Shown: positions 1-64,000 of the stretch, piece after piece | How the letters are laid out: the number at the start of each line of letters is the position of its first letter | How positions within the stretch are numbered: position 1 is the stretch's first letter | Virus record (IMG/VR): IMGVR_UViG_3300050034_000334 | DNA length: 64,000 bases | DNA from: a virus | Taxonomy: Duplodnaviria; Caudoviricetes | Direction: 5' to 3' (one strand) | Notes under the pieces: generated by a model | What the model was told of the DNA's origin: nothing | Database searches by the model: none | What the model saw: only the letters and a program-made list of their open reading frames with translations | Program-made: the position numbers and the translations under genes

Positions 1-1
1 A

Positions 2-58
2 CCAGAAGAAGGATCCCAAGAAGAAATTCCACCAAACTCTGAAAGGAAACATCAATGA
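2..58 (+). CDS. 3' end of an upstream CDS (partial)
   Basis: Frame open from the window edge (PEEGSQEEIPPNSERKHQ*); its TGA overlaps the ATG at 55 (ATGA coupling). Confidence 0.4.
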   Translation, partial: PEEGSQEEIPPNSERKHQ

Positions 59-711
59 CTATAACATCCACTGAGCAACTCGAGCTTAGAAAAGTCGAGA
101 AACGTCGCATAGTGACGGATATTCTGACGAAGATTCCTGAACGACATCGGGGTGTATCGTTCAATTCCATCATACCCAAACATCCGAAGATCAAGGTCTC
201 TGATGAACGGTGGTCAGAAGTTGTCAAATTGGTCAATGACTGGACCAGTGGTCCCACAATTGACAAGGGAGTGATCCTATTTGGGCCTCCAGCAACAGGT
301 AAGACTACTCTACTGGCTGCTATCTTCCTGAGAATTGCTGTCAAACAGGCTTTGTTCAGAGTCGATCACACGGGTCACGGATACAGTCCGTACTGGGTTG
401 ATATCGGCCATTGGTCTGAACAGATGGCAAATTGGAGTAATCCTCCTGCTCTCAATCTTGACTACATGAACACTCTATCGCTCCCGGTTCATCTCTTTCT
501 TGATGAGTTCGACAAGGTAACCGACAATCCTCCTCGTAGACAAGAGTGCCTGAACACTTTTGTCCGGATTGCCTATGCCAAGACTTGTCCCATGTTTATT
601 GCCACCAACCTGACGGTCGCAGAATATCTAGGCATGGATCTGTATGTAGGTCGCAGAATCACCGAAGATGGCGACAATCTGATGATTGACTTGTACAACA
701 CAGGACTGTGA
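55..711 (+). CDS. dnaC: DnaC/IstB-like AAA+ ATPase (helicase loader)
   Basis: Walker A GPPATGKT, Walker B LFLDEFD, sensor MFIATN, N-terminal IPERH..VSF motif typical of the DnaC/IstB family. Confidence 0.75.
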   Translation: MTITSTEQLELRKVEKRRIVTDILTKIPERHRGVSFNSIIPKHPKIKVSDERWSEVVKLVNDWTSGPTIDKGVILFGPPATGKTTLLAAIFLRIAVKQALFRVDHTGHGYSPYWVDIGHWSEQMANWSNPPALNLDYMNTLSLPVHLFLDEFDKVTDNPPRRQECLNTFVRIAYAKTCPMFIATNLTVAEYLGMDLYVGRRITEDGDNLMIDLYNTGL

Positions 712-750
712 TAGTGAGTCCGAATTGACGGATATCTCCCCACGAGGTAT

Positions 751-1197
751 ATGAACACAGTTGAAGTCAAGCTGCTCAAGTACAAATTCACATTCCGGCA
801 ACTTGCTTGGCGAGAGGAGCATGCCATCAAGTTCGAAGGCAAGGATGCTCGAAGAGTACTCCTGTCTTCGGCACTCCACGAGATCTCTGGTCTAGCAGTG
901 ACTTCCTACGAAGAAGCCTATCGAGTCATCGAGGCTCTCCCAGTTCCTATCCTGAATCGCGTCTTCGTGATGTACAAGGGTGGACTCCCCAATAACCGGG
1001 AATTCACCACGCTGAATCTCTACCAGGCTCCCTCGCCGCGCTCCTATCAAGAGCAACAGGCCCGGGAGGAGGCTGCCAAAACTCTCAAAGTGGAGTCCAA
1101 GTTAGACGAGGTCGAGGCTAACATCCTCAAAGAAGCTCGTGATGGCAAGGGAGGATTCAAGGGTGCTGTCAAGCTAGAGGAGAAGACCCTTGCCTAA
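751..1197 (+). CDS. hypothetical protein, tail assembly chaperone-like
   Basis: 148 aa; SD-like GAGG upstream; lies ahead of the tape measure gene; loose resemblance to the proteins at 1190 and 2968. Confidence 0.4.
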   Translation: MNTVEVKLLKYKFTFRQLAWREEHAIKFEGKDARRVLLSSALHEISGLAVTSYEEAYRVIEALPVPILNRVFVMYKGGLPNNREFTTLNLYQAPSPRSYQEQQAREEAAKTLKVESKLDEVEANILKEARDGKGGFKGAVKLEEKTLA

Positions 1198-2260
1198 TAA
1201 GAGAATCACTTCTGGCGTCGAAGCGATGAAGCTCCTGAATGCAGGAGTCTTCCAGCAGGTTCCTCTTGAAATCGTGGACAAGGTCAAGACTCAGGTGAGT
1301 CGAGCTTGCGAGGAGATTCTAGAATGTGGCGCTCGAATTCGTCCTCTTCGAGTGAACGACAAGCAGATTGGATGGGTTCGTGGAGTTCATCTAAGTGAGA
1401 GGCGAATTCTACATCGCTGGCTCTCTGATCCATTGGAATTTCTCACGGAAGTCCTACTGCTTGGAACCTCATTCACACGAGCTCAGATCGAGGAGATGAC
1501 GTCCATTGAGATTCGTTCGTTAGCTCGCTTGCTCGCCAGGATGCAAGAGTACGAACTCTCAGTCTATCCCTACATGAGTGCCTACTCTACCACTCTCTCC
1601 AGCGAGAAACTGTGGCATTCTAGAGGCACAACACTGTCCTCCTACTCGGATAAGATGATTCAACTTCCCAATGGAGGCGTCATGAAGATCCTGGCTCCTC
1701 CTGATCATGCCAACATTTGGGCAACCCTTTGCACCTATCGGGAGGAGAACAAGGTCAAGATCGAAAGCAATCTCAATGCTTTGATGATCACTCGAGCTTT
1801 TGTGGGTAGCAGAGCTACAACTCATCTTTCGGAAGAGCTCAGACGGGCGTCTCAGAGCCTTCGTCCAGACTTACAAGAGCCTTGGCAGAAGATTGTGAAG
1901 CCGGTGCGTGAGTACAAAGAGGATGGCTGGGCTCACGGCGGTGGCGATTCCATTGAAGAACTCATGAAAGAGATGCATGGCATCGACAGCTTTGACAAAC
2001 ACGAACAACTCATGGCGGCCTTCGAGAAACAGCAACGTGAAGCGGCAGAGAAGGAGAAGGATCGCATCGAGGATTTGGTGCGTAAGTATCACAAGGACGA
2101 GCCGGTTTGGGAAGACTCAATGCCAGTCATCTTGTCTGATGCTGAGGTTCGGCACCAGGAGCAGGAACTCAAGAAGAATCGCAAGGTCCTCAACCCGATC
2201 GTGCCCTATGAATCTCAAACTCCTCAGGAGAGGATCCGCCGGTTCGATCAGAATCGTTAA
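1190..2260 (+). CDS. hypothetical protein, tail/baseplate assembly-associated
   Basis: 356 aa; TTG start 8 nt after GAGGAG; overlaps the previous stop; charged helical C-terminus. Confidence 0.45.
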   Translation: MPNKRITSGVEAMKLLNAGVFQQVPLEIVDKVKTQVSRACEEILECGARIRPLRVNDKQIGWVRGVHLSERRILHRWLSDPLEFLTEVLLLGTSFTRAQIEEMTSIEIRSLARLLARMQEYELSVYPYMSAYSTTLSSEKLWHSRGTTLSSYSDKMIQLPNGGVMKILAPPDHANIWATLCTYREENKVKIESNLNALMITRAFVGSRATTHLSEELRRASQSLRPDLQEPWQKIVKPVREYKEDGWAHGGGDSIEELMKEMHGIDSFDKHEQLMAAFEKQQREAAEKEKDRIEDLVRKYHKDEPVWEDSMPVILSDAEVRHQEQELKKNRKVLNPIVPYESQTPQERIRRFDQNR

Positions 2261-2300
2261 CGAATTCCGATTTATCAACTCTGACATGGTTTAGTGAGGG

Positions 2301-2966
2301 ATGTCCTTCATGCTTATTTACAAAATCACAAATCGAGTGAACGGTAAGGTCTACATCGGAAAGTGGCAAGGTAGACGTGTGGAAGACCGTTGGAAGGTTC
2401 ACTTGGCTTGTGCAGCAGAAGGCAGCCGATTTCATTTTCATAGAGCTATCCGAAAGTTTGGTCCTGATGCTTTTCAAGTGGAAGTTTTGAGAGAAACTGA
2501 TGATGGGATAGAACTTTGTCTACTTGAGAAAGAGTTAATAGCTTTCTTTCAGAGCAGTAATCCAGAATTCGGATACAACATGACTCTAGGAGGAGATGGA
2601 ATCCCTGGATTTTCTCACACGGAAGAAACTAAGCGGAAGATTGGGAATGCTAATAGAGGAAAGGTAATATCAGATGTTGGGAGAGATCGGATGTCAGCAT
2701 CTCATATGGGAATACCTCTCACTTCTAAGTGTAGACAAAATATGAGTTTGACTCAAAAGAGGATTGGTAACAAACCACCTCCAGGATCTCACGTCGTTCC
2801 TCACAGTGAGGAGTCTAAAAATCTCATAAGTGAAAAAACCAAGCAAGGAATGGCTTTTGTGGACAAACAAAAACTGCGCGAAAGTAGTATTCGTGCAAGT
2901 CACAAAAGATGGCACACTAAACGAGGGATTGCTAACCCCAAATGTTCTTTGTGTTTGGAGAATTGA
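2301..2966 (+). mobile_element. free-standing GIY-YIG homing endonuclease with NUMOD3-like motifs
   Basis: LIYKITNRVNGKVYIG, conserved R (DRW), E (LEKELI) and N (GYNMT); HTEETKRKIG and HSEESKNLIS repeats. Start may be the ATG at 2310. Confidence 0.9.
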
Positions 2967-2967
2967 A

Positions 2968-3609
2968 ATGGAAGTTGAAACTGTGATGGTTGAAGAGTCT
3001 TCGCCTAAGTCCATTGACGAGATAGTTGCTAGTTTGAAAGGCTTCGGAATCACAGATTTTGAAGAGATCCTCACTGTCAAGGTCGGTCCCAAAGAACTCC
3101 GTCTCAGGATCGCCAATCTTCCAACTGAAGAAGAGATGAACTCGCTTTTCGCAGTGGAGGAGTACAAGGGATACGCCTGGGTTCAGCACATCAAGTGCGA
3201 GATCTTGTCTCGGTCCATCTCTTGGATCAATGGCATCGACATTCGCAATCTGACTTCCACACAGCGGATGGTTGTGGATCCCACGGATAAGGAAGGAGTT
3301 CAGAAGGACATCCAAGTTGTCCTCCGGAACCTCTTGATGGGTTGGGGTCAGGAATTGGTGGGTGTTCTGTGGAAAGTGCTCATGGTCCATGCTCAGCGCA
3401 TTACCGACCGGCTGTATGAGCAATTCCCCGACAGCGCCATCATGACGGAATACGAGAAGAGATTCATGGAGCATGCACAGGAAGAAATCGAGCAGGCGAC
3501 CGCCGACAATATCCGGCAGCAGATTTCTGAAATGTACGATCCTGAAGTAGATGTGCCCAAGGATTCGGAGCCTGAACCTCAAACTCCTCCTAAGACAAAG
3601 GAAAAGTAG
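2968..3609 (+). CDS. tail assembly chaperone-like protein
   Basis: Likely start ATG 2968 after GGAG (the track's start at 2830 lies inside the endonuclease); acidic; ends 3 nt before the tape measure gene. Confidence 0.5.
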   Translation: MEVETVMVEESSPKSIDEIVASLKGFGITDFEEILTVKVGPKELRLRIANLPTEEEMNSLFAVEEYKGYAWVQHIKCEILSRSISWINGIDIRNLTSTQRMVVDPTDKEGVQKDIQVVLRNLLMGWGQELVGVLWKVLMVHAQRITDRLYEQFPDSAIMTEYEKRFMEHAQEEIEQATADNIRQQISEMYDPEVDVPKDSEPEPQTPPKTKEK

Positions 3610-3612
3610 ACT

Positions 3613-6600
3613 ATGGCATCTCCTCCAGTTGGCGGCGGCAATATTGGTGATCCTGGTCCAGCAACAGCTGCGTCTGCTAGTGCTTCTGGAACTGGAGATC
3701 CTCGTGGCTCAATAAACACAGGAGCTCCGGATCTATCCAGCATTCTGAAGGGGATGAACAACATCACAGATGCCCAGATCTTGATGGTTGAGTTGTCTGG
3801 GAAAATGAAAGTGGCTTTGGAAGAGATCCCAAAGACTTTGAGAGAGGTTGTTGACCAGTATAAGAAGGTCCAGACTGGATTGAAGGACGGTGTTGATGAC
3901 ATCGAGGAGACCGTAGATCACTACGATGTCTTGGTGAAGAAAACCAAGGAATTCAACAAGAATCTCAACGACACCAATCGCGGTGGACACAAGAGGCTTC
4001 AAGATCTAAAGCAGCTGATAACAGCCCACGAAACGCTCGTTAGAAGTGGGAAGATGCATGGCAGAGAACTCGAGAATGTCACTCGTCAGCTTGCTCATCT
4101 GAAGAAAGGGTTTCAAGATGCCAGCGCTGGAGCCATAGATCTGACAAATCCAAGTCATCTGAAGCCATTTCAGGTTGGTTTGGACAACATGCTCCGCACC
4201 ATAAAGACCATTGGAATACAGTATAAAAGCATCAACAGCACTGGCCTGAATGCCAGAAGAGACAACATGCGCGCTGCCTTTTCTCAGGCTGGCTTCTACA
4301 TGAAGCCCGGTTACAGAGACCGCGCTGTAAGAATGGGACAACTTGCTGCCAATTTGAAGGCCAATACAGCCCATCACACAGCCTTGAGCAAGGAGGCTTT
4401 TGAAGAAAAGATGGGAAAGGTACGAGGATTCGGTGGATTCATCAACAGAAAACCAGGCGGAGAGGTCGACTGGAAAGCATTTTCCAAGAAGGGAAGGACT
4501 CCTGAATTTTGGGAAAAACTAGACACCAAAGCGACAGCCAGGCAGATGGGAGGAGGAGGAATTGAATCCTATGCTCTGGGAAGACTGGCCAATGCTAAGG
4601 CTGGAAAGGGAACCTTGGGATTTGGAACCAAAGCTATCCTGGGAATGATGGAGAAGGGAGAAGGATCCGCACTTCGAGGAGTCGGTGCTTGGGGAATGGG
4701 TCTAGCAGAAAAGGGGATGGGAATGGGAGCCGGAGCGATGGCTATTCCCGGTGTTGGAGAAGGTCTTGCTCTTCTTAGCCTAGTGAGAGCAGCCTTCGAC
4801 AAGCAAATTGAGATCAATCAGGGAATTGAGAAGAACCTTGGTACTGCCGGAATATTTGCCCCCGGCGCCAAATCTCCTGGAGTGTTTCAAAATTTGTCAA
4901 GAGTGCAAGCCAATCTGATGCCTGCAACTGGTGGAGGATTTTACAACACTATGGGCATCACTTACAAAAAGAACATGGAAGTCGCTCAAGCGATGGCTGC
5001 CAGTGGTATGGGATTATCAGAGCTTCAGCAGGGTGAAGGTATGTATGCGGGCAAGTATGCTCAGCCTGGTTCGGATACTAAACAGTGGGGGCCAGGAACT
5101 TACGGAGCTATTCAGCACACAGCTTACACCACCGCTCGTCTTGCTGGTTACGATACAGCGGCTGGTACTGCTCAGGCTGTGAAGTTGATACAGACCTATG
5201 GTCAGTCTTTGACTGCTACCAATGACTTTTTCCTCACATTGAACAAAGACGCCAAAGCTGCTGGCATGACCACAATCAAGTATGTGAGCATCATCGATGA
5301 TGTGACCAGTGGCCTTGGCCGTATGAACAAATCGTTCACGGAGTCCGTGAACATCATTCGCACTTTGGGCAGAACGGGCGGAACAACGGCACAGGATATC
5401 AAGGACTACTTTGAAGCAATAACGGGCGGTGGAGCGAAGAAGGAGCTCCCGGTATCTTCATTCCTATTTGGTACAGCAACTCAAGGAGAAAAGGCAGATT
5501 ATAGAGAGATCACTCAAAACAGACAAAACGAACTGGCTGGTGGTATAGCTCAGTCCATTCAAGACGCTCACCTAACTGGAACAATGGGAGGGTACACCAA
5601 AGAGAAGTTAGCTGGTATGTCAGCAGAAGACCTTCGTGCATTGTTACCCGAACTGGCGAGAGCCGGTGGTGATGAAGGAGCCAAGACTGGAATTGGTGGC
5701 CAGATTAGAGAGGCTATCACTAACAAGTACCGATCCGATGCTGCTAGAGAGTTCGCTGCTGGAAAAATAAATGCTGTTCAAATGGCCTCCGTAAACAACA
5801 TGCTGGGTTCGGACATAGGCACACAAGTGTGGCAACAGAATCAAGCACTGGAAAAGACTTTGAAGCCATTTGGTGGCAATATCAAAAAGGCAATCCAAAG
5901 TCCGTTATCTGGTGGATTGTTTGAAGCCTTTGGAGGAGGTAAGAGCGAGAACTTTGAAGCAATGATAGAAGCCCGTCAGATAGCAGCGGGTGGCGTGGTG
6001 GATAAGCTCCGGAACAAGACCACTACTCCAGCAGAGAAGGCGGAACTTATTGCGAGGTATGCGAATGTGGTACCTGGTGGTGCTAAGGCAATGTCAAGGA
6101 TGGCCGAAACTCAACCAGGTAAACTAGAGGATCTTCTCACAAAAAGTGCCGAAATTGGTACTGAGGTTCTGAAATCTCAGCAGCAGTCCATAACCCTACA
6201 GGAGAAAATAGACGCAGACAACGCGGCGCGAGATTTGAATGTAGCAACCAAGAGTTCAGCAGACATCTTCGCTGATGCTTTCGAGCACTTGTTCATGCTG
6301 ATTGTGAAGCCGGTGAATGACATTCTGGACGCCTTGCCCTGGCATGGCGCAAAAGCTGGTGAAGGCGAGAGAACAGCATACGATGCTGCCTATCATAATG
6401 TGTCAAAGGATATGCAAAACTTGCAGAATGCCATCGATGACACGACTGGAAAATACACTCCTCAACAGAAAGAAACTTTCCATCAAATGATATCTAGCAT
6501 CAGAACTGAGCTAGCAGCTAATGCCACCGGAAGACAAACAAGAGAGGCAACAGCCCAGCTTAACCAAGCTGAGAACATGGGAAGTAACTATCAATCTGCA

Positions 6601-7224
6601 AATACTCCTTCTCACTTTGGCTATGTGTATGGAGAAGGAGTTGACAACGTATACGGAAAAGGCGATCTTGATCCTCTGCATAACAAGAAAGGACAGGACA
6701 AAAAGTACAGTGAGATGGCTGATGCTTATCTCAACAATGTAGTCAAGGGTGGCATCAACCCGCAAACTGGAAAGCCCTATGCAGGAAAGTTAGAAGAAGA
6801 CGAATCCGAAATGTTGCCAGTCATGAATCTCTCTAGCGGACTAGCAATGGGCACCGACAAACATGCTGGTCAGATAGCAATTCCTACTGAAGATTTGGTG
6901 ACAAAAGAGGGAGAGTCAAAGCTGGCTCTGTATCTTGACAGAGCAGCTGGAAAGAAGGGAGGACTTTTTGGTGCTGATGCTTGGGGTGGTGATCAAGGCA
7001 AGTATAACTATGGAACTGATGCAAGCGGCAAATCAGTTGTCTATGTAACTCTCATCAACAACAACGCTGCAAACTGGAATCAGTTCCTTGGTAGTCACCC
7101 TGCTCTAGTGACTGGAAAGAGCGAGGTTGTTTCCGCTCCAAAGCCAGCTGTTCCTGCAGTTCCAGGCAAAGATCCAAAGAGCACCTCTTGGCATGCAGGT
7201 CCTAACGGTGTGTGGAGTCAATAG
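3613..7224 (+). CDS. tail tape measure protein
   Basis: 1203 aa, Ala/Gly-rich, largely helical; sits between chaperone-like genes and the SLT/hub/spike genes. Confidence 0.85.
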   Translation: MASPPVGGGNIGDPGPATAASASASGTGDPRGSINTGAPDLSSILKGMNNITDAQILMVELSGKMKVALEEIPKTLREVVDQYKKVQTGLKDGVDDIEETVDHYDVLVKKTKEFNKNLNDTNRGGHKRLQDLKQLITAHETLVRSGKMHGRELENVTRQLAHLKKGFQDASAGAIDLTNPSHLKPFQVGLDNMLRTIKTIGIQYKSINSTGLNARRDNMRAAFSQAGFYMKPGYRDRAVRMGQLAANLKANTAHHTALSKEAFEEKMGKVRGFGGFINRKPGGEVDWKAFSKKGRTPEFWEKLDTKATARQMGGGGIESYALGRLANAKAGKGTLGFGTKAILGMMEKGEGSALRGVGAWGMGLAEKGMGMGAGAMAIPGVGEGLALLSLVRAAFDKQIEINQGIEKNLGTAGIFAPGAKSPGVFQNLSRVQANLMPATGGGFYNTMGITYKKNMEVAQAMAASGMGLSELQQGEGMYAGKYAQPGSDTKQWGPGTYGAIQHTAYTTARLAGYDTAAGTAQAVKLIQTYGQSLTATNDFFLTLNKDAKAAGMTTIKYVSIIDDVTSGLGRMNKSFTESVNIIRTLGRTGGTTAQDIKDYFEAITGGGAKKELPVSSFLFGTATQGEKADYREITQNRQNELAGGIAQSIQDAHLTGTMGGYTKEKLAGMSAEDLRALLPELARAGGDEGAKTGIGGQIREAITNKYRSDAAREFAAGKINAVQMASVNNMLGSDIGTQVWQQNQALEKTLKPFGGNIKKAIQSPLSGGLFEAFGGGKSENFEAMIEARQIAAGGVVDKLRNKTTTPAEKAELIARYANVVPGGAKAMSRMAETQPGKLEDLLTKSAEIGTEVLKSQQQSITLQEKIDADNAARDLNVATKSSADIFADAFEHLFMLIVKPVNDILDALPWHGAKAGEGERTAYDAAYHNVSKDMQNLQNAIDDTTGKYTPQQKETFHQMISSIRTELAANATGRQTREATAQLNQAENMGSNYQSANTPSHFGYVYGEGVDNVYGKGDLDPLHNKKGQDKKYSEMADAYLNNVVKGGINPQTGKPYAGKLEEDESEMLPVMNLSSGLAMGTDKHAGQIAIPTEDLVTKEGESKLALYLDRAAGKKGGLFGADAWGGDQGKYNYGTDASGKSVVYVTLINNNAANWNQFLGSHPALVTGKSEVVSAPKPAVPAVPGKDPKSTSWHAGPNGVWSQ

Positions 7225-7232
7225 GAGTTTGA

Positions 7233-8708
7233 ATGAGCACCAATCCAACGCAGGCACAAATCGCAGCAGAGGCGGCAGCCCTGAGTGCTCAGTATGGAAT
7301 TCCTGCAAGTGTGATCATGTCTGTGATTCAGAGTGAATCCAGTTACAAGCAGTTTGATTCATCTGGAAATCCTCTTCTCAATGTCCCAGTTGCACCAGCA
7401 ACCTCGACTTCTGGCGCTGTGGGACTGATGCAGGTAATGCAAAACAGTGTTTCTCCTCCACTGACATACGATCAAGTTTCCAATGACTGGCAAGCCAACA
7501 TGCAGGCTGGTGCTTCCATTCTCAGCAAGGATATTCAAAATGCCAATCCAGGCCAGACACCAGGTCAGGATGGATGGAGCGCAGCACAAACAGCAGCAGG
7601 TCTTCCGGCTTATGGAGGATTTGTCAAGAACGATCCTTCAGCCTATGTCAACAAGATCATGACCAACGCTGGGATGTCTGGGTATCCACAAGTGGGACCG
7701 CCCTCCTCTTCGGCTAATGGTCCTCTCCTTCCAGGAGTTTCAGGCGCGGCGGTTGAAGCTCTTCCGGTTACTGGGCAACCCATCACTGACACTGCTGATC
7801 TCTACCCTCCATATGTCATAACAGAGGGACTGGATGCAAATCCTTGGTGGCTGATGAAGGGATATACAGAAAATCCCTGGCTCAAGCAAGTTCCAGCCCC
7901 GGTCACCTTTGAGGTCATGCTCCCCAACCAAAAGATGCTTTCAAACACCAAGGCTGGAAACACCTCTGGTACAATCTCGATTCAACTAAATGCTTCGGTC
8001 GCCAGCTTTGAAGTTCAGGCCGGTCACGTTGTTAACAAAGGTCTGTCCCGCACAGGAATGCATATCACGATGTGGGGACAGGAAGCTGACTTGATCTCGG
8101 GAGAAGCTAACACCGGCGCATTCATGAATGCTCTGGGCATCACGAGTTTTCTTAGCGTTTCAAACATCAGTTCTCAACTTCAGCGTCAGATCATCAGTGC
8201 TTTCTCAAATTCCAGTAAACAAGAGAGCAACGTAGATTTCAGCATGACCAGCAACGACCTGAGAATTGCTGCCAGAGATGCCTTCATGGAGCTTCTAGCA
8301 CTGTTCAAGGCCAATGGAGTTGTGTGGTTCAGAAATTCCACTACTGGTTCTGGTACTGGAGCAACCAATCCGGTTGGAGTGGACGCCTTTTCTCCTCAAA
8401 CTGGATTGTCAAACTACCAGATGAACGCTCGTACCAATGATGTCATGGCTCGAGGCCAAGTCATCATGAAGTTCCGCAATTCAATGTACTTGGGATACTT
8501 CAAGTCGCTGGAATACGAAATGGAAGCAGAACGTCCGTTCTACTGGAAGTTCAGATTCGTGTTCCAGGTTGAGAAGACTCTGACTTTGAACTATATCCCG
8601 ATGTACACCACAGCAAACCTTCAACCTGTATCCACTCCTGTCACAACAACAATTTCCTATGTTCCTTTGCAGACTCTCTCGCTTCCAGGATCGGTGAGCA
8701 AATCATGA
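7233..8708 (+). CDS. virion lytic transglycosylase (SLT) fused to a tail-tube-initiator-like domain
   Basis: IPASVIMSVIQSES (catalytic Glu) and GAVGLMQVM; the C-terminal domain (LNAS...RTG..ITMWG...ISG) resembles the next gene. Confidence 0.8.
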   Translation: MSTNPTQAQIAAEAAALSAQYGIPASVIMSVIQSESSYKQFDSSGNPLLNVPVAPATSTSGAVGLMQVMQNSVSPPLTYDQVSNDWQANMQAGASILSKDIQNANPGQTPGQDGWSAAQTAAGLPAYGGFVKNDPSAYVNKIMTNAGMSGYPQVGPPSSSANGPLLPGVSGAAVEALPVTGQPITDTADLYPPYVITEGLDANPWWLMKGYTENPWLKQVPAPVTFEVMLPNQKMLSNTKAGNTSGTISIQLNASVASFEVQAGHVVNKGLSRTGMHITMWGQEADLISGEANTGAFMNALGITSFLSVSNISSQLQRQIISAFSNSSKQESNVDFSMTSNDLRIAARDAFMELLALFKANGVVWFRNSTTGSGTGATNPVGVDAFSPQTGLSNYQMNARTNDVMARGQVIMKFRNSMYLGYFKSLEYEMEAERPFYWKFRFVFQVEKTLTLNYIPMYTTANLQPVSTPVTTTISYVPLQTLSLPGSVSKS

Positions 8709-9874
8709 CACTCTCAGCAGCCCTTTCTCTACCAATCCGTTCCGAGAGACAGATCGTTCCTGCATATAATGCTCAGGTGATCAATCCTGCTCAGGGGAAT
8801 CCTGTTGCGTCAACTCCAAGCGATTACCAAATCATCGCTGCCCTAAAACCGTACACGGACTACATCGTGTTCAGAATTCCTCATCGTGGAGTCACTTCAA
8901 GTGGCAGTCCGGACCCCACCAATCCAGCCTACTTCCGATTCTTGATCAATCCTCACACAGTGAGGGTTTCTCACCAGACTCAAGACACTCAGTTGATGAC
9001 TCGCGATGGTTGGAAGTTCGGAGTTTGGGGAGAGGGATTTGTAGAGGTGAGCTTCTCAGGTAAGACTGCTGGGCAGTACTTCACATTGGGAACCACTGAC
9101 ATGTTCAAGGAGTTCACTGAATCTTACCAGAATTTGCTGGAACTTCAGTCTCTCTTTGACAACAACGGATACTGGTTCGAAGGAGAGACTCCGGCAGTCG
9201 GAGGAACATCGACAGGACAGGCGATTCCCACGGCTCTTACCAAGCGCAGAATCAAGATGCACGAGGATGTGGAGATCTTCTGTGGAGAAACCATCTGGTC
9301 TGGAATGTTTGACAAACTGAATGTTTCTCAGAATGTAGACAGCCCTTTCTTGGCTGACTTCAACATCTCGTTCACGGCTTGGAAGGAAAGGTATCGCTTA
9401 GATTCGCCATATAGAAACGCAGGAGCATGCAACATCCAGCGCGGTCATTCCTACAGTGCCTTTGCCTCTGTAGCGAATCCTTCTGGGCAAAACACGACGC
9501 TGGCAGATGCTGATGTGGATTCCGGCGCTGCTACTTCTCTGTTGACGAACTTTTATTCTAATGGAAAACTAGCTGTTTCTGGCATGTCAAGCACGCCAAA
9601 GGCAGCTCAGGTATCAAATTCTCCTGCTTTGGTTGTAGCAGCGCAGCAGCAAACTGCTCCAGTAGTGACTCCCAGTCTGACCGCCGCATCTACTGATTGT
9701 AGCGATCTGTTGAATCCAGATCCCACTTTTTGGAATGGAGGAGGAGGTGGAGGAAGTTTGGGGCCGGCAGTGTCGTATTCTGGTGTCACTCCAGTTGTTT
9801 CATCCGCGTTTTCGTATCTACCAATCGTTTCAACTGCATTTCCTATCCAGGAAGGAGGGATAAATGTCAAGTAA
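8705..9874 (+). CDS. baseplate/tail tube initiator-like virion protein
   Basis: FLINPHTVRV...TRDGW...WGEG...SFSGKT pattern of tube-fold baseplate proteins; ATGA-coupled to the SLT gene. Confidence 0.55.
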   Translation: MTLSAALSLPIRSERQIVPAYNAQVINPAQGNPVASTPSDYQIIAALKPYTDYIVFRIPHRGVTSSGSPDPTNPAYFRFLINPHTVRVSHQTQDTQLMTRDGWKFGVWGEGFVEVSFSGKTAGQYFTLGTTDMFKEFTESYQNLLELQSLFDNNGYWFEGETPAVGGTSTGQAIPTALTKRRIKMHEDVEIFCGETIWSGMFDKLNVSQNVDSPFLADFNISFTAWKERYRLDSPYRNAGACNIQRGHSYSAFASVANPSGQNTTLADADVDSGAATSLLTNFYSNGKLAVSGMSSTPKAAQVSNSPALVVAAQQQTAPVVTPSLTAASTDCSDLLNPDPTFWNGGGGGGSLGPAVSYSGVTPVVSSAFSYLPIVSTAFPIQEGGINVK

Positions 9875-12530
9875 TCCTGTTCTTCCACATCCAGTTGAGA
9901 CCGTTGAAGTGAGTGCTACCGGACCAGGGACGATCCGCAACATAATCCAGACTGTCCAAGAGCGTGAAATAGTCAAGACCGCTCCAGATCTGGTGGTGAT
10001 GATTGACGGAGCTTCCTATCTTGAGAACGGATATGTTCATCCTCAGGATGGAAGTACGGCTCCCTATGCTCTTGTACATTTCAACGATCACGTCGTTGGG
10101 TTCAGTGCAGGATATGACACTGATCAGCTAGTGCCTCAGTGTTCAATCAATCTCAGTGTACCAAATGCTCAGAAGTACCTCTACCAGACTATCGGAGGCA
10201 ACAATCTTCTGAAGACCATGGACGAGCTCGTTGTGTTTGCCAAAGGGTACTGGCTTTCTCCCAATGGCAACTCACTCTATCACAGAGTCTTCAAAGGATT
10301 GATCAAGTCGGTTTCCCACACTGACAACGGCAAGACTCTCGACATCACGATTCAGGGAATTGGAATTTTGTACTTCTTGCAACTGATGCACATAGAGTTG
10401 GCTGCCCCGGTGCAGTCTACCGTTGCTTCAGGTGCTGAAGTGATGAACACAAAATATGCTAACCTGAGTCCTTACGAGATGATTGGAGCCACCTTCCGGG
10501 ATATCGATCTTCAGCAAGGATTTCAATCTCCCACTGCAAACTATAACTTTTCTCAGAGTACCAATGCGAATGGTCAGACAGGAGTCACCAACCCTGATGT
10601 GTCTCCTTGGGCAGATGCCATCAACGCTGGATACATATCGAAATGGCAAGCGATACTCACTAATCTTGATCGAGATGTCCATGTGTTCGGACTTCAACCA
10701 CCCAACCCGAAGTCTCCAACCTTGATTCGTATTCCTCCGAGCACTGAACTCACAGAGCAGGCACTGGGTCACACAATGTTTTCAACAGTGGCGGAGAAAA
10801 CTCAAGTTGACAACAACATCTACTTGGACAAAATTCGTGAGCATCTTCCAGAGATGGCAATAGGACACATTGAGATGTCCAATGGAAGAATCACGTCACG
10901 ACTAGACAGACTCCGTTATCTCATCAACATGATCGGTTTTGAGGGATACCAGGACGTCAATGGAGCCGTGATCATCAAGCCTCCTATGTACAACCTGGAT
11001 TGTACTCAACTCTACCTTCCTAACGAGGCTAAGATCGCTCCTCCAGCGGGATCTTCGACGTTCATTTCCAGTCTGACCAACTCTAACAATCCGTTCGTGA
11101 TCTACCTCTCAGAGATCACCAACGAATCTGAAATTGAAGATGAGGCTGGAGTGGTTGCAACTCGCATGATAGTCCAGGGGAGTCTTGAACCTTCTCAGGC
11201 TTTTGTCGATATTGCGGGCGGTATCAAGCCTGCAGGTGAGTTTGTTGACCTGGCAAAACTGTCGAGATTTGGACTTCGTGAGCAACCTCCCCGGCTCTGT
11301 GGATGGGCTCATTACGATGATACGACACTGCTCTTCGCAATCGCTTGCTGGGAACTTCAGAAGGCCAACAAGGCATGGAGGAACTACACTTGCACTATTC
11401 CTCTTCGTCCTGAATTGAAACTGGGATTCCCTGTATTTTTGCCTCACAAGGACATGTATGGCTACGTGAAGAGCATTCAGCACAGCTATCAATACGGAGG
11501 AACTGCCACCACCACAATCACTTTGGATGCGATCAGGAAGAGACCGATGTATCCAGCTTCAACTGTACAGAATTCACAGAACGGAGATGGAGCGACCGGA
11601 CCCACAACATACTACTCAGCACAGCCAAACCTGGTTCACAAGATGACGACCATCGCGGCAAATTCGAATCAGGCCCCGGCTCAGCAGTTGGTAGATGCAG
11701 CCAGTAAAGTGAGTCAGGATCACGAAGTATTTCTTTCCGGAAATCCATCGTCAATCAATACAGCGGCTCTAGACAACAATCATGTCGTGAATCTTTCTGA
11801 TGATCAAGCCAGATTGCAAGCCTACAAAGCGACTCAACTCAGGAATTGGATGGGGTTGCCTTATGACACTCCTGGCAAGAACTATCGTGTTCAGATGGAC
11901 AACTCGTTCGATAAGAAAATGCCTGCAGATGGAGCATACATCACTCTCCTAACAGGGGTGATAGGCACGCCGTCCACTGCTGCAAATTCTGGTGGAACAG
12001 CAGGTGGAACTCCCTCTATAATCCCGTACACAGACAGCACTGGATACGAAGTCATTGCTCCGTTTCCTTGGGGAAGATACACGGGTCTGTGCACTGCTCT
12101 GTATGAGTGTTGCCAGGGATTCAATGTATCGCCGGAACCTGCTTCAGACGGAACTGGTACTCTAAACGCAGTTCAGTCCTTCTTGTTCTCAGGAATTGGA
12201 ACTCCTCCCAACTCGAGCGCAGGAGATAACATGCAATCCGCTGTCTCCACACTAGCTGCATTGGTGAATGATGACTCCATTTTTGAACTCACTTACACCG
12301 ATGCCACCACGGCGGCTGATCAATCCACAAAACAGCAACAGAGTCTAGTATCAGACCTGGAGACATCCATTAATGCCAAGGCTCAACTGATGGTCAGTGG
12401 ATTACCCACCAATTCCAACTTGGTCAAGGTTCTGTCACAAATTGGGAATTCAACTACACAGGTTACTGGATCCTCGATATCTGCTGATTTGAAACAACTG
12501 AACGCGGGATTCAAGAGCTTCACCTCATAG
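9864..12530 (+). CDS. baseplate hub-like protein
   Basis: 888 aa between initiator and spike; VFKGLIKSVS, LRPELKLGFPV and GYVKSIQHSY motifs typical of hub (gp27/late control D-like) folds. Confidence 0.65.
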   Translation: MSSNPVLPHPVETVEVSATGPGTIRNIIQTVQEREIVKTAPDLVVMIDGASYLENGYVHPQDGSTAPYALVHFNDHVVGFSAGYDTDQLVPQCSINLSVPNAQKYLYQTIGGNNLLKTMDELVVFAKGYWLSPNGNSLYHRVFKGLIKSVSHTDNGKTLDITIQGIGILYFLQLMHIELAAPVQSTVASGAEVMNTKYANLSPYEMIGATFRDIDLQQGFQSPTANYNFSQSTNANGQTGVTNPDVSPWADAINAGYISKWQAILTNLDRDVHVFGLQPPNPKSPTLIRIPPSTELTEQALGHTMFSTVAEKTQVDNNIYLDKIREHLPEMAIGHIEMSNGRITSRLDRLRYLINMIGFEGYQDVNGAVIIKPPMYNLDCTQLYLPNEAKIAPPAGSSTFISSLTNSNNPFVIYLSEITNESEIEDEAGVVATRMIVQGSLEPSQAFVDIAGGIKPAGEFVDLAKLSRFGLREQPPRLCGWAHYDDTTLLFAIACWELQKANKAWRNYTCTIPLRPELKLGFPVFLPHKDMYGYVKSIQHSYQYGGTATTTITLDAIRKRPMYPASTVQNSQNGDGATGPTTYYSAQPNLVHKMTTIAANSNQAPAQQLVDAASKVSQDHEVFLSGNPSSINTAALDNNHVVNLSDDQARLQAYKATQLRNWMGLPYDTPGKNYRVQMDNSFDKKMPADGAYITLLTGVIGTPSTAANSGGTAGGTPSIIPYTDSTGYEVIAPFPWGRYTGLCTALYECCQGFNVSPEPASDGTGTLNAVQSFLFSGIGTPPNSSAGDNMQSAVSTLAALVNDDSIFELTYTDATTAADQSTKQQQSLVSDLETSINAKAQLMVSGLPTNSNLVKVLSQIGNSTTQVTGSSISADLKQLNAGFKSFTS

Positions 12531-12537
12531 GAGATCG

Positions 12538-14835
12538 ATGCCTGAATTCTTCACAACCTATCCTGTCGGTTCACTTGAGACAACTCAGGCGCAGGACGAA
12601 TTTCAGCTATTTACAGCAAGAGTCATGTCAGTTGACCACGAGAGGATCACGTGTTCTCTCAAGGATGAACGCAACGGAGCAGTCTACCAGGAAGTGAACA
12701 TCTTTCCGGCGAACTCATCCTCGACGACATCAACAGACGTGAATCTCCCTGAAATTGGAACCAAGTGCATGTGTGCAAACATCACATACACCAAGGGAGT
12801 GGTCAGAATTGCTATCATCGCCTATGTGGTTTCTGACACCCTGCAGGGAGTGAATGCTGTTGCTACGAGAGGTCCTCAAGAGGTCCCTGGATACTCCACC
12901 AGGACTCGTTCTCTCTATCGCAAAGCCTATCCTGGCCAGAAGACGGTCAACACGAGTGGCGGATATACCGAGAAAACTGATGGAGGCTGGGACAAAACCA
13001 CTGCAGATCTGAGCAGGGACAAGTTAGACCCACACAGTCGAACTTGGTCACAATCGACGTCAGCCCTTGTGAGATACACTGACAGTGGCCTTCACGTGGC
13101 TGGTCCGGTGAGTCGCCCAGGCGCGGCAACGGTGTCTCCTCGCATTCTCCCAGATGGATCGTCGGAGAACATCGTCTATCTCCAACCAAACAGCAAACTC
13201 GCCAGCCGATACACGAGTGGATCTCAGGATATCACTCCCTTGGTGGAAGCTCGTGAGATGGTTCAGGAGTTCGCTCTAGACTATCCGGTTCCCATCGAGG
13301 TTCTCAACACGAGCCTCATGGACCAGATTCTGGGGACTACTGCCAATCTCTGGGAAAGAACCAAGATTGTTCAGAAGGGCAATGTATCCAATGATGACCA
13401 GGCAATCGCAATCAGTCAGACATGGGATCATCCAACTGATGTGAATGCTAAACCTGTCGGCCCAACTACGAGTGATGGTCCAACTCCTCGTCGTCGTGGA
13501 TACATTATGGAGAGGGTGGCAGGTACACTGGTTGGTTACAACCAGTTCGACAAAGCCAACTATGGACAGGTTCTCAAACCATATCTCTTCAAGGATAGAT
13601 TCTCGAATGATGTAGCCTCCGGATACAACGTGGTTGCAGCCAGCAACGATCACTCCGAGACCCGGCTCGCGGCCTCAGCCCTTGCTGTTCGCTTTCCTCA
13701 TGAGTACAACACTACTCGTTGGGATGTAACCAAAGAAGGATCGATGAGTTTCGAGATCGGATCTACCATCCCCAAGGAGAATATCCTCTACGACGGTGGA
13801 TCCTACGAGAATCCTCTTGGTGCAGGTCGTTCAGTCGAAGGTCACCTAGTTGGAAGTTTGAAGATGGTCGTGGGGAAGAACCGTGATCAGGAAGACTCCA
13901 TCGATCTGACAGCCCTGGGCCAGACAGTCTTTCGGTTTGGTGCTGATGACACTTCACTTCCCAATGTTCGTCGGACAGTCTTCACTCAGAATCGCGGTCA
14001 GAACGACGCTTCTCTTGCTCGTACACTTCAGTACTGGACTCATCCGAAGACAGGACTTGGAGACGCTGGGAGTCTGACCAACAAGACTGCGATGGAGAAT
14101 GTCTCGCTTCGGGCGGCCATGGATGGCGGCACCATCATCAGATTTGGAGCCAGAAATCCTGGAGTTTTGCGCAAGCATTTGATGAACGGATACAGTGATG
14201 GTCCTGGAATTCACGAAGTGGCTCCTGGGGATCCATCACGCCAGGATAGCAAGACGAGCGGTCGTCCTACCTATGGATCCGGAGACACAAAGTACTCCTT
14301 CCATGATCTAACTCAGGCCGGTGCTCCCATCGTCAAGATGCTCCCCTACAACTGGAGTGGTTCTCCTATTTCCACGAGCATGGATCGTCATGGCCTTTCA
14401 ATCGACTTTCACACCGTTCGTGATGTTCTATTGAGAATAGGAGCCAACCCCGACACCAATCAATCTCTGCTGATGGATCTTGCTGGAGGACTGGCAGGCT
14501 GGTTTGGCAAGGATAATCAAGGTCGTTCAGTGACAGCCACCTTGGATGGTGGGGCTGAATTGGTAATCGGACCTAACAATCAGCAGAAGGGTCTCCGGAT
14601 GGAGATAACTGGTGACGTGGATTGGACGATAAAGGGGAACTTCCACATGCTGGTGACTGGCGATACAGTATGGGAATCCACTACACATCGCCATAATGTC
14701 AAGACTGATTATATCATCGCTGCCCAGAACATTACGGAGAAGGCTATGGTGAGGCATACTACTGAATCTGTGGATGTTATCCACAACCAGGGTCTTTATC
14801 AGAGTGATGAAAACTCTCTGAATCTGATTCCATGA
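12538..14835 (+). CDS. baseplate central spike (gp5/VgrG-like)
   Basis: N-terminal OB-fold-like ARVMSVD...LPEIGTKC; C-terminal beta-helix-like repeats (SVEGHLVGSLKMVVG, SLRAAMDGGTIIRFG, SVTATLDGGAELVIG, LRMEITGDVDWTIKG). Confidence 0.7.
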   Translation: MPEFFTTYPVGSLETTQAQDEFQLFTARVMSVDHERITCSLKDERNGAVYQEVNIFPANSSSTTSTDVNLPEIGTKCMCANITYTKGVVRIAIIAYVVSDTLQGVNAVATRGPQEVPGYSTRTRSLYRKAYPGQKTVNTSGGYTEKTDGGWDKTTADLSRDKLDPHSRTWSQSTSALVRYTDSGLHVAGPVSRPGAATVSPRILPDGSSENIVYLQPNSKLASRYTSGSQDITPLVEAREMVQEFALDYPVPIEVLNTSLMDQILGTTANLWERTKIVQKGNVSNDDQAIAISQTWDHPTDVNAKPVGPTTSDGPTPRRRGYIMERVAGTLVGYNQFDKANYGQVLKPYLFKDRFSNDVASGYNVVAASNDHSETRLAASALAVRFPHEYNTTRWDVTKEGSMSFEIGSTIPKENILYDGGSYENPLGAGRSVEGHLVGSLKMVVGKNRDQEDSIDLTALGQTVFRFGADDTSLPNVRRTVFTQNRGQNDASLARTLQYWTHPKTGLGDAGSLTNKTAMENVSLRAAMDGGTIIRFGARNPGVLRKHLMNGYSDGPGIHEVAPGDPSRQDSKTSGRPTYGSGDTKYSFHDLTQAGAPIVKMLPYNWSGSPISTSMDRHGLSIDFHTVRDVLLRIGANPDTNQSLLMDLAGGLAGWFGKDNQGRSVTATLDGGAELVIGPNNQQKGLRMEITGDVDWTIKGNFHMLVTGDTVWESTTHRHNVKTDYIIAAQNITEKAMVRHTTESVDVIHNQGLYQSDENSLNLIP

Positions 14836-14876
14836 AGAAGTTTCAGGGCAAGCAATTTACCTAGAGGTACTTTAAT

Positions 14877-17800
14877 ATGGGAAGCATCACAAATCCGATT
14901 GTTCAAGCCATCACCACTGCGACAGGGAGACTCTCCAGCCTCGTCAACGCAGGTGCGGCTCTTATCAATTCAGGGCCAGCCGGTAGCATCAATGCAGCAG
15001 GCAATCCTGGTCAAGAGAACTGGTACATCCAAGCCAAGGGAGGAATCAACCGGCTCAATGTTCTCAACAGTCACAAAGTCAACGAATACTACACCAAATC
15101 CTTGGAACAAGGTCGCCTCCTGGAAAACAGCATTGGGGATTCCATGGTTTGGATTCAGGAGAAGAAGAAACAGCTTGATGCCAGGATACTTCATCTGATG
15201 CACATGACCACTCTCGGAACGGATGGTCAACTCCCTACTGCTGCTCGGAAACCAAAGTATATCGTCGACTGTATCAAGTTCATGAAGGAAGTTCAGAAAG
15301 TGATGGGAGAAATATCTGGTCTCGTCACTGCTCTAGAGAAGGATCTCACTACTTTGGTGATGATTGAGAAGAACGTCTTGGGAATGATCCAGGCTTGCCT
15401 CAATATGTTGTCGTCTCTGCTGGCAAACATCTGTAACTGGGGTCTTCCTAAACTCCCTTCGATTCCCTTCATCGTCGGAGACACAATGTGGCGCTTCAAT
15501 GGATTTGGAACTGCTTTGAACCAGTTGATGGCCAAACCTAACCTCTCCTTCAACTTCTCGTTCTCTCAGTGCAATATTACTCCTGCAAATTTGAACATTT
15601 TCAGCAACATTCCGACCAGCATTGCCACGGCCATTCCAAGCTCAGCTATTGGAGCCACTCCGGTCTATATTCCTCCTCTAGACGGTTTGGTTCTCCTGCC
15701 CACAGTTCCAGCCTCTGATCCGGTTTTGTCAACTGTCACGGATACTCCCATATTCAACTCAACATTCGATCCGTTCAATCAGATGCTGGGGAGCGTACCA
15801 GATCCTGTCACTATTGTCAGCAATTACTTGATGCCACCAGATGTTTATCAGAAAAACATCGTGAGTATTGCCCCGGCTCTCAGATCCTTGGTTCTTCCAG
15901 TGGGAGTTGCTCCCACATTGGCAGACATGAACGCTTTGAAGATGGCTCTTAGGCTCAATGTCAATCTGGATTCTTTGGTAGACAGTAACTTTGATCCCTA
16001 CCTGACATCAGCATGGCTCTATGAGCTCAATCTCAATCGACAGGTGATGACTCAAGGACGCGGTGGTCAGTGGATTGCCAACTACCAGGCTATCTACGAT
16101 CAGTATATCCAGCCTTCAGTTGACATTCTGACAAGCACGCCAATTCCTTGGAACAATTTGAACGCACTTGGAATCAACGATCTTCCCACGATTCCTTTGA
16201 TTCCAATTTTGAAGGCTGATTCAACTCGTAACCTAGCTTGGAAATTGTCGTATGTCGAGGCAGCCATCCTTGGCTATCCCAGGACTACCACGTTTGAACA
16301 GGGTCAGGATTCCACATACGTGTCTTCGTTCACCGGCTCAGACCTCGATTACAAGTCAACTCCAGTCGATATGACAGTGGTTTCTACCTACACTCTTGGT
16401 GTTGGGACAGCGGACTATCCAGTCGTAATCTCATATCCGACCAGCATGAACAACGCGCTGATGGATGTGGTGTCGACAGCTGCTACTAGCATCGCAAACA
16501 GTCCGTCATGGCAGTCTTCACATCCCCAGTTCCGATACATCTATAACCAGTTCGCCCAGGCGGCACTGGTAGACAGGTATTCTCAGTTCTGGAGGGAATT
16601 CCGTTCAAACTTGTCTATGTTCTTAACTCAGAATATCGGTCTTATTCAGGAGGTCGTGAGTTATCCGGCGGCTCTCGATTCAGCCATTGATCCTTTGGGA
16701 TCCAACACGATTTACAACACGATGGAAGCCGACTTTCTGTCGAAGAATCAGAACTGGGTGCCAGGTTCCATTCTACTTCCGATTCCAAACGAATTATTTC
16801 TTCCTCAACTTGACAACACTCCTCCTAGTGACACACCTGGATGGAGTGGTGGACTCTTTGATGCTGCAACGTTCTTGGCACGTCCGGATATTCAATCGCA
16901 ATCGATTCCTGTTCAAATGGCAATGCTCCGCACCAACCAGAGCTATGCAAGTCTGATGACCTTCCAGAACAATTTCCAGTCGGCGATTTCAGCAGCAGTG
17001 ACAGCAGCAACCGCTATGATCAGCACTGTTCAGAATTCCGGAGCTCACGTTCTGACAACAATCGACGAACTGGTTCCTACTTCAGCAGGACTGGGAGGAG
17101 TTCCAGTTATTTTTCAGACAGTGGATTACGACAACGGTGGCTTCCTTGAAAATCCAGACACAATAGTCATCAATCAGGGCGGAAGTTATCTCGTCAGCGG
17201 AGATCTGGATTGGGGATCAACCTCTGCTTTGGCCAATCTTGGCTATATGCTCATGCTCAATGGGTCTACAGTCTTGGGCACTGAGACGTTATCGACTGAT
17301 TCAACCGATCCTCAAACTGAAGTCTTTTCCTTGACCTACAACTTCAACACTGGAGATACTATTCAACTGCTTGCATTTTCAAGTGAAGATGTAGAACTTC
17401 AATCAGGAACAGACTTAACGATTACGGTCAATACCAGTCCAGATACAACTAACTCCTTGCCAGTTTCGGTTCCTCCCACGGGTACCATGATGCTCACAGC
17501 CGAAGTCAACCTTGTGGCAGGACAAGCGGTTTCGGTAGACTCAAGTGGTAAAGTTACACCAGTACTTCCCACTCTTGTGGCATTACCTCAAGTTGCCGGA
17601 GAATTTTGTATTCCTTATGTAGACGGTATTGCTCTAGAGTCAGCCACAGCAGGTTCCACAGCTACAGTTGCGAATGCGTATGGTACTACATTTACAGTTT
17701 CTGGAGCATCCTTTACTGTGGGGGGAATCATCTATGTGGCTCACGATGGATCTATGACTCAAGACTATGCAGGAGAAGTTTTAACTAACTGTGATTGGAC

Positions 17801-17906
17801 TGTTGTACTTGGGAAAGCTCTCACTTCAGACACTTTGCTGTTTCAGCCACATCTACCCTATTCACGGTGGGATGCTGGAACATATTCAAATCCAGTATCG
17901 GAATAG
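14877..17906 (+). CDS. large virion protein with C1q/TNF-like and capsid-cement-like C-terminal domains
   Basis: 1009 aa; VIFQTVDYDNGG...GSYLVSG...LMLNG...GDTIQL (C1q-like); AGQAVSVDSSG...GIALESATAG...IYVAHDG...LGKA (DUF2190-like). Confidence 0.5.
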   Translation: MGSITNPIVQAITTATGRLSSLVNAGAALINSGPAGSINAAGNPGQENWYIQAKGGINRLNVLNSHKVNEYYTKSLEQGRLLENSIGDSMVWIQEKKKQLDARILHLMHMTTLGTDGQLPTAARKPKYIVDCIKFMKEVQKVMGEISGLVTALEKDLTTLVMIEKNVLGMIQACLNMLSSLLANICNWGLPKLPSIPFIVGDTMWRFNGFGTALNQLMAKPNLSFNFSFSQCNITPANLNIFSNIPTSIATAIPSSAIGATPVYIPPLDGLVLLPTVPASDPVLSTVTDTPIFNSTFDPFNQMLGSVPDPVTIVSNYLMPPDVYQKNIVSIAPALRSLVLPVGVAPTLADMNALKMALRLNVNLDSLVDSNFDPYLTSAWLYELNLNRQVMTQGRGGQWIANYQAIYDQYIQPSVDILTSTPIPWNNLNALGINDLPTIPLIPILKADSTRNLAWKLSYVEAAILGYPRTTTFEQGQDSTYVSSFTGSDLDYKSTPVDMTVVSTYTLGVGTADYPVVISYPTSMNNALMDVVSTAATSIANSPSWQSSHPQFRYIYNQFAQAALVDRYSQFWREFRSNLSMFLTQNIGLIQEVVSYPAALDSAIDPLGSNTIYNTMEADFLSKNQNWVPGSILLPIPNELFLPQLDNTPPSDTPGWSGGLFDAATFLARPDIQSQSIPVQMAMLRTNQSYASLMTFQNNFQSAISAAVTAATAMISTVQNSGAHVLTTIDELVPTSAGLGGVPVIFQTVDYDNGGFLENPDTIVINQGGSYLVSGDLDWGSTSALANLGYMLMLNGSTVLGTETLSTDSTDPQTEVFSLTYNFNTGDTIQLLAFSSEDVELQSGTDLTITVNTSPDTTNSLPVSVPPTGTMMLTAEVNLVAGQAVSVDSSGKVTPVLPTLVALPQVAGEFCIPYVDGIALESATAGSTATVANAYGTTFTVSGASFTVGGIIYVAHDGSMTQDYAGEVLTNCDWTVVLGKALTSDTLLFQPHLPYSRWDAGTYSNPVSE

Positions 17907-17912
17907 GAAGAT

Positions 17913-18317
17913 ATGAGATACGAATTCCAATGTGTTGAATGCAGCACGATTCAAGAAGTTGTCTGTCCGATGTCCAAGGCCAACTTTGACGATCGCGTGT
18001 GTCCGAAATGCGGAGGGGTTGCCAAACACAAACTTGGAGCACCAGCTGTGCTGACTGCCAATATGACACATCAGACTATTGATGTCGCAGTTGGTAGAGA
18101 TGCCAATGCCAGGTGGGACGATATTCATAGAAGACAAGAACTTCGAGAGAAGGTCCGTACGGAATCCAAGACCCAGGGTGTCTCTCTTACTGGACGAAAC
18201 GAGTTCCAACCCCTGTCTGACTTAAAAAAGACGATCCGTACTGATACCAACAAGCAACTACAGACTAAAGGATACGAGAGCCTCTCTGAAGGGGATGCTC
18301 GTCTCATAAAGCGATAG
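17913..18317 (+). CDS. FmdB-family zinc-ribbon protein
   Basis: MRYEFQCVEC...CPKCGG pattern at the N-terminus. Confidence 0.8.
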   Translation: MRYEFQCVECSTIQEVVCPMSKANFDDRVCPKCGGVAKHKLGAPAVLTANMTHQTIDVAVGRDANARWDDIHRRQELREKVRTESKTQGVSLTGRNEFQPLSDLKKTIRTDTNKQLQTKGYESLSEGDARLIKR

Positions 18318-18424
18318 TGAACTTCTCTTTTTGATTGTTGAGAAAGGATATCAAAACCAAAAAGAGAATTCCTTTGTTCTTTATAGAGACGCTAAGCAAC
18401 CCGAGTCTTCAGGGAGAAATCAAA

Positions 18425-21400
18425 ATGGCTCTTTTCGACCAGTACACAAAGCCCGGTGTTTATACAGACGTGAAGATTGTGAATGCGGGCACTCCGCTTT
18501 TCGGCACGGCTCGTGTCCCGGTGCTCATCGGAGAAGGTGTTCAGTCCTTCACGTACTCCGATGTCGAAATTCCTCGCGGGTCTGTGGCGGGTGGCAATGA
18601 GTCGGTGGTTGGCGAGGACATTTCATCTCAAGCCAATGGAATCACCACTGTATTCCAGCTTTCCTACTACCCGGTTGTGACTGGCGACGGAACCGACACA
18701 GTTTCCACCAATCCTGCTGATATCACGGTCTCGGCCAACGGAATCCAGTGTGCAGTTGCTGCTTTGAACGGCGCTCTTGGCCAGTTCACCTGCTACGAGA
18801 TCCCTGCCGGCTCAGATGTGGTGGTCAACTATTCCTTCGATCGCACCGATACACTGATCACCAACGAGAATCTGACCAACCAGATTCCCACCTTCGCTTC
18901 CCTGACTCTCCAGACTCTCGCCCTGTCTCTTTCGGTTCCTGGGGCGACAGGCAATGAAGTGACTTTGGCCTTCACCCTGGCTTCTTCAATGAATGGAGTT
19001 GCTGACGTTGCAGCGGTCACGGTCAATGGCAATGCAGTGAGTGTGGAACTTCGGAACAACGACATTGGCAACACCATTCGCACCGTGGGCAAAGTGGCTT
19101 CTCTGCTCAACAATGTTCTGACTCTGTCGGCAGGGTATATCCTGGTCGCTTCTGCTTCTACCACACCGGCAACTGCTGTCTCAGCCACTCCTTTTGTTGG
19201 TGGAACTGGTCAGAGCACCAACACGACTTTCTCCGTATCTCACCTTCCCATCACCGACGGATCGAACGCTGGAGCCGCAACCACTACTCCTTCCGATGTG
19301 ACGGTTTTGGTGAACGGCACAGCAGCTTCAGTCACGGCAGTCAATGGAGCAGCAGGACAGTTCACTCTGGCAACAGGCGTCACCACTGGCCAGACTCTGG
19401 AAGTCTCCTACTACACCAACACCTACCAGAGAACCTTCGACGTCATTCCTTCTCCGAATGTCAGTTCGATCATTGAAGTGGGCCTTGGTCCCGACAGATC
19501 TGACTATATTCAGGGAATTGACTACGTCCTCAGTGGCAACACCATCTCCTGGGGAGCAGCGGTCACCACAGAACAGGGAGCAGTGATCGGCACAACCGCT
19601 CCTTTCAACGGTCTCTACATCATCACGACCTTGAAGGACGATCATGCGTATCTTCGTAAGGTAACTGGTGGAATCAGCAACAGCGTCAACCTGAGCTTCA
19701 CTCTGGCTGACGTGCCGGTTGATGGATCTGGTCTGGGCAATCCGACCAATGACCCTTCTCTGATCAAGGTGTACGTGGGAACGGATCCGATCGCGGCTTT
19801 CACTTCAGGAGTTGTGACGGTTTCGAGCCTTCGTGGAGATTCGGCGACGGTGGTTCTCAAGAATCCTCCGGCAATCGGATCTTTCGTGTATGCTTCTTAC
19901 TATCGCTCTGTGCTGAACGATCACACCCTTTCACTGACGGCCACGAATCCGGCTGCTAGTGGATACATCATCACTGACGAAAACGGCATCGTTGTTCCGA
20001 CAGCCCAGATCACTACGATCATGACTGGCGGCGGTATAACCCCGGCTTCTGAAAGCACCACGATGGTCTGGCCTTACAGCTTCTCCGATCTCAAGGCAGC
20101 GATCGAAGGACCGAACGAAGTTGTGACTCTCACCTTCCAGAATGACAGCCTGTACCAGAACACGGTTCCTGGAACTCAGGCTGGCGCCACTATCCAGCAC
20201 CTGGTCCTGCAGGCCACAACAATTGGCGTCAATGTTACCACCAATGTCTCTTTCGTGGCAGGAGCACCAGTGGCGGACAGTCTTGCCGTGACTGTAACTG
20301 GAGAAGCGATTTCGGTGAACATCACCACTTCTATCTCCGGTGTTCGCACCATGGGAGACATTCTCACCATTTTCGACACCTATCCAGTTTCCACTACTCT
20401 GGCTGGTGTCGTTCTTGCTACTCTTTCCAGCACGTACACCGCAACCCCGGCAACGGCAGCTGGTCCGATCAGTTTCAGTGGAGGCACCGCCACCACTGGA
20501 ACCAATCCATACGCGGATCGCTTCATCGTGACTTCTACTCTATCCAGTGGTTCTGCTGGCACTGGCTACGTGGGACAGACCTATGTCGATGCCAGAACAG
20601 GACTGAAGTTCACTCTGGTTCCGATGTTTCCATCCACTGCTGCTCTCAGCTATGGATACACTTCTGCTCCATCTGGATACATCTGGGAGCCTGCTGACAC
20701 AATTGCCATCACGGTGTCTAACGCAACAACTCGCCATGCTTCACAGATTCCCACCATCGACGTTCCGGGAGTCTGGACTGAAGTCGAGCAGTTCTTCAAT
20801 GTGGGCACCGGCAACACGGCCATCATCACGACCTTCAATGGATCTGGCAATGGACCTTCGGTGGGTGAGTACTACTACATCACCTACACGGTCGCAAAGC
20901 AGGCCAGCGACTACGCTCTGAAGTTGTACACCAGCGCGGCGGATGCCTATGCGGCATACGGACAGCCTTCTGCTATCAACCGTCTGTCCTTGGGCATCTA
21001 TCTCGCAACTCTCAATGGTGCTCAGACCTTTGGTTGCATCCAGGTCCCACAGCAGCTTAACTCGAACCAGGCCGCCGATTCCGAGTACATCGCGGCTTTG
21101 CAGACTTTGACCACAACTCTACCAGGAAGCGATTCCAAGGTCAACGTGATCGTGCCTCTCAGCACTTCGCTGACGGTACAGCAGGCACTTTCTCGCCAGC
21201 TGATCACCCAGGCTCAGATTCGCAATCGTGGAGAGGCAATCGGATTCGTGGGCTTCAATCAGTTCACCACTCCGACTCTGGCTCGCCAGTATGCTCGGTC
21301 TCTCGCCAATTCCCGCGTTGTCGCGGTGGCTCCATTCTACGCAGCCGTGCAGCTTCCCACGCAGGATGCCAACGGAGTCTTCGAAGTCATCGGTGTGACG

Positions 21401-21919
21401 GGCGAATTCATTGCGGCGGCTCTTGCCGGCCTGAACCTCAACACGGCAAACGACGTTGCAACCTCGCTCACCAACCAGAACCTGGTAGGATTCACTCAGC
21501 TTCTGCAACGCTACGACGATCCCACCAAGGATCTCATGGCAGGAAGCGGAATCACGGTCTTGGAAGAGAACAACGGAGCACTGTATGTTCGCGACTACCT
21601 GACCACTGATCCTTCGAACCCGATCACCAGCGAGCCGACTTCCACCACTATCGTCGACTACACTCGCCAGCAGTTCCGCCTTGGCCTCAAGCAGTTCATC
21701 GCTCGCAAGTTCACGGCTCAACTCCTGAACGACATCACGATCGTCTCCAACTCGATCTTGACGTCACTGGTTGGCAACGAAATTCTATCGGCTTTCGCAA
21801 ATCTGTCGGTGGTTGCAAGTCCGACCGATCCAACCGTCGCTCTGGTCACTGTGGCCATCAAGCCTATCTTCGCTCTGAAGTACATCCAGGTCACCTTCTC
21901 GGTGGCTACACAGCTGTAA
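18425..21919 (+). CDS. contractile tail sheath protein with inserted Ig-like repeats
   Basis: Start reassigned to ATG 18425 after GGGAG (MALFDQYTKPGVYT); sheath-typical N-terminal PGVY and C-terminal TIVDY.R...VTVAIKPIFALKYIQVTFSV. Confidence 0.9.
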   Translation: MALFDQYTKPGVYTDVKIVNAGTPLFGTARVPVLIGEGVQSFTYSDVEIPRGSVAGGNESVVGEDISSQANGITTVFQLSYYPVVTGDGTDTVSTNPADITVSANGIQCAVAALNGALGQFTCYEIPAGSDVVVNYSFDRTDTLITNENLTNQIPTFASLTLQTLALSLSVPGATGNEVTLAFTLASSMNGVADVAAVTVNGNAVSVELRNNDIGNTIRTVGKVASLLNNVLTLSAGYILVASASTTPATAVSATPFVGGTGQSTNTTFSVSHLPITDGSNAGAATTTPSDVTVLVNGTAASVTAVNGAAGQFTLATGVTTGQTLEVSYYTNTYQRTFDVIPSPNVSSIIEVGLGPDRSDYIQGIDYVLSGNTISWGAAVTTEQGAVIGTTAPFNGLYIITTLKDDHAYLRKVTGGISNSVNLSFTLADVPVDGSGLGNPTNDPSLIKVYVGTDPIAAFTSGVVTVSSLRGDSATVVLKNPPAIGSFVYASYYRSVLNDHTLSLTATNPAASGYIITDENGIVVPTAQITTIMTGGGITPASESTTMVWPYSFSDLKAAIEGPNEVVTLTFQNDSLYQNTVPGTQAGATIQHLVLQATTIGVNVTTNVSFVAGAPVADSLAVTVTGEAISVNITTSISGVRTMGDILTIFDTYPVSTTLAGVVLATLSSTYTATPATAAGPISFSGGTATTGTNPYADRFIVTSTLSSGSAGTGYVGQTYVDARTGLKFTLVPMFPSTAALSYGYTSAPSGYIWEPADTIAITVSNATTRHASQIPTIDVPGVWTEVEQFFNVGTGNTAIITTFNGSGNGPSVGEYYYITYTVAKQASDYALKLYTSAADAYAAYGQPSAINRLSLGIYLATLNGAQTFGCIQVPQQLNSNQAADSEYIAALQTLTTTLPGSDSKVNVIVPLSTSLTVQQALSRQLITQAQIRNRGEAIGFVGFNQFTTPTLARQYARSLANSRVVAVAPFYAAVQLPTQDANGVFEVIGVTGEFIAAALAGLNLNTANDVATSLTNQNLVGFTQLLQRYDDPTKDLMAGSGITVLEENNGALYVRDYLTTDPSNPITSEPTSTTIVDYTRQQFRLGLKQFIARKFTAQLLNDITIVSNSILTSLVGNEILSAFANLSVVASPTDPTVALVTVAIKPIFALKYIQVTFSVATQL

Positions 21920-21924
21920 CCCAC

Positions 21925-21950
21925 GGGGAGGAGCGATCCTCCCCACATTT
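21925..21950 (+). terminator. intrinsic terminator after the sheath gene
   Basis: 8-bp stem GGGGAGGA/TCCTCCCC, GCGA tetraloop, followed by ACATTTTCT. Confidence 0.65.
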
Positions 21951-21969
21951 TCTCGTCTGGTGAAGACAA

Positions 21970-22812
21970 ATGAAATCAAAGATGATCGCGCGTCGCAAGC
22001 AAGCAGCACCTCCGGTAACTCCTGCGGCCCCGGCTCCTCCAAAGCCTGTGGCTGCTCCACCTCCGGTTCCTGGTGTTGGTGCACCTCCAGTTCCTACGGC
22101 TCCTCAGGAATACCAATCCACTGATGAAGCTCTCAAGGCTGTCAGCACTGACGTCCTGGCTTCAATGGTGAAGGCTCTCGTGGGTGGCAAGGAATTTGCG
22201 AACGACAAGGCGGCTCAGTTCTTGATCGAAACCATGACGGCTGAACTCAAGACTCGTCCGGTCCAGGTCGAGGATGGCGAACCTCGTCTCGCCTCCAACA
22301 AGAAGAAGGCCGGTTGGATTTCCGTCAACGACAAGACCATGGATCTCGAAGAAGGTGGCGATCGAGTTCCGGAAATTGCTGAAGCTCACGGAAAGCTGGA
22401 AGATCACACTGGCATCGTGAAGACCAGGGTGGTTCTCCCCGAGAAGCTCGCTGCTGCTGAAATTTCTACGGCTTCTGCAGTAAAGAAGGCTGAAGGATAC
22501 GTTGCCAGTCTGAAGAACACATACCTCGAATCCAAGGTTCTGAGCACTGTCAATGGAACTCGTCCAGTTCGCGAAGCGGTCGAGTCCATCTATGCTGCCT
22601 CTCTTCGGATGGCCGATGCGACAAAGACACTTGCCAAACAGCAAGAGCAGGAAGAAGAGGAATCCGAAAAGGCCAGGAAGGCTCTTGAAACCAAGAAGTC
22701 AAGTTCGAAGTACAAGCTGGGCGGTTTGATGGTCGCGGCGGCTGAAGACGAGATCAAAGAAGACATTTGCAAGACTTGCAGAAAGCCTCAGTCTGCTTGT
22801 ACCTGCGAGTAG
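21970..22812 (+). CDS. hypothetical virion protein (Pro-rich N-terminus, K-x-A motifs)
   Basis: 280 aa between sheath and tube; strongly biased codons; C-terminal CxxC..CxC. Confidence 0.6.
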   Translation: MKSKMIARRKQAAPPVTPAAPAPPKPVAAPPPVPGVGAPPVPTAPQEYQSTDEALKAVSTDVLASMVKALVGGKEFANDKAAQFLIETMTAELKTRPVQVEDGEPRLASNKKKAGWISVNDKTMDLEEGGDRVPEIAEAHGKLEDHTGIVKTRVVLPEKLAAAEISTASAVKKAEGYVASLKNTYLESKVLSTVNGTRPVREAVESIYAASLRMADATKTLAKQQEQEEEESEKARKALETKKSSSKYKLGGLMVAAAEDEIKEDICKTCRKPQSACTCE

Positions 22813-22871
22813 TTTCTTCAAGTTTTCTTACTACCGGGCACCAGAGTTAGAAGCACACAGGAGATTGAATC

Positions 22872-23555
22872 ATGGCAACGGGCGCATATCTTTACCAAGA
22901 GGGGGCAACTCCTCAAACAAGCACAGTCCTGAGCACCCGCTTCCGCATCTTTTCACATGCGGTGGGCAACGGCAAGTTCACGAAGTTGGGAGTGACGTCT
23001 TCTTTCAACATTCAGGAACAACGCAATGTCGAAGCGGTGCGTGGCTTGGGATTTGGCGATCAGGTTGCTGAGCTTGTGCCCGGAGTGACGGCCCCGATGT
23101 CAATCTCTGTGAATCGCACCGCTCTGTACCTGGCAAATCTTCAGCAGATGATGGGATACAAGGCTGGCGTTTCCGGCCTGGTCCGTTCACTGCGTCACCA
23201 CAAGTGGCCCTTCGATATCAAGACCGAGATCGCCTTCTCGGAACTGGTGTCCGAGCTTGGCAGTGGTGCAGGCCCCGATTCAACAGTGGCGTCCTACTTC
23301 AACAGCGAGGGCGGTCTCAACAACTATGGCAACACCGGAATCTACGCTGTGGCCACGGTTTACGAGGGATGCTGGATGGAGTCCTACACATCCAACTACC
23401 AGGTCGAGCAGGCAGCGGTAACTGAAGATTGCCAGATTGTGGTGACGGATATCTTTGATTGCAGTGGGAGCGTGTACGGTGAGTTCATCGACGGAGGACT
23501 CAATAAAAATGACCCCACCGGCAGAAGCCTCTTGTTTTCTTTAGTTGGAAGCTAA
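22872..23555 (+). CDS. tail tube protein
   Basis: 227 aa; FNIQEQRNVEAVRGLGFGDQVAELVPG, ISVNRTALY, YEGCWMESY...EDCQI tube-fold pattern; close to the sheath gene. Confidence 0.8.
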   Translation: MATGAYLYQEGATPQTSTVLSTRFRIFSHAVGNGKFTKLGVTSSFNIQEQRNVEAVRGLGFGDQVAELVPGVTAPMSISVNRTALYLANLQQMMGYKAGVSGLVRSLRHHKWPFDIKTEIAFSELVSELGSGAGPDSTVASYFNSEGGLNNYGNTGIYAVATVYEGCWMESYTSNYQVEQAAVTEDCQIVVTDIFDCSGSVYGEFIDGGLNKNDPTGRSLLFSLVGS

Positions 23556-23640
23556 CCCAGTTTACTGACACAAGTCTGAACTTCGCAGTATTAGAGAGGT
23601 GAGCAGAACATCGTTCACCTTTTCTATTGCGAGGATTCCA

Positions 23641-24567
23641 ATGAACGTCTTCACCGTTTATAAAACCGTCAATCTGATCAATCATCGCTATTATCAAGGA
23701 GTCCACGAAACTTCTAATCCCAACGACAGCTATCTAGGTTCCGGCATCGTTCTCACAAGAGCCGTAGCCAAGTATGGTGCCAGCAACTTCTCCAAAGAAA
23801 TCTTATTCGTATACAACACAGCAGAAGAAGCCTTCTCCAAAGAGGTCGAACTTTGCGCTATTTCCAAAAATGATCCTCTTTGCTACAATCTACATCCCGG
23901 TGGCAAAGGAGGTTTCAAGTTCATACTAGATCATCACCTGATGACTCCAGTACCCAAAGAATTCCTCACAGGTCGCAAGCCCGGTTCCAAGAATCTCATT
24001 GTCCCTGTCACAATATTTCCTGAACCAGTTTGTAAGTACGGATGTGGACTAGGAGCCAGGTTTCTTCTTGGAGAGAAAGGCACTCCTTGCTGCTCTGATC
24101 ATTCTGGTAAGTGTGCCGGATATAAAGCCTCAAAGAAGTCCACCAAAGTGAAACGAATCTATAAACAAGAGTTGATCTGTTTCTACGGATGTGATAGGTC
24201 TGCCAGCTATCTTCTAGGAGTTAGTGAGAAACCTTGTTGTTCCAAATCCTTTTACGATTGTCCTGGTCACTGGAATAATAGACCGAGCATATCTCTTCCG
24301 GAAATGAGAGCAAAATCAGAGATTACTATGTTGAAGAGGTACGGAGTAGTTAATCCGTCATCGGATCCTGAACTTCTCGCTAAAAGAACAGCAACTAATG
24401 TTAGACTCTATGGAGGAGCCAGCCCCACCTGTGATTCCACCGTTAATCAAAAGCGCATTCGTACCAACAAGAAACGCTTTGGTGGCAACGCTCCAGCCTG
24501 TTCTAAGGAAATCAGGGACAAGATGAATGCTACTCGGAGGAAATCCAAACTTCTCCCCTCTTCTTAG
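23641..24567 (+). mobile_element. free-standing GIY-YIG (Seg-like) homing endonuclease
   Basis: TVYKTVNLINHRYYQGVH...YLGSG; two Cys-rich repeats and three T..KRYG..NP-type repeats. ATG 23641 preferred over GTG 23599. Confidence 0.88.
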
Positions 24568-24574
24568 AGGCAAT

Positions 24575-24991
24575 ATGATGTATAGTCGTCTTCTCCAGCC
24601 TAAGACTGCAGTCTTCTACGCTTCCCCTGAAGGAGAAACTGACGATCCATTCTATGGACCTATTCCCAGAGGGGTGGGCGGTGCAGATCTTGACGGTATT
24701 CCGGACTCTCCGATAAACAACAAAACTCCTGAATATGCTGAGGAGTCTCGCGGGTACAAGAACCCTCTGGCTGAGAAGGGAACTGAGAACAAGGATGAGG
24801 ATGCCAACTTGGTGGAAGGAATTCCTCCCGGTTTGATTGTGGCAGGAGTGGATATCCACGAGTCTCCGACGAAGCTCCCGCCGCGCAATGATCTACGCAG
24901 ACACCTCGACAAAGACGCTCTAGAAGAAGATGAAGAGCCTGAGATGAGGCATCTGATCTCATGTTTAGTAGTTGCTGAGAAGGAAATCTGA
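24575..24991 (+). CDS. acidic hypothetical head-associated protein
   Basis: ATG 24575 after GAGG; acidic; contains a KTA motif; lies in the head gene block. Confidence 0.55.
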   Translation: MMYSRLLQPKTAVFYASPEGETDDPFYGPIPRGVGGADLDGIPDSPINNKTPEYAEESRGYKNPLAEKGTENKDEDANLVEGIPPGLIVAGVDIHESPTKLPPRNDLRRHLDKDALEEDEEPEMRHLISCLVVAEKEI

Positions 24992-25017
24992 CTAAGAGAC
25001 TCTCTATAGGAAGCACA

Positions 25018-26007
25018 ATGACGAAACTGCCTTTTGGACACAAAATCTCGCAGGCTAATCCAACATGGGATGAAGTGTGCCTTGAGATGATTCTGGAGAA
25101 GTACCCGGACTGCGACCAGAAAGCAGTGGAAAACTATCTGAAATTTGTAGCGGATGGAAAACAAGTAAATGGAAAATTAGAAGGTCATCATACCTTGATG
25201 AGAGCTGATTTTCCTCAGTATATAGACACACCTGTTAACATCGTTAAGCTGACAGCACGCAATCACTTTGTAGCTCACTACTTGTTAGCAAAGGCGGTTC
25301 CATCATCTTCCAGTATTCAAATCACTTTTTATCTCATGGCCAACATGAAAAGGGCTATGTATCTAAAATTGCAAGAAGTTTATAAGATGGCAGATGTATA
25401 CGAAGCCTCTAAACTTCACATACCTTCGACAAAGGGGTTCACTCCAGTTTATAACCCAGATACTAAAATGGTTGTACTCATGTCTAAAACAGATCCTGTA
25501 GTGGTTTCAGGACAGTTTAGACATCACACAACAGGAACTACTTCAGTGAGAGACAAGCAGAGGAACTGTTTTCGTGTTCCCAAAGACGACTCTAGGATAA
25601 TTTCCGGAGAATTACAACCAATCAACAAAGGAAGAAAAGTTCGTATGAATACAGTAACGGGAGAAACTGCTTCTATGATTGCTGGAGATGTCAGGCTAGA
25701 AGATCCCAACTGGGTTCATCCCTCTACAGGAAAAGTAGCTGTAGTTGATTCAGAAGGAAATACTTTTTCTGTCTCAAAAAATGATTCTCGTTTTCTTTCA
25801 GGTGAATTACGTGGTGTAATGTCAGCTGCCTCTGAGGATACTAGAAAAAGAATCGGAAATGCTCAGTTAGGTAGACATCCTTCTCTGGAATTGAGAAAAT
25901 TGTGGAGTAAGCGACGTAAAGGACGGGTTGTTTCACAGAAGACAAGAGACAAAATCAGTGCCTCTCATTTTCTTATGCATCAGAAAAGGAGAGAAAATGT
26001 CATTTAA
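25018..26007 (+). mobile_element. free-standing HNH homing endonuclease
   Basis: EGHHTL...FP...NIVKLTARNHFVAH; four ~31-aa repeats; NUMOD3-like tail. Confidence 0.88.
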
Positions 26008-26872
26008 GAAGCAGGCTCAGGCAGTACTAGCCAGCCCACTTGTCAGTCTTAATGATTGGCATAAGATGTATGGAAATAACGCTTTTGGAGTTAAGACTGC
26101 CTCATTGAAGAAAGTTGCGGAGTCATCTCAGTACCTTCTATCTCATTGCACAATTATGGCATCAGTAATGGTAGAGGCAGAACCTTATGACTACCTAATT
26201 AAGCCTGAGACGAGCCATTTGGCTAATAATAATCAGGACGCCTGGAGTAATGAAGTACTCAAAATGAGTCACAAATCTTTCATTGGTGCATTCAATTTTC
26301 TTGAACACTTCCAAAATTCTAAGCATGCCAAGGGACATATTCTAGACGCTGTCCTTCGTAAAGTATCGATTGCTTCTCCGGATATTTGGGTCTACTTTTG
26401 TGATATTTTGGTAGCAACAGATATGAAACATGAATCACTTGTAGGAGATATCCGTTCGGGTAAAACTAAGTATATGTCGATGGGTTGCGTCGCAGATGAA
26501 GTTACATGCTCCTTTTGTGGAACTAGAGTCACTGATGCCAACACCTATTGTCAGCATCTCAATTTTCAGAAAGGCATGTTCATGCCTGATGACGACGGTG
26601 TTCCTCGGATCATAGTGGAATTGTGCGGACGGCCTTCGCTTCCAGGTGGTGGAGTTCATTTTATCGAGGCTTCATGGGTTGAGACCCCTGCCTTTCCTGG
26701 AGCGGAACTTCGTGGGATTATATCTGACGAGAACGGGAACGATACCTGGACAGGACCTAAGACTAAGTTTACATATAGTACCACCGCTGGAATTAAGAAA
26801 GCTGCCTCTAGTCCAAGAGAAGAGTTGTCCAGAGCTTCCATTGCCGATTTTAGACGGAGGTTTGGTTCATGA
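25997..26872 (+). CDS. prohead (capsid maturation) protease
   Basis: Start ATG 25997 after AGGAG; NFLEH (His), MSMG (Ser), CSFC..CQH zinc insert and FIEASWVETPA, as in assemblin/HK97-type proteases; directly upstream of scaffold and capsid genes. Confidence 0.8.
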   Translation: MSFKKQAQAVLASPLVSLNDWHKMYGNNAFGVKTASLKKVAESSQYLLSHCTIMASVMVEAEPYDYLIKPETSHLANNNQDAWSNEVLKMSHKSFIGAFNFLEHFQNSKHAKGHILDAVLRKVSIASPDIWVYFCDILVATDMKHESLVGDIRSGKTKYMSMGCVADEVTCSFCGTRVTDANTYCQHLNFQKGMFMPDDDGVPRIIVELCGRPSLPGGGVHFIEASWVETPAFPGAELRGIISDENGNDTWTGPKTKFTYSTTAGIKKAASSPREELSRASIADFRRRFGS

Positions 26873-26942
26873 AGATTACCTGTTGGTATAAGAAACGACT
26901 TCAAAACACCCTAGTAGTGAGTGGTTCACTGGAGACTGCGCA

Positions 26943-28976
26943 ATGCGTAAACTTTCTCAACTGAAACAGGCTCTCTTGAAGAAGGAAGCTGATCTTGACA
27001 TGCTTGACGACCAGATCATGTCTCTGCCGACTTCTTCAGTCAAGTTTGACTCCCTTGCCCAGAAGCGTGAGGACATGGAAACCGATATCCGTCAGCTTCG
27101 AGAGGGCATCGAGGTTCTCAATGCTTGGGACACTCTCAAGGGCGGCGATTGGTCAGATGAGATGAAACAGTCTCTCGGCGAAATCGATCCGTTGGTCGTG
27201 GAAATGGCGACCGGCGAGGCTGATGAAGGAATGGGCATGGATGATTTGGGTATGGGTGCTCCTCCCATGACCGACTTCGCACCTGAAGCTCCTCTGCCTC
27301 CTCCTGCACCAGCTGTTGAACCTCCTCCCCTGGAAGAGCCTGTAGCACCTCCGCCTGTTGAAGAAAACACCATGGATGAAATTCCTTCCGGTGATGAACT
27401 TGCCGGCGAAGAGCCACCGGCGGAAGAGCCACCTGTCGAGGAAGAACCTCCTGCTGAAGAGGCACCGATTACGGCATCAAGCAAGAAATCCAACTTCCCG
27501 ACTCCAAGTAAGAAAGGCACTCCGGTGCCTACCGCTCAGAAGAAAGGCAACACAACCATGGCGACTGCGACCGAAACCACGAAGTCTTCTTCTCTTAAGG
27601 ATAGAATCGCTGCTATCAAATCAAAGAGAGCAGAAGCGATCAATAAGGAAGCACAGACTAGAGTCGCTTCCGCTTGGACTGTTGCTAAGACTCTTTTGCC
27701 CACAGCCCCTGCAACCATTCAACAGAAGCTAGCAGAATCTCTTCTGGCGAATACCACCAAGGCTCTCAAGGCCATCTGCCGGCAGACAGCGAGAAATGCT
27801 GCTTTCCAGAAGACCTGCGAGGCGATCGCGTCGGTCACCAAGACCACGATGAATGACCTCATGGAGAACCCAAGCATTCTTGCCAGTGAAGAGAGTGCTG
27901 TGAAGTCTGAATTGAAGGGTGATCCCAAGAGTGCCACCACGAAGAAGGCTGACGACCGCAAGGACGCTGGCCCGGTGCCTCCTGCTTATCCCGAACCCAT
28001 CCGCAAGGAACCTGCTGAGATCGATGCCGGCAAGGCTGGCGATCGTGAAAAGGACACCGTCGACAAGACCATGAGCGACCAGAAGGTCACGCCCAAGGAA
28101 GCAGCCAAGACCAAGAAGGCCTGCTCTGCCTGTGGCAAGGATCACCTGGAAGGCGAATGCTCGATGGCGCCAACAGCGTCCAAGAAGACCAAGAAGGCCG
28201 GTCCTGAGGACATGGCTCCCCCGGCTGCAGGCCCCACGGCTCCTCCAGTTGAAGAAGGCGGCGACATGCCTCTACCTCCTCTGCCGGAAGAGGGTGAAGG
28301 CGAAGAGAAGCCTGAAGGTGAGTCCGAGGAAGTGGTTGGCGACGAAGAGAAGCTCGAAGTTGTTGAGCAGATCGACGAAGTCATCCAGGACATCGAACAG
28401 ATCAAGGATGACATCGAGGAGAATTCCGAAGAGCTCAACCTTGAAAGCATCTTCGACAACGACAAGCTCGAGGACAAGGAAGCATCTCTCGCCAACAATG
28501 GCAACGTCACTGCCGGCGAAGACGACAATGACTTCCTACCCAGTTCAGCCCAGAACATGGAAGCCAGCATGGAAGAGTCTCCCATCGGTGACATGTTCGA
28601 CCTGACTGCCTCCGATGCTGACCCGATGGCTCGTCTCTTGGGCAGCACCAAGTATGCCGAAGTGGACGCGTCTCTGTCCAAGGTCGTGAAGCCTGGGGAT
28701 ATCGCTCAGACCTTCAAGACTGATGCCGTTGGCAAGGATCCTCGTGATAACGAAACCGATCACGAAGATTCTCTGCTGACTGACATCCTCAAGAGTCTCG
28801 ACCAGGACGACTACGACACCACTCGTGACCAGACTTCGCACCAGGAAGAGCCCACCGAGGCCAACACCAAGGTCGGCACCAAGAAGTCCATCACCAAACT
28901 GAAGACTGTGGTTGCGGCGGCTCCTGCTGCGGAATCCAATCTGGCGTCTCTGCTGTTCAGCGACGACGACATGTAA
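26943..28976 (+). CDS. scaffold/internal head protein
   Basis: 677 aa; very acidic, Pro-rich and coiled-coil; between protease and capsid genes; many K-x-A motifs. Confidence 0.65.
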   Translation: MRKLSQLKQALLKKEADLDMLDDQIMSLPTSSVKFDSLAQKREDMETDIRQLREGIEVLNAWDTLKGGDWSDEMKQSLGEIDPLVVEMATGEADEGMGMDDLGMGAPPMTDFAPEAPLPPPAPAVEPPPLEEPVAPPPVEENTMDEIPSGDELAGEEPPAEEPPVEEEPPAEEAPITASSKKSNFPTPSKKGTPVPTAQKKGNTTMATATETTKSSSLKDRIAAIKSKRAEAINKEAQTRVASAWTVAKTLLPTAPATIQQKLAESLLANTTKALKAICRQTARNAAFQKTCEAIASVTKTTMNDLMENPSILASEESAVKSELKGDPKSATTKKADDRKDAGPVPPAYPEPIRKEPAEIDAGKAGDREKDTVDKTMSDQKVTPKEAAKTKKACSACGKDHLEGECSMAPTASKKTKKAGPEDMAPPAAGPTAPPVEEGGDMPLPPLPEEGEGEEKPEGESEEVVGDEEKLEVVEQIDEVIQDIEQIKDDIEENSEELNLESIFDNDKLEDKEASLANNGNVTAGEDDNDFLPSSAQNMEASMEESPIGDMFDLTASDADPMARLLGSTKYAEVDASLSKVVKPGDIAQTFKTDAVGKDPRDNETDHEDSLLTDILKSLDQDDYDTTRDQTSHQEEPTEANTKVGTKKSITKLKTVVAAAPAAESNLASLLFSDDDM

Positions 28977-29002
28977 ACCCAGTAAAACCAGTTACATCAC
29001 AG

Positions 29003-29035
29003 GGTCGGCTCAGATTAACCTCTGAGCCGATTCTA
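29003..29035. terminator. hairpin between convergent scaffold and endonuclease genes
   Basis: Perfect 10-bp stem TCGGCTCAGA (29005-29014)/TCTGAGCCGA (29021-29030), 6-nt loop. Confidence 0.65.
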
Positions 29036-29659
29036 TTTGAAGTGAAGACAGTATCTTCTATGTCCTCCATAAACTCCCTTGGTGACTTGAATGAACTTCG
29101 CTCCACATTTAGGACAGGTGTAATCATGCAATTTAGTATTCTCAGTTAAATTCACTCTTGTAGCAACGGAAGATTGAGACTGTTTTCTGGGGATATTCCA
29201 ACTGTTAGATATTTTGTCCTTGTGATCCTTGGTTTTTGGTACTCCAGTAAGTTTATCAGATAATGCCTTGGCTGCTTTTCGATGAATTTCTTTAGTTCCT
29301 TCAGGATCGTCAATCCACTGCTGTTTCTTGAATTGACTCAGCTTTCTTTTGGTCTCTTCGTTGGCTCGACATCCGTGACCACCGAGAGTGAGATTGTACC
29401 CGATCTTGGGATCAGATGAACGAAGAAGAATGATCCAGAGAGTTTCAAATTCGTTCAACTTGTCTATACTGGAGGTTTCACAAAGAAGTTCCATAGTGAA
29501 ACTTGACTCTCCATATTTTCTCATTGCTTTGTACAAATAGGAATTATCTCCATATTTAGCATTTTTGACATGCTGATTCCATCGTTCTCTCAGTGAAAGA
29601 ACAGTTTGGCCAACATAGAATTTTCCGTTAACGAGATTGGTGATTAAGTAGACGCACAT
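29033..29659 (-). mobile_element. free-standing GIY-YIG homing endonuclease (antisense in the head operon)
   Basis: CVYLITNLVNGKFYVGQT...ERW...FETLWI...GYNLT; strand checked by hand. Confidence 0.9.
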
Positions 29660-29835
29660 GATTACTATGGCCTAAGTAGTCGATTGATACGGGCATTATC
29701 GCTAATTGCCTAAAAAACTGGATTACAACCCCCATAAGTGTAGGATGGCTGCTGGTCATCTATAGATCTTGTCTTAGCTTGACTGATCTGGATGGCTGAC
29801 AAATCAAAACCAGACTATGTAGCTGAGATTCAACC

Positions 29836-30318
29836 ATGTTGAAACTTGACTATTACGGTCAGAACGATGGAACCACGGTTCCAAACGTCACCCTCACAGG
29901 TGACCCCGGTACTGACCAGCTCACGTTGACCAATGCAGGTTACTTGGGCGGAAAGATCATGGCGGTCGTAGGCACTTACTCCGACGGCTCTGCTCTTATC
30001 GCTCCCTGCGATGGCAACACCATGTCGCCCTATGGGACACTCATCAATGGCCCCGGTGAATTTGCCGGCGCTATCGGTCCCTCTGGCTCCAAGAAGGCCC
30101 CTGTCGTCCGCTCCATGTGGAAGGGTTCGGTCGACAATCAGGCTTATGACACAACCAAGCAGTACGTGGTCGGCACTCCGCTGTACGCGGGTACTGGCGG
30201 CGCGGCTGGACTCTACACCAATGCAACACCTGGTGGAGTTGCCAAGATCGTTGGACTTGTCACAGCAGTCCCAACTCAGCAGAACTCTTTCCTGCTGGGC
30301 GTCGGATCACTGATCTAA
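29836..30318 (+). CDS. capsid decoration/cement protein
   Basis: 160 aa, Gly/Thr-rich beta protein directly upstream of the major capsid gene; highly biased codons. Confidence 0.6.
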   Translation: MLKLDYYGQNDGTTVPNVTLTGDPGTDQLTLTNAGYLGGKIMAVVGTYSDGSALIAPCDGNTMSPYGTLINGPGEFAGAIGPSGSKKAPVVRSMWKGSVDNQAYDTTKQYVVGTPLYAGTGGAAGLYTNATPGGVAKIVGLVTAVPTQQNSFLLGVGSLI

Positions 30319-30358
30319 CCCAACGCTGCTCTTAAAGAGAGAAATCGGAGAAATTCAA

Positions 30359-31492
30359 ATGGCTACTCTTTCGAGAACTCAGCAGCAGACAGCGCAGTTG
30401 GGTCAGTTGCTGAAAACCGCAGGCGGACGTCAGAAGCTCGCAGCTTCTCTCGGACCCTCCCTGAGACGCCGCCGTGACTATATGTCGATTGCCCGCAAGG
30501 CACTCATGGTGGAAACCCTTCCGGATGGCGCACTTCCCATCTACGACAAGGAATTTGACGCGACTGGTAAGTCGTTCGTCGAGGCCTTTGTGGTTGGTGA
30601 AGAAGGCGGCGACATTGTCCGGGTAACCAAGCCCATTCGTGTGACGGTTCCGACGTTCGAAATCGTTGCCAATCCCATGATCCCGATCACCCAGATCAAG
30701 GAACGTCGCTTCGACCTCGTTGCCCGTTCTCTCAATCTGGCCAAGGCAGAAGTGGGCGCGACTGAGGACGGCTATGTGTTTGGCCTGTTCGACGCCGTCG
30801 CAACCGCAGCCACAGCGGCGACCCTCGTTGCCGGCACTGGCTCGACGGACTACGTTTTCAACGAAGACCTCAACATCTTCGTGGCGACGTCCGGCATCAC
30901 CACTCCTCCCGTTGCTTGGGTCAGCGGCGGACCCTTTGCTGTTGGTGCTTACACGACGGGTTCCGATGGAAACCTCTATGTTTGCATCAAGGCAGCAACC
31001 ACACAGAACCCGGTAGTGGGCGGCGGCGGTTATGCAGCTGGCTACTGGCTGTTTGTCGGCACCGACACCTTCGCTGTCAAGGGAATTGACGTGGACTCGA
31101 TGGCTGATGCATTTGGCCAGGTTCAGCGCCATGACCTTTCGGTGGCCTATGTGTTCTTCAACCCGCGCGACTATGTCGACCTGTTGAAGTGGACCGATGC
31201 GAACATCGACCGTGAGACGCAGCGCAAGCTGTTGAAGACGGGCGTGATGGGATACCTCTGGGGCGCCACTCTGCTCCAGTCTCGTAAGATCAACTATGGT
31301 GAAGTGTACGTTCTGGCCGATGCCGAGTTCTTGGGCGTCATCCCCGAGCGTATTCCGCTCACGGTCATGTCAGCCGACCGTCCGGACCTCCGCCAGATCG
31401 GCTTCAGCATCTTCGAGAATTTGGGCTTCCTTGTTTTCAACCCGAGCGGAGTCCAGCGCATCAACGTAGTACGTGGCACCGGCAACGTTTAA
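30359..31492 (+). CDS. major capsid protein (HK97 fold, Bxz1-like) with an inserted CBM5/12-like module
   Basis: LGPSLRRRRDY...ETLPDGALPIYD, VPTFEIVANP and ADAEFLGVIP...IFENLGFLVFNPSG match my recall of Bxz1-type capsid proteins; follows protease, scaffold and decoration genes. Confidence 0.88.
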   Translation: MATLSRTQQQTAQLGQLLKTAGGRQKLAASLGPSLRRRRDYMSIARKALMVETLPDGALPIYDKEFDATGKSFVEAFVVGEEGGDIVRVTKPIRVTVPTFEIVANPMIPITQIKERRFDLVARSLNLAKAEVGATEDGYVFGLFDAVATAATAATLVAGTGSTDYVFNEDLNIFVATSGITTPPVAWVSGGPFAVGAYTTGSDGNLYVCIKAATTQNPVVGGGGYAAGYWLFVGTDTFAVKGIDVDSMADAFGQVQRHDLSVAYVFFNPRDYVDLLKWTDANIDRETQRKLLKTGVMGYLWGATLLQSRKINYGEVYVLADAEFLGVIPERIPLTVMSADRPDLRQIGFSIFENLGFLVFNPSGVQRINVVRGTGNV

Positions 31493-31507
31493 CCATCACC
31501 TAACCAT

Positions 31508-31545
31508 CTAGAGCCTCTCTTAATCGGGAGGCTCTAGCTGTCTTC
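31508..31545 (+). terminator. intrinsic terminator after the major capsid gene
   Basis: 10-bp stem CTAGAGCCTC/GAGGCTCTAG (plus 2 inner pairs), followed by CTGTCTT. Confidence 0.6.
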
Positions 31546-31593
31546 AGAACAATAATTTCCCCTAATTGGCAAAACCTATAGTATCATGAATTC

Positions 31594-32727
31594 ATGAACA
31601 GCGTTATCAAACAAAGCCTCACTTCCATTCCTCACGATCCTGTCTGGGTCGACACCTACCTAGAATTCATTACCAACACTCCTACTCCCACAGAATCCTT
31701 CGACAAGCACCACATCCTGATGGAGAGCATCTTCCCTGACTTCCGCAGTCTCACCAAATTCCCCTGGAACATCAAGCGGCTTTCTTATGCTGATCATCTC
31801 ATCGCTCACTATCTACTTCGCAAGGCCATTCCTTGTGGAGCAACCAACGGAGCATTCCGCCTCATGGTGGGCCTCAGATTCGGCGAGCTACGTGCCAGCG
31901 GTTACGATCTTGAACTTCTTTCCGACATCGCAGCAGAATTTGAACTCATCCGTCGCATGAACGATTTTTCCATCAAGGGTTACATCAGAATCTATCGCGA
32001 AGACGACGTCACTGTCTGCAAACCTAGCCAACTCTCTAACTATGAAGCTGAAGGTTGGAGCTTAGTCTACCCCGAACAACAGTGGATTTACAAAGATGAC
32101 GAAGAACGTCGTGTTCTGAAAACTGATCTTCCTCCTCTCCTCCTCGATGGTTGGGAATGCGGAAGATGCTATCGTGCTACTGATTCCACTAAACAGAAAC
32201 TTTCCGATTGGAGTTTAGCCAAGCATAAACAAAGAACTGCAGAACCTAATGGTTATTCCTTCATACCTAAAGGAGATCAGCACCATCGTAGAGTCCTAGG
32301 CATTTCGGAAGAAACCAAGCAAAAGATCCGTGAAACTCTCATGGGGCGTACTCTAGCACCAGAGCATGCCGATAAGGTTCGTGTTGCTACAATTGGCAAA
32401 TCCTGGACCTGGTCCTTGGAATCCAGAGCAGCCAAGTCCCAATCCATGACAGGAGAGGGCAACAATCGCTTTGGCAAGCCTGGTTACTGGAAAGACAAGA
32501 CCAGACCTCAGTCAACTCGTGACAAAATGTCCGCTTCTCAATCCGCTCGCACTGATAATGCCTTCTGGAAAGGTAAGGTCGGTCCACACAAAGACCATCT
32601 TCAATCTCAGAAATCTCGTGACCAGATAGCTCTCAAACTCACAGGTAGAATAGCTTCTGAAGAAACTCGTCGTAAGATGCGTGAGGCCCACGCTCTAAGA
32701 AAGAAACTATCAAATCCAGTAAAGTGA
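31594..32727 (+). mobile_element. free-standing HNH homing endonuclease with NUMOD3-like repeats
   Basis: DKHHIL...FP...NIKRLSYADHLIAH; ISEETKQKIR, QSTRDKMS and SEETRRKMR repeats. Confidence 0.88.
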
Positions 32728-32759
32728 GCAGTATTACTATCTCGAGGAGCACAAAATCA

Positions 32760-33302
32760 ATGGCTCAGAAATCCTACTTGGCAAAGAGACAGATCTACTT
32801 TTCAATTGGAGCAACTTATGTTCGCCCTGGTGACATCCTAACCTACGAAGAGAGTGTGTCAAGAATGACCATCTTCCGTGGTGGAGTCCTGGTCGGCTCA
32901 GTTCGTCAGACAGCGACCGGAATCAAGAGTCTCCTAGCACAGAAAGTTCCTCTGATCGAAGAGATCAAGCCAACTCCGGTTGCTCCGGTTGTGGTGAAGG
33001 AAGAGCCCAAGGTTGATCCCGCTGTGCCAGAAAGATACATTGGCCACGAGGCAGAGTACTTGGCGGACACACAACGGGCACAGACCATGGACCCAGTGGT
33101 TGTTCCTGTTCCTGTAGAGAAGCCGATTGTCCTGGCTGATCTGACCAAGGCCAAGATTGCGGCTCATGCCAAGACCTTTGGTCTGGAAATTGATCCGGAG
33201 GCTTACACTAAGATTGATCTGATTGCTCGTGTGGAAAAGCACAAGGAGTCACTCAACAATCTGCCGACTATCGCCGATGATACGAGCCAAACCGACTCTT
33301 GA
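32760..33302 (+). CDS. hypothetical virion protein with a C-terminal HeH/Rho-N-like domain
   Basis: ATG 32760 after GAGGAG; C-terminal LADLTKAKIAAHAKTFGLEI...TKIDLIARV. Confidence 0.55.
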   Translation: MAQKSYLAKRQIYFSIGATYVRPGDILTYEESVSRMTIFRGGVLVGSVRQTATGIKSLLAQKVPLIEEIKPTPVAPVVVKEEPKVDPAVPERYIGHEAEYLADTQRAQTMDPVVVPVPVEKPIVLADLTKAKIAAHAKTFGLEIDPEAYTKIDLIARVEKHKESLNNLPTIADDTSQTDS

Positions 33303-33328
33303 GTTCTTAAGAGAGGGCATTGTGCTCG

Positions 33329-36187
33329 ATGGCAACTGTTGACACCAACCTTGATTCCGCCATATTCACTGGCAACTCTCAGTTTGTTTTCAGTGGATCC
33401 AATCTGTATGTGGTAGGAAACACCACAACGACTGGAAGTCTGGATGTATTCCTTTCAACAGATTACGGATACACCTTTACAAACGTCGGTTCTGTGACCG
33501 TTGCTGGAGATACAACCAAGGGATTTGATCCTGCTGTGTGCCTTGACTCCGGCGGGATTCTTCGCATCGTTGGAACTATCTATGGCTCAGGTGGTTCCAC
33601 CTCCCTAGGGATCTACTTCTTCAACATCAGCACACACACGTTTGCCAGCAACTCTCCATTCATAATTGTAGCGGGATCTCAGATTGGCCGCGACTACGAT
33701 GTCGCGATGCTGCCTGACTTGACGGTGATGGTCGTGTCCTCCTTGCTGAATCAGGGAGGTTTCTACGGAGAGACTGTGATGGCCTATTTCCTAAGTGCCA
33801 GCACTTCTTCTCCTGCAGTTTTGAGTTCGCATGAACTCACTTCAAGTCCATTCAGATCTGGAAACACTTTCGGAACTGTCTCGACTTTGGCAAATGCAAC
33901 TGGAGTGGAAGTCTATCTAGGATCTCACAACAAGGTTTTCACCTTCACTCCGTTCCCAGCATCCATCACTCTTTACAAATACACCCAGAGCACCACAACC
34001 TGGGCAACCAGCACCTTGACTACCATAATGTGTCAGTACATCGATGATAGAATGACCATCATTGGCGATGGCACAAAGCGGTATCTGAGTCAGTGTTTCT
34101 TCACTCAGACCAGGTACAGTCTTGTTGGAAATGCCCTGCTGGGATACAGCGCGGATTCAGGAGCCACTTGGTCATGGGAATCCTATCTTGGAACAGGACT
34201 GCAATCAATCACTGATCCTGTGATCAGTGTCGCGCCTGAAGGATTGCGTTTTTCTTATGTGGAGAAGAACTTCACTTCCACCAACACTGGCAATGTGATG
34301 AACGGAACGCTCCGTGTCAAGCTCCTGGGTGTCGCTCCTTGGTCCATCACGATTGATCCGACTTTCTACAATGTCATCACCACTTCACGTCTGAGAGGAA
34401 CCAAGGACAAACTTCTTGCAGGAATGCTCTATGCCCTGATGGGAGAAACCACCTCTGGAGATGGTCAATTCTACACAGGATACAGCGTTCCACCAGTAGC
34501 TGCCATCGCTACTTCTACGATTTCTCTTCCAAGAGGAAGCACTCTAGTTTTGGACGCATCTGCAAGCTACGATCTAAACGGAAGCCCTCTACGTTTCACC
34601 TGGTCCACCGACAACGCGGTTGTACATGTAACCCCGATTCCTGACATTACTGGAGCAGCGAATACAGCCGCCATCTTCACTCCAACGAATACAGCTGCTC
34701 CTCTTCAAACAGCCCATGTGAGCGTGGTTGTAGAAGATCTCGATTTGAATGGCAATCCTATCCATCCCTGGGATCCAGTTCATCACACACCTGCAAGTGA
34801 ATTGGCAACATGTACGGTCACGATTCCTCTTCTTCTGGCCCCGGTTATCGGATATCTGTCACCGTTCAATGTCTCTAGAGGAACAATTGTAAGGATCGCT
34901 CCAACAATCACTGACGATGCTGTTGGAGTGACTCTCAGCTATGCTTGGACTCAGGTGTCTGGCACCACGATTGCTCTGAGTGACACAGATTTTCCATTCC
35001 TGAATGTTCTAACTCAGGCGGCTCTGCTAACAGGTGAAAGCCTGGTGTTCTCTCTATCTGTAAGTGATGGAATCAATCTTCCAGTTTTCAGAAATTTCAC
35101 CATCAATGTCGCTGCTCATGCTTTTGCTGAGCCGGATACTTTCATCAGTAGAGGAGTCTGGAGCGGCAACATCGCCCAGCGTAACACAGCTGGTTCCTAC
35201 CTCTCTGATGAGAGTTGCCTTGCATCTTCTCTGAACAATTACAAGAAGTACACCATGATTGATGGCACTGAAAGAACTCTGGTTGTCACGCCAACAGACA
35301 TCATGGTGTTTAACTACAGCGGTGCCACTGATACCACTCCACAGCAGGTGATTCTTCGCAGATTCTTTCCTCCTGGATTTCTGACAGTAGTTGACGGTGT
35401 TCAAACTGAAGACGACTACACGATCATGTTGGCAAGTGACGGGAATCTCTACAAGTACACCACAGCCCCGGCCATCAACACTGACAACTATGATTCCATA
35501 ATCTACTTGCCTTCTTTGACCTCCATGACCTTTAACAAGTTGCTGTGCACCTACAATTTCAACAACACTCGAGTTCTGGCACTCAGTGGACCTCAAGGAT
35601 GCTACCTGCTCCAGATCGACAATGCCTACTTTACCACGACCATTGGCATGGCAATTTCTCCTTCATCCAAGCTCCTGTTTGGAGGATCGAATGTAGTCTG
35701 GATTCGCACCAACAACGTAGAGTCAACCATTCAGGGGAAGGTTCTGCTTGGAACTGTCCAAAATGGCAACACCTACGAAACTCTGATCGATTTGAGCAAG
35801 AGAATTATCCTTGGAACATGGGAATCGGCCAATTTGAGCAACGCGATCGTAGACTCAGGGGAAATTCTTTTCAATGCAGAGTCGAGCTACATGGGATTCC
35901 CATCTCCTCCAGTTCTGGTTTCTGCGTTGGTTGGAACCATTTCGCATTTTATCGCTCCTGTGTGGATCACCTGGACACAGAATCGCCCAGACCTGATTTC
36001 ACTGTACAACCTCTTTACCTCGAATGATGGAGGAACTTCTTGGAGTGAAGCTCTCACAGTGACCAACGGCAACCAGTTGTCTGCTATTCTCCCAATGACT
36101 CAGGGTTACACCTACCAGCTTCGAATGCGAGCAATTAACACTGATGGAGTGAGTGGATGGTCAAATGTACTGTCCGTGTCCATCTAG
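33329..36187 (+). CDS. large virion surface protein: Asp-box beta-propeller, PKD/Ig-like domains, FN3
   Basis: Asp-boxes STDYGYTF, SADSGATW, SNDGGTSW; LDASASYD...FTWS and YAWTQVSG (PKD-like); YQLRMRAINTDG.SGWSN (FN3). Confidence 0.65.
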   Translation: MATVDTNLDSAIFTGNSQFVFSGSNLYVVGNTTTTGSLDVFLSTDYGYTFTNVGSVTVAGDTTKGFDPAVCLDSGGILRIVGTIYGSGGSTSLGIYFFNISTHTFASNSPFIIVAGSQIGRDYDVAMLPDLTVMVVSSLLNQGGFYGETVMAYFLSASTSSPAVLSSHELTSSPFRSGNTFGTVSTLANATGVEVYLGSHNKVFTFTPFPASITLYKYTQSTTTWATSTLTTIMCQYIDDRMTIIGDGTKRYLSQCFFTQTRYSLVGNALLGYSADSGATWSWESYLGTGLQSITDPVISVAPEGLRFSYVEKNFTSTNTGNVMNGTLRVKLLGVAPWSITIDPTFYNVITTSRLRGTKDKLLAGMLYALMGETTSGDGQFYTGYSVPPVAAIATSTISLPRGSTLVLDASASYDLNGSPLRFTWSTDNAVVHVTPIPDITGAANTAAIFTPTNTAAPLQTAHVSVVVEDLDLNGNPIHPWDPVHHTPASELATCTVTIPLLLAPVIGYLSPFNVSRGTIVRIAPTITDDAVGVTLSYAWTQVSGTTIALSDTDFPFLNVLTQAALLTGESLVFSLSVSDGINLPVFRNFTINVAAHAFAEPDTFISRGVWSGNIAQRNTAGSYLSDESCLASSLNNYKKYTMIDGTERTLVVTPTDIMVFNYSGATDTTPQQVILRRFFPPGFLTVVDGVQTEDDYTIMLASDGNLYKYTTAPAINTDNYDSIIYLPSLTSMTFNKLLCTYNFNNTRVLALSGPQGCYLLQIDNAYFTTTIGMAISPSSKLLFGGSNVVWIRTNNVESTIQGKVLLGTVQNGNTYETLIDLSKRIILGTWESANLSNAIVDSGEILFNAESSYMGFPSPPVLVSALVGTISHFIAPVWITWTQNRPDLISLYNLFTSNDGGTSWSEALTVTNGNQLSAILPMTQGYTYQLRMRAINTDGVSGWSNVLSVSI

Positions 36188-36201
36188 AGTATTAGAGGCC
36201 C

Positions 36202-37200
36202 ATGGGATTGCTAAACAAGAGCGAGCTTCTCAAAACCCTGCGCGCAATTATGGGTTTCGATGTGAATGCTTCGCCCTTCGCGGCCTTGGAACTGAAATCC
36301 GATGAACCCTGTTTCTATCGCAGTAGCCACACCGGCTTCATTCAATCCAAGAACTACGGATCTGGAAATCACACCCACATACTTCTTTCTCACCTGAGAG
36401 ACTCTCTGCAGGTTCTCAAGGATGAAGCTGTTGAGCTTTCCTTGGACGGATCTGGGGTGTTGAAACTCTCGAGCACAGACAACGTCTACGAATCCGAGAT
36501 TCGAGTTCACACAGTTCGTCCTGAACAGGCTGGACTGAAGACTCACAACATTGGCGACATCGTTCATCGGCTTCCTGCTCACGTATTCCAGGACTTTGAT
36601 GCCAGACCGTTCATCTGTGCTGCCCAGCCAACTCTGATTGACGGAAGAATCATGATGCCTACTCAGTCAGGAATTGTCGTATGGCAGGGTCCACAAGATC
36701 TCATTCCTCTCTCGCTGTATCCAAGAGAGACCATGCTCAAGTTCATTTCGAGCTCTCAGAATTTGGAGAAGGTTGTGGTCTCTTCCAAAGGATACTGGGG
36801 TGCGGTGGCTGGAGGTCTGATCTCGTTTATTTCTGGACACACTACCGGAGACACCCTCTACAAGAGTTACAACGTCTCTGGAAAGCCTTTGGACACGTTG
36901 CCGGCTGAACGTCTAATTGTGTCACTCGAAGCGGCGGCTGGTATGTGTGGAGACAACAAGATCGAGATCGACCCGTTGCTGGGTGTTGTAACCCGAGACA
37001 CCACTGGGAACCAAAGCAGATTTGCCTTCGGTAGCCATCAGGGTTGGAGCAAGTTCGCGATCACTGGAAGAACGGCCAAGGTCATTGCTGACGCCTTGCG
37101 TCAGTCATCGGACACAGACACTGCTCTGGTCTATGTTCCCACCAATCAGTCTATGCGACTGGTTCGAGGTAATTGGCAAGTGAACTTCCGAACCTTCTGA
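36202..37200 (+). CDS. DNA polymerase III beta-clamp-like processivity factor
   Basis: 332 aa; N-terminus LNKSELLKTLRAI..SPF and LRDSLQVLKDEAVELSLD..LKLSS loosely follow DnaN; a DnaX gene is present in the window. Confidence 0.5.
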   Translation: MGLLNKSELLKTLRAIMGFDVNASPFAALELKSDEPCFYRSSHTGFIQSKNYGSGNHTHILLSHLRDSLQVLKDEAVELSLDGSGVLKLSSTDNVYESEIRVHTVRPEQAGLKTHNIGDIVHRLPAHVFQDFDARPFICAAQPTLIDGRIMMPTQSGIVVWQGPQDLIPLSLYPRETMLKFISSSQNLEKVVVSSKGYWGAVAGGLISFISGHTTGDTLYKSYNVSGKPLDTLPAERLIVSLEAAAGMCGDNKIEIDPLLGVVTRDTTGNQSRFAFGSHQGWSKFAITGRTAKVIADALRQSSDTDTALVYVPTNQSMRLVRGNWQVNFRTF

Positions 37201-37220
37201 ATGACAGTATTATCAATAAC

Positions 37221-37955
37221 ATGGACACTGTCTTGCTTACTCGTCTGGCCACTATAAGAGGTCGGCACAGTCATCTTGGAACTCAGATTCTCTTCGAGGA
37301 CAGGAACATTGCTCGACTCCATGGGAAGATTGAGCAACTTGAGAAGGACAAGATCGAACTGGTCAAGGTTCAGACTCTCATTGACCGAGCCATAACGACA
37401 ATCAGCGCAAATGGGATCGGGAAGATCGAGCAGGTTGTGACTGCTGGACTTCATCAAGTCTTCGGAAACAGAGGGAATCTGCGTTTCGTAGTTGAGAAGA
37501 AAGAGGGCAAACGCGGCAACATCTACAAGCTCAAGGTACAGAAGACTCGCAAAGATGGTCTCGTGATCCAAGGAGATGTCCTCAAGTCCTTCGGCGGCGG
37601 CCTGGCAAACGTCATCAGCTTTCTTCTCCGAGTCATGATGATCAAGAAGTTCCGCTTAACCCCATTTATAGTTCTGGATGAAAGTTTCTCAAACGTCAGT
37701 GCAAACTACTTGCCACAGGTGAGTGCTATGCTAAAATCTCTCACGTCAAAACATGGATTTACAGTACTGCTTGTTACTCATCAGGCAAGAGTAGCTGAAG
37801 AGGCAGATGCTATTTACCAAGCAGTTCCCAGTGATGACGAGAATGGTTCACCTCAACTTGTGAAGACAGAATTTTCGGAGGATCTTTTTGCTAATTTACC
37901 TTCTTCAGAATCTAGCCAACAAGAAATGTTACGTGGGTCAATGGAGGGGGAATAA
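37221..37955 (+). CDS. C-terminal half of an SbcC/Rad50 (gp46-like) ABC ATPase
   Basis: Coiled coil, then signature SFGGG, Walker B IVLDE, D-loop and H-loop LVTH; no Walker A. Start ATG 37221. Confidence 0.8.
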   Translation: MDTVLLTRLATIRGRHSHLGTQILFEDRNIARLHGKIEQLEKDKIELVKVQTLIDRAITTISANGIGKIEQVVTAGLHQVFGNRGNLRFVVEKKEGKRGNIYKLKVQKTRKDGLVIQGDVLKSFGGGLANVISFLLRVMMIKKFRLTPFIVLDESFSNVSANYLPQVSAMLKSLTSKHGFTVLLVTHQARVAEEADAIYQAVPSDDENGSPQLVKTEFSEDLFANLPSSESSQQEMLRGSMEGE

Positions 37956-38514
37956 TCTTCGTCACAGATGGAGTATGCATCTGCGAGATGCCTTCAAGTA
38001 CAAAATAGATACACGGTTGGCTCGTGCAATCAGAAAATACGGTGAAGAATCCTTCACTCTCGAGATTCTCTCTTCTGCTTCATCTCCAGAAGAACTCAAT
38101 AAGTTAGAAACCTTGTGGATTGTGGTTCTGAATAGCATCAATCCAGAATTTGGGTATAACATGACTTTTGGAGGAGATTCGAGAACTCCTGATGAAGAAA
38201 CTCGAAGGAAAATTGGTGATAGCAATCGAGGACAAAAACGAGGTCCGGAAGCTCTGGCTAATCTATCCAGATGCAAGCAAGGTTCAAAACACCCTATGTT
38301 TGGAAAACATCATTCCCTGATTACTAGGAATCAGATGGCAAAATCTCACTCTGGAGTGCCTAAAGGAACTCCCAGTGAAGAGACAAAAGCAAGTATCAGT
38401 AGATCGTGCCAGGGAAGAATTCCTTGGAATAAGGGGAAGAGCGATGCTCGATACAACGCTACTCCGAAGGCTGAAGCCGAAGCCATTGGAAGAGATAATT
38501 TCGAGGCTGAATGA
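37888..38514 (+). mobile_element. free-standing GIY-YIG homing endonuclease (track strand is wrong)
   Basis: TTG CTA ATT TAC CTT reads on the + strand from 37888 (LIYLLQNLANKKCYVGQWRG...GYNMT); NUMOD3-like PDEETRRKIG, HSLITRNQM, PSEETKASIS. Confidence 0.9.
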
Positions 38515-38818
38515 GTTAGTTCATCGCCATTGCAGGAAATACCTCAAGAGAAATCTCAAACCTTGCCCTTACAACTGCAAATTGGCCAAGTGGAACGGAC
38601 CCCGGCTTATTTGCTGTGAGGGTCGTAACAGCCTAGACCCAGAGAAATGCTTCAGACCAGAGAAGTTCGTGCCGATATTCACCAAGGCCGAACTGTATGA
38701 GCAATTCAAGAGTGATCTTCGAGATCCGGAGACCTTGGTTCGCGAATACCGAGATCTGGCGATTCTTTTTTGGTGCGTGGGCGCTGACGGAGACATCATA
38801 GAGGAAACGAAGAAATGA
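38444..38818 (+). CDS. Cys-containing hypothetical protein
   Basis: Probable start ATG 38444, overlapping the endonuclease 3' end; CPYNC...CC...C motif. Confidence 0.55.
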   Translation: MLDTTLLRRLKPKPLEEIISRLNELVHRHCRKYLKRNLKPCPYNCKLAKWNGPRLICCEGRNSLDPEKCFRPEKFVPIFTKAELYEQFKSDLRDPETLVREYRDLAILFWCVGADGDIIEETKK

Positions 38819-38833
38819 CAGAACCTGCTCAGT

Positions 38834-39007
38834 TTACCGATATCGACGGATTGGAGCACCGGCGTTCTTCAGCGGCCCATCATCACCTTTAGGCGGCACA
38901 GGCCAATATTTAGGACAAGCAGAGTTATCTCTACATGGATAACCCCACAATGGACATCCTTTACAGTGCTCTGGACAGAGTTTAGTGAGGTAGATGGAAA
39001 TATCCAA
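38834..39007 (-). CDS. small Cys-rich protein (57 aa, not in track)
   Basis: TTG start with GGAG upstream; MDISIYLTKLCPEHCKGCPLWGYPCRDNSACPKYW...RRYR*. Confidence 0.4.
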   Translation of the reverse strand: MDISIYLTKLCPEHCKGCPLWGYPCRDNSACPKYWPVPPKGDDGPLKNAGAPIRRYR

Positions 39008-39251
39008 GGATCAAAGCTCCAACCACGGTTCCCACCACTCCAATAACCATCACCAGAGTAGCTCCGGAAATCCAGATTAGAGCCGTGACTGGTGTTTCTA
39101 GTTTGGTGACCCTAGACACAAGAGATTCTCCATTTCCTTCGTACACAACCCGACGTAGAGTTTTCACATCCTCAGCGATATCTTGCACAAACTGGCAAGG
39201 TACCATGCACTTCTCAGCTATGTTAATGTTCCCGATGCCAAGTTCACTCAT
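38982..39251 (-). CDS. small membrane protein, holin/XhlA-like
   Basis: Coiled-coil-like N-terminus and one long hydrophobic C-terminal segment (ALIWISGATLVMVIGVVGTVVGALILGYF). Confidence 0.5.
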   Translation of the reverse strand: MSELGIGNINIAEKCMVPCQFVQDIAEDVKTLRRVVYEGNGESLVSRVTKLETPVTALIWISGATLVMVIGVVGTVVGALILGYFHLPH

Positions 39252-39394
39252 TGTGTACGATTCTCTCTGATTGAGCCGTTGAACTGAATATCTGGCCCTA
39301 TCTATAGTCTATAGAGGAGGGCAAAGTTGAAGAATACCCGATTATTAAATTCATAGAGTAGAGAGTCCAAGACTACTGATCCCGAGGCAAAGAC

Positions 39395-39781
39395 GTGAAA
39401 GCAACAAGGGATGATTACCGCGCATTTTTCGATTATCTTGATTGTCCAGAATCTAAGACAACGGAGACAGGCTGCTCTCATGAAGATGCAGTAGTCCTAT
39501 CTCAGTTTTCTGATTTCTCTGTGCCTTCTAGGATCTCAACTATTCGTAGACGAAGCATTAGTCCACAGGCTGGAAAGGCACTATCTATCCTTGGTCATGC
39601 CATCGAGTACTTATCAGACGAATTCATACATGACTACGATGGAGTCACACAAGTAGGTATGAGTGCACAGATCAGAGCAATTCAGATACTGATGGCCGCT
39701 AACCGTCAGGTCTATTTTGAATGCCCAGAAATGCCAACAGTGATGGAAAGGATACGGAGAGTACTTCATGGGATCAGGTAA
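39395..39781 (+). CDS. hypothetical protein resembling an Acidobacteriota conserved family
   Basis: RRRSISPQAGKALSILGHAIEYLSDEF...AIQILMAANRQVYFECP; the taxon link is from recall, not a search. Confidence 0.6.
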   Translation: MKATRDDYRAFFDYLDCPESKTTETGCSHEDAVVLSQFSDFSVPSRISTIRRRSISPQAGKALSILGHAIEYLSDEFIHDYDGVTQVGMSAQIRAIQILMAANRQVYFECPEMPTVMERIRRVLHGIR

Positions 39782-39782
39782 G

Positions 39783-40037
39783 ATGATTCAACCCACGAAA
39801 GAAGTATACAAACTCGCTTTGGAACTTGCTTGCAAGGATACATGCAAGAATTTTCAGTACAGTCGTGATCCTGGTTACTTCATCCAATGTGCCGAACGGA
39901 TCATCACTGAGAAAAACCTCACTGTGATCGTAGTTCTACACTCGCAAAGCAGTAGGGAACACTTGCCGACAACCCTTTCTACAGCGGATCAGCAGTCCAA
40001 ACTCCAGCTGAAGTACACGCATAAAGTGTCGTTGTAA
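39783..40037 (+). CDS. hypothetical protein
   Basis: ATG 1 nt after the previous stop; 84 aa. Confidence 0.4.
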   Translation: MIQPTKEVYKLALELACKDTCKNFQYSRDPGYFIQCAERIITEKNLTVIVVLHSQSSREHLPTTLSTADQQSKLQLKYTHKVSL

Positions 40038-40223
40038 GAGTTTATGCGTGATGGAGACGATCCTATTATCAAAGAGCATCGGATGGATTGTCCACGATGC
40101 CGAGCCTAGAGTGTACTTGCTTTCGCAATCAATCACGACCAGACAGTCACTTTCTACCGATGATAAACATAGACTAGAGTACGAGTTGTTGACTTTTTCA
40201 TTACCTCATATAGAGGTAATGAA

Positions 40224-41048
40224 ATGAAAGGGTACTACGTGTACATGTATCTTCGATCTAAGTCTTCTCCTAACGGAGAAATTGGAACTCCGTACTATGT
40301 TGGAAAAGGGAATGGAAGTAGAATTCAGGAGTTTCATGGAAGGCACATCGCAGTCCCAAAATCTTCAGAAAATAGACGGACGGTTTCTGAAGGGCTTAAC
40401 GAAGCTGATGCTTTTCAACTCGAGATGCTCCTCATTCATCAGTATGGTAGGATAGATCTTGGAACTGGATGCCTTCACAACCTTACCGATGGAGGAGAAG
40501 GTGCGAGAAGGTCACTTAGGAAACCTCAATCAGAGGCGTTAAAGGCTCGTAAGAGTGTGATCATGAAGGAGTGGTACTTAAAGCATGGTGTTTCAAAGGA
40601 AAGACGAGATAAGATTCGTACAACTTTAACCAGGTACTACCAGCATAATACCAATCCTCGTGCTGGATCAGTAACGTCTGAAGAACAGAAGACGAAAGTA
40701 AGTCAGGCTATGAAACAGGTATGGTCCGTTCAAGAACATCCAATGAAGGGGAAACCTAGGAGTGAATCTACTAAACAAGCCATGAGTGTGGGTATGAAAG
40801 AGTACTATAAAAATGGAGGAATACCTCCAGGATTAGGAGTTAGTCCAAGTGTACTTACACGCGAGAAAATAAGTCAAAAGTTAACAGGAGTTAAGCATTC
40901 TGAAGAAAGACGTAGACGTCGAAGTGAACAAATGAAATCTATGTGGGCCAAAAGAAAGGCAGAAAAGAATGACGGGAATCGAATGGTACCAGTCTTGGTG
41001 GCAGGACGTTCCGTTGCTTATCTCCGAGACCAATGTCATCTATCGTAA
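40224..41048 (+). mobile_element. free-standing GIY-YIG-like endonuclease (YYVY..PYYVGKG subtype) with NUMOD3-like repeats
   Basis: YYVYMYLR...PYYVGKGNGSR...EADAFQLEMLLI..YGR...LHNLTDGGEG; several SEExK repeats. Confidence 0.85.
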
Positions 41049-41772
41049 GCAGATTGCTAAGGGTCTGTCAGACAAGGTTACAGCAACCAAGAAGAAGATC
41101 ATCTCCGAGCGTGGATGGGAGCCTTGCGCTCATCTGATTGAGAAGAATTTTAGTCAAACTCTTGAGGAACTGCATTTCTTCTATGTACCCAGGGGATGGT
41201 TGCCTGGGCCATGTTTTATCTTTCCTCAACGAGATCTGACGGGTGCCTTCACCCGAGCGCAGACAAGGCCCTTGTACAAAGTGGTCTACAACACAGAAGA
41301 GGGTGAGAGCACAGCCAAATACTGCGTTGCCGGTTGCAAGAAGGATGACTTCAACGGACCAATCTGGCTGGGCAATGATCCACGAACTTTACAGATGATC
41401 GTGGAATTGGGATGGGTTATCATTGTAGAAGGACCCTTCGATCTCTTGGCCTGTCGTCTTCTGTGTCCAGATACTCCTTTCCTTTGTTCCATGACCAAAA
41501 ACATCGGCGAGAGACATGAAGACTACCTTCGCATGATGGGCGTCACCAAGATATTTCTGATGTATGACAACGAAGCTCCCAAAGCAGGCAAGGATGTGGG
41601 AGCCGGAAACCTATCGATGTGGAGGATTCAGAATCACATCAAGTGGTGCCAGGTAGACGTTATCCTCTCCCCAGCGGAAGATGCTTCGGCTTGCCTTAAG
41701 AACCCTGTTAAGGCTAGACTTCTCAAATCTCGAATTCTTTCAGCAGTTCCGGTATCAGTCACTCATGAATGA
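40969..41772 (+). CDS. DnaG-like primase catalytic core (TOPRIM), no zinc-binding domain
   Basis: FIFPQRDLTG...QTR...KY, then IIVEGPFDLLA and FLMYDNE. Confidence 0.7.
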   Translation: MTGIEWYQSWWQDVPLLISETNVIYRKQIAKGLSDKVTATKKKIISERGWEPCAHLIEKNFSQTLEELHFFYVPRGWLPGPCFIFPQRDLTGAFTRAQTRPLYKVVYNTEEGESTAKYCVAGCKKDDFNGPIWLGNDPRTLQMIVELGWVIIVEGPFDLLACRLLCPDTPFLCSMTKNIGERHEDYLRMMGVTKIFLMYDNEAPKAGKDVGAGNLSMWRIQNHIKWCQVDVILSPAEDASACLKNPVKARLLKSRILSAVPVSVTHE

Positions 41773-41992
41773 GTGGCAATTCTTTGAGGAAATGGACAGG
41801 GAAGACATGTTGTTAGCTGTTCCAGGCATCATACCGGGTCGTCCTCGATTCGGATATCCCAGTACGGAACCATGCTGGGTTTGTGGCAGGCACAATAACA
41901 ACCAGGCCGAACCTCGATTCCTCTATGTGGTCTGTGAAGATCACCAGAATGTTCCACCAACAGAGATAAACCGGAGATTCAGACCAGAGTGA
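41765..41992 (+). CDS. small zinc-finger-like protein
   Basis: ATG 41765 overlaps the primase end; CWVC...CEDH. Confidence 0.55.
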   Translation: MNEWQFFEEMDREDMLLAVPGIIPGRPRFGYPSTEPCWVCGRHNNNQAEPRFLYVVCEDHQNVPPTEINRRFRPE

Positions 41993-42258
41993 GTGTCTAC
42001 GTCGATCCGCTCTTCGAGTACGGAGGCAATGCGAAGCACAGTTGTCACATGTATGCCGACACCCTTGAAGAACTTCACGCCATGGCGAAGAAGATCGGGA
42101 TGAGACGTGAGTGGTTTCAGAACAAAGAGAATGGCGACCTGCCCCACTACGATTTGGTCGAGAGCAGACGAGTGAAAGCAATAATGTTTGGAGCCGTGGA
42201 ACATACCAGACATCAGATGGTTGAGTATCGAAGAGCAAGGAGAGAATCGAATGTATAA
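41989..42258 (+). CDS. DUF4031 family protein
   Basis: VYVD...CHMYADTLEELHAMAKKIGMRREWFQ...PHYDL...R..AI..GA. Confidence 0.85.
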   Translation: MSVYVDPLFEYGGNAKHSCHMYADTLEELHAMAKKIGMRREWFQNKENGDLPHYDLVESRRVKAIMFGAVEHTRHQMVEYRRARRESNV

Positions 42259-43645
42259 GCGTGGAAATTGGTCTGTGCTGGGAGTGAAGAAAAACGACAA
42301 GCTGCTGGAAGCCATCGGTCAGCCAAGGATGATGCTGGAACTATCGGCTCTGGTTGCCCTGGTGAGTTGCAAGATGAAGGAAATCACGACGTCAGGCATC
42401 AATCCATTTGCTCAGCCTCGTCTGGATGAAACCATCTATGCAGTGACCAGTGATTCCACGGACGAGCCTTCAGACTTCCTGGAAAACTTGTACCACTATG
42501 CCAAGGACACCCCGGCTGACCGGGCGATCGCGGACATCGATCCCTACCTCCCATTCGTCGGACTCAGTGAATCCGACTACAGTCTGGGCGACGAGAAGTT
42601 TGCCTTCTGGTATGTCATCAATCAGTGGAAGGACTCGAACGACGCGGCGAGCTTCAAGGAGAAGCTCTGCTACGAGAGGTTCGAACGTCCATATGCGTTC
42701 ATCAGTGGAGACGACAAGAAGCGCATCGATGCAGAAGCCTCCTCACAGACGGCCATCCTCCGCCGGCAGTTTCCGGTCTTCATTGATTTCCGGGCGGGAC
42801 TGATCTTCGCCGAGACCACTGCAGGCCCCGAGATTGAGATCCTACTCGACACCTTCAAGACCATTGGGTTGGAAATCGAAGGTCGTCACTGGGAGTTTGA
42901 CAACGATCCTCTCTGGATGTTCAAGTTCCTGAACTTCGCGGCAGAGAACACCAAGTACAAGGAAGAATTCGCCAAGCGTGCCGAAGAACTGACCATGTTC
43001 TCCAAGGGCAACATTGCGAAGCTCGAGAACAAGGCCATGGAGGCAATTGTCTCGAACTACTATTCCTTGGCCGAACTTCCCAACTCTCTGTGGGCTGGCT
43101 TGAAGGCACCGGCTCAGTTCCGTCTGCATCCAGCGAGCGACACCCCTATTGGCGCCACGACACCGAGCAATGCGTGGACCGTGCTCAATTTCACGGATGA
43201 TGCTCAAGTGTTCGCTTCGGGCGTGGTCATCCAGGAACTTTACACCAGGATCAACAAGGCTGACCAGAGCGAGAAGATCATCCGCAAGGATCTCTTCACC
43301 CTCACCATCGACCCATCCATCAACAACTTGGACTTGGGCGTGGCCTTCCTCAAGGGATTCGATCTTCCCAAGATCAAGACGGAGATCAACCGTGAAGTGA
43401 AGAAGACCAAGACCAACCTGGCAATCTCTCAGTACTGGATGCGCTGGCTCCAGGAAATGGAAGAGGCCGTCCTCACCTTCATCAGTTGTGTTCGCGACAC
43501 CCTCGAACTTTCCGGCAGCGCCAAGGCTGGTATCCTCCCCATGGATCTCGACGATGACAAGAGCGGAACCTTTGTGATGGGCACGGACGTGAGTTCCGTC
43601 AGCGATTCGCCAGCTGTGGTGTTCATCGACAAGAAAACGGCATGA
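42251..43645 (+). CDS. RdgC-like recombination-associated protein (tentative)
   Basis: Start ATG 42251; ERFERP...DDKKRIDAE...RRQFPVFIDFRAGLIFAET...EILLDTF loosely follows RdgC; strongly biased codons. Confidence 0.4.
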   Translation: MYKRGNWSVLGVKKNDKLLEAIGQPRMMLELSALVALVSCKMKEITTSGINPFAQPRLDETIYAVTSDSTDEPSDFLENLYHYAKDTPADRAIADIDPYLPFVGLSESDYSLGDEKFAFWYVINQWKDSNDAASFKEKLCYERFERPYAFISGDDKKRIDAEASSQTAILRRQFPVFIDFRAGLIFAETTAGPEIEILLDTFKTIGLEIEGRHWEFDNDPLWMFKFLNFAAENTKYKEEFAKRAEELTMFSKGNIAKLENKAMEAIVSNYYSLAELPNSLWAGLKAPAQFRLHPASDTPIGATTPSNAWTVLNFTDDAQVFASGVVIQELYTRINKADQSEKIIRKDLFTLTIDPSINNLDLGVAFLKGFDLPKIKTEINREVKKTKTNLAISQYWMRWLQEMEEAVLTFISCVRDTLELSGSAKAGILPMDLDDDKSGTFVMGTDVSSVSDSPAVVFIDKKTA

Positions 43646-43651
43646 GGACTT

Positions 43652-43957
43652 ATGACCGCCAAAGAAGAAGTGATTGAAATCCTCAACAGGATGAGATTCA
43701 ACAGTGAGGACTTTACTCCCGAGACCATTGCTGATGCTTTGGAAGCAGAAAATCTCATCTCAATGAACGCTCATCTCGAGGCTCTCCGTCGCATCAGTGA
43801 GGCCCTGGGCCATCCGTATAGAGGCGACACCACCAAGTCCTGTCTCGACCTGGCAGACCTTGCTGTCATCAAGATTGGAATTGGTCTTGGGAAAGAAGAG
43901 GATCTAAAGAACAATCCGTTCAGGCAGCACTGGATTGAAATGGGAATGAAGCCGTGA
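43652..43957 (+). CDS. hypothetical protein
   Basis: 101 aa with GAGG SD; coupled to the next gene. Confidence 0.55.
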   Translation: MTAKEEVIEILNRMRFNSEDFTPETIADALEAENLISMNAHLEALRRISEALGHPYRGDTTKSCLDLADLAVIKIGIGLGKEEDLKNNPFRQHWIEMGMKP

Positions 43958-44673
43958 GAGTTACCTGCATATCCGACACTCATGGATTCCAAGGCCACAT
44001 GAGGTTGCCAGATGGAGATCTACTCATTCATGCTGGCGATTTTTCTATGAATGGAAATCCCATCCAGGTCCTCAATTTCCTAGCCTGGTTTGAAGAGGTG
44101 TGTTCGAAGTTTACCTATGGCGGTATTCTGATTGCGGGTAACCACGACCTCACACTCGATCCAAATCGTTGCTCAAAGGAAAACTTTGTTCTCATCAGTC
44201 ATCTGGTTCGACAGGGCAAACACTTCAAATACCTCGAAAACTCTCATGTGATCCTACCCAATGGCATCACAGTGTGGGGAAGCCCTTACACACCCTGGTT
44301 TCTGGGACACATCTGGGCTTTCAGTCAGACTGAGGACAAGCTCCAGTTGAACTGGTGGGGAATTCCTCAGGAGGTTGACATCCTCGTGACTCATGGCCCG
44401 GTGTGGGGCATTCTAGACCAGATCATCCCCGGGAGCGGTGAACATCTGGGCAGTCCTTCACTCAGAAATCTCATCGACAGAGTCTTTCATGACATGAAAC
44501 TTCATGTTGGAGGGCACATCCACGGAGGGTACGGGATTCACCAGGATCCTCGAGATTCAAGTGGTCGAATTTTTGTAAATCCGTCTTTCGTAGACGAGCG
44601 GTATCATCCAGTGAACGATCCTATTTCTGTGGAGATCAAGGAGAGAACAAATGGCTTCATCCAGAGGATATGA
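43954..44673 (+). CDS. calcineurin-like metallophosphoesterase (MPPED-type)
   Basis: All five motifs present: SDTH, AGD, GNHD, THGP, GHIH. Confidence 0.9.
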   Translation: MRVTCISDTHGFQGHMRLPDGDLLIHAGDFSMNGNPIQVLNFLAWFEEVCSKFTYGGILIAGNHDLTLDPNRCSKENFVLISHLVRQGKHFKYLENSHVILPNGITVWGSPYTPWFLGHIWAFSQTEDKLQLNWWGIPQEVDILVTHGPVWGILDQIIPGSGEHLGSPSLRNLIDRVFHDMKLHVGGHIHGGYGIHQDPRDSSGRIFVNPSFVDERYHPVNDPISVEIKERTNGFIQRI

Positions 44674-44995
44674 ATCACGTGTTTTGAAGGAACCAGCCCC
44701 AAATCGTATACGAGAACGCGATATGGACGAGTGTTGCAACGAGGCACCCAGTCCTTCTACGGACGACAGTTTGCTGAGAACAGCAGCCAGGAATCACGAA
44801 CTTTCCTGTGACATTGCCACCCTGATCTGCAATGTTGAAGACCTCCTGTTCGAACCCCGCAAGGATGCCAGCGAGGGTAAGACGGTTGAATCTCCCAGGA
44901 CGGTCGAGACCTTCTTGAACCAGACCGGCTCAAGTCTCCATTTCACCAAGAGACGTCTTGAGGTTCTGCTGGGCAGACTGGGAAGCAAGGGATAG
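44651..44995 (+). CDS. hypothetical protein
   Basis: Fills the gap between coupled neighbours; helical C-terminus; start uncertain. Confidence 0.45.
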   Translation: MASSRGYESRVLKEPAPNRIRERDMDECCNEAPSPSTDDSLLRTAARNHELSCDIATLICNVEDLLFEPRKDASEGKTVESPRTVETFLNQTGSSLHFTKRRLEVLLGRLGSKG

Positions 44996-44996
44996 T

Positions 44997-45959
44997 TTGA
45001 ACACAAACGTCCTCATCATTGACGGAAGCAACGCGGCCCATCGCTTCAAGGCTGTGTTGCCTCCACTGAATGGCCCTCATGGAGAGCGGGTAGAGATCAT
45101 GCTGGGACTTCTCCGCATGATCTCCTCCACAGTTCGCAACAATACTGCCCAGGAGATCTACGTCTGCTGGGACGGTGATGGATCCCGGAAGATTCGAACA
45201 GACATCGATCCTGAATACAAGGCCAATCGAGGCGACAAGAACGACTTTGAGAAGAGCATGGACAGTCTCATGCACCGTCAGGTGGAATGGTTCTGGGAGC
45301 TCTTTGGTCAATATCTGCCGCTCACTTGGATCGTCTCGAACAAATACGAAGCTGACGATCTCATCGCGATGTTCTCTCATGCCTGCAGCAAGCGCGGCGA
45401 GAAGGCCCTGATCGTCTCCAACGACAAAGACATGCTCCAGCTGGTCACCAAGGAAGTCAGCATCTACAGTCCTTCCACCGAGAAGTACTGCACGCTGGCA
45501 AACTTTGCCGAGTACAGCAAGGGATTTCCCAGCCCAGAAGTCCACTTGATGGCCAAGATCCTCATGGGTGATGGTTCGGACAACGTCAAGGGAGTGGGTG
45601 GAGTCGGAGAGAAGACCGCCATCAAGTTGCTGGAAGAGTATGGGACCCTAGACCGTCTCGTGAGTTACCAGACCCCGGCGCTCGAGAAGTTGAAGGTCGG
45701 AAGGAACATCAAGGCTGGCGTAGATCGCATCAAGATGAATCGGGAATTGATGTCGCTTTCACTTCCCTTTCACTTCCGACCGGACATGAAGTCGGTAGAA
45801 GTGAAGGAGGGAGTCTTGAATCCCGAGGCGTTTCGCAAGAGCTTGATCAAAATGGAGTTCATGTCCATCTTGGCTTCGTACACTCAGTTCATGCGCGCCT
45901 TCGAGTACAATCCAGTGTCAGAAGAACAAGAACTCTTTGATAACGAAGAGACGTTCTAG
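44997..45959 (+). CDS. 5'-3' exonuclease / flap endonuclease (T4 RNase H, PolI N-domain family)
   Basis: LIIDGSN, CWDG, YKANR, EADD, SNDKD, GDGSDNVKGVGGVGEKTA; start reassigned to TTG 44997. Confidence 0.92.
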   Translation: MNTNVLIIDGSNAAHRFKAVLPPLNGPHGERVEIMLGLLRMISSTVRNNTAQEIYVCWDGDGSRKIRTDIDPEYKANRGDKNDFEKSMDSLMHRQVEWFWELFGQYLPLTWIVSNKYEADDLIAMFSHACSKRGEKALIVSNDKDMLQLVTKEVSIYSPSTEKYCTLANFAEYSKGFPSPEVHLMAKILMGDGSDNVKGVGGVGEKTAIKLLEEYGTLDRLVSYQTPALEKLKVGRNIKAGVDRIKMNRELMSLSLPFHFRPDMKSVEVKEGVLNPEAFRKSLIKMEFMSILASYTQFMRAFEYNPVSEEQELFDNEETF

Positions 45960-45994
45960 TAACCCATTGAAGACTGGAACGAGTAGAGGGTCAG

Positions 45995-46450
45995 ATGGAA
46001 ATCGAAGTGATCACAGGCGATTGTGTCACTGGACACATCGTCGAACCTGAAGATGGCAGCAACCCCATTGGGTTCTCTGCTCGCAGTAACGATCACACCG
46101 GCTGGGTTCGTCTGACCGTTGGTCAGGATGCAAACTCAGTATCCTTCGAAGGCAAGAAGGAAGAGCTTCAGAAGTTGGTTGCCGATATGCAAGAGGTCCT
46201 GAACGACATGACCGAACCCTGGCCAGAGATATCTACCACGATGAATAACTTGCACTGGGATGGCAACCTGACTTGTGTTGAGATTGACAAAACGCACAGA
46301 CACGTAACACTTGACGATGCCGGTAGACCAGCTATAGATGGATACTGCGTGCCAGATACTGTGATTGGTCGTGCACAGCTTCAAATGGCACTACAAGCTG
46401 ACGACATTGCAGGCTTTGCTCCGCTCGCTTTGGAACACGATGATGCCTGA
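45995..46450 (+). CDS. hypothetical protein
   Basis: 151 aa; GAGGG SD. Confidence 0.55.
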   Translation: MEIEVITGDCVTGHIVEPEDGSNPIGFSARSNDHTGWVRLTVGQDANSVSFEGKKEELQKLVADMQEVLNDMTEPWPEISTTMNNLHWDGNLTCVEIDKTHRHVTLDDAGRPAIDGYCVPDTVIGRAQLQMALQADDIAGFAPLALEHDDA

Positions 46451-46682
46451 CATGAGCATGGGATCTAAGAGACCAAAGCAAATGAATTGCCGATATGAAC
46501 CGGCATATCCTGATCATGCTACGGTGTGCTTTGCTGAACATGGAGGATCATCAATGGTGGTTCATTCTATTTCACAACGATGTTCAGTAGAATACCCACA
46601 CGAATTCACAAATTGTGGCGAATTTGATCCTCCTAGAGTCTTAGCTGCCATTTTGGGAGTAGTTTCACCTCTTCTGTTCTGA
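46440..46682 (+). CDS. small hypothetical protein
   Basis: ATG overlaps the previous stop; Cys/His-rich; 3' end overlaps the convergent endonuclease. Confidence 0.35.
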   Translation: MMPDMSMGSKRPKQMNCRYEPAYPDHATVCFAEHGGSSMVVHSISQRCSVEYPHEFTNCGEFDPPRVLAAILGVVSPLLF

Positions 46683-47562
46683 CCAATTCTTTCAATCTGT
46701 CATTGCTGACTTTTTGTGGGTTATCCTCTTCTGTTAGAACCTTGAATTTGTCTCCTAAAACAGCTTGGGCGGCTGCAAATTTGGCTTTGTTTCCGGCAGT
46801 ATAGGTCAAGGCTTCGGGTTTTATCTCAATGAACTCTCCTGTGATTGGAAGGAAGAAATCGGCAAAGAAGGTCTTTGTACCAGTTGAGGTCTGATATGAG
46901 ATTCCGTAGCATTTCTTCTCAGCAGTCTCCCAGACCACTCCTTCCTTATCAAATTTCAACATGTAGGAAAGCTCAAGGAGACTTCGAAAGTAGTGACCCT
47001 TATACCAACCACTCCACCCACAACCAGAGCCAATAGGAGAAGGCTTTCCGAACATAGGGTTGTTGGAACCGGAAGAATCCAAACTTTGCTTTTCTTTGAA
47101 TTTTGACAAACGAAGATCAGCTTCTTCTTTACCAAATTTGGAGAGCCACACAGAGTAAAACGAACGACCACTCATTGGGTTATCACTGGTCATGAGATCA
47201 CTGTGAGCCTTCTTGCGAGTTGGATTCCAAGGACGTCCTATCTTTGAGTTGACGTCTACTCTGAGACGACCAGCTTCATCTTCTCCGTACTTCTCTCTCC
47301 AAAGAGAATCCACTGATTTACCAAACATGAGGTTCTTATTCCCAGTACACGAACGATGAAATTGAGCAGCTTTTTCTAAAGCAGTATTGGAAAGACGATG
47401 ACCTTTTCTTTTGTCGCTTACGATCTTTCGAGCCTCCGTAGTCCATCGACGACTAGAGGCACATTTGCGACATATTCTGGATTCATTCATCGCCATTTGT
47501 TGTTCTCGCTGATTTTTGTGAATGACTTCACGACCACATTGAGGACAAATTCTTGGATACAT
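46633..47562 (-). mobile_element. free-standing PD-(D/E)xK (TnsA-like) homing endonuclease
   Basis: N-terminal CPQC..CRKC, NUMOD-like NPMFGK repeats, C-terminal GWYKGHYFRSLLE...FADFF...FIEIKP. Confidence 0.75.
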
Positions 47563-47618
47563 ACTAGAGAATTCGGTAGTCTCTTCCTTGAGGCAACTAT
47601 CGGGATAGGACTTATCCC

Positions 47619-48758
47619 TTGTCTCTGATAACTCACAGACCCAAGAATTTCAACGATGTTGTGGGTCAGACTCGAGCAATTCGTGTGCTCACAGCAATTA
47701 TGACCAAAGCTATCTTTATTCCAAGAGGTTTCCTACTCGAAGGGCAAGTAGGAACCGGCAAAACCTCTGTTGGCTACCTTCTTGCGAAGGCCCTGATGTG
47801 TCACAACGATCCTCTGGGCTGCAACAGTTGCCCTTCCTGCATTCTCATAGCCGAACAAGGAATTGAGCAGCACCCAGACTTCCTAGAAGTGGACGCGGCG
47901 AGCAATCGAGGGGTGGAGAACGCTCGCAACATCCTACTCCAAGCGGAGTCCTTGTCAGTTATAGGGAAGCGGCGGGTGGTGTTGATTGACGAGGCTCATG
48001 ACCTGACAACGCTGGCCTGGGATGTCTTTCTGAAGCCTTTGGAAGTGAAGGACAACAACAGCGTGTTTATCTTCGCTTCGAGCGAGGGTGATTCCATTCC
48101 CAAGACCATCCGATCACGTTGCGCCAAGGCTCGTTTCAACATCATTCCTGAGGATCTTCTGCTTGGTTTGCTCTGTAACACAGCCAATGCACACAACATC
48201 AAGTACGACATGGATGCGATGAAACTGATTGCCAGGGTGTCCAAGGGAATCGTGCGCGATGCCTACACCACTTTGGACTCGGTTGCTTCGATGGGATTGG
48301 TCACCAAGGAACTCGTACAGGCTGTCGTAGATACAAGCCTAGACGATTCATGCGTGAAGATCTTTCTCCATATCCTTCGCAAAGAGCAAATCGAGGCTTG
48401 CAAGATCTGCGACGAAGCCTGTGGTGCCAACTCTCCGGTCAAGGTCATCCAGACGATGTTTGAAGTTTATGGCAGGGCGATCTTCAAGCCAGAGGGACCG
48501 GCTCATGAAGCCATTCGAGCCGGATTGGGTAACGTATCATTGGTTACTTCAGTTTTCATAAAGTGGAGCCTGCTTTCGAGCCTATCATTGGATGCGATGC
48601 CTTTGTTCATCATCGACATGATGAACATGCTTGAACCTGAAAATAGACAGACAAACAGGCAAACGTATGTTATCTCCGGTCCTTCTAAATCAGATATGGC
48701 AGAGGAAGTACTCAATATTCGGGAGCTACTGCAGCAAACTGGTGGTCATGTCGATTAA
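47619..48758 (+). CDS. dnaX: DNA polymerase III gamma/tau clamp-loader subunit
   Basis: HRPKNFNDVVGQ, Walker A GQVGTGKT, CNSCPSC zinc site, EVDAASNRGV, IDEAH, SRC arginine finger. Confidence 0.92.
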   Translation: MSLITHRPKNFNDVVGQTRAIRVLTAIMTKAIFIPRGFLLEGQVGTGKTSVGYLLAKALMCHNDPLGCNSCPSCILIAEQGIEQHPDFLEVDAASNRGVENARNILLQAESLSVIGKRRVVLIDEAHDLTTLAWDVFLKPLEVKDNNSVFIFASSEGDSIPKTIRSRCAKARFNIIPEDLLLGLLCNTANAHNIKYDMDAMKLIARVSKGIVRDAYTTLDSVASMGLVTKELVQAVVDTSLDDSCVKIFLHILRKEQIEACKICDEACGANSPVKVIQTMFEVYGRAIFKPEGPAHEAIRAGLGNVSLVTSVFIKWSLLSSLSLDAMPLFIIDMMNMLEPENRQTNRQTYVISGPSKSDMAEEVLNIRELLQQTGGHVD

Positions 48759-48869
48759 TCGAATATTTTCTTCAAATTGCTCGTTATGTGAAATTCACAG
48801 TATAGATTAGTAGCCATCGGTGTCGGTTGTTCTCTGTTAACCTTGCCTTCACCGACAACTGAGGTTACT

Positions 48870-49445
48870 ATGTCCTGCATCTACTTGCTGACTAACGTAG
48901 TGAACAAAAAAGTCTATGTTGGCAAGACAAAAGGAGATCCTCTCTTCCGTTGGAGGGAACACGTACACGATGCGAATAACGGAAGTATTCTTCCATTTCA
49001 CTGTGCATTGCGTAAGTACGGAGTAGAGAATTTTCAGTTGTCAACTTTGGTGCTTGGAGATTACTCTAGAGAAGATCTGAATAATTTAGAAAAACAGTTC
49101 ATCTCTGATTACCAATCCTACCCTCCAAATCTTGGATTTGGATACAATTCCAGCCCAGGAGGAGATGGTGGTGCAGAGATTGCACTTGGACCAAAAAGTC
49201 AAGCAACTCGTGACAAGATATCAAAATCCAGACTGGGTTATGTGGTTCCTAGAGAGCAAGTAGAAAGACAGCGAGCTAAACTACTAGGAAGAAAGCAGTC
49301 TCCTGAGCACATTAAGAAGAGATTGGCTCATCTTGGGGATAGAAACCATAAAAACCTAGGAAGAACTTTGTCACCAGAGTGGAGAGCTCACATTTCTCTT
49401 GGTCTTCTAAAATGGAACAGAAAGAAGACGGAGGTGGAGGCTTGA
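48870..49445 (+). mobile_element. free-standing GIY-YIG homing endonuclease
   Basis: CIYLLTNVVNKKVYVGKT...RW..H...LEKQFI...GYN; ATG 48870 after GAGG. Confidence 0.9.
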
Positions 49446-50626
49446 TCCTTTTTTATGGGGACAGAAAGGTTCTAGAAGGCCGGGTGTGGTACCTTCTCGA
49501 GCTGTCTAGTGATAAGACTGTTCAGTCTATCATGAAACGGGTCGGAAAGGCCATACCGAGCATATTTCGGGACCAATCTATAGAAATTTTCCTCCCAGTA
49601 TTTGAGCGCGATCTCGATGAGTTCGACATGCGAACTGGCAACTATATCTTTGCCAGATCCACTGGACTTACACAGTTACTTAGACTCAAGACCATAACTG
49701 GAATAGTGGGAATTGTAACTGAGGGCGAGTGTAATCGACCTTCAAAAGCCATCTTGGTTGAAGACGACTATGTTCAGCAAGTCATGTGCGATGCCAAGAA
49801 GGCATTCGATGACAGGATCTTGGGGATCAAGGTCGGCAGTTTCGTGAGGATTCTCGATGGGGAGACCCGCGACTATTGTGGCAAGGTGACTGTGATTCAC
49901 GACGGCAAGGCGGCGGTCCAGGTCGAGCTCAAGACGAAGCTGGTTATCATAGAAACACCCCTTCGAAATCTCATCAATCTTCCTCATGTCCCTCCGGAAC
50001 AGCAGGTCTTCTACTATGGACCTCTGGTGAAGGAGATGATGGACGAGCAGCAGGACAACGGTCGACTTCTGGTCGAGGAAGATCTTGAGTACGAAGATGA
50101 GATCCCGGTCGAGGTGGACATTCCTCTCATCACAGATGACATCAATCACCATTCCAGACAGAAGACCATCACGGCGCTCGCCAAGCGTTTGGTCTTTGAA
50201 GGAATCACTGAGCCGGTGCCCTTGGCTGCCAGAGTGATCACTGCCATCAAGGCTCACGAGGTCAAGGCCCCGAAGAATCTCTTCATCGTTTACTGCGTGC
50301 TGAAATCCTCTCTGATGGACAATCACTTCACCAAGATCGATCCCACGATCAAGAACTATCGCGATGTCATACACAAGTTTGGCAAGTCATACAAGTTTTC
50401 TGCCAACGACATCGCGGAGATCGATCCAGAGCTTGGCATTCCGATCACAACCATTGGTGTTTGCAATGACGGACGATCTCGTGAGGCTCGTCTCAAGAAG
50501 CTGATGATGGCTTCAAGTAGTGAACCTGAGACAGTCCTTTGCATAGTGGAACCAGAGAAAACGATCATTCGTAGTATCGAGAATGAGCCTCACGAAATGC
50601 GGTTGCTGACTGCCGGAGTGAATTGA
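49442..50626 (+). CDS. NusG-family transcription factor (NGN + KOW) with a long C-terminal extension
   Basis: TTG 49442 after GGAGG; WYLLEL...IEIFLP...GNYIFAR...ITGIVGIV (NGN); GIKVGSFVRILDGETRDYCGKV...VQVELKTKLVIIET (KOW). Confidence 0.75.
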   Translation: MILFYGDRKVLEGRVWYLLELSSDKTVQSIMKRVGKAIPSIFRDQSIEIFLPVFERDLDEFDMRTGNYIFARSTGLTQLLRLKTITGIVGIVTEGECNRPSKAILVEDDYVQQVMCDAKKAFDDRILGIKVGSFVRILDGETRDYCGKVTVIHDGKAAVQVELKTKLVIIETPLRNLINLPHVPPEQQVFYYGPLVKEMMDEQQDNGRLLVEEDLEYEDEIPVEVDIPLITDDINHHSRQKTITALAKRLVFEGITEPVPLAARVITAIKAHEVKAPKNLFIVYCVLKSSLMDNHFTKIDPTIKNYRDVIHKFGKSYKFSANDIAEIDPELGIPITTIGVCNDGRSREARLKKLMMASSSEPETVLCIVEPEKTIIRSIENEPHEMRLLTAGVN

Positions 50627-51231
50627 TGGAAGTCAAGAGAGAAATTGTCCACAGGCTCACGTTTGTCAATGACTGCGGTTGCCAGTCCATACGAGAGTAC
50701 AAGGATCAGATGTGCAAGGAGCCTATGGGTGGCAGCAAGTTCACAGCTTGTGATGTCCACAAGGCCAAATCTCAGGACGTCCAGGAAATCCTGGAAATGA
50801 TGACCAATCAGGCTCTGGATAGAGAGGCTAGTAGCACCCCGGCTCCTCCTGTTCAGCATGTCTCCGGACCGGATGCTCGGTTTCCGTTATTGGGGAATGT
50901 CGTGGTCACAGAAGGCTCGAGCACTGTGGTCGCTACGGGCGGCGGAAAAGCAACGACCATGCATATGCCAAACATGCCCAAGAGGAATCCTGAAGACATT
51001 CTCAATCCTCGGACAGTTAGCCGCACAGTTGTAACCACATCCAGAAAATCCTCCAAGACAGCGGCTCCGGCTGCTCTCGATATGCATGATGAGGACGCTG
51101 CACTCTTTGCCGGCGCAGGATCGGATGCTCAGATGGATGAGGTAGAAGAGCACGAAGGTCTTACGGCTCTTCTGGACAATGGTGGCTTGGGTTCACTTGA
51201 AGATGATCCCGATCGCTCTACTTCTTCTTAG
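50626..51231 (+). CDS. hypothetical protein (N-terminal Cys/His cluster, disordered C-terminus)
   Basis: Coupled to the NusG-like gene; CGC...C...CDVH. Confidence 0.55.
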   Translation: MEVKREIVHRLTFVNDCGCQSIREYKDQMCKEPMGGSKFTACDVHKAKSQDVQEILEMMTNQALDREASSTPAPPVQHVSGPDARFPLLGNVVVTEGSSTVVATGGGKATTMHMPNMPKRNPEDILNPRTVSRTVVTTSRKSSKTAAPAALDMHDEDAALFAGAGSDAQMDEVEEHEGLTALLDNGGLGSLEDDPDRSTSS

Positions 51232-51535
51232 CAGCTTCTCGTCTTAGAGAATTCCAAATCCAGGTTCTCCAAGCGGATTCGGTATCTAGAATCTGACTTT
51301 TCGAAGTCGGTTGAGGAGCATCGTCACACCAGGCGAACTCCATTCCCTTTGTTGTGTGAGACACCATCACGAGGGTTCCCCTGGGAGGATCTTTCACAGG
51401 TAGACCACCATGCTTTAGATCTTGAAAGAGGAGGCGAGCTACATCCATCCAAGTGGGATCTTCTCCTAACCTGTTATGCCTGATTTTAATGGGAATGATG
51501 GAGATTTCGTCTTGAATTGGAGAACAAGTAGCCAT
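51218..51535 (-). CDS. hypothetical protein
   Basis: ATG with GAGGG SD; first of a minus-strand block. Confidence 0.5.
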   Translation of the reverse strand: MATCSPIQDEISIIPIKIRHNRLGEDPTWMDVARLLFQDLKHGGLPVKDPPRGTLVMVSHTTKGMEFAWCDDAPQPTSKSQILDTESAWRTWIWNSLRREAAKKK

Positions 51536-51579
51536 ATTTATCCCTCAGAACTGGATACTCAGATTCAGCTTCCTTTCTA

Positions 51580-52534
51580 CTATCGTCTCGCGATGAAAAT
51601 CTTGTGACCCGCAGGTTTCAGCGGCTTGTTTTCCGGCCCCTTGATGTATGCTTCGATGAAGATCTTCTTGAAAGATCCATCCTTGTACGGCTGATTCCGC
51701 CAGTGTCCACTGACTTCCCATTGCCATTGCCAGTCTACCGGGTGCAGTTCGTCACTCTTGGGACGATCCTCTTCCAATCGGCGAAGGCTGATCACTCTGA
51801 CATCAGGAGAGATCTTCTCGTTGGCACGCTCGTGACGGCGGCGGGTGGGACGGTCGACGGGAACGGAAGTGTGATGAGAGAGTCGCTGGGCCATGAGATA
51901 CTGAGCAGCATACACCCAGCGCATCTCATGCTTCATGTCAGATTCGCGACCCTTCAAGTATGCTCCCATTCCAAAGGATTTGGACTCGAAGTCGTGGATC
52001 CTGTCGATCAGTTTGTCGCCTTGGGAGAGAGTGAAGTGTGACCAGCAGCCGAACCCGGTCTTTCCGGGCATATAGCTCTCGAAATCTTGGTAGCAGAGGA
52101 AGTACATCTTGGTCTCAGAGACTTTGAACCATCCCAAGGCAGAGACCCTGAGACCAGTCCCTCCAATTTCGCTCTTATAACGGGATCCTCCAGTCCAGGA
52201 TTTTGCAACTCCGGATTGGGAACTTCGAAGGGAACTTCAATCCACATCCATCCTTGGGGAGAATGGACCCAGGACATCTCGAACTCGATGTCGTCTGGGA
52301 TGGTGGATCGTGCGTTCTCTACCAGAGAGCAGAAGTTCTTGTTCATGAAGAAGGTGTCGCCGGTTTCCAATGCGTGTTGGTATGCGGGAAGAGCCTCTAG
52401 ATATGAGGATGCAGCTTTTGGCCATCCCGATTGGCAATCCTGGTGATGTGATTCCAGGCCGGTCCTCCCTCTATTCTGGCCCATTTGAGCCAACGGAAGC
52501 GGACTTCGATCGCATTGATGTACTCGCTCTTCAT
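51580..52534 (-). pseudogene. phage hypothetical gene (C-terminal GHWRNQPY family) split by two -1 frameshifts
   Basis: ATG 52534 is coupled to the upstream stop, but that frame stops at 52399-52397. Coding continues in the frame of track ORF 52008..52493, then in that of 51580..52137. Adding one base to each of the A4 (52416-52419) and G3 (52159-52161) runs gives one 318-aa ORF. Confidence 0.65.
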
Positions 52535-52722
52535 CTTACTCTCACAATTTCTCCAGTTGGTCTCTTCTCAAGGAACTTGACACAGACGTCCCAAAATAGA
52601 GCATCGGGGTGATTCAGGTAGGCACCTGCCAGCAAGCCAAACAACAGAGCCAAAGTGGTCTGCTCGTTGGTTATCACCGCAGCGGCGATGTAGCGGCAGT
52701 CGCTAGAATCTCGCACTACCAA
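52531..52722 (-). CDS. small hypothetical protein
   Basis: Coupled at both ends; start uncertain. Confidence 0.4.
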   Translation of the reverse strand: MVVRDSSDCRYIAAAVITNEQTTLALLFGLLAGAYLNHPDALFWDVCVKFLEKRPTGEIVRVR

Positions 52723-52877
52723 TTTCCTCCGGCAGTATCAGCTTCTCCAAACGTGCAGGGACCGCACATTCCGGTGGCAGGAACAACTGGAGTCTCGCCA
52801 CAGACTTCGCACTTTCTGGTCCAGTCTGGCGTTGTGTCAGTTTCGCGCGGCTTCTTCGTGGGTTTCTTCTTGCTCAT
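52716..52877 (-). CDS. small zinc-finger protein (53 aa, not in track)
   Basis: MSKKKPTKKPRETDTTPDWTRKCEVCGETPVVPATGMCGPCTFGEADTAGGNW*; ATG overlaps the upstream gene's 3' end. Confidence 0.65.
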   Translation of the reverse strand: MSKKKPTKKPRETDTTPDWTRKCEVCGETPVVPATGMCGPCTFGEADTAGGNW

Positions 52878-53170
52878 TTGTTATCCAAAATTCCGGAATC
52901 GTCGATCAGGGTTTCCATCTGGTCAACTTCCTGCTTCATCTTGCGAAAGCTGGGAGAGAAGATGCAATGGATCCAATCTGGCGAATTCTGAACCAGCCAG
53001 GTCCAGGTCTTGATGTGAAGTGGTGCAGGCTTGATGCCTCGAGTGAGCAGCAACGCTGCATCACCGACTACATTGAGGGGTGCTTTGAGCTCGTACAATC
53101 TCTGAAGCCGGTCAAGTCTTGATCGAAAGACGTGGTCTGGCACCCTGAGTTCGTTCATAAACCTTTGCAT
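52874..53170 (-). CDS. hypothetical protein
   Basis: ATG 53170 after GAGAGG preferred over 53206. Confidence 0.5.
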   Translation of the reverse strand: MQRFMNELRVPDHVFRSRLDRLQRLYELKAPLNVVGDAALLLTRGIKPAPLHIKTWTWLVQNSPDWIHCIFSPSFRKMKQEVDQMETLIDDSGILDNK

Positions 53171-53299
53171 AAATAGACCTCTCCATGTCTCCCCTCCATT
53201 CCTCATCTACGCGAGGTCTGATCAAAATCGGGTAATCAGATGCTATCCCAAAACCGCCAGAAGATGATAGCCATTCGTTGGCGAAGTCTGTGAATTTTG

Positions 53300-53698
53300 C
53301 TAAACCTCATTTGATCCTTCTTTCTTCAACCATGAGAAGCCTTGGGTTTCTTCGTTCCAGTGACAACTGGAATCCGTTTCAGCTAACTCTCTGAGGTGAT
53401 TGGCCAAGTGAGGATTGTTCACGCTCTCCACATAGACCCCTTGATATGTCTTGCCACAGCTCTTCTTGAAGAGTTCGAAAGTCTGTTTGAAGAGGCCGCG
53501 CCCACGCATTTCCTTGATCACTGTGATATTGGCAAGGTCGATGAAGAGGTACAGGTGGCGATTCACCATGTGATGACCCTTGCGAACATAGACAGAAAGC
53601 TGTCCAGTCGTCAGCCACTCATTCTTCGCATGAGGAGAGGCAAGGAACTTCTCCAACAGAGTTCGGAGCGAACGATCCAGCTTGATGGGCTCAACCAT
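53300..53698 (-). CDS. GNAT-like acetyltransferase
   Basis: IDLANITVIKEMRGRGLF (motif A, R/Q-x-x-G-x-G), VYVESVNNPHL. Confidence 0.7.
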   Translation of the reverse strand: MVEPIKLDRSLRTLLEKFLASPHAKNEWLTTGQLSVYVRKGHHMVNRHLYLFIDLANITVIKEMRGRGLFKQTFELFKKSCGKTYQGVYVESVNNPHLANHLRELAETDSSCHWNEETQGFSWLKKEGSNEV

Positions 53699-53772
53699 AC
53701 GATCACTCTACGCATCAGATGATGTAAACCGTTAGTGTGAAATGACTATCACAACCCAGATAGAAGGAATTT

Positions 53773-54495
53773 ATGCTCACAAAACTCCTGAACAAGTCAT
53801 CTGCAGTGAGGCCCCGGTCAGTGCTTCGTAGCACAGATCGGAATTACATGCGCCTCTTGAACGACGGTGCTCACTTCACGCGTGAGACCAGGAAGTCCAA
53901 TGGGAGCCAGCAACTTCGCTGTGTACTTTCTGATGGAGATACTAGAGTTCTCACTTCAGCAGTCTTTTATGACATGCTGGAGCGCGGCCTGATCGAGATT
54001 GGCAACACTGAAATGGGAGATAATCAAGCCACAGACTTCTTCACCATCAGTGGAAAAGGCAAGAAGATCCTTGAGGGTGAGGATCCATACGCTCCTGTGC
54101 TTCCTGAAGATGAGCCTGAGCAGACGTCAGAGATGCCTGATGAGATAGTGCCTCCGGCCCCGGAATCTCCTCTGATTCCAGCAACTGCAGGTCTGAAAGT
54201 CAATCTCTGGAAGAAAATTGCCGAGAACAGACCCAAGCTCAAAGATCTGAAAGTCATCTCTCAGGATGGTCGCTACATCGATCCTTCGGTTCCTAACAGC
54301 AACCTTGAGGTCTACACAGCATTCGTGAAGTGGAGCGATGATGGAGATGACAAGATGGCTGATGAAGAGATTGACGTCCTGGCAAAGAGCGAACTTCACG
54401 CTGAAGAGATCGCTGCTGCAGCCATGAGACAGGATTACGAGCCTGGTGGCAGGATCATCGGTATCAGACAGAGGATTCGCGGAACTTATTATTGA
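53773..54495 (+). CDS. hypothetical protein (winged-helix-like N-terminal part)
   Basis: AAGGA SD; FYDMLERGLIE...FTISGKGKKIL resembles a wHTH wing; acidic linker. Confidence 0.55.
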   Translation: MLTKLLNKSSAVRPRSVLRSTDRNYMRLLNDGAHFTRETRKSNGSQQLRCVLSDGDTRVLTSAVFYDMLERGLIEIGNTEMGDNQATDFFTISGKGKKILEGEDPYAPVLPEDEPEQTSEMPDEIVPPAPESPLIPATAGLKVNLWKKIAENRPKLKDLKVISQDGRYIDPSVPNSNLEVYTAFVKWSDDGDDKMADEEIDVLAKSELHAEEIAAAAMRQDYEPGGRIIGIRQRIRGTYY

Positions 54496-54551
54496 CATCA
54501 GTGATCTAGTAAAGCGATTTAACGATTGATGAACATCGGAAGGAGGCTGTT

Positions 54552-54926
54552 ATGGCCCCTATCATCACTCTAAAGAACTGGTTCCGGAAGGATTTGCGTT
54601 ATGCAAACTGGGACCGCGACGTGGAGATTCTAAAGGACACTGAAACTGAGTGCTCCATTAGAGTTTACACGGATACACACAGCTATCGCATCGGAGCCAT
54701 GGTTCGTGAAGACGGAACTGGCTATCTCGGATGTGAGGCTTCTACTCGGAAGCCCAGGGCTGGAGAAGACCACACTCGTGGCAACGATCTTCCCGATGGT
54801 CTGTTCACTCGTGCCAATTGGCAAAGTATTCTTGGTTCGATTGTGGGATATGAGCTCGTGAAGATTCATCGTGAAGTACCCAAATCACCCGGTCTAGTGT
54901 CCGAGGAATCTGTCCAGAAAGTCTGA
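54552..54926 (+). CDS. hypothetical protein
   Basis: Strong AGGAGG SD; 124 aa. Confidence 0.65.
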   Translation: MAPIITLKNWFRKDLRYANWDRDVEILKDTETECSIRVYTDTHSYRIGAMVREDGTGYLGCEASTRKPRAGEDHTRGNDLPDGLFTRANWQSILGSIVGYELVKIHREVPKSPGLVSEESVQKV

Positions 54927-55115
54927 CGCATCATAGAGTCCCAGCCGATTGGCGGCGACCTTGAGGATCACAAGCTGCTCCTTGGTGGAGTATTGCGCTT
55001 GCGGCTGCTTGGGGATCGACTCGGCAGCAACCATGCGAGGATCGCGATTCGGTAAAGGGAAAGAACAAAGGCTTGCAGGATAAGGCGTGGAAGTATCGTT
55101 ACTCTTATCACTCAT
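54894..55115 (-). CDS. small hypothetical protein
   Basis: ATG 55115; QYSTKEQL..L...ANRLGLYDASD. Confidence 0.45.
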   Translation of the reverse strand: MSDKSNDTSTPYPASLCSFPLPNRDPRMVAAESIPKQPQAQYSTKEQLVILKVAANRLGLYDASDFLDRFLGH

Positions 55116-55147
55116 GCTTTTCTCTACTGATGTGAGTTGCCAAACAG

Positions 55148-55813
55148 CTAACCACCAGTACAAAAAGGACAGATGGGACTTGTAAGGTTGCGATTAACGT
55201 GCCATCGAAGATGTGCCAACTTCTGTATCTGACCTGTTGCTGACGCTAGTTTTCCAGATTTGGAAGCGGCATATCGCTGATGTTCCGTCGTTCTTAGTGA
55301 GGAGAGTTGTCCATTTTGCACTGCTTTTTGACCGGATTTCTTTCCGTTTTTACGAGCTCTACCACTACGAACGTGATCTTTTCCAGCGGCTATTCCTGCC
55401 TTAACCTGATGCTCGTGAGTTCTTAGCCTTGCCAGGAGTCCAGATTCCACAGCGGCCTTCCCCAGCAATCTAGCATGTTCGATCTGACGTTTTCTTCCAT
55501 GCTCATACATTAGAGAGTAGTTTTCCAGTTCTTGCTCAGTTAGGTGGGAAACCCAAACTTTGCGACTAAAATTACTCATCATAAATAGAACTCTTTGAAA
55601 AGGAACATATTTTGGAGCACAGCTTGATAGAAAGTAATGAGCCTTGAAATGATTGGCCGGTGCCAGGCATATCCTGTTGTTTGGGTCATTTCTGTACTGA
55701 GGAAATTCATTCTTAGGCAGAATGTGATGAAACTCTCCAGTGTCGGCTGTACAGAGGGATTCTAAAAAAGTGAAATACGATGAAAAATCACTCTCTGATA
55801 ACCGATTAGACAA
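55148..55813 (-). mobile_element. free-standing HNH homing endonuclease
   Basis: EFHHILPKNEFP...NNRICLAPANHFKAH; repeated GK.AVESG-type units. Start set to TTG 55813 (the track's 55900 overlaps the divergent SLOG gene). Confidence 0.85.
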
Positions 55814-55831
55814 AGACTTTCGTAGATAATC

Positions 55832-55856
55832 AAGTATTATCACAATAGGTAATACT
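55832..55856. promoter_or_regulatory. inverted pair of AGTATTA motifs between divergent genes
   Basis: AGTATTA (55833-55839) and TAATACT (55850-55856) lie between the HNH (-) and SLOG (+) starts. Confidence 0.35.
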
Positions 55857-55873
55857 GTTGTGAGGAGAATATC

Positions 55874-56323
55874 TTGCAAATTGGGTTCACCGGCACGCAT
55901 CGCGGAATGACAGATTCACAGAAGACAGCAATAAAAAGTCTTCTCACGAAGCTGTATGCGGCGAGCTACGTCATTGATCGCGAGCACAATTTCCGCCACG
56001 GTCAATGCGTTGGTGCCGATGTTCAGTCAGCCGCTATGGCGAAGGAAATCGGATTCCGTGTAATTGCATTTCCCGGATATCCTCCCGATAACCCGACCAA
56101 CATGTCCAATCGGGGAGGGTTCGATGGCAACGATGAGGTCATGCCAGAAGGTGCTTTCCTAGAACGCGATCATCTCATCGTAGACGCTTCCACCACCATG
56201 ATTGCCACCCCGGCTCAACAGCATGAAGTCCTGAGATCTGGAACTTGGGCCACTGTTCGCTATGCTCGTAAGAAGGGCAAAATTGTGATCATCGTTGCTC
56301 CGGATGGAGAGATGTCTGTATGA
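55874..56323 (+). CDS. SLOG (DprA/YspA-like) nucleotide-binding protein
   Basis: IGFTGTHRGMT..Q, HGQCVGAD, FLERD..IVD, RSGTWATVRYARKKGK; TTG after GAGGAG. Confidence 0.8.
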   Translation: MQIGFTGTHRGMTDSQKTAIKSLLTKLYAASYVIDREHNFRHGQCVGADVQSAAMAKEIGFRVIAFPGYPPDNPTNMSNRGGFDGNDEVMPEGAFLERDHLIVDASTTMIATPAQQHEVLRSGTWATVRYARKKGKIVIIVAPDGEMSV

Positions 56324-56505
56324 GGCGTCGTGCAGTGCACAACAAACCCTTTCTCTACTTTCGCAGTGGATACTGGTATGTTCAGATCGGAAAGAGAAAC
56401 TGGACAGCGTGGAGATTTGACTGGGCTCTCCATCTGGTGAAGGAGTACTGGCGTCGTAAGAACCTGGAACAGTTGATGAGAGAACGAGGTCATGTTGACG
56501 TATGA
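56320..56505 (+). CDS. small basic/aromatic hypothetical protein
   Basis: ATGA-coupled on both sides. Confidence 0.5.
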   Translation: MRRRAVHNKPFLYFRSGYWYVQIGKRNWTAWRFDWALHLVKEYWRRKNLEQLMRERGHVDV

Positions 56506-56678
56506 AGTACCCAGTCTGCGCGGCCTGCAAGGGAAAGGGAGAAGTTCCTTGGAGCAGTCGATATGCCGCTGACGCCAACGGGGAATTCTCCATGTCTGGC
56601 GAGATCAGAGAAGAGAAGACCTCTGTGTGTAAAGTGTGCCATGGAACAGGAAATGGGAAACTGAATGAGAATCACTGA
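56502..56678 (+). CDS. small DnaJ-type zinc-finger protein (58 aa, not in track)
   Basis: Two CxxCxGxG motifs (CAACKGKG, CKVCHGTG) in one frame; coupled to neighbours. Confidence 0.65.
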   Translation: MKYPVCAACKGKGEVPWSSRYAADANGEFSMSGEIREEKTSVCKVCHGTGNGKLNENH

Positions 56679-57210
56679 GAAGTACACTTTCTTCTATGGC
56701 ACCAACGACATCTACTCCAACTTCCACCCGGCTCCCTTTGTTACCGATGTGATCGAGCTTGGTCTGATCAAGCAGTCATTCCCCGATTCCGAGCATTACT
56801 TCATGCTCTGCAAGGCTCTCTACTTTCATGATCTTCGGACTGCCAAGCGAATCATCACTGCTGAGACTCCAGCCATCGCCAAGGCCCTGGGTCGTGTGGT
56901 GACCAACTTCAACAAAGAAGTTTGGGATGCTGCTTCCCGGGAGTGGATGGACCTGGCTTGCTATTTCAAGTTCAGTCAGAATCCGGAACTCCTCAAGCAG
57001 CTACTGTCCACCAAAGGGACCATCTTGGTAGAAGCCTCACCCACGGACACTCTTTGGGGAGTGGGCATGAATTACTACGATGATCGGATCCTTGACCCGG
57101 CGAATTGGCGCGGCAAGAACTGGTTGGGAGAGGTCCTTACGGCTCTTCGTGATCGCTATCTATCTGGATTATTGAACACAAAATACCCGATCCCCTCTAG
57201 TTCGACGTAG
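56665..57210 (+). CDS. NADAR family protein (YbiA/DUF1768)
   Basis: YSNFH, SEHYF..CKA, AKALGR, KFSQNPEL, LVEASPTDTLWGVG, GKNWLGEVL. Confidence 0.93.
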   Translation: MRITEKYTFFYGTNDIYSNFHPAPFVTDVIELGLIKQSFPDSEHYFMLCKALYFHDLRTAKRIITAETPAIAKALGRVVTNFNKEVWDAASREWMDLACYFKFSQNPELLKQLLSTKGTILVEASPTDTLWGVGMNYYDDRILDPANWRGKNWLGEVLTALRDRYLSGLLNTKYPIPSSST

Positions 57211-57223
57211 AGGGATCTTAGAT

Positions 57224-57784
57224 ATGAGTTCTAGATTTCAAAACGTGTACATATTCCATGGTCAGGGAGAGACTCCTGAGGGAAATCCCCTGACATTGGA
57301 AGAAATGCTCCGGGCGAGATTCCCAGGTGTGAACTACATTCGACCACTGTTGCGTCATCGAAATCCATCGGTCACCGCCAAGGATTCATTTAGGGCAGCA
57401 TCCCGCAAGACTTTCATGATTGAGCCCAAATCTTTGATCATCGGATTTGGTATGGGTGGCTTGATCGCCGCCGCGCTCCAGGAAAGATTTCCTCTTCACG
57501 AACTATCCGTCTTCGCAATTTCATCTCCCACCAACATGCCAACTCTGACCCTCAACAAGAGGATCGAGGATTGCCGTGTCGCATTATACTCTCACTTGGA
57601 CAAAGCAACAGAGAGTGCGACTGCCGGCTGGCCTGATCTCACAAACCAAGCCTACGACGTGTCTTGGATGATGTCAGCAACACATCAGAAGTACAGCGTT
57701 GCCACTGTCGTCTCAGCTTTCATGATCGATGAGTACATCGCCATAGCAGTGAAGAACGTGTTTGGAGATGACGATGCCGATTGA
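57224..57784 (+). CDS. alpha/beta-hydrolase-fold protein (YqiA-like) lacking the catalytic serine
   Basis: IFHG oxyanion strand; the nucleophile elbow reads GFGMGG instead of GxSxGG. Confidence 0.6.
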   Translation: MSSRFQNVYIFHGQGETPEGNPLTLEEMLRARFPGVNYIRPLLRHRNPSVTAKDSFRAASRKTFMIEPKSLIIGFGMGGLIAAALQERFPLHELSVFAISSPTNMPTLTLNKRIEDCRVALYSHLDKATESATAGWPDLTNQAYDVSWMMSATHQKYSVATVVSAFMIDEYIAIAVKNVFGDDDAD

Positions 57785-58331
57785 ACTTAAGACAGCAATC
57801 ATTGTTGACCCGATTGGCAGTTCACTTGGAGATAGAACTCCAGAGGATGAGATCAAGCAACACATCAAGGATTTCTCCGAACTGCTTTCTCCAGCCAAGT
57901 TGAAGGTCTATTCTCCTTGGTCGTGTTATCCAGAGGATCTGCAGCCGGGAACGGACCTGGTGCTTTTCGACTACGGCGGGATGATGCTCGGGAACTCAAT
58001 GGCAGAAAAGAACTCGTGGCATCTGGTCACCTATGCTGCAGATAATCCCAGTGCTCTCGTAGTCGTTGTCAGTTCGTTCACATGGACCAACGTGATGGCC
58101 TCCGAACTGGAAGCGCGGAAAATGCTCGAGGTGCACAACATCGTGCCACGTTACTGGGAGCCCAAACGTCGCTATGGAGATGTCTTTGGTGGCGAAAAGG
58201 AACCAGATGACTGGGATTGCATCCCACAGTGGTTCCGTGACATGCACAGCCTTCCAAGAATTGACCCTTATGCGGCAACTGTAACAAAGCTAGTCACACC
58301 CAGTAAGATCAGGAGAACGAGGAAGAAATGA
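57774..58331 (+). CDS. receiver (CheY-like) domain protein, tentative
   Basis: TAIIVD, DLVLFDYGGM and ALVVVVSS match receiver beta1/beta3/beta4. Confidence 0.4.
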   Translation: MPIELKTAIIVDPIGSSLGDRTPEDEIKQHIKDFSELLSPAKLKVYSPWSCYPEDLQPGTDLVLFDYGGMMLGNSMAEKNSWHLVTYAADNPSALVVVVSSFTWTNVMASELEARKMLEVHNIVPRYWEPKRRYGDVFGGEKEPDDWDCIPQWFRDMHSLPRIDPYAATVTKLVTPSKIRRTRKK

Positions 58332-58558
58332 CTCTCAAGATCCCGAGAACGGGAGACGTTGTGTTCCGCATGCTCGCCGGGGAGATTGAACTGCCCCTGG
58401 TTGTCCACGTTGTTCGTGATGGCAAAGTGATCTGCGGTTCCTGGGAATTTGATCTCGCCACTGGTGCTGAGATCGATGACATGTTGGACTGGGGTCCTCC
58501 GCCCATGCAGACCGGGAGTTTCCTCCGGTTGAAAAACGGAGAAATCGAAGTTAGGTAG
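58328..58558 (+). CDS. hypothetical protein
   Basis: Coupled; 76 aa. Confidence 0.5.
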   Translation: MTLKIPRTGDVVFRMLAGEIELPLVVHVVRDGKVICGSWEFDLATGAEIDDMLDWGPPPMQTGSFLRLKNGEIEVR

Positions 58559-58570
58559 AAGGAGAACCAA

Positions 58571-59056
58571 ATGGCAAAAGACAAGGAAAACAAGGATTCA
58601 AATACTCGGCGGTGTTGTGCAACTGTCGCTGCGGCTCACTATCTGCACGGTCGGTTGGAACAGCAGATCGAGAGCTTTGCTTCACAGTACGATCTTCCCT
58701 CTGATGAACTCGTTTCCAGAGTGGGACTGTTGCTGGCCGGTGATTTCTTGGCAGAGCACACGGTTGCCCTCCATCGGGTGGATCTGGAAGAGGAACTTCA
58801 ACAGAAGGCGGCAGAGGCTTTCCAGGAATTCTTCCAGTCGCAGCATGCTGCGAAGAAGGTAGCCAAGAAGGCGGCCAAGAAGGAAGAGAAGGCAGCCAAG
58901 AAGCCTCATCTCGTCGCCAAGACCAAGGCAAGCTCCAGCGCTGGCAACAAGGACTACTGGGCCAAGTTGTCTCCCTTGCAGCGCAAGCGCGAAGTGGCTC
59001 GCCGCAAGAAGGTCTCGGTGGCCAAGAAGGCAGCGGCGGTCAAGGCAGCAGCCTAG
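58571..59056 (+). CDS. histone H1-like Lys/Ala-rich DNA-binding protein
   Basis: AAKKVAKKAAKKEEKAAKK repeats; YWAKLSPLQRKREVARR; AAGGAG SD. Confidence 0.6.
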   Translation: MAKDKENKDSNTRRCCATVAAAHYLHGRLEQQIESFASQYDLPSDELVSRVGLLLAGDFLAEHTVALHRVDLEEELQQKAAEAFQEFFQSQHAAKKVAKKAAKKEEKAAKKPHLVAKTKASSSAGNKDYWAKLSPLQRKREVARRKKVSVAKKAAAVKAAA

Positions 59057-59086
59057 TTCCTGTTCGTTCGATAGGCTGAGTGCGAA

Positions 59087-59344
59087 GTGTGCTCAGCCGT
59101 CGACACCAGAAAGGATCCTGTGATTACAGTAACTCCAAGTCAAAGTTCAACTCCACCCGATGAACAATGGGCTCAGGAAGTCTGTCTTATGGGTCGAGGA
59201 TCCAGCTGTTGCAGTTTTCTTGGCAACAATGGTCACTGGGCATGCATGAAGAAGACAGAACTCGCCTTTTCCATAAATGAACGTCGTAGACTCCATACGA
59301 TTGGCGCCATGGGCGACAACTGTGAAGGAAGATCCTTAGAGTAA
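59087..59344 (+). CDS. small Cys-rich hypothetical protein
   Basis: C..G.G..CC...C...C pattern; stop abuts the convergent gene. Confidence 0.45.
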   Translation: MCSAVDTRKDPVITVTPSQSSTPPDEQWAQEVCLMGRGSSCCSFLGNNGHWACMKKTELAFSINERRRLHTIGAMGDNCEGRSLE

Positions 59345-60814
59345 TCAGTTCGGCTTCTTCTCCTGCTTGAACTCATGTTCAAACATCTCTTTGGAGATAT
59401 CAGCGTCGAGCTGATTGGCTCCTCTCTGAATTGTGGGAAGTAGTGCTTTGAACTCTGGGTCAGTGATCACAGCCTGATTCTTTTCCTCGACCGTCTCTTC
59501 AATCGAAGACAGATGGTCTTCGGGGATATACTGCTCACACTCCTGCAGAATCTTCGTGAAGTCATCCATGTCCATGGGATAGTCCGGCTCGGCAAAGATA
59601 GGCTTCAACCTATCCACAATCGGCTGCCACCCTTCCCGCTCAGCATCGGTGTAGAGCAAGTAGAGCGATTGCTTGAGAGGGTTGTGGAGGATCTCATTGA
59701 TGAGCACCTGCTCCGCTGTCAGCTCGATCTCTACCTCTGGGTCAGTGTATCTCGTGATGGGTTGAACCCTGCCGGCCTTAAGATCCTTGCAGTGATTCGA
59801 TGATTCCAACTCCAACTTACGCAGTTGTTGACCCTGTCTTATTTCAAAATTCTCAGAGGCACAGTTGATCAGGTATCCGTTGATCTTCAGACAGAGATCC
59901 ATCACGTCATCTGGCCAGCTGCTGGAGTAGATGAGTTGTAAGAGACCGTCCATCTCAAGATCAGTCAGCTTGACGTTCTTGCCCAGATTGATGTTGGCGA
60001 ATCTGAGAGATTCGCGAATTGCAGGAGTGTCAAGAATCTTGGCCGCCGTGCAGCGCAGCGTGGCTCTCTGACTGAGAGCCTTCTCGAGTAGATCAATTTC
60101 CAACCAGACCTGCTTGGTCTCAGGGTCCTGACGCTGGGCATCTTCCACCACATCCCCGGTATCCAGCAGCACCCACTCCTGAACATTGGCCACAGTTGAG
60201 TAGTCATAGACCAGGCCCACAAGATCGGCTTTCATTGCCTTGAACAGAATGTTTGCCAGGAGATTGGGAGAGAACGGACCCTCCTTGGGCTTATTCATGT
60301 TCTCCGGAATCCAGTAGTTGGGACACTCCTGCCTGATGAGGTCCCAGATATACTCGTCCGACTGCTTGTACAGATCCCGGGGATGAACAAACTTGTCCTG
60401 GGTGTTGCTGGTGGCCTTCTGAAGAACCTCTCCGAAGTGACGTCCCTCTGCGATCATCTCGCTGTACTGCTCAAGATCCGCAATGGTTGACTCAGCCACC
60501 CCGGTGTCGCTGATGTACTGCTTGCCCAGACGAGTGTCTCCGCCGAACAAAGCCCTGCGATGGGAGACAAAAGCAAGTTCGACTTGTAGGAATCTGGGAT
60601 CATGAACCATATTCCAAGACGGTCCCAGGGTCTCACAATATCCCTTCTCCCCGAAGACGATGCCGTGAATGATCTTGGCATATTCGAACTCTTCCTTGGC
60701 GACTACCTCATCCTCATGGAAAAGATATACACGTTTTCCATCATCCAAGAGACCCAGCAAGTTCCGAACTAATCTGTCCACAAAAGATACCGTCCTAACT
60801 TTGTTTGACTTCAA
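59345..60814 (-). CDS. large acidic hypothetical protein
   Basis: 489-aa ORF with biased codons; no recognisable motif. Confidence 0.7.
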   Translation of the reverse strand: MKSNKVRTVSFVDRLVRNLLGLLDDGKRVYLFHEDEVVAKEEFEYAKIIHGIVFGEKGYCETLGPSWNMVHDPRFLQVELAFVSHRRALFGGDTRLGKQYISDTGVAESTIADLEQYSEMIAEGRHFGEVLQKATSNTQDKFVHPRDLYKQSDEYIWDLIRQECPNYWIPENMNKPKEGPFSPNLLANILFKAMKADLVGLVYDYSTVANVQEWVLLDTGDVVEDAQRQDPETKQVWLEIDLLEKALSQRATLRCTAAKILDTPAIRESLRFANINLGKNVKLTDLEMDGLLQLIYSSSWPDDVMDLCLKINGYLINCASENFEIRQGQQLRKLELESSNHCKDLKAGRVQPITRYTDPEVEIELTAEQVLINEILHNPLKQSLYLLYTDAEREGWQPIVDRLKPIFAEPDYPMDMDDFTKILQECEQYIPEDHLSSIEETVEEKNQAVITDPEFKALLPTIQRGANQLDADISKEMFEHEFKQEKKPN

Positions 60815-60888
60815 GATCCTAGGCAGAACCTGCCTTCGGTTCTATTTCATGATACTCGCAAAATCCGCTTTCCAAAAGGAGATTGCCT

Positions 60889-61401
60889 ATGAATCTGGTT
60901 CACGTCAACACCTCAACCTTCATCTCACCCAGTTTGTTCGAGGATAAGAATGCATTCTATGGCAATAACTGGTACAAAGCCACCACCGTAAGCAATAGCA
61001 ACTATTTTCTCCAGGGAACTACGGTGGCCAATACCACTAAGGTTTACTTTGGCTTGAGGAATCGTGTCAACAATGTTCCAACAATTGTATCAGGAGGCAA
61101 TCCTTGGAATTGCGTATTTGTAAACAGTAACTATGATGGCTGTGCTGTAGACTCAGCAGGAGTGCTTGATGTTACCGCTACAGTCTCTATTCCACGAGGA
61201 GCTACTTCGTTGGCGGTAGTGTTTCCGCGCACAATGGCAGCAGTACCAAATAACATAAATATCTCCAATCCTAATGCAACTTGGCAACCTTCCTTTTCGT
61301 ACGGGAATGTAACAATCACTGGAATGACTATATATTTCAGTGTTGCTGCACCGTCTGCCCTTCATGTACTGTACGAGGCTGAAGTTTCACAGAACTCATA
61401 A
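60889..61401 (+). CDS. tail-fibre-associated/virion beta protein
   Basis: ATG 60889 after AAGGAG; Asn/Thr-rich; C-terminal VSIPRG..LAVVFP.TM..VP...ITGMTIY resembles fibre tip domains. Confidence 0.5.
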   Translation: MNLVHVNTSTFISPSLFEDKNAFYGNNWYKATTVSNSNYFLQGTTVANTTKVYFGLRNRVNNVPTIVSGGNPWNCVFVNSNYDGCAVDSAGVLDVTATVSIPRGATSLAVVFPRTMAAVPNNINISNPNATWQPSFSYGNVTITGMTIYFSVAAPSALHVLYEAEVSQNS

Positions 61402-61649
61402 TGACCCAAGACCAGCTTGCTCTCATCACGGCAAACACATTCCAGTGGCAGCAAGCTGTTGACTTCGTCCCGGATGGGTTGGCTCGGCAAATCGCCAGCG
61501 GTTACAGAAACATTCCAACTTGGGACTGTGAAAGAGTTCTGGACAGCCTGGTCGCTTTGGGAGTGCTTGAACAACAGGCCTGTGATCCTGGTACACCCTA
61601 CTGGATGAGATACTTTCGCTTGACTCAGAACTTTGCGTTCCCACTGTAG
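61401..61649 (+). CDS. hypothetical protein (track strand is wrong)
   Basis: ATG ACC CAA GAC reads on + at 61401 (TAATG overlap with the upstream stop); TAG at 61647-61649. Confidence 0.55.
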   Translation: MTQDQLALITANTFQWQQAVDFVPDGLARQIASGYRNIPTWDCERVLDSLVALGVLEQQACDPGTPYWMRYFRLTQNFAFPL

Positions 61650-61661
61650 GGGAAGCCACCT

Positions 61662-62174
61662 ATGAAGGTCTGTGTTTTCAACACCACGAACAACCTCATT
61701 CAGCCGGTCGATATTGCGTCGAGTGGTCTCACTCTGGCCAATGTGGATGTAACTTCCTCTGTTGGAAATTTCACAGTGGCTCATGGTCTCATTCAAACCC
61801 CGTCAGCAGTTGTGCTTCAGATGACTTCTAGCGGAGATATTTGGTTTCAAGATACTCCATTCGATGCCACTTATCTCTATCTGGACGCTGCGGTTGCTGG
61901 TCTAACAGCGATCGCTGCTTGTTTCCTTGGTGGAGGATTACTAACAACCTCCGTTCTTCCATTCACTCAACTTCCAGCAGTAATCGCAGTTCCAGACGGG
62001 GGAACTTCCTACCTGCTACCCACCATTCCAGGCTATCCTGCTGCTTCGTTCTACTTCGTCAACGGCATCAAGAGGCAATATGGTGTTTACTACACCATCA
62101 CTGAGGGTTTGCTCACGATATTGGCCCCATACCCACCAGAAGCGGGAGACTCACATGAAATCTACTACACCTAG
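61662..62174 (+). CDS. virion/fibre-associated two-domain beta protein
   Basis: FTVAHGLIQTPSAV domain plus a FVNG..Q....YTI...P..GD..EIYY Ig-like unit. Confidence 0.55.
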   Translation: MKVCVFNTTNNLIQPVDIASSGLTLANVDVTSSVGNFTVAHGLIQTPSAVVLQMTSSGDIWFQDTPFDATYLYLDAAVAGLTAIAACFLGGGLLTTSVLPFTQLPAVIAVPDGGTSYLLPTIPGYPAASFYFVNGIKRQYGVYYTITEGLLTILAPYPPEAGDSHEIYYT

Positions 62175-64000
62175 GATTTTCTTCATCTTTGCGTGCTTCC
62201 TGGCTTTGCTTGGGGTCAATGCCTCGGCGCAGACTGTCAATCCAAAGACAGATATTCGTTGGCCAGCATCATGCACTGGTACTGCGATCTACTACAACAT
62301 CGTCACAGGACTTTGCACAATTCCTCCTTCTGGTATCACCTCTATCTCAATTGCCACATCCAATGGCTTTCAGGGTTCATCGAGCGGTGGACTGAATCCA
62401 ACTCTGACCCTGAGTGTTGATTCAACTCACGTGTTGCCAGTGAATACAGGTCTAGCAACGACCTATCTTAATGGGGCAGGCACTTACACAACGCCACCAG
62501 GAGGTGGAGGCACAGTAAATTCGATCTCAGTCGCCACATCCAACGGTTTTCAGGGATCGTCAAGTGGAGGACCAACTCCAATACTGACCTTGAGTTTGGA
62601 TTCTACCCACGTCCTACCAGTGAATACAAACCTGGCAACGACCTTCCTCAATGGTGCAGGTTTCTATACAACACCTCCAGGCACTCCGTTACCTGCTACC
62701 GTGATGCAGACGAATCAGAATGAAACCTTCGGCACCTATCAATTCAATCTCGCCAATTCAACCTTGTTGACCCTACCACCAACTGTTACAGTGGCCGGCA
62801 AGGTCATCAATCAGCCAACCAGTTCAGGAACTTATGCACTGACAAGTCAACTGACAACACCACCGATCGTGATCAATGGTATTGATGACTCTCTTTCAGG
62901 ATGGAAGGGAGTTTGCGCTTACACAGCGACTGCCATCGGTACTTGGACCGGAATCACGAACACGATCACTGTCAGCAGCGTGGCTGGAACCATCGTAGGA
63001 GGTGGGTCTCAGGCGGTATGGGATGGCGGACACAGTGCTGTCAGTGCTGCAGTAGTCAGCATCGTCGGTAGCACTGTTGTTCTGACCACCAACACCCTCT
63101 CTTCGCAGCCTGGAGGAATTCAGTTGTATTTTGGCTGCAATCCTGGTGGTGACAATGTTCCAGGAGCTACTGCTCAGACTGTTGGTAACCCGACACCGTC
63201 TATAGATGGTGCCTCCATGCTGGTCTCGTTGACCACACTTCCTGTATCCACCCAGACCAACGCTCTGTGGGTATACGAAGCTGGAGCTTGCGACTCTTGC
63301 ACCAATGTAACCTCAGATTTTGAGATCTACATCAACAATGGAGCGGCTGCTGACAACATGGAGTTTGATTCGTTCATCTTTGACCATACGGATCTGCTTG
63401 ACTTCATGTGGGGCACACAGTGTAACCAGACGCTCGGAGTTTGGCAATATGCCAACAACAGCAGTCCCTGGCAGTCCACGACCGCTGCTTGCAACCTGAC
63501 CTCTGGAACATGGCATCACATTATTGAAACCTTCCACCGCGTTCCAGGAGACACAAGTTGCGGAGGAATGCCCTGCGAGTATTGGGATGACATTACGGTT
63601 GATGGAGTTGTGAACCACATCAATGCAACCTACACAGCAACAAATCTTTACACCAACTGGGCATCAGGATCTGGATTGCAGTTCCAGATCGATATCCCAG
63701 CATCAACAGGAACTGCAATCACTGTTTCTGAGAATCTTGATCAAATCCTCTTTCAGGAATCTCCCACTGCAGGCTACTGTCAGATCGCTGGCTGCACGAT
63801 GTCTGGACCGTTCCTTGTTCCGACCATCAATGGCCTGAGCGTGACCAACATTGGTATCGGAGCCGGATCTGTGAACCTTGGTGGTTCTCTGACCGCCTTC
63901 TCATCTGGCACTGGCAACTTGGCAGTCGGACCTGGAGTTCTCAATTCAAACACCACCGGCAGCAACAACGTGGGTGTTGGCCAGGGTGCTCTGTATGTCA
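62155..64000 (+). CDS. signal-peptide-bearing fibre/lectin-like protein (3' partial, not in track)
   Basis: Translated by hand: open from ATG 62155 to the window end (>615 aa). MKSTTPR-IFFIFACFLALLGV-NASA/Q Sec signal; tandem 60-aa repeat; Cys-rich ConA-like domain; GNLAVG..VL.SNTTGSNNVGVG repeat. Confidence 0.8.
   Translation, partial: MKSTTPRIFFIFACFLALLGVNASAQTVNPKTDIRWPASCTGTAIYYNIVTGLCTIPPSGITSISIATSNGFQGSSSGGLNPTLTLSVDSTHVLPVNTGLATTYLNGAGTYTTPPGGGGTVNSISVATSNGFQGSSSGGPTPILTLSLDSTHVLPVNTNLATTFLNGAGFYTTPPGTPLPATVMQTNQNETFGTYQFNLANSTLLTLPPTVTVAGKVINQPTSSGTYALTSQLTTPPIVINGIDDSLSGWKGVCAYTATAIGTWTGITNTITVSSVAGTIVGGGSQAVWDGGHSAVSAAVVSIVGSTVVLTTNTLSSQPGGIQLYFGCNPGGDNVPGATAQTVGNPTPSIDGASMLVSLTTLPVSTQTNALWVYEAGACDSCTNVTSDFEIYINNGAAADNMEFDSFIFDHTDLLDFMWGTQCNQTLGVWQYANNSSPWQSTTAACNLTSGTWHHIIETFHRVPGDTSCGGMPCEYWDDITVDGVVNHINATYTATNLYTNWASGSGLQFQIDIPASTGTAITVSENLDQILFQESPTAGYCQIAGCTMSGPFLVPTINGLSVTNIGIGAGSVNLGGSLTAFSSGTGNLAVGPGVLNSNTTGSNNVGVGQGALYV
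62335..62682 (+). repeat. two-copy intragenic tandem repeat, period 180 bp
   Basis: 62335-62502 and 62515-62682 both encode SISxATSNGFQGSSSGG..P.LTLS.DSTHVLPVNT.LATT.LNGAG.YTTPPG. Confidence 0.9.

Follow-up and report, generated by a model that had tools for sequence, protein, structure and literature searches.

The major capsid protein (MCP) encoded in the window, which is the whole 64,000-nucleotide stretch of viral DNA analysed here, carries an internal insert that is a divergent module of the CBM5/12 fold and belongs to a tail-fiber subfamily with the consensus W..S...Y..G..V.GSDGN.Y...NPV...YW. Our preferred reading is that this module is a surface-displayed ligand binder, probably for a glycan, and we put the probability of this reading at about one half. 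The source of the window is a 187-kb IMG/VR record (IMGVR_UViG_3300050034_000334) that is estimated to be 60% complete, and the coordinates of the features are collected in Table 1.

Table 1. Features of the capsid gene and its surroundings (positions in the window; residue numbers refer to the MCP)
Feature	Position	Strand	Basis or remark
Major capsid protein (MCP) gene, 377 aa, HK97 fold, phage G / Tunturi 5 type	30359..31492	+	ORF, homology
Inserted hypervariable cassette, residues 183-241, between conserved SGITT and GID	30905..31081	+	Alignments, nucleotide-identity drop
CBM5/12-fold core, W187 to G234	30917..31060	+	Profile, profile-profile, fold
Predicted long spine helix, residues ~109-150, N-terminal to the insert	30683..30808	+	DSSP, low-confidence AF2 (H116-158)
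G-loop-like AGTGST (158-163) and strand NIFVAT (172-177), leading into the insert	30830..30889	+	Alignment, AF2 model
First A-domain helix after the insert, residues ~245-256, MADAFGQVQRH	31091..31126	+	AF2 H245-256, highly conserved
160-aa ORF directly upstream of the MCP	29836..30318	+	48% identical to Tunturi 5 gp333
GIY-YIG homing endonuclease gene	29033..29659	-	Different HNH-type gene there in near-identical phages
HNH/NUMOD3 homing endonuclease gene directly downstream of the MCP	31594..32727	+	Present in L006/L007, absent from L008/L009
Third homing endonuclease gene, HNH/NUMOD3-like, in the head-gene block	25018..26007	+	

The capsid gene and the site of the insert

The open reading frame of the MCP is intact. 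Two stretches of its product matched phrog_2522, a PHROG family of major head proteins (E 1.8e-43), and the profile of the MCP family matched the solved structure of phage G gp27 (PDB 6WKK) with an E value of 6.8e-60 over profile positions 8-304. In terms of fold class, homology to HK97-fold MCPs of the phage G type was found over the whole core. A tblastn search of 50,697 phage records returned Tunturi 5, one uncultured 485-kb phage, and Bacillus phage G gp27 as the only relatives. Because of these relatives and the 6WKK match, the MCP is placed in a phage G / Tunturi 5-like family, and the Bxz1-type label that the initial annotation had given to the capsid is unsupported. Over the aligned parts, the window protein is 75.7% identical to the major head protein of Tunturiibacter phage Tunturi 5, the closest cultured relative of the window phage. 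Tunturi 5 is a jumbo myovirus of 309 kb that comes from tundra soil, has Acidobacteriota as hosts, and has a head of ~113 nm (PMC11924767). The MCP family and the gene order are common to the window, phage G gp27, and Tunturi 5 gp334 (319 aa), but the latter two proteins are without the insert and have a short loop alone in its place. Pfam hmmscan of whole MCPs found no family for the window protein, for the second allele, or for the insert-less homolog P0005 (L005, 1295-2239). A weak match to PF25209 (Phage_capsid_4) had been recorded for insert-less homologs including P0005, and it was absent from the present hmmscan.

The initial annotation had proposed that about 55-60 amino acids are inserted in this protein and had named an alignment with homologs as a check, and the insertion was borne out. 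Among the 120 best homologs, 118 are 299-335 aa in length, and just two are longer, P0004 with 375 aa and the cluster of the window protein itself with 377 aa. When sets of 14 and 56 sequences were aligned, residues ~178-241 lay opposite gaps in every aligned sequence but P0004, and the flanks of the insert are 75-92% identical across those aligned homologs. Compared with P0005 (314 aa), its nearest relative without the insert, the window protein is longer by a net ~57 aa, in frame, and the GC content of the insert (0.60) equals that of the gene. The peptide that had been quoted for the module is present and starts at P184 (nt 30908), but it has 51 residues rather than 50 and ends at G234 (nt 31060, not 31057).

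Two other origins of the insert were rejected. An assembly chimera was ruled out because the gene, or part of it, recurs on seven independent contigs from other samples (L006-L010, L017, and L018), and the insert is therefore not an assembly artefact. An intein or intron was also ruled out, since the insert is in frame and ~57 aa in length, has no intein junction residues, and is accompanied by no Rfam intron in the region 28500-33500.

The module is 57-64 residues long and sits in a variable loop whose length and sequence vary naturally across the MCP family. This loop is preceded by the spine helix, the G-loop, and then a strand, and it is followed by the first helix of the A-domain. From the sequence pattern of HK97 gp5, we take the predicted spine helix to be the counterpart of HK97 helix alpha3, and the AGTGST, NIFVAT, and MADAFGQVQRH segments are presumably equivalent to the HK97 G-loop, strand F, and helix alpha5, respectively. 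Two further indel hot spots were observed in the same protein. The second is at residues ~68-70 (window ~30560-30570), where many homologs have 8 extra residues after residue 69, and the third is at the C-terminus (after ~31460), where the tails of the homologs vary by 0-25 residues.

Relationship of the insert to CBM5/12 modules

A direct check of the segment against Pfam CBM_5_12 (PF02839) was negative: in hmmscan, neither the insert nor the complete MCP nor the second allele matched any Pfam-A family at E<=10, and a six-frame scan of the record of the window phage returned nothing for PF02839. The gathering score of this family is 26.2 bits, a level that the insert does not reach. A word-indexed search with residues 176-242 retrieved its own protein only.

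Profile searches, which are more sensitive, connected the insert to a family of binding modules. A profile made from two inserts matched 73 proteins at E<=1e-3 (best 4e-12) among all 1.84 billion representative proteins, many of them with several matched stretches, and P0141 was the sole MCP among these 73 representatives. PF02839 was above or near its cut-off in 4 of the first 10 carriers scanned. In P0126 the insert-profile match (228-283) coincides with a Pfam PF02839 match (230-269, 39.3 bits), and P0133 scored 42.6 bits. When 60 segments taken from the profile matches and the three MCP inserts were scanned singly, CBM_5_12 was matched by 25 of the 63 (best 4.8e-07), and any other family by one member at most. 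The profile of the module family matched the chitin-binding domain of Bacillus circulans ChiA1 (1ED7, E 7e-4) as well as the CBM of a Vibrio chitin deacetylase, GbpA, CbpD, and a phage short tail fiber. The hhalign comparison of the three MCP inserts with five Pfam-certified repeats gave a probability of 97.2%, a value that is not fully independent, as the repeats themselves were found with the insert profile.

The predicted structure led to the same family. The AF2 model of the insert had a pLDDT of 83.9, and the top 50 PDB matches in Foldseek were nearly all CBM5/12 modules of ChiB, chitin deacetylases, and ChiC, together with phage tailspikes (TMq 0.65-0.76). With VIA, an aligner that is independent of Foldseek, chitinase chitin-binding domains (ChBDs) ranked first, with Z values of 7.3-6.2 and an rmsd of 1.2-2.1 Å over 45-48 residues. 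In a library of viral structures, the insert matched tail fibers and entries with ChiA1_BD or chitin-binding type 3 names, and no named capsid protein. The CBM5/12 reading of the initial annotation is thus upheld by the profile homology, the hhalign result, and the fold, but not by a direct Pfam match. Two other matches were set aside. The teneurins, which were the top PDB matches of the family profile, are spurious and reflect an alignment of the GSDG.LY turn with NHL/YD-type repeats, and eIF6, found when a single insert was compared with PDB sequences by phmmer, is a chance match (E 0.94), with nothing else found in that search.

The insert has the W...Y..G..V...G..Y...P...W pattern and the small beta fold in common with the CBM5/12 modules (PF02839, ChtBD3; 1ED7, Serratia ChiB, and the Vibrio deacetylase). 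It differs from them in that its GSDG turn is one residue longer, the Gly-rich loop before the last Trp is longer, and the module lies within a capsid protein instead of being appended to an enzyme. The nearest sequence relatives (E to 4e-12) are the CBM5/12-like repeats of phage tail fibers and tailspikes (Pa193 fiber 9B45, phiAB6, and Pam1; P0124, P0170, and P0177), which share both their fold and the GSDG subfamily consensus with the insert. The core residues conserved in the module family are W187, F/Y193, G196, G201-S-D-G204, Y207, N217-P218, and Y229-W230. Tail PHROGs were matched by 8 of the 10 nearest carriers, and carriers of the family hold Peptidase_S74 or Phage-tail_3 domains. The repeats lie in tail proteins, often in tandem, whereas the MCP insert is a single copy. 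No second copy of the module was detected in the 187-kb record (~60% complete), either by single sequence or by family profile, and an intragenomic donor was therefore not found.

In a hand alignment to the ChiA1 ChBD, Q216 lies at the position of W687 (Q216/N217), which we take to be the key binding Trp of that domain; the loop is three residues shorter and has no aromatic counterpart, and HMMER itself aligns just the N-terminal half of the insert to 1ED7, the rest of the alignment being a manual extension. Two tyrosines, Y225 and Y229, are located in the variable Gly-rich loop of the insert. Since the counterpart of W687 is apparently missing, classical chitin binding is not indicated, and chitin or cellulose specifically should not be assumed as the ligand. 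The module may bind carbohydrate.

Alleles of the module and their exchange

Alleles were sought with insert-derived patterns in IMG/VR and in JGI metagenome contigs, and three were distinguished: allele A in the window, L006-L010, L017, and L018; allele B in P0004/L004, L011, and L019; and allele C in P0141/L003. In a tree of the MCP core from which the insert columns had been removed, the insert-bearing rows were mutual nearest neighbors, and only 1 of 500 shuffles was equally clustered. The tree is compatible with a single gain of the module in a rare, tightly clustered MCP sublineage, which belongs to a small set of soil jumbo phages.

The comparison of the window with L003 gave a nucleotide identity of 0.934 in the N-terminal flank, 0.522 in the insert, and 0.966 in the C-terminal flank, with sharp edges at SGITT and GID. 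At codons that specify the same amino acid in both, synonymous differences were found in 14 of 27 inside the insert and in 16 of 194 outside it. The raised synonymous divergence of the insert argues that the alleles have a separate, older history, and that they were exchanged by recombination and did not diverge in place. The sequence comparisons thus indicate that the module has been exchanged as a cassette. A diversity-generating retroelement is an unlikely source of the variation, because the alleles differ by indels and at ~48% of all bases, not at adenines alone.

Within allele A, the closest variants also differ in the module. In L009, all 4 amino-acid changes relative to the window, and 1 indel, fall in the insert, and outside it there are 16 changes, none of which alters an amino acid. 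L008 has one amino-acid change, again within the insert, and 13 synonymous changes outside it. A rough dN/dS for the insert, taken from the closest variant, is ~0.4. This value shows that constraint is relaxed, or that a fold which is maintained is under some diversifying pressure, and it is no proof of positive selection. The reading frame and the fold-defining residues are kept in the three alleles, which differ by ~50% in DNA, and purifying selection on the fold is therefore indicated. Essentially the same residues are conserved across the three alleles as in the tail-fiber family, so that there is no sign of an additional docking surface specific to the MCP.

The three homing endonuclease genes of the window are all free-standing and lie within the head-gene block. 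In L006-L010 the site of the GIY-YIG gene is occupied by a different HNH-type gene (313 aa; L006, 573-1514, minus strand). The flanking endonucleases may promote exchange of the module, and it is plausible that recombination driven by them aids the cassette exchange. In MCP codons 349-377 (window ~31403-31489), L008 and L009 have 8-13 closely spaced differences from the window, all of them synonymous; this run adjoins the polymorphic endonuclease site and resembles a co-conversion tract or a target-site polymorphism. The large ORFs nearby (26943-28976, 32724-33302, 33320-36187, and 36202-37200, all on the plus strand and including proteins of 677 and 955 aa) matched no PHROG at E<=1e-3.

Possible roles of the module

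If the module is a surface-displayed ligand binder, it would project from the outer surface of the capsid on every subunit, probably in well over a thousand copies per head of ~110 nm, and would act as a weak multivalent adhesin similar to Hoc or to the Ig-like domains of other capsids. Virions would thereby be held on the capsule or EPS of the host or on polysaccharide in the soil, and the variable surface of the module would track different ligands. Several observations favor such a role: the relatives of the insert are binding modules of receptor-recognising tail proteins, the module is hypervariable on an invariant backbone, it retains no obvious interface specific to the MCP, and insert-less relatives, among them Tunturi 5 and G, form capsids. 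Against it stand the missing direct Pfam CBM_5_12 match, the lack of the key Trp, and the purely structural use of this fold in T4 gp23 and gp24. The AF2 prediction of the full-length MCP (56 close homologs) was poor, with a pLDDT of 50. In T4, a domain of the outer surface docks at the G-loop and at the spine-helix/A-domain junction (PMC9546572), which gives indirect support to an external location of the module.

Weak multivalent binding at the head surface has been proposed in the same way for T4 Hoc, the BIG2 domain of phi29 gp8, and the CBM of the cement protein gp25 of cyanophage A4 (PMC12002296, PMC3185693). In these cases the domain belongs to a separate decoration protein or was added at the C-terminus, and its fold is Ig-like or of another type, whereas the window MCP has an internal CBM5/12 insertion.

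More tentatively, and at less than even odds, the capsid itself may be an adhesin with swappable specificity, in which every MCP copy displays a glycan-binding module derived from tail fibers and the alleles of this module are exchanged between otherwise identical jumbo phages, perhaps with the aid of the flanking endonucleases. If this is true, then the head surface, and not the tail alone, would be under ligand-driven diversifying selection, and the head would decide whether virions stick to Acidobacteriota EPS or capsule or to soil polysaccharide.

The main competing explanation is a structural one, in which the module is a clamp or cement comparable to the I-domains of T4 gp23/gp24, P22, and phiKZ, docking on a neighboring subunit or capsomer and reinforcing a very large shell with no sugar binding. 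The insert model does match the T4 domains (gp23, 6UZC, residues 162-226, Z 4.8; gp24, 1YUE, residues 83-142, Z 4.4). The T4 gp23/gp24 insertion domain has been described as chitin-binding-like and stabilises capsomers (PMC3185693); it is attached through linkers equivalent to the E-loop, stands out on the exterior of the capsid, and rests on the neighboring subunit at its spine-helix/A-domain junction, thereby locking the capsomer (PMC9546572). The insert of the window MCP is near that same junction, whose surface the T4 I-domain covers on its neighbor, and the apparent absence of the canonical ChBD binding Trp also suits a clamp. The interface of a clamp, however, should be kept: the MCP cores are 97-100% identical in amino-acid sequence, but the module is just ~45% identical between these near-identical backbones, every amino-acid change between the closest variants falls inside it, and nearly all relatives build capsids without it. 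A complex prediction for the insert-less core (P0005 alignment) and the module had a score of 0.00 and counts neither way. On balance, we regard a clamp as possible but unlikely.

The T4 proteins also bear on how novel the architecture is. The initial annotation had called an insertion of this type in the capsid protein itself unusual, but T4 gp23 and gp24 already carry such a domain (PMC3185693, PMC9546572), and since the T4 I-domain has the same fold, an MCP with a domain of this kind is not new in kind. Both consist of ~60 residues with the same fold on an HK97-fold MCP. The two differ in their site, which in T4 is in the E-loop, N-terminal to the spine helix, and in the window MCP is C-terminal to the spine helix and the G-loop; the insert thus has the fold of a T4-type I-domain without the E-loop position. 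Unlike the T4 I-domain, the insert has kept a CBM5/12-like sequence, is hypervariable, and is missing from close relatives. What is new is the placement of the insertion behind the spine helix and G-loop, its recent and probably single gain, and the cassette-like hypervariability.

The module could also be a tolerated passenger, that is, a tail-fiber module that entered a permissive surface loop by illegitimate recombination and has little or no function. It would then persist and be shuffled because the locus, with its homing endonucleases, recombines often. The natural length variation of the loop, the relaxed constraint on the insert, its restriction to a rare sublineage, and the homing endonuclease genes flanking the MCP, which are polymorphic in presence or absence, would all fit such an origin. 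The retention of frame and fold residues across the three alleles argues against it, as does the expectation that a useless domain of 57 residues at over a thousand copies per virion should vanish fast, and we consider a passenger quite improbable. A variable decoy, by which the module would diversify the surface against recognition of the MCP by a defence sensor, a grazer, or an antibody-like binder, draws on the hypervariability on a conserved backbone only and is very remote, given that no defence system or sensor is linked here, that the conserved MCP core would stay exposed, and that the module family is a typical tail-fiber binding module.

Extra domains on HK97-fold capsid proteins, such as those of T4, P22, phi29, and phiKZ, are ancient and fixed, and for this reason their acquisition and first role are hard to study. 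Here, the same capsid protein occurs with and without the module at 85-92% identity, which makes a natural before/after pair for the gain of a surface domain and bears on whether such domains serve adhesion or stability. The donor family, the CBM5/12 repeats of tail fibers, is still recognisable by sequence, and at least three divergent alleles occur on near-identical backbones. The cultured relative Tunturi 5, grown on Tunturiibacter, could serve as a test system, and the permissive loop could serve as a display site. To return to the ligand-binder reading that we prefer, a module that binds polysaccharide would make the capsid a carrier of adhesin in over a thousand copies per virion, with a bearing on retention in soil and on encounter with the host.

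In terms of other head-surface proteins, the initial annotation had assumed display of the module without a separate Hoc-like protein, and this is unproven. The 160-aa ORF directly upstream of the MCP is conserved, and it lies exactly where phage G has the decoration gene gp26, so that it may itself encode a decoration protein; BLASTP found no similarity between this ORF and phage G gp26. The Tunturi 5 homolog of the ORF, gp333, is annotated as a 'tail fiber protein', a public annotation that is possibly wrong.

Follow-up and report, generated by a model that had tools for sequence, protein, structure and literature searches.

Can a tailed phage export a fibre-like protein and still mount it on the virion? 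The question is raised by a gene at the end of a 64,000-nucleotide stretch of viral DNA (the window), whose product opens with an apparent signal peptide. Tailed-phage assembly is, by textbook account, wholly cytoplasmic, and a conserved class of fibres or spikes with working export signals would change that picture, if true. We propose, with a probability of about one half, that the gene product forms the distal, sugar-binding part of a tail-fibre module made up of two genes, and that it is exported and joined to virions at lysis.

The fibre gene and its signal peptide

The fibre gene is open on the plus strand from an ATG at 62155 to the window end at 64000, as an earlier note on this DNA had described. 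In the whole record it ends at a stop codon at window coordinate 64830, 830 nt beyond the window, and encodes 891 residues (P0002; G000:C1:78478-81153, minus strand). The sequence GGGAGA (62144-62149), 5 nt upstream of this ATG, provides a Shine-Dalgarno site of its own, and the starts of the homologues agree with ATG 62155. An in-frame ATG further upstream, at 62080, was rejected; it lies inside the preceding gene, X, and the homologues give it no support. Scans for sigma-70 promoters and terminators returned nothing above shuffle level.

Residues 1-25 (62155-62229) exhibit the three regions of a Sec signal peptide: a basic n-region (MKSTTPR, +2), a 14-residue h-region (IFFIFACFLALLGV) and a c-region (NASA), followed by Gln. 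The predicted signal peptidase I (SPI) cut after ASA, between Ala25 and Gln26, is flanked by Ala at -3 and -1 and Gln at +1, making Gln26 the mature N-terminus. The segment is also the most hydrophobic 19-residue window of the whole protein. The same anatomy is present in all eight aligned homologues, and every full-length homologue keeps a signal peptide that drifts in sequence with Gln always next. In these relatives the region varies in sequence and in length (16-27 residues) while residues past the cut are conserved, with Q26, I34, W36, G42 and C54 invariant in 8/8 (alignment A4). Such drift beside conserved downstream residues is the behaviour of a generic targeting signal, not of a specific binding helix. 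A Tat signal was rejected, as the segment has a single Arg and no twin Arg, and so was a lipoprotein signal, there being no lipobox; Cys14 is not a lipobox cysteine because it sits mid-core in the hydrophobic stretch, and the homologues lack it. The call is based on explicit rules, conservation and a genome census, and agrees with the earlier description of a textbook signal peptide with a basic n-region, 14-residue h-region and ASA site. The N-terminus looks like a genuine, canonical Sec/SPI signal, with cleavage and export predicted.

The pairing of a signal peptide with Gln at +1 extends beyond this gene. It is found in eight proteins of the phage, including the fibre and its immediate neighbour, a GH28 beta-helix enzyme, when the latter is started at ATG 64844. 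It also occurs on GH28 homologues, including one encoded by a prophage within an Acidobacteria metagenome-assembled genome (MAG), and on a 993-residue spike-like protein of that prophage. Across 400 kb of that MAG, 58 signal-peptide-like segments were counted, and in 27 of them the first polar residue to follow is Gln (12.5% expected); this is a crude statistic with a small E. coli control (150 kb, 11 strict cases, 3/11 with Gln). The Acidobacteria MAG carrying the related prophage, which may not be the host of this phage, encodes a glutaminyl cyclase (PF05096, E 4.8e-98). In Bacteroidetes, SPI substrates are known to be marked by Gln at +1 (PMC5837995). These sequence patterns suggest that the Bacteroidetes Q-rule also holds in Acidobacteriota and their phages.

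Architecture of the mature chain

The mature protein begins with a conserved N-domain (residues 26-58; 62230-62328) that carries the motif Q-x-V-N-P-x-T-D-I-R-W-P and a Cys40-Cys54 loop (alignment A4). Self-comparison of DNA and protein then reveals two tandem 60-residue repeats (residues 59-178; 62329-62688), in which two copies of a 161-nt unit, 180 nt apart, are 76% identical as DNA and 46 of 60 residues agree, in line with the duplication noted earlier. This unit recurs in other phage fibre proteins in one to three copies, with a signal peptide present or absent. Searches of the whole fibre protein against Pfam (E up to 1) and NCBIfam found no family, and sequence and profile searches of the PDB gave chance matches only.

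Residues 236-548 (62860-63798) form a cysteine-rich domain whose predicted structure is a two-sheet, ConA-like jelly-roll sandwich of the lectin/glucanase type. This assignment draws on alignment A1, an AF2 model (core pLDDT 75-90), Foldseek (probability 1.00, E 3e-6 to 1e-4) and VIA-align (Z about 12). The Foldseek matches, which bear out the earlier suggestion of a ConA/GH16-type fold, comprise lectins, PL7/14/20/36 lyases and GH16 enzymes, and the beta-rich stretch that had been placed at about 63160-63760 corresponds to the confident core of the model. A 69-residue insert (residues 257-325; 62923-63129) occurs only in this protein. The NMEFD motif picked out earlier is indeed present, at residue 401 (nt 63355). 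The E and D of an 'EFD' strand are invariant and may recall the 'EFDTF' loop of legume lectins; no sequence-profile match to solved chains was found. Assignment as a GH16 glycoside hydrolase was rejected, because the E-x-D-x(x)-E motif is lacking (the strand E-F-D-S-F-I-F-D has no second Glu) and the domain has no Pfam match. A scan of 185,579 prokaryote species, each represented by one genome, found no relative of the domain, and there is none among GenBank phages. Homologues that begin with a signal peptide and Gln lie after baseplate wedge genes in a myophage, and between distal-tail and hub genes on siphophage contigs; one homologue of 279 residues consists of a signal peptide and the lectin domain, nothing more.

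The mature chain contains 18 cysteines in near pairs, with one further cysteine in the signal peptide. Exactly ten Cys codons lie between 62900 and 63800, as counted earlier, and eight lectin-domain cysteines are conserved (alignment A1). The paired set and the conserved lectin cysteines fit oxidative folding outside the cytoplasm.

NTTG/N-x-A-V-G repeats begin near residue 586 and extend past the window. They belong to a YadA-like left-handed beta-roll head (residues ~586-736; 63910-64000 in the window and on to ~64362). This region matches PHROG 4636 'tail spike' (E 2e-14) and aligns with the heads of UspA1, EibD, YadA and BoaA at VIA-align Z 9.0-9.9 (rmsd 2.2-5.5, 82-154 residues), with trimeric-autotransporter heads well above the next matches; GenBank phages yielded only weak matches to it. 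Three copies of residues 560-800 reached an ipSAE of 0.95 against 0.00 for the best control, with a partner pLDDT of 86 and at least 90% of contacts agreeing between runs. In calibration, 21/30 proteins solved as pairs of one chain attained the ipSAE mark, as did 0/23 solved as single chains. Since solved autotransporter heads exist, the score may reflect likeness to known heads. The head is thus predicted to trimerise, consistent with the earlier view of these repeats as a trimeric fibre-head type. The AF2 monomer of residues 545-891 was poor apart from residues 655-735. Beyond the window the head is followed by a Cys-knot segment (residues 737-795) and a 95-residue, Cys-containing, soluble-looking C-terminal domain that ends at the 64830 stop. 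A true autotransporter was rejected, as Pfam (E up to 1) and NCBIfam searches of the whole protein found no C-terminal YadA-type beta-barrel anchor. Cargo of the type IX secretion system (T9SS) was likewise rejected: the same two databases gave no PF18962 or TIGR-type C-terminal domain, and the host is probably not a member of the Bacteroidota.

A conserved upstream gene is coupled to the fibre gene

Gene X (61662-62174, plus strand), directly upstream, encodes a 170-residue putative adaptor that has no signal peptide and whose last ~65 residues form a conserved domain. This domain matches Pfam DUF4183 below the cut-off (E 0.0086), and in four viral loci it is 50-60% identical to the window's copy (alignment A5). 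At the junction (62144-62174, plus strand), the Shine-Dalgarno sequence GGGAGA and ATG 62155 lie within X, so that the start of the fibre gene overlaps the end of X by 20 nt and the two are coupled in translation. The arrangement is conserved: among 13 viral loci with the X domain, a signal-peptide-then-Gln protein starts 20 nt before the X stop in 12, and the GGAGA..CATGAA junction with its 20-nt overlap is common to 12/13 of these related loci. Global identities of unrelated flanks are inflated and were left out as evidence.

The partners of X range from 298 to 1128 residues and share the N-domain while their distal parts differ, a pattern of receptor-binding proteins. In three of the examined loci X has the form of a Gp138_N-like spike that contains collagen repeats, and the X-partner pair is flanked by the hub gene on one side and the gp25/Baseplate_J genes on the other. 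In another locus (L056) X remains while its partner is reduced to a 21-codon remnant, so X can exist without a partner. The N-domain always adjoins the X C-terminal domain in related loci; this co-inheritance is the basis on which we infer contact between X and the fibre, and it makes residues 26-58 a candidate docking domain for X. The X domain, too, found no relative when scanned against the single genomes of 185,579 prokaryote species, and X has none among GenBank phages. The earlier note had the fibre gene following fibre-like genes in one operon; that is true only in a loose sense, as X alone can be linked to fibres, and this by way of its conserved C-terminal domain. A 172-residue gene at 60883 has no relatives on viral contigs.

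Genome setting and probable host

The fibre cassette lies ~40 kb from the tail sheath gene, beside a tRNA array. The closest cultured relative is Tunturi 5 (PP885688), a phage of Tunturiibacter (Acidobacteriota), whose sheath is 46.5% identical to that in the window. The gene order gp325-gp335 is common to both, and the phage sheath, protease and capsid genes of the window are syntenic with those of Tunturi 5. The source, an uncultured jumbo myophage from soil, most likely infects an acidobacterium; Acidobacteriota are a dominant soil phylum. A Bacteroidota host, suggested by the Q-rule alone, was overturned by the kinship with Tunturi 5 and by the acidobacterial prophage homologues.

Five consecutive Tunturi 5 genes, gp337 to gp341, encode a signal peptide followed by Gln. 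Both gp337 and gp341 are annotated 'tail fiber protein' and one gene of this set virion structural protein; the mature part of gp337 contains 18 cysteines. These 'tail fiber' labels come from structure-based annotation, not proteomics, and the Tunturi 5 paper does not mention signal peptides and reports no virion proteomics (PMC11924767). Tunturi 5 and related phages may thus have an extracytoplasmic route for folding the proteins that recognise their hosts.

Full-length comparison shows the GH28 neighbour to be 56% identical to the product of a gene in the Acidobacteria MAG prophage. That gene is close to the integrase and isolated among genes on the minus strand, a typical cargo position.

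Proposed route of the fibre and alternative readings

The fibre is most likely a Sec-exported, periplasm-folded receptor-binding protein, judging from its encoded features. The chain would be exported to the periplasm via Sec and cut by SPI between Ala25 and Gln26; the new N-terminal Gln would then likely be cyclised, nine cysteine pairs oxidised and the trimer formed in the periplasm. With less certainty, the trimer may dock through its N-domain onto the C-terminal domain of X and be mounted on virions as the envelope is breached during lysis, serving thereafter as a glycan-binding receptor-binding protein. The GH28 enzyme encoded alongside would be exported and act together with it.

We infer joining at lysis because the adaptor in related phages is a central baseplate spike or proximal fibre, so that the trimer would join only at that stage. 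The cytoplasmic assembly of tailed-phage virions counts against this step, and our literature search turned up neither a report of tailed phages exporting their tail fibres nor a precedent for lysis-time addition. Of the fates raised in the earlier note, joining to virions at lysis or display on the infected cell as an adhesin or receptor blocker, a virion receptor-binding protein is nonetheless favoured by the coupling of a conserved adaptor to variable distal modules: genes of this kind lie within, or are coupled to, tail or baseplate genes, their N-terminal part is conserved and their distal parts are exchangeable. Extension of this scheme to tailed Acidobacteriota phages generally, with fibres or spikes exported via Sec, matured in the periplasm with a pyroglutamate N-terminus and mounted by an adaptor domain at lysis, is put forward tentatively.

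A rather unlikely reading is that the protein is exported and never becomes part of the virion, acting freely with the GH28 enzyme in the periplasm, envelope or lysate. It might bind or cut a uronic-acid-rich host exopolysaccharide so that progeny escape, or block superinfection by masking receptors, as prophage 'moron' surface proteins do. The signal-peptide and disulfide evidence applies equally here, and the remoteness of the cassette from the tail sheath, the adjacent tRNA array and the cargo-like neighbour, whose prophage relative occupies a cargo position, fit such an accessory role. The 279-residue homologue and the loss of the partner in L056, where X is kept, point the same way. However, a free lectin or blocker needs neither a conserved N-domain at a fixed 20-nt overlap with a spike or fibre gene nor receptor-binding-type swapping of distal modules, and the homologues reside within baseplate and tail-tip operons, translationally coupled to tail genes.

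It is improbable that the N-terminus stays uncleaved and the fibre cytoplasmic, with the hydrophobic helix plugging into the adaptor C-terminal domain or entering the host membrane during infection. This reading would reconcile the segment with cytoplasmic virion assembly, and coupling could pass the nascent N-terminus straight to freshly made X; moreover, two N-terminal anchor types, NVxWQ and P-N/K-L-G-L, are found on proteins that have a signal peptide as well as on proteins that lack one. Yet the n-, h- and c-regions of a cleavable signal are all present, small residues occupy -3 and -1, and the segment drifts in sequence and length while the X domain stays 50-60% identical to the copy in the window. 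Unrelated exported proteins, both of the phage and of an acidobacterial genome, likewise have Gln at +1, and the even, paired cysteines, a feature also of Tunturi 5 gp337 (18), are hard to square with a reducing cytoplasm.

A bacterial secreted adhesin without a phage role, recently captured or mis-binned, is highly improbable: the beta-roll repeats do have tens of thousands of relatives, many of them bacterial surface proteins and some labelled trimeric autotransporter adhesins, but the gene shares its window with the Tunturi 5-syntenic sheath, protease and capsid genes, lacks an autotransporter anchor and has no near-identical copies found in non-prophage regions of bacterial chromosomes, and the earlier alternative of a captured adhesin is not supported, as scans of the 185,579 species genomes found no relative of the lectin or X domain, their close relatives all being on viral contigs (IMG/VR) inside tail modules.

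Implications

The preferred reading, a receptor-binding protein exported and then mounted at lysis, would, if true, constitute an extracytoplasmic branch of tail morphogenesis undescribed for Caudoviricetes. Either receptor-binding proteins can mature extracytoplasmically and be added at lysis, or the phages of this soil phylum export fibre-like lectins and glycosidases for other ends. Signal peptides on 'tail fibers' are currently ignored in annotation. For host-range prediction, the modelled folds suggest that these modules recognise host glycans, and for phage engineering, receptor-binding proteins stabilised by disulfides may be suited to acidic soils. A direct test is possible, since both Tunturi 5 and its host Tunturiibacter are cultured.

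Comparison with known systems

Gln directly after the SPI site, and phage genes that obey the host rule, link this locus to the Q-rule studies in Bacteroidetes (PMC5837995) and on Porphyromonas gingivalis phage cargo (PMC10367356). Acidobacteria are outside the scope of both papers, whereas the host here is apparently acidobacterial, and the P. gingivalis phage genes have no known function and are not fibre-like (PMC10367356). Tailed-phage proteins that use host Sec are known, namely the endolysin Lys44 of fOg44, the SAR endolysins and T4 RI; these are lysis proteins or regulators, in contrast to a fibre-like or virion protein (PMC6116005).

Tunturi 5, a related jumbo myophage, resembles the present case in that its fibre-annotated proteins start with a signal peptide and Gln, and in the 18 cysteines of gp337. 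It differs in having another N-terminal anchor motif and no 20-nt coupling to an upstream adaptor, and comparison of Tunturi 5 with the fibre protein and X revealed no detectable sequence similarity.

The YadA/UspA1/EibD adhesins share with the fibre an N-terminal Sec signal, a YadA-like beta-roll head and, as predicted here, a trimeric state. Lambdoid prophages of E. coli encode the Eib family, which is thus phage-borne, as here. In contrast to these adhesins, the fibre has no C-terminal beta-barrel anchor, so it cannot display itself on the outer membrane by the autotransporter route, and it adds a lectin domain and a candidate phage-type N-terminal docking domain.

In adaptor-plus-tailspike systems, such as the gp37-type adaptors of SP6/K1-5 and the branched spikes of CBA120/G7C, the proteins are cytoplasmic. 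As proposed for the fibre and X, a conserved N-terminal docking part meets a tail-anchored adaptor while distal modules are exchangeable. Those spikes have neither a signal peptide nor a disulfide set, and here docking is deduced from conserved gene pairing.

The g3p (pIII) of filamentous phages is the virion component that binds the receptor; it carries a cleavable Sec signal and folds with disulfides in the periplasm before joining the particle. Its phages are Inoviridae extruded through the envelope, whereas the phage studied here is tailed and presumably lytic, with cytoplasmic particles. The combination of receptor binding, a Sec signal and disulfides in g3p is nevertheless the one proposed for the fibre.

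Gene structure and signal peptide

The fibre-like protein encoded from ATG 62155 is, with a probability of about 0.8, a substrate of Sec and signal peptidase I (SPI) that folds with disulfides outside the cytoplasm into a trimeric, glycan-binding fibre. The source is an IMG/VR virus record of 187,058 bp, about 60% complete by estimate, from whose minus strand the window is taken. The earlier note had described the frame from 62155 as open to the window end; it does continue, reaching a stop at 64830 in the whole record and giving a protein of 891 aa (P0002, the fibre). GGGAGA lies 5 nt upstream of this ATG, and every full-length homologue starts at the corresponding position. An alternative in-frame ATG at 62080 was rejected, as it lies inside the preceding gene and homologues give it no support.

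The signal peptide proposed in that note is borne out: MKSTTPR and a 14-residue hydrophobic core lead to NASA and then Gln, with neither twin Arg nor lipobox. Its single Cys sits mid-core and is unconserved among homologues. The mature part accounts for the other 18 of the 19 Cys, each with a close neighbour (40/54, 254/328, 379/382, 423/446, 469/474, 542/547, 737/744, 757/781, 801/824). Also recovered as claimed were ten Cys codons within 62900-63800, the NMEFD motif (aa 401) and the duplicated repeat, a 161-nt unit present twice, 180 nt apart, at 76% identity (46 of 60 residues identical in the protein).

Domain architecture

Searches of the fibre against Pfam, NCBIfam and PDB sequences returned no family, and its PHROGs match is limited to aa 534-736 ('tail spike' or 'virion structural' families). 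In an alignment of fibre aa 236-548 with nine homologues, the lectin domain has eight conserved Cys, the first two separated by a 69-aa insert unique to the studied fibre. The confident core of its AF2 model (pLDDT 75-90) is predicted to be a ConA-like jelly roll. Foldseek pairs this core with the carbohydrate-binding module of a sialidase, alginate/glucuronan/ulvan lyases, legume lectins and GH16 (probability 1.00, E 3e-6 to 1e-4), and VIA-align places it in the same superfamily at Z ~12, where carbohydrate-binding modules from phage receptor-binding proteins are among the matches. The domain lacks the catalytic motif of GH16.

For the NTTG/N-x-A-V-G repeats, over 34,000 relatives were counted; in VIA-align they match YadA-like trimeric-autotransporter heads at Z 9.0-9.9, well over the next class. 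Three copies of aa 560-800 were predicted to associate (ipSAE 0.95 versus 0.00 for the best control; partner pLDDT 86; at least 90% contact agreement between runs), a pass that may partly reflect the solved structures of similar heads. The predicted contacts recur every 17 residues. Among the tool's calibration proteins, 21 of the 30 solved as pairs of one chain attained this mark, and none of the 23 solved as single chains did. The AF2 model of the last 150 residues lacks confidence.

A two-gene module of fibre and putative adaptor

Directly upstream, a 170-aa gene without a signal peptide (61662-62174, a putative adaptor, hereafter the adaptor) overlaps the fibre start by 20 nt. Relatives of its C-terminal domain, the last ~65 residues, occur in 13 viral loci; the copies from the four loci that were aligned are 50-60% identical to the one in the window. 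At 12 of the 13, a protein with a signal peptide followed by Gln (SP|Q) starts exactly 20 nt before the adaptor stop, and the junction is identical each time, with the Shine-Dalgarno in Gly-Asp codons and the ATG inside His-Glu. These partners (298, 302, 408, 589, 900 and 1128 aa) share the mature N-terminal motif Q-x-V-N-P-x-T-D-I-R-W-P and a Cys loop, with Q26, I34, W36, G42 and C54 invariant, and diverge completely beyond. At the exception (L056:3932-4260) the adaptor gene is retained along with the coupling junction, and the partner frame ends after 21 codons; what is left is a bare, signal-peptide-like mini-ORF, which represents either decay of the module or a gene for a small hydrophobic peptide.

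The adaptor N-terminal parts vary as well: one type is a Gp138_N-like central spike with collagen repeats, encoded between hub and gp25/Baseplate_J genes, and others carry a fibre-type P-K-L-G-L or an NVxWQ-type N-terminus. The co-inherited unit thus comprises the C-domain of the adaptor together with the signal peptide and N-domain of the fibre. Comparison of L013:5225-5557 and L047:7848-8228 with the lectin-domain homologues P0004 and P0006 shows that two N-terminal anchor types of fibres, NVxWQ and P-N/K-L-G-L, occur in proteins lacking a signal peptide and, in other phages, immediately after one; their binding partner must be reachable from both routes.

Signal peptides followed by Gln in the phage and in an Acidobacteria MAG

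Every full-length protein sharing the lectin domain is SP|Q (P0004, P0006, P0007, P0009, P0131, P0256 and seven IMG/VR loci). Eight SP|Q proteins emerged from a rule-based census of the virus record, and this phage seems to export a whole protein set. Besides the fibre and the product of the gene directly downstream, the set has six members of 102-432 aa (G000:C1:151347-153052, 53854-54186, 40514-41812, 36690-37079 and 26382-26690), with no Pfam or PHROG family except a weak TPM-domain match on the 432-aa one.

The cultured Tunturiibacter phage Tunturi 5, a jumbo myophage (309 kb) of Acidobacteriaceae (PMC11924767), has a tail sheath sharing 46.5% identity with the one encoded here, and window positions 17949-33014 are syntenic with its gp325-gp335. 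Within this region, at 30359-31492 and 31594-32727, the major-capsid homologue aligns with gp334 as two blocks split by ~70 additional residues, and the next gene encodes an HNH homing endonuclease; the capsid gene may carry an insertion.

The Q-rule, Gln at +1, has been described for Bacteroidetes (PMC5837995) and also seen in the cargo genes of Porphyromonas phages (PMC10367356); both studies concern groups other than Acidobacteria. In 400 kb of an Acidobacteria MAG (G001:C15:1-400000), Gln was the first polar residue after 27 of 58 signal-peptide-like segments with small -1 and -3 residues, against 12.5% predicted by composition, a crude statistic with a small E. coli control (3/11). The MAG also encodes a glutaminyl cyclase (Glu_cyclase_2). 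Together these suggest that the rule may extend to Acidobacteriota; Gln thus fits an acidobacterial host and is an argument that SP|Q N-termini do pass SPI.

Discussion

That the exported fibre is a virion receptor-binding protein, docking on the adaptor when the envelope opens, is argued solely from the logic of the module, and we hold it at nearly even odds. The main rival, which we consider less likely, gives it an exported non-virion role together with the product of the next gene, for example in exopolysaccharide clearing, in receptor masking or as cargo. That gene, from ATG 64844 to 66895 just beyond the window (L002:13106-15157, minus strand), encodes a 683-aa GH28 (polygalacturonase-like) beta-helix protein, SP|Q with 14 Cys, a candidate exported exopolysaccharide depolymerase. 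Its best named relatives are acidobacterial; one, 56% identical over its full length and likewise SP|Q, occupies a cargo-like position in a prophage of the Acidobacteria MAG described above, which favours the non-virion role. The same prophage encodes, directly after a J-like tail protein, a 993-aa spike-like protein with a signal peptide and the post-cleavage motif of the studied fibre.

Through its final ~20 codons the GH28 frame reads antisense across a tRNA-Arg(UCU) gene (66831-66906; L002:13095-13170), which heads a tRNA array on the opposite strand, and so gains a 'GFEPAT'-type tail; this C-terminus may be a by-product of insertion. The cassette therefore abuts the array, which also favours a non-virion role. 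It is improbable that the N-terminal helix stays uncleaved and serves in cytoplasmic assembly, given that the signal sequence drifts, the cleavage region is canonical and the Cys are paired. The captured bacterial adhesin offered in the earlier note is unsupported and very improbable.

Full-text literature searches of limited coverage found no description of Sec-exported tail fibres in tailed phages; for signal peptides on fibres or tailspikes, the hits were confined to exported endolysins, T4 RI and proteins of lysogenic conversion. The Tunturi 5 paper (PMC11924767) reports neither signal peptides nor proteomics. Tunturi 5 presents the same phenomenon as the studied phage, SP|Q on fibre-annotated genes: gp337-gp341 (L066:34535-43633) are five consecutive SP|Q genes, gp337 and gp341 annotated 'tail fiber protein' and gp338 'virion structural protein', with gp339 and gp340 completing the block. 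Mature gp337 has 18 Cys. In the 44-kb stretch that holds the block, the 33 remaining annotated genes all lack SP|Q. At the position of this block, the window (33320-36187) encodes a 955-aa protein without a signal peptide, whose 'S-T-D-Y-G-Y-T-F' motifs resemble the Asp boxes of sialidase or BNR propellers.

With trimeric autotransporters the fibre shares the YadA-like head but not the autotransporter anchor, none being found by Pfam in the whole protein. The module follows the logic of adaptor-plus-receptor-binding-protein systems, here with virion-specific parts on one side of the co-inherited unit and receptor-type modules on the other.
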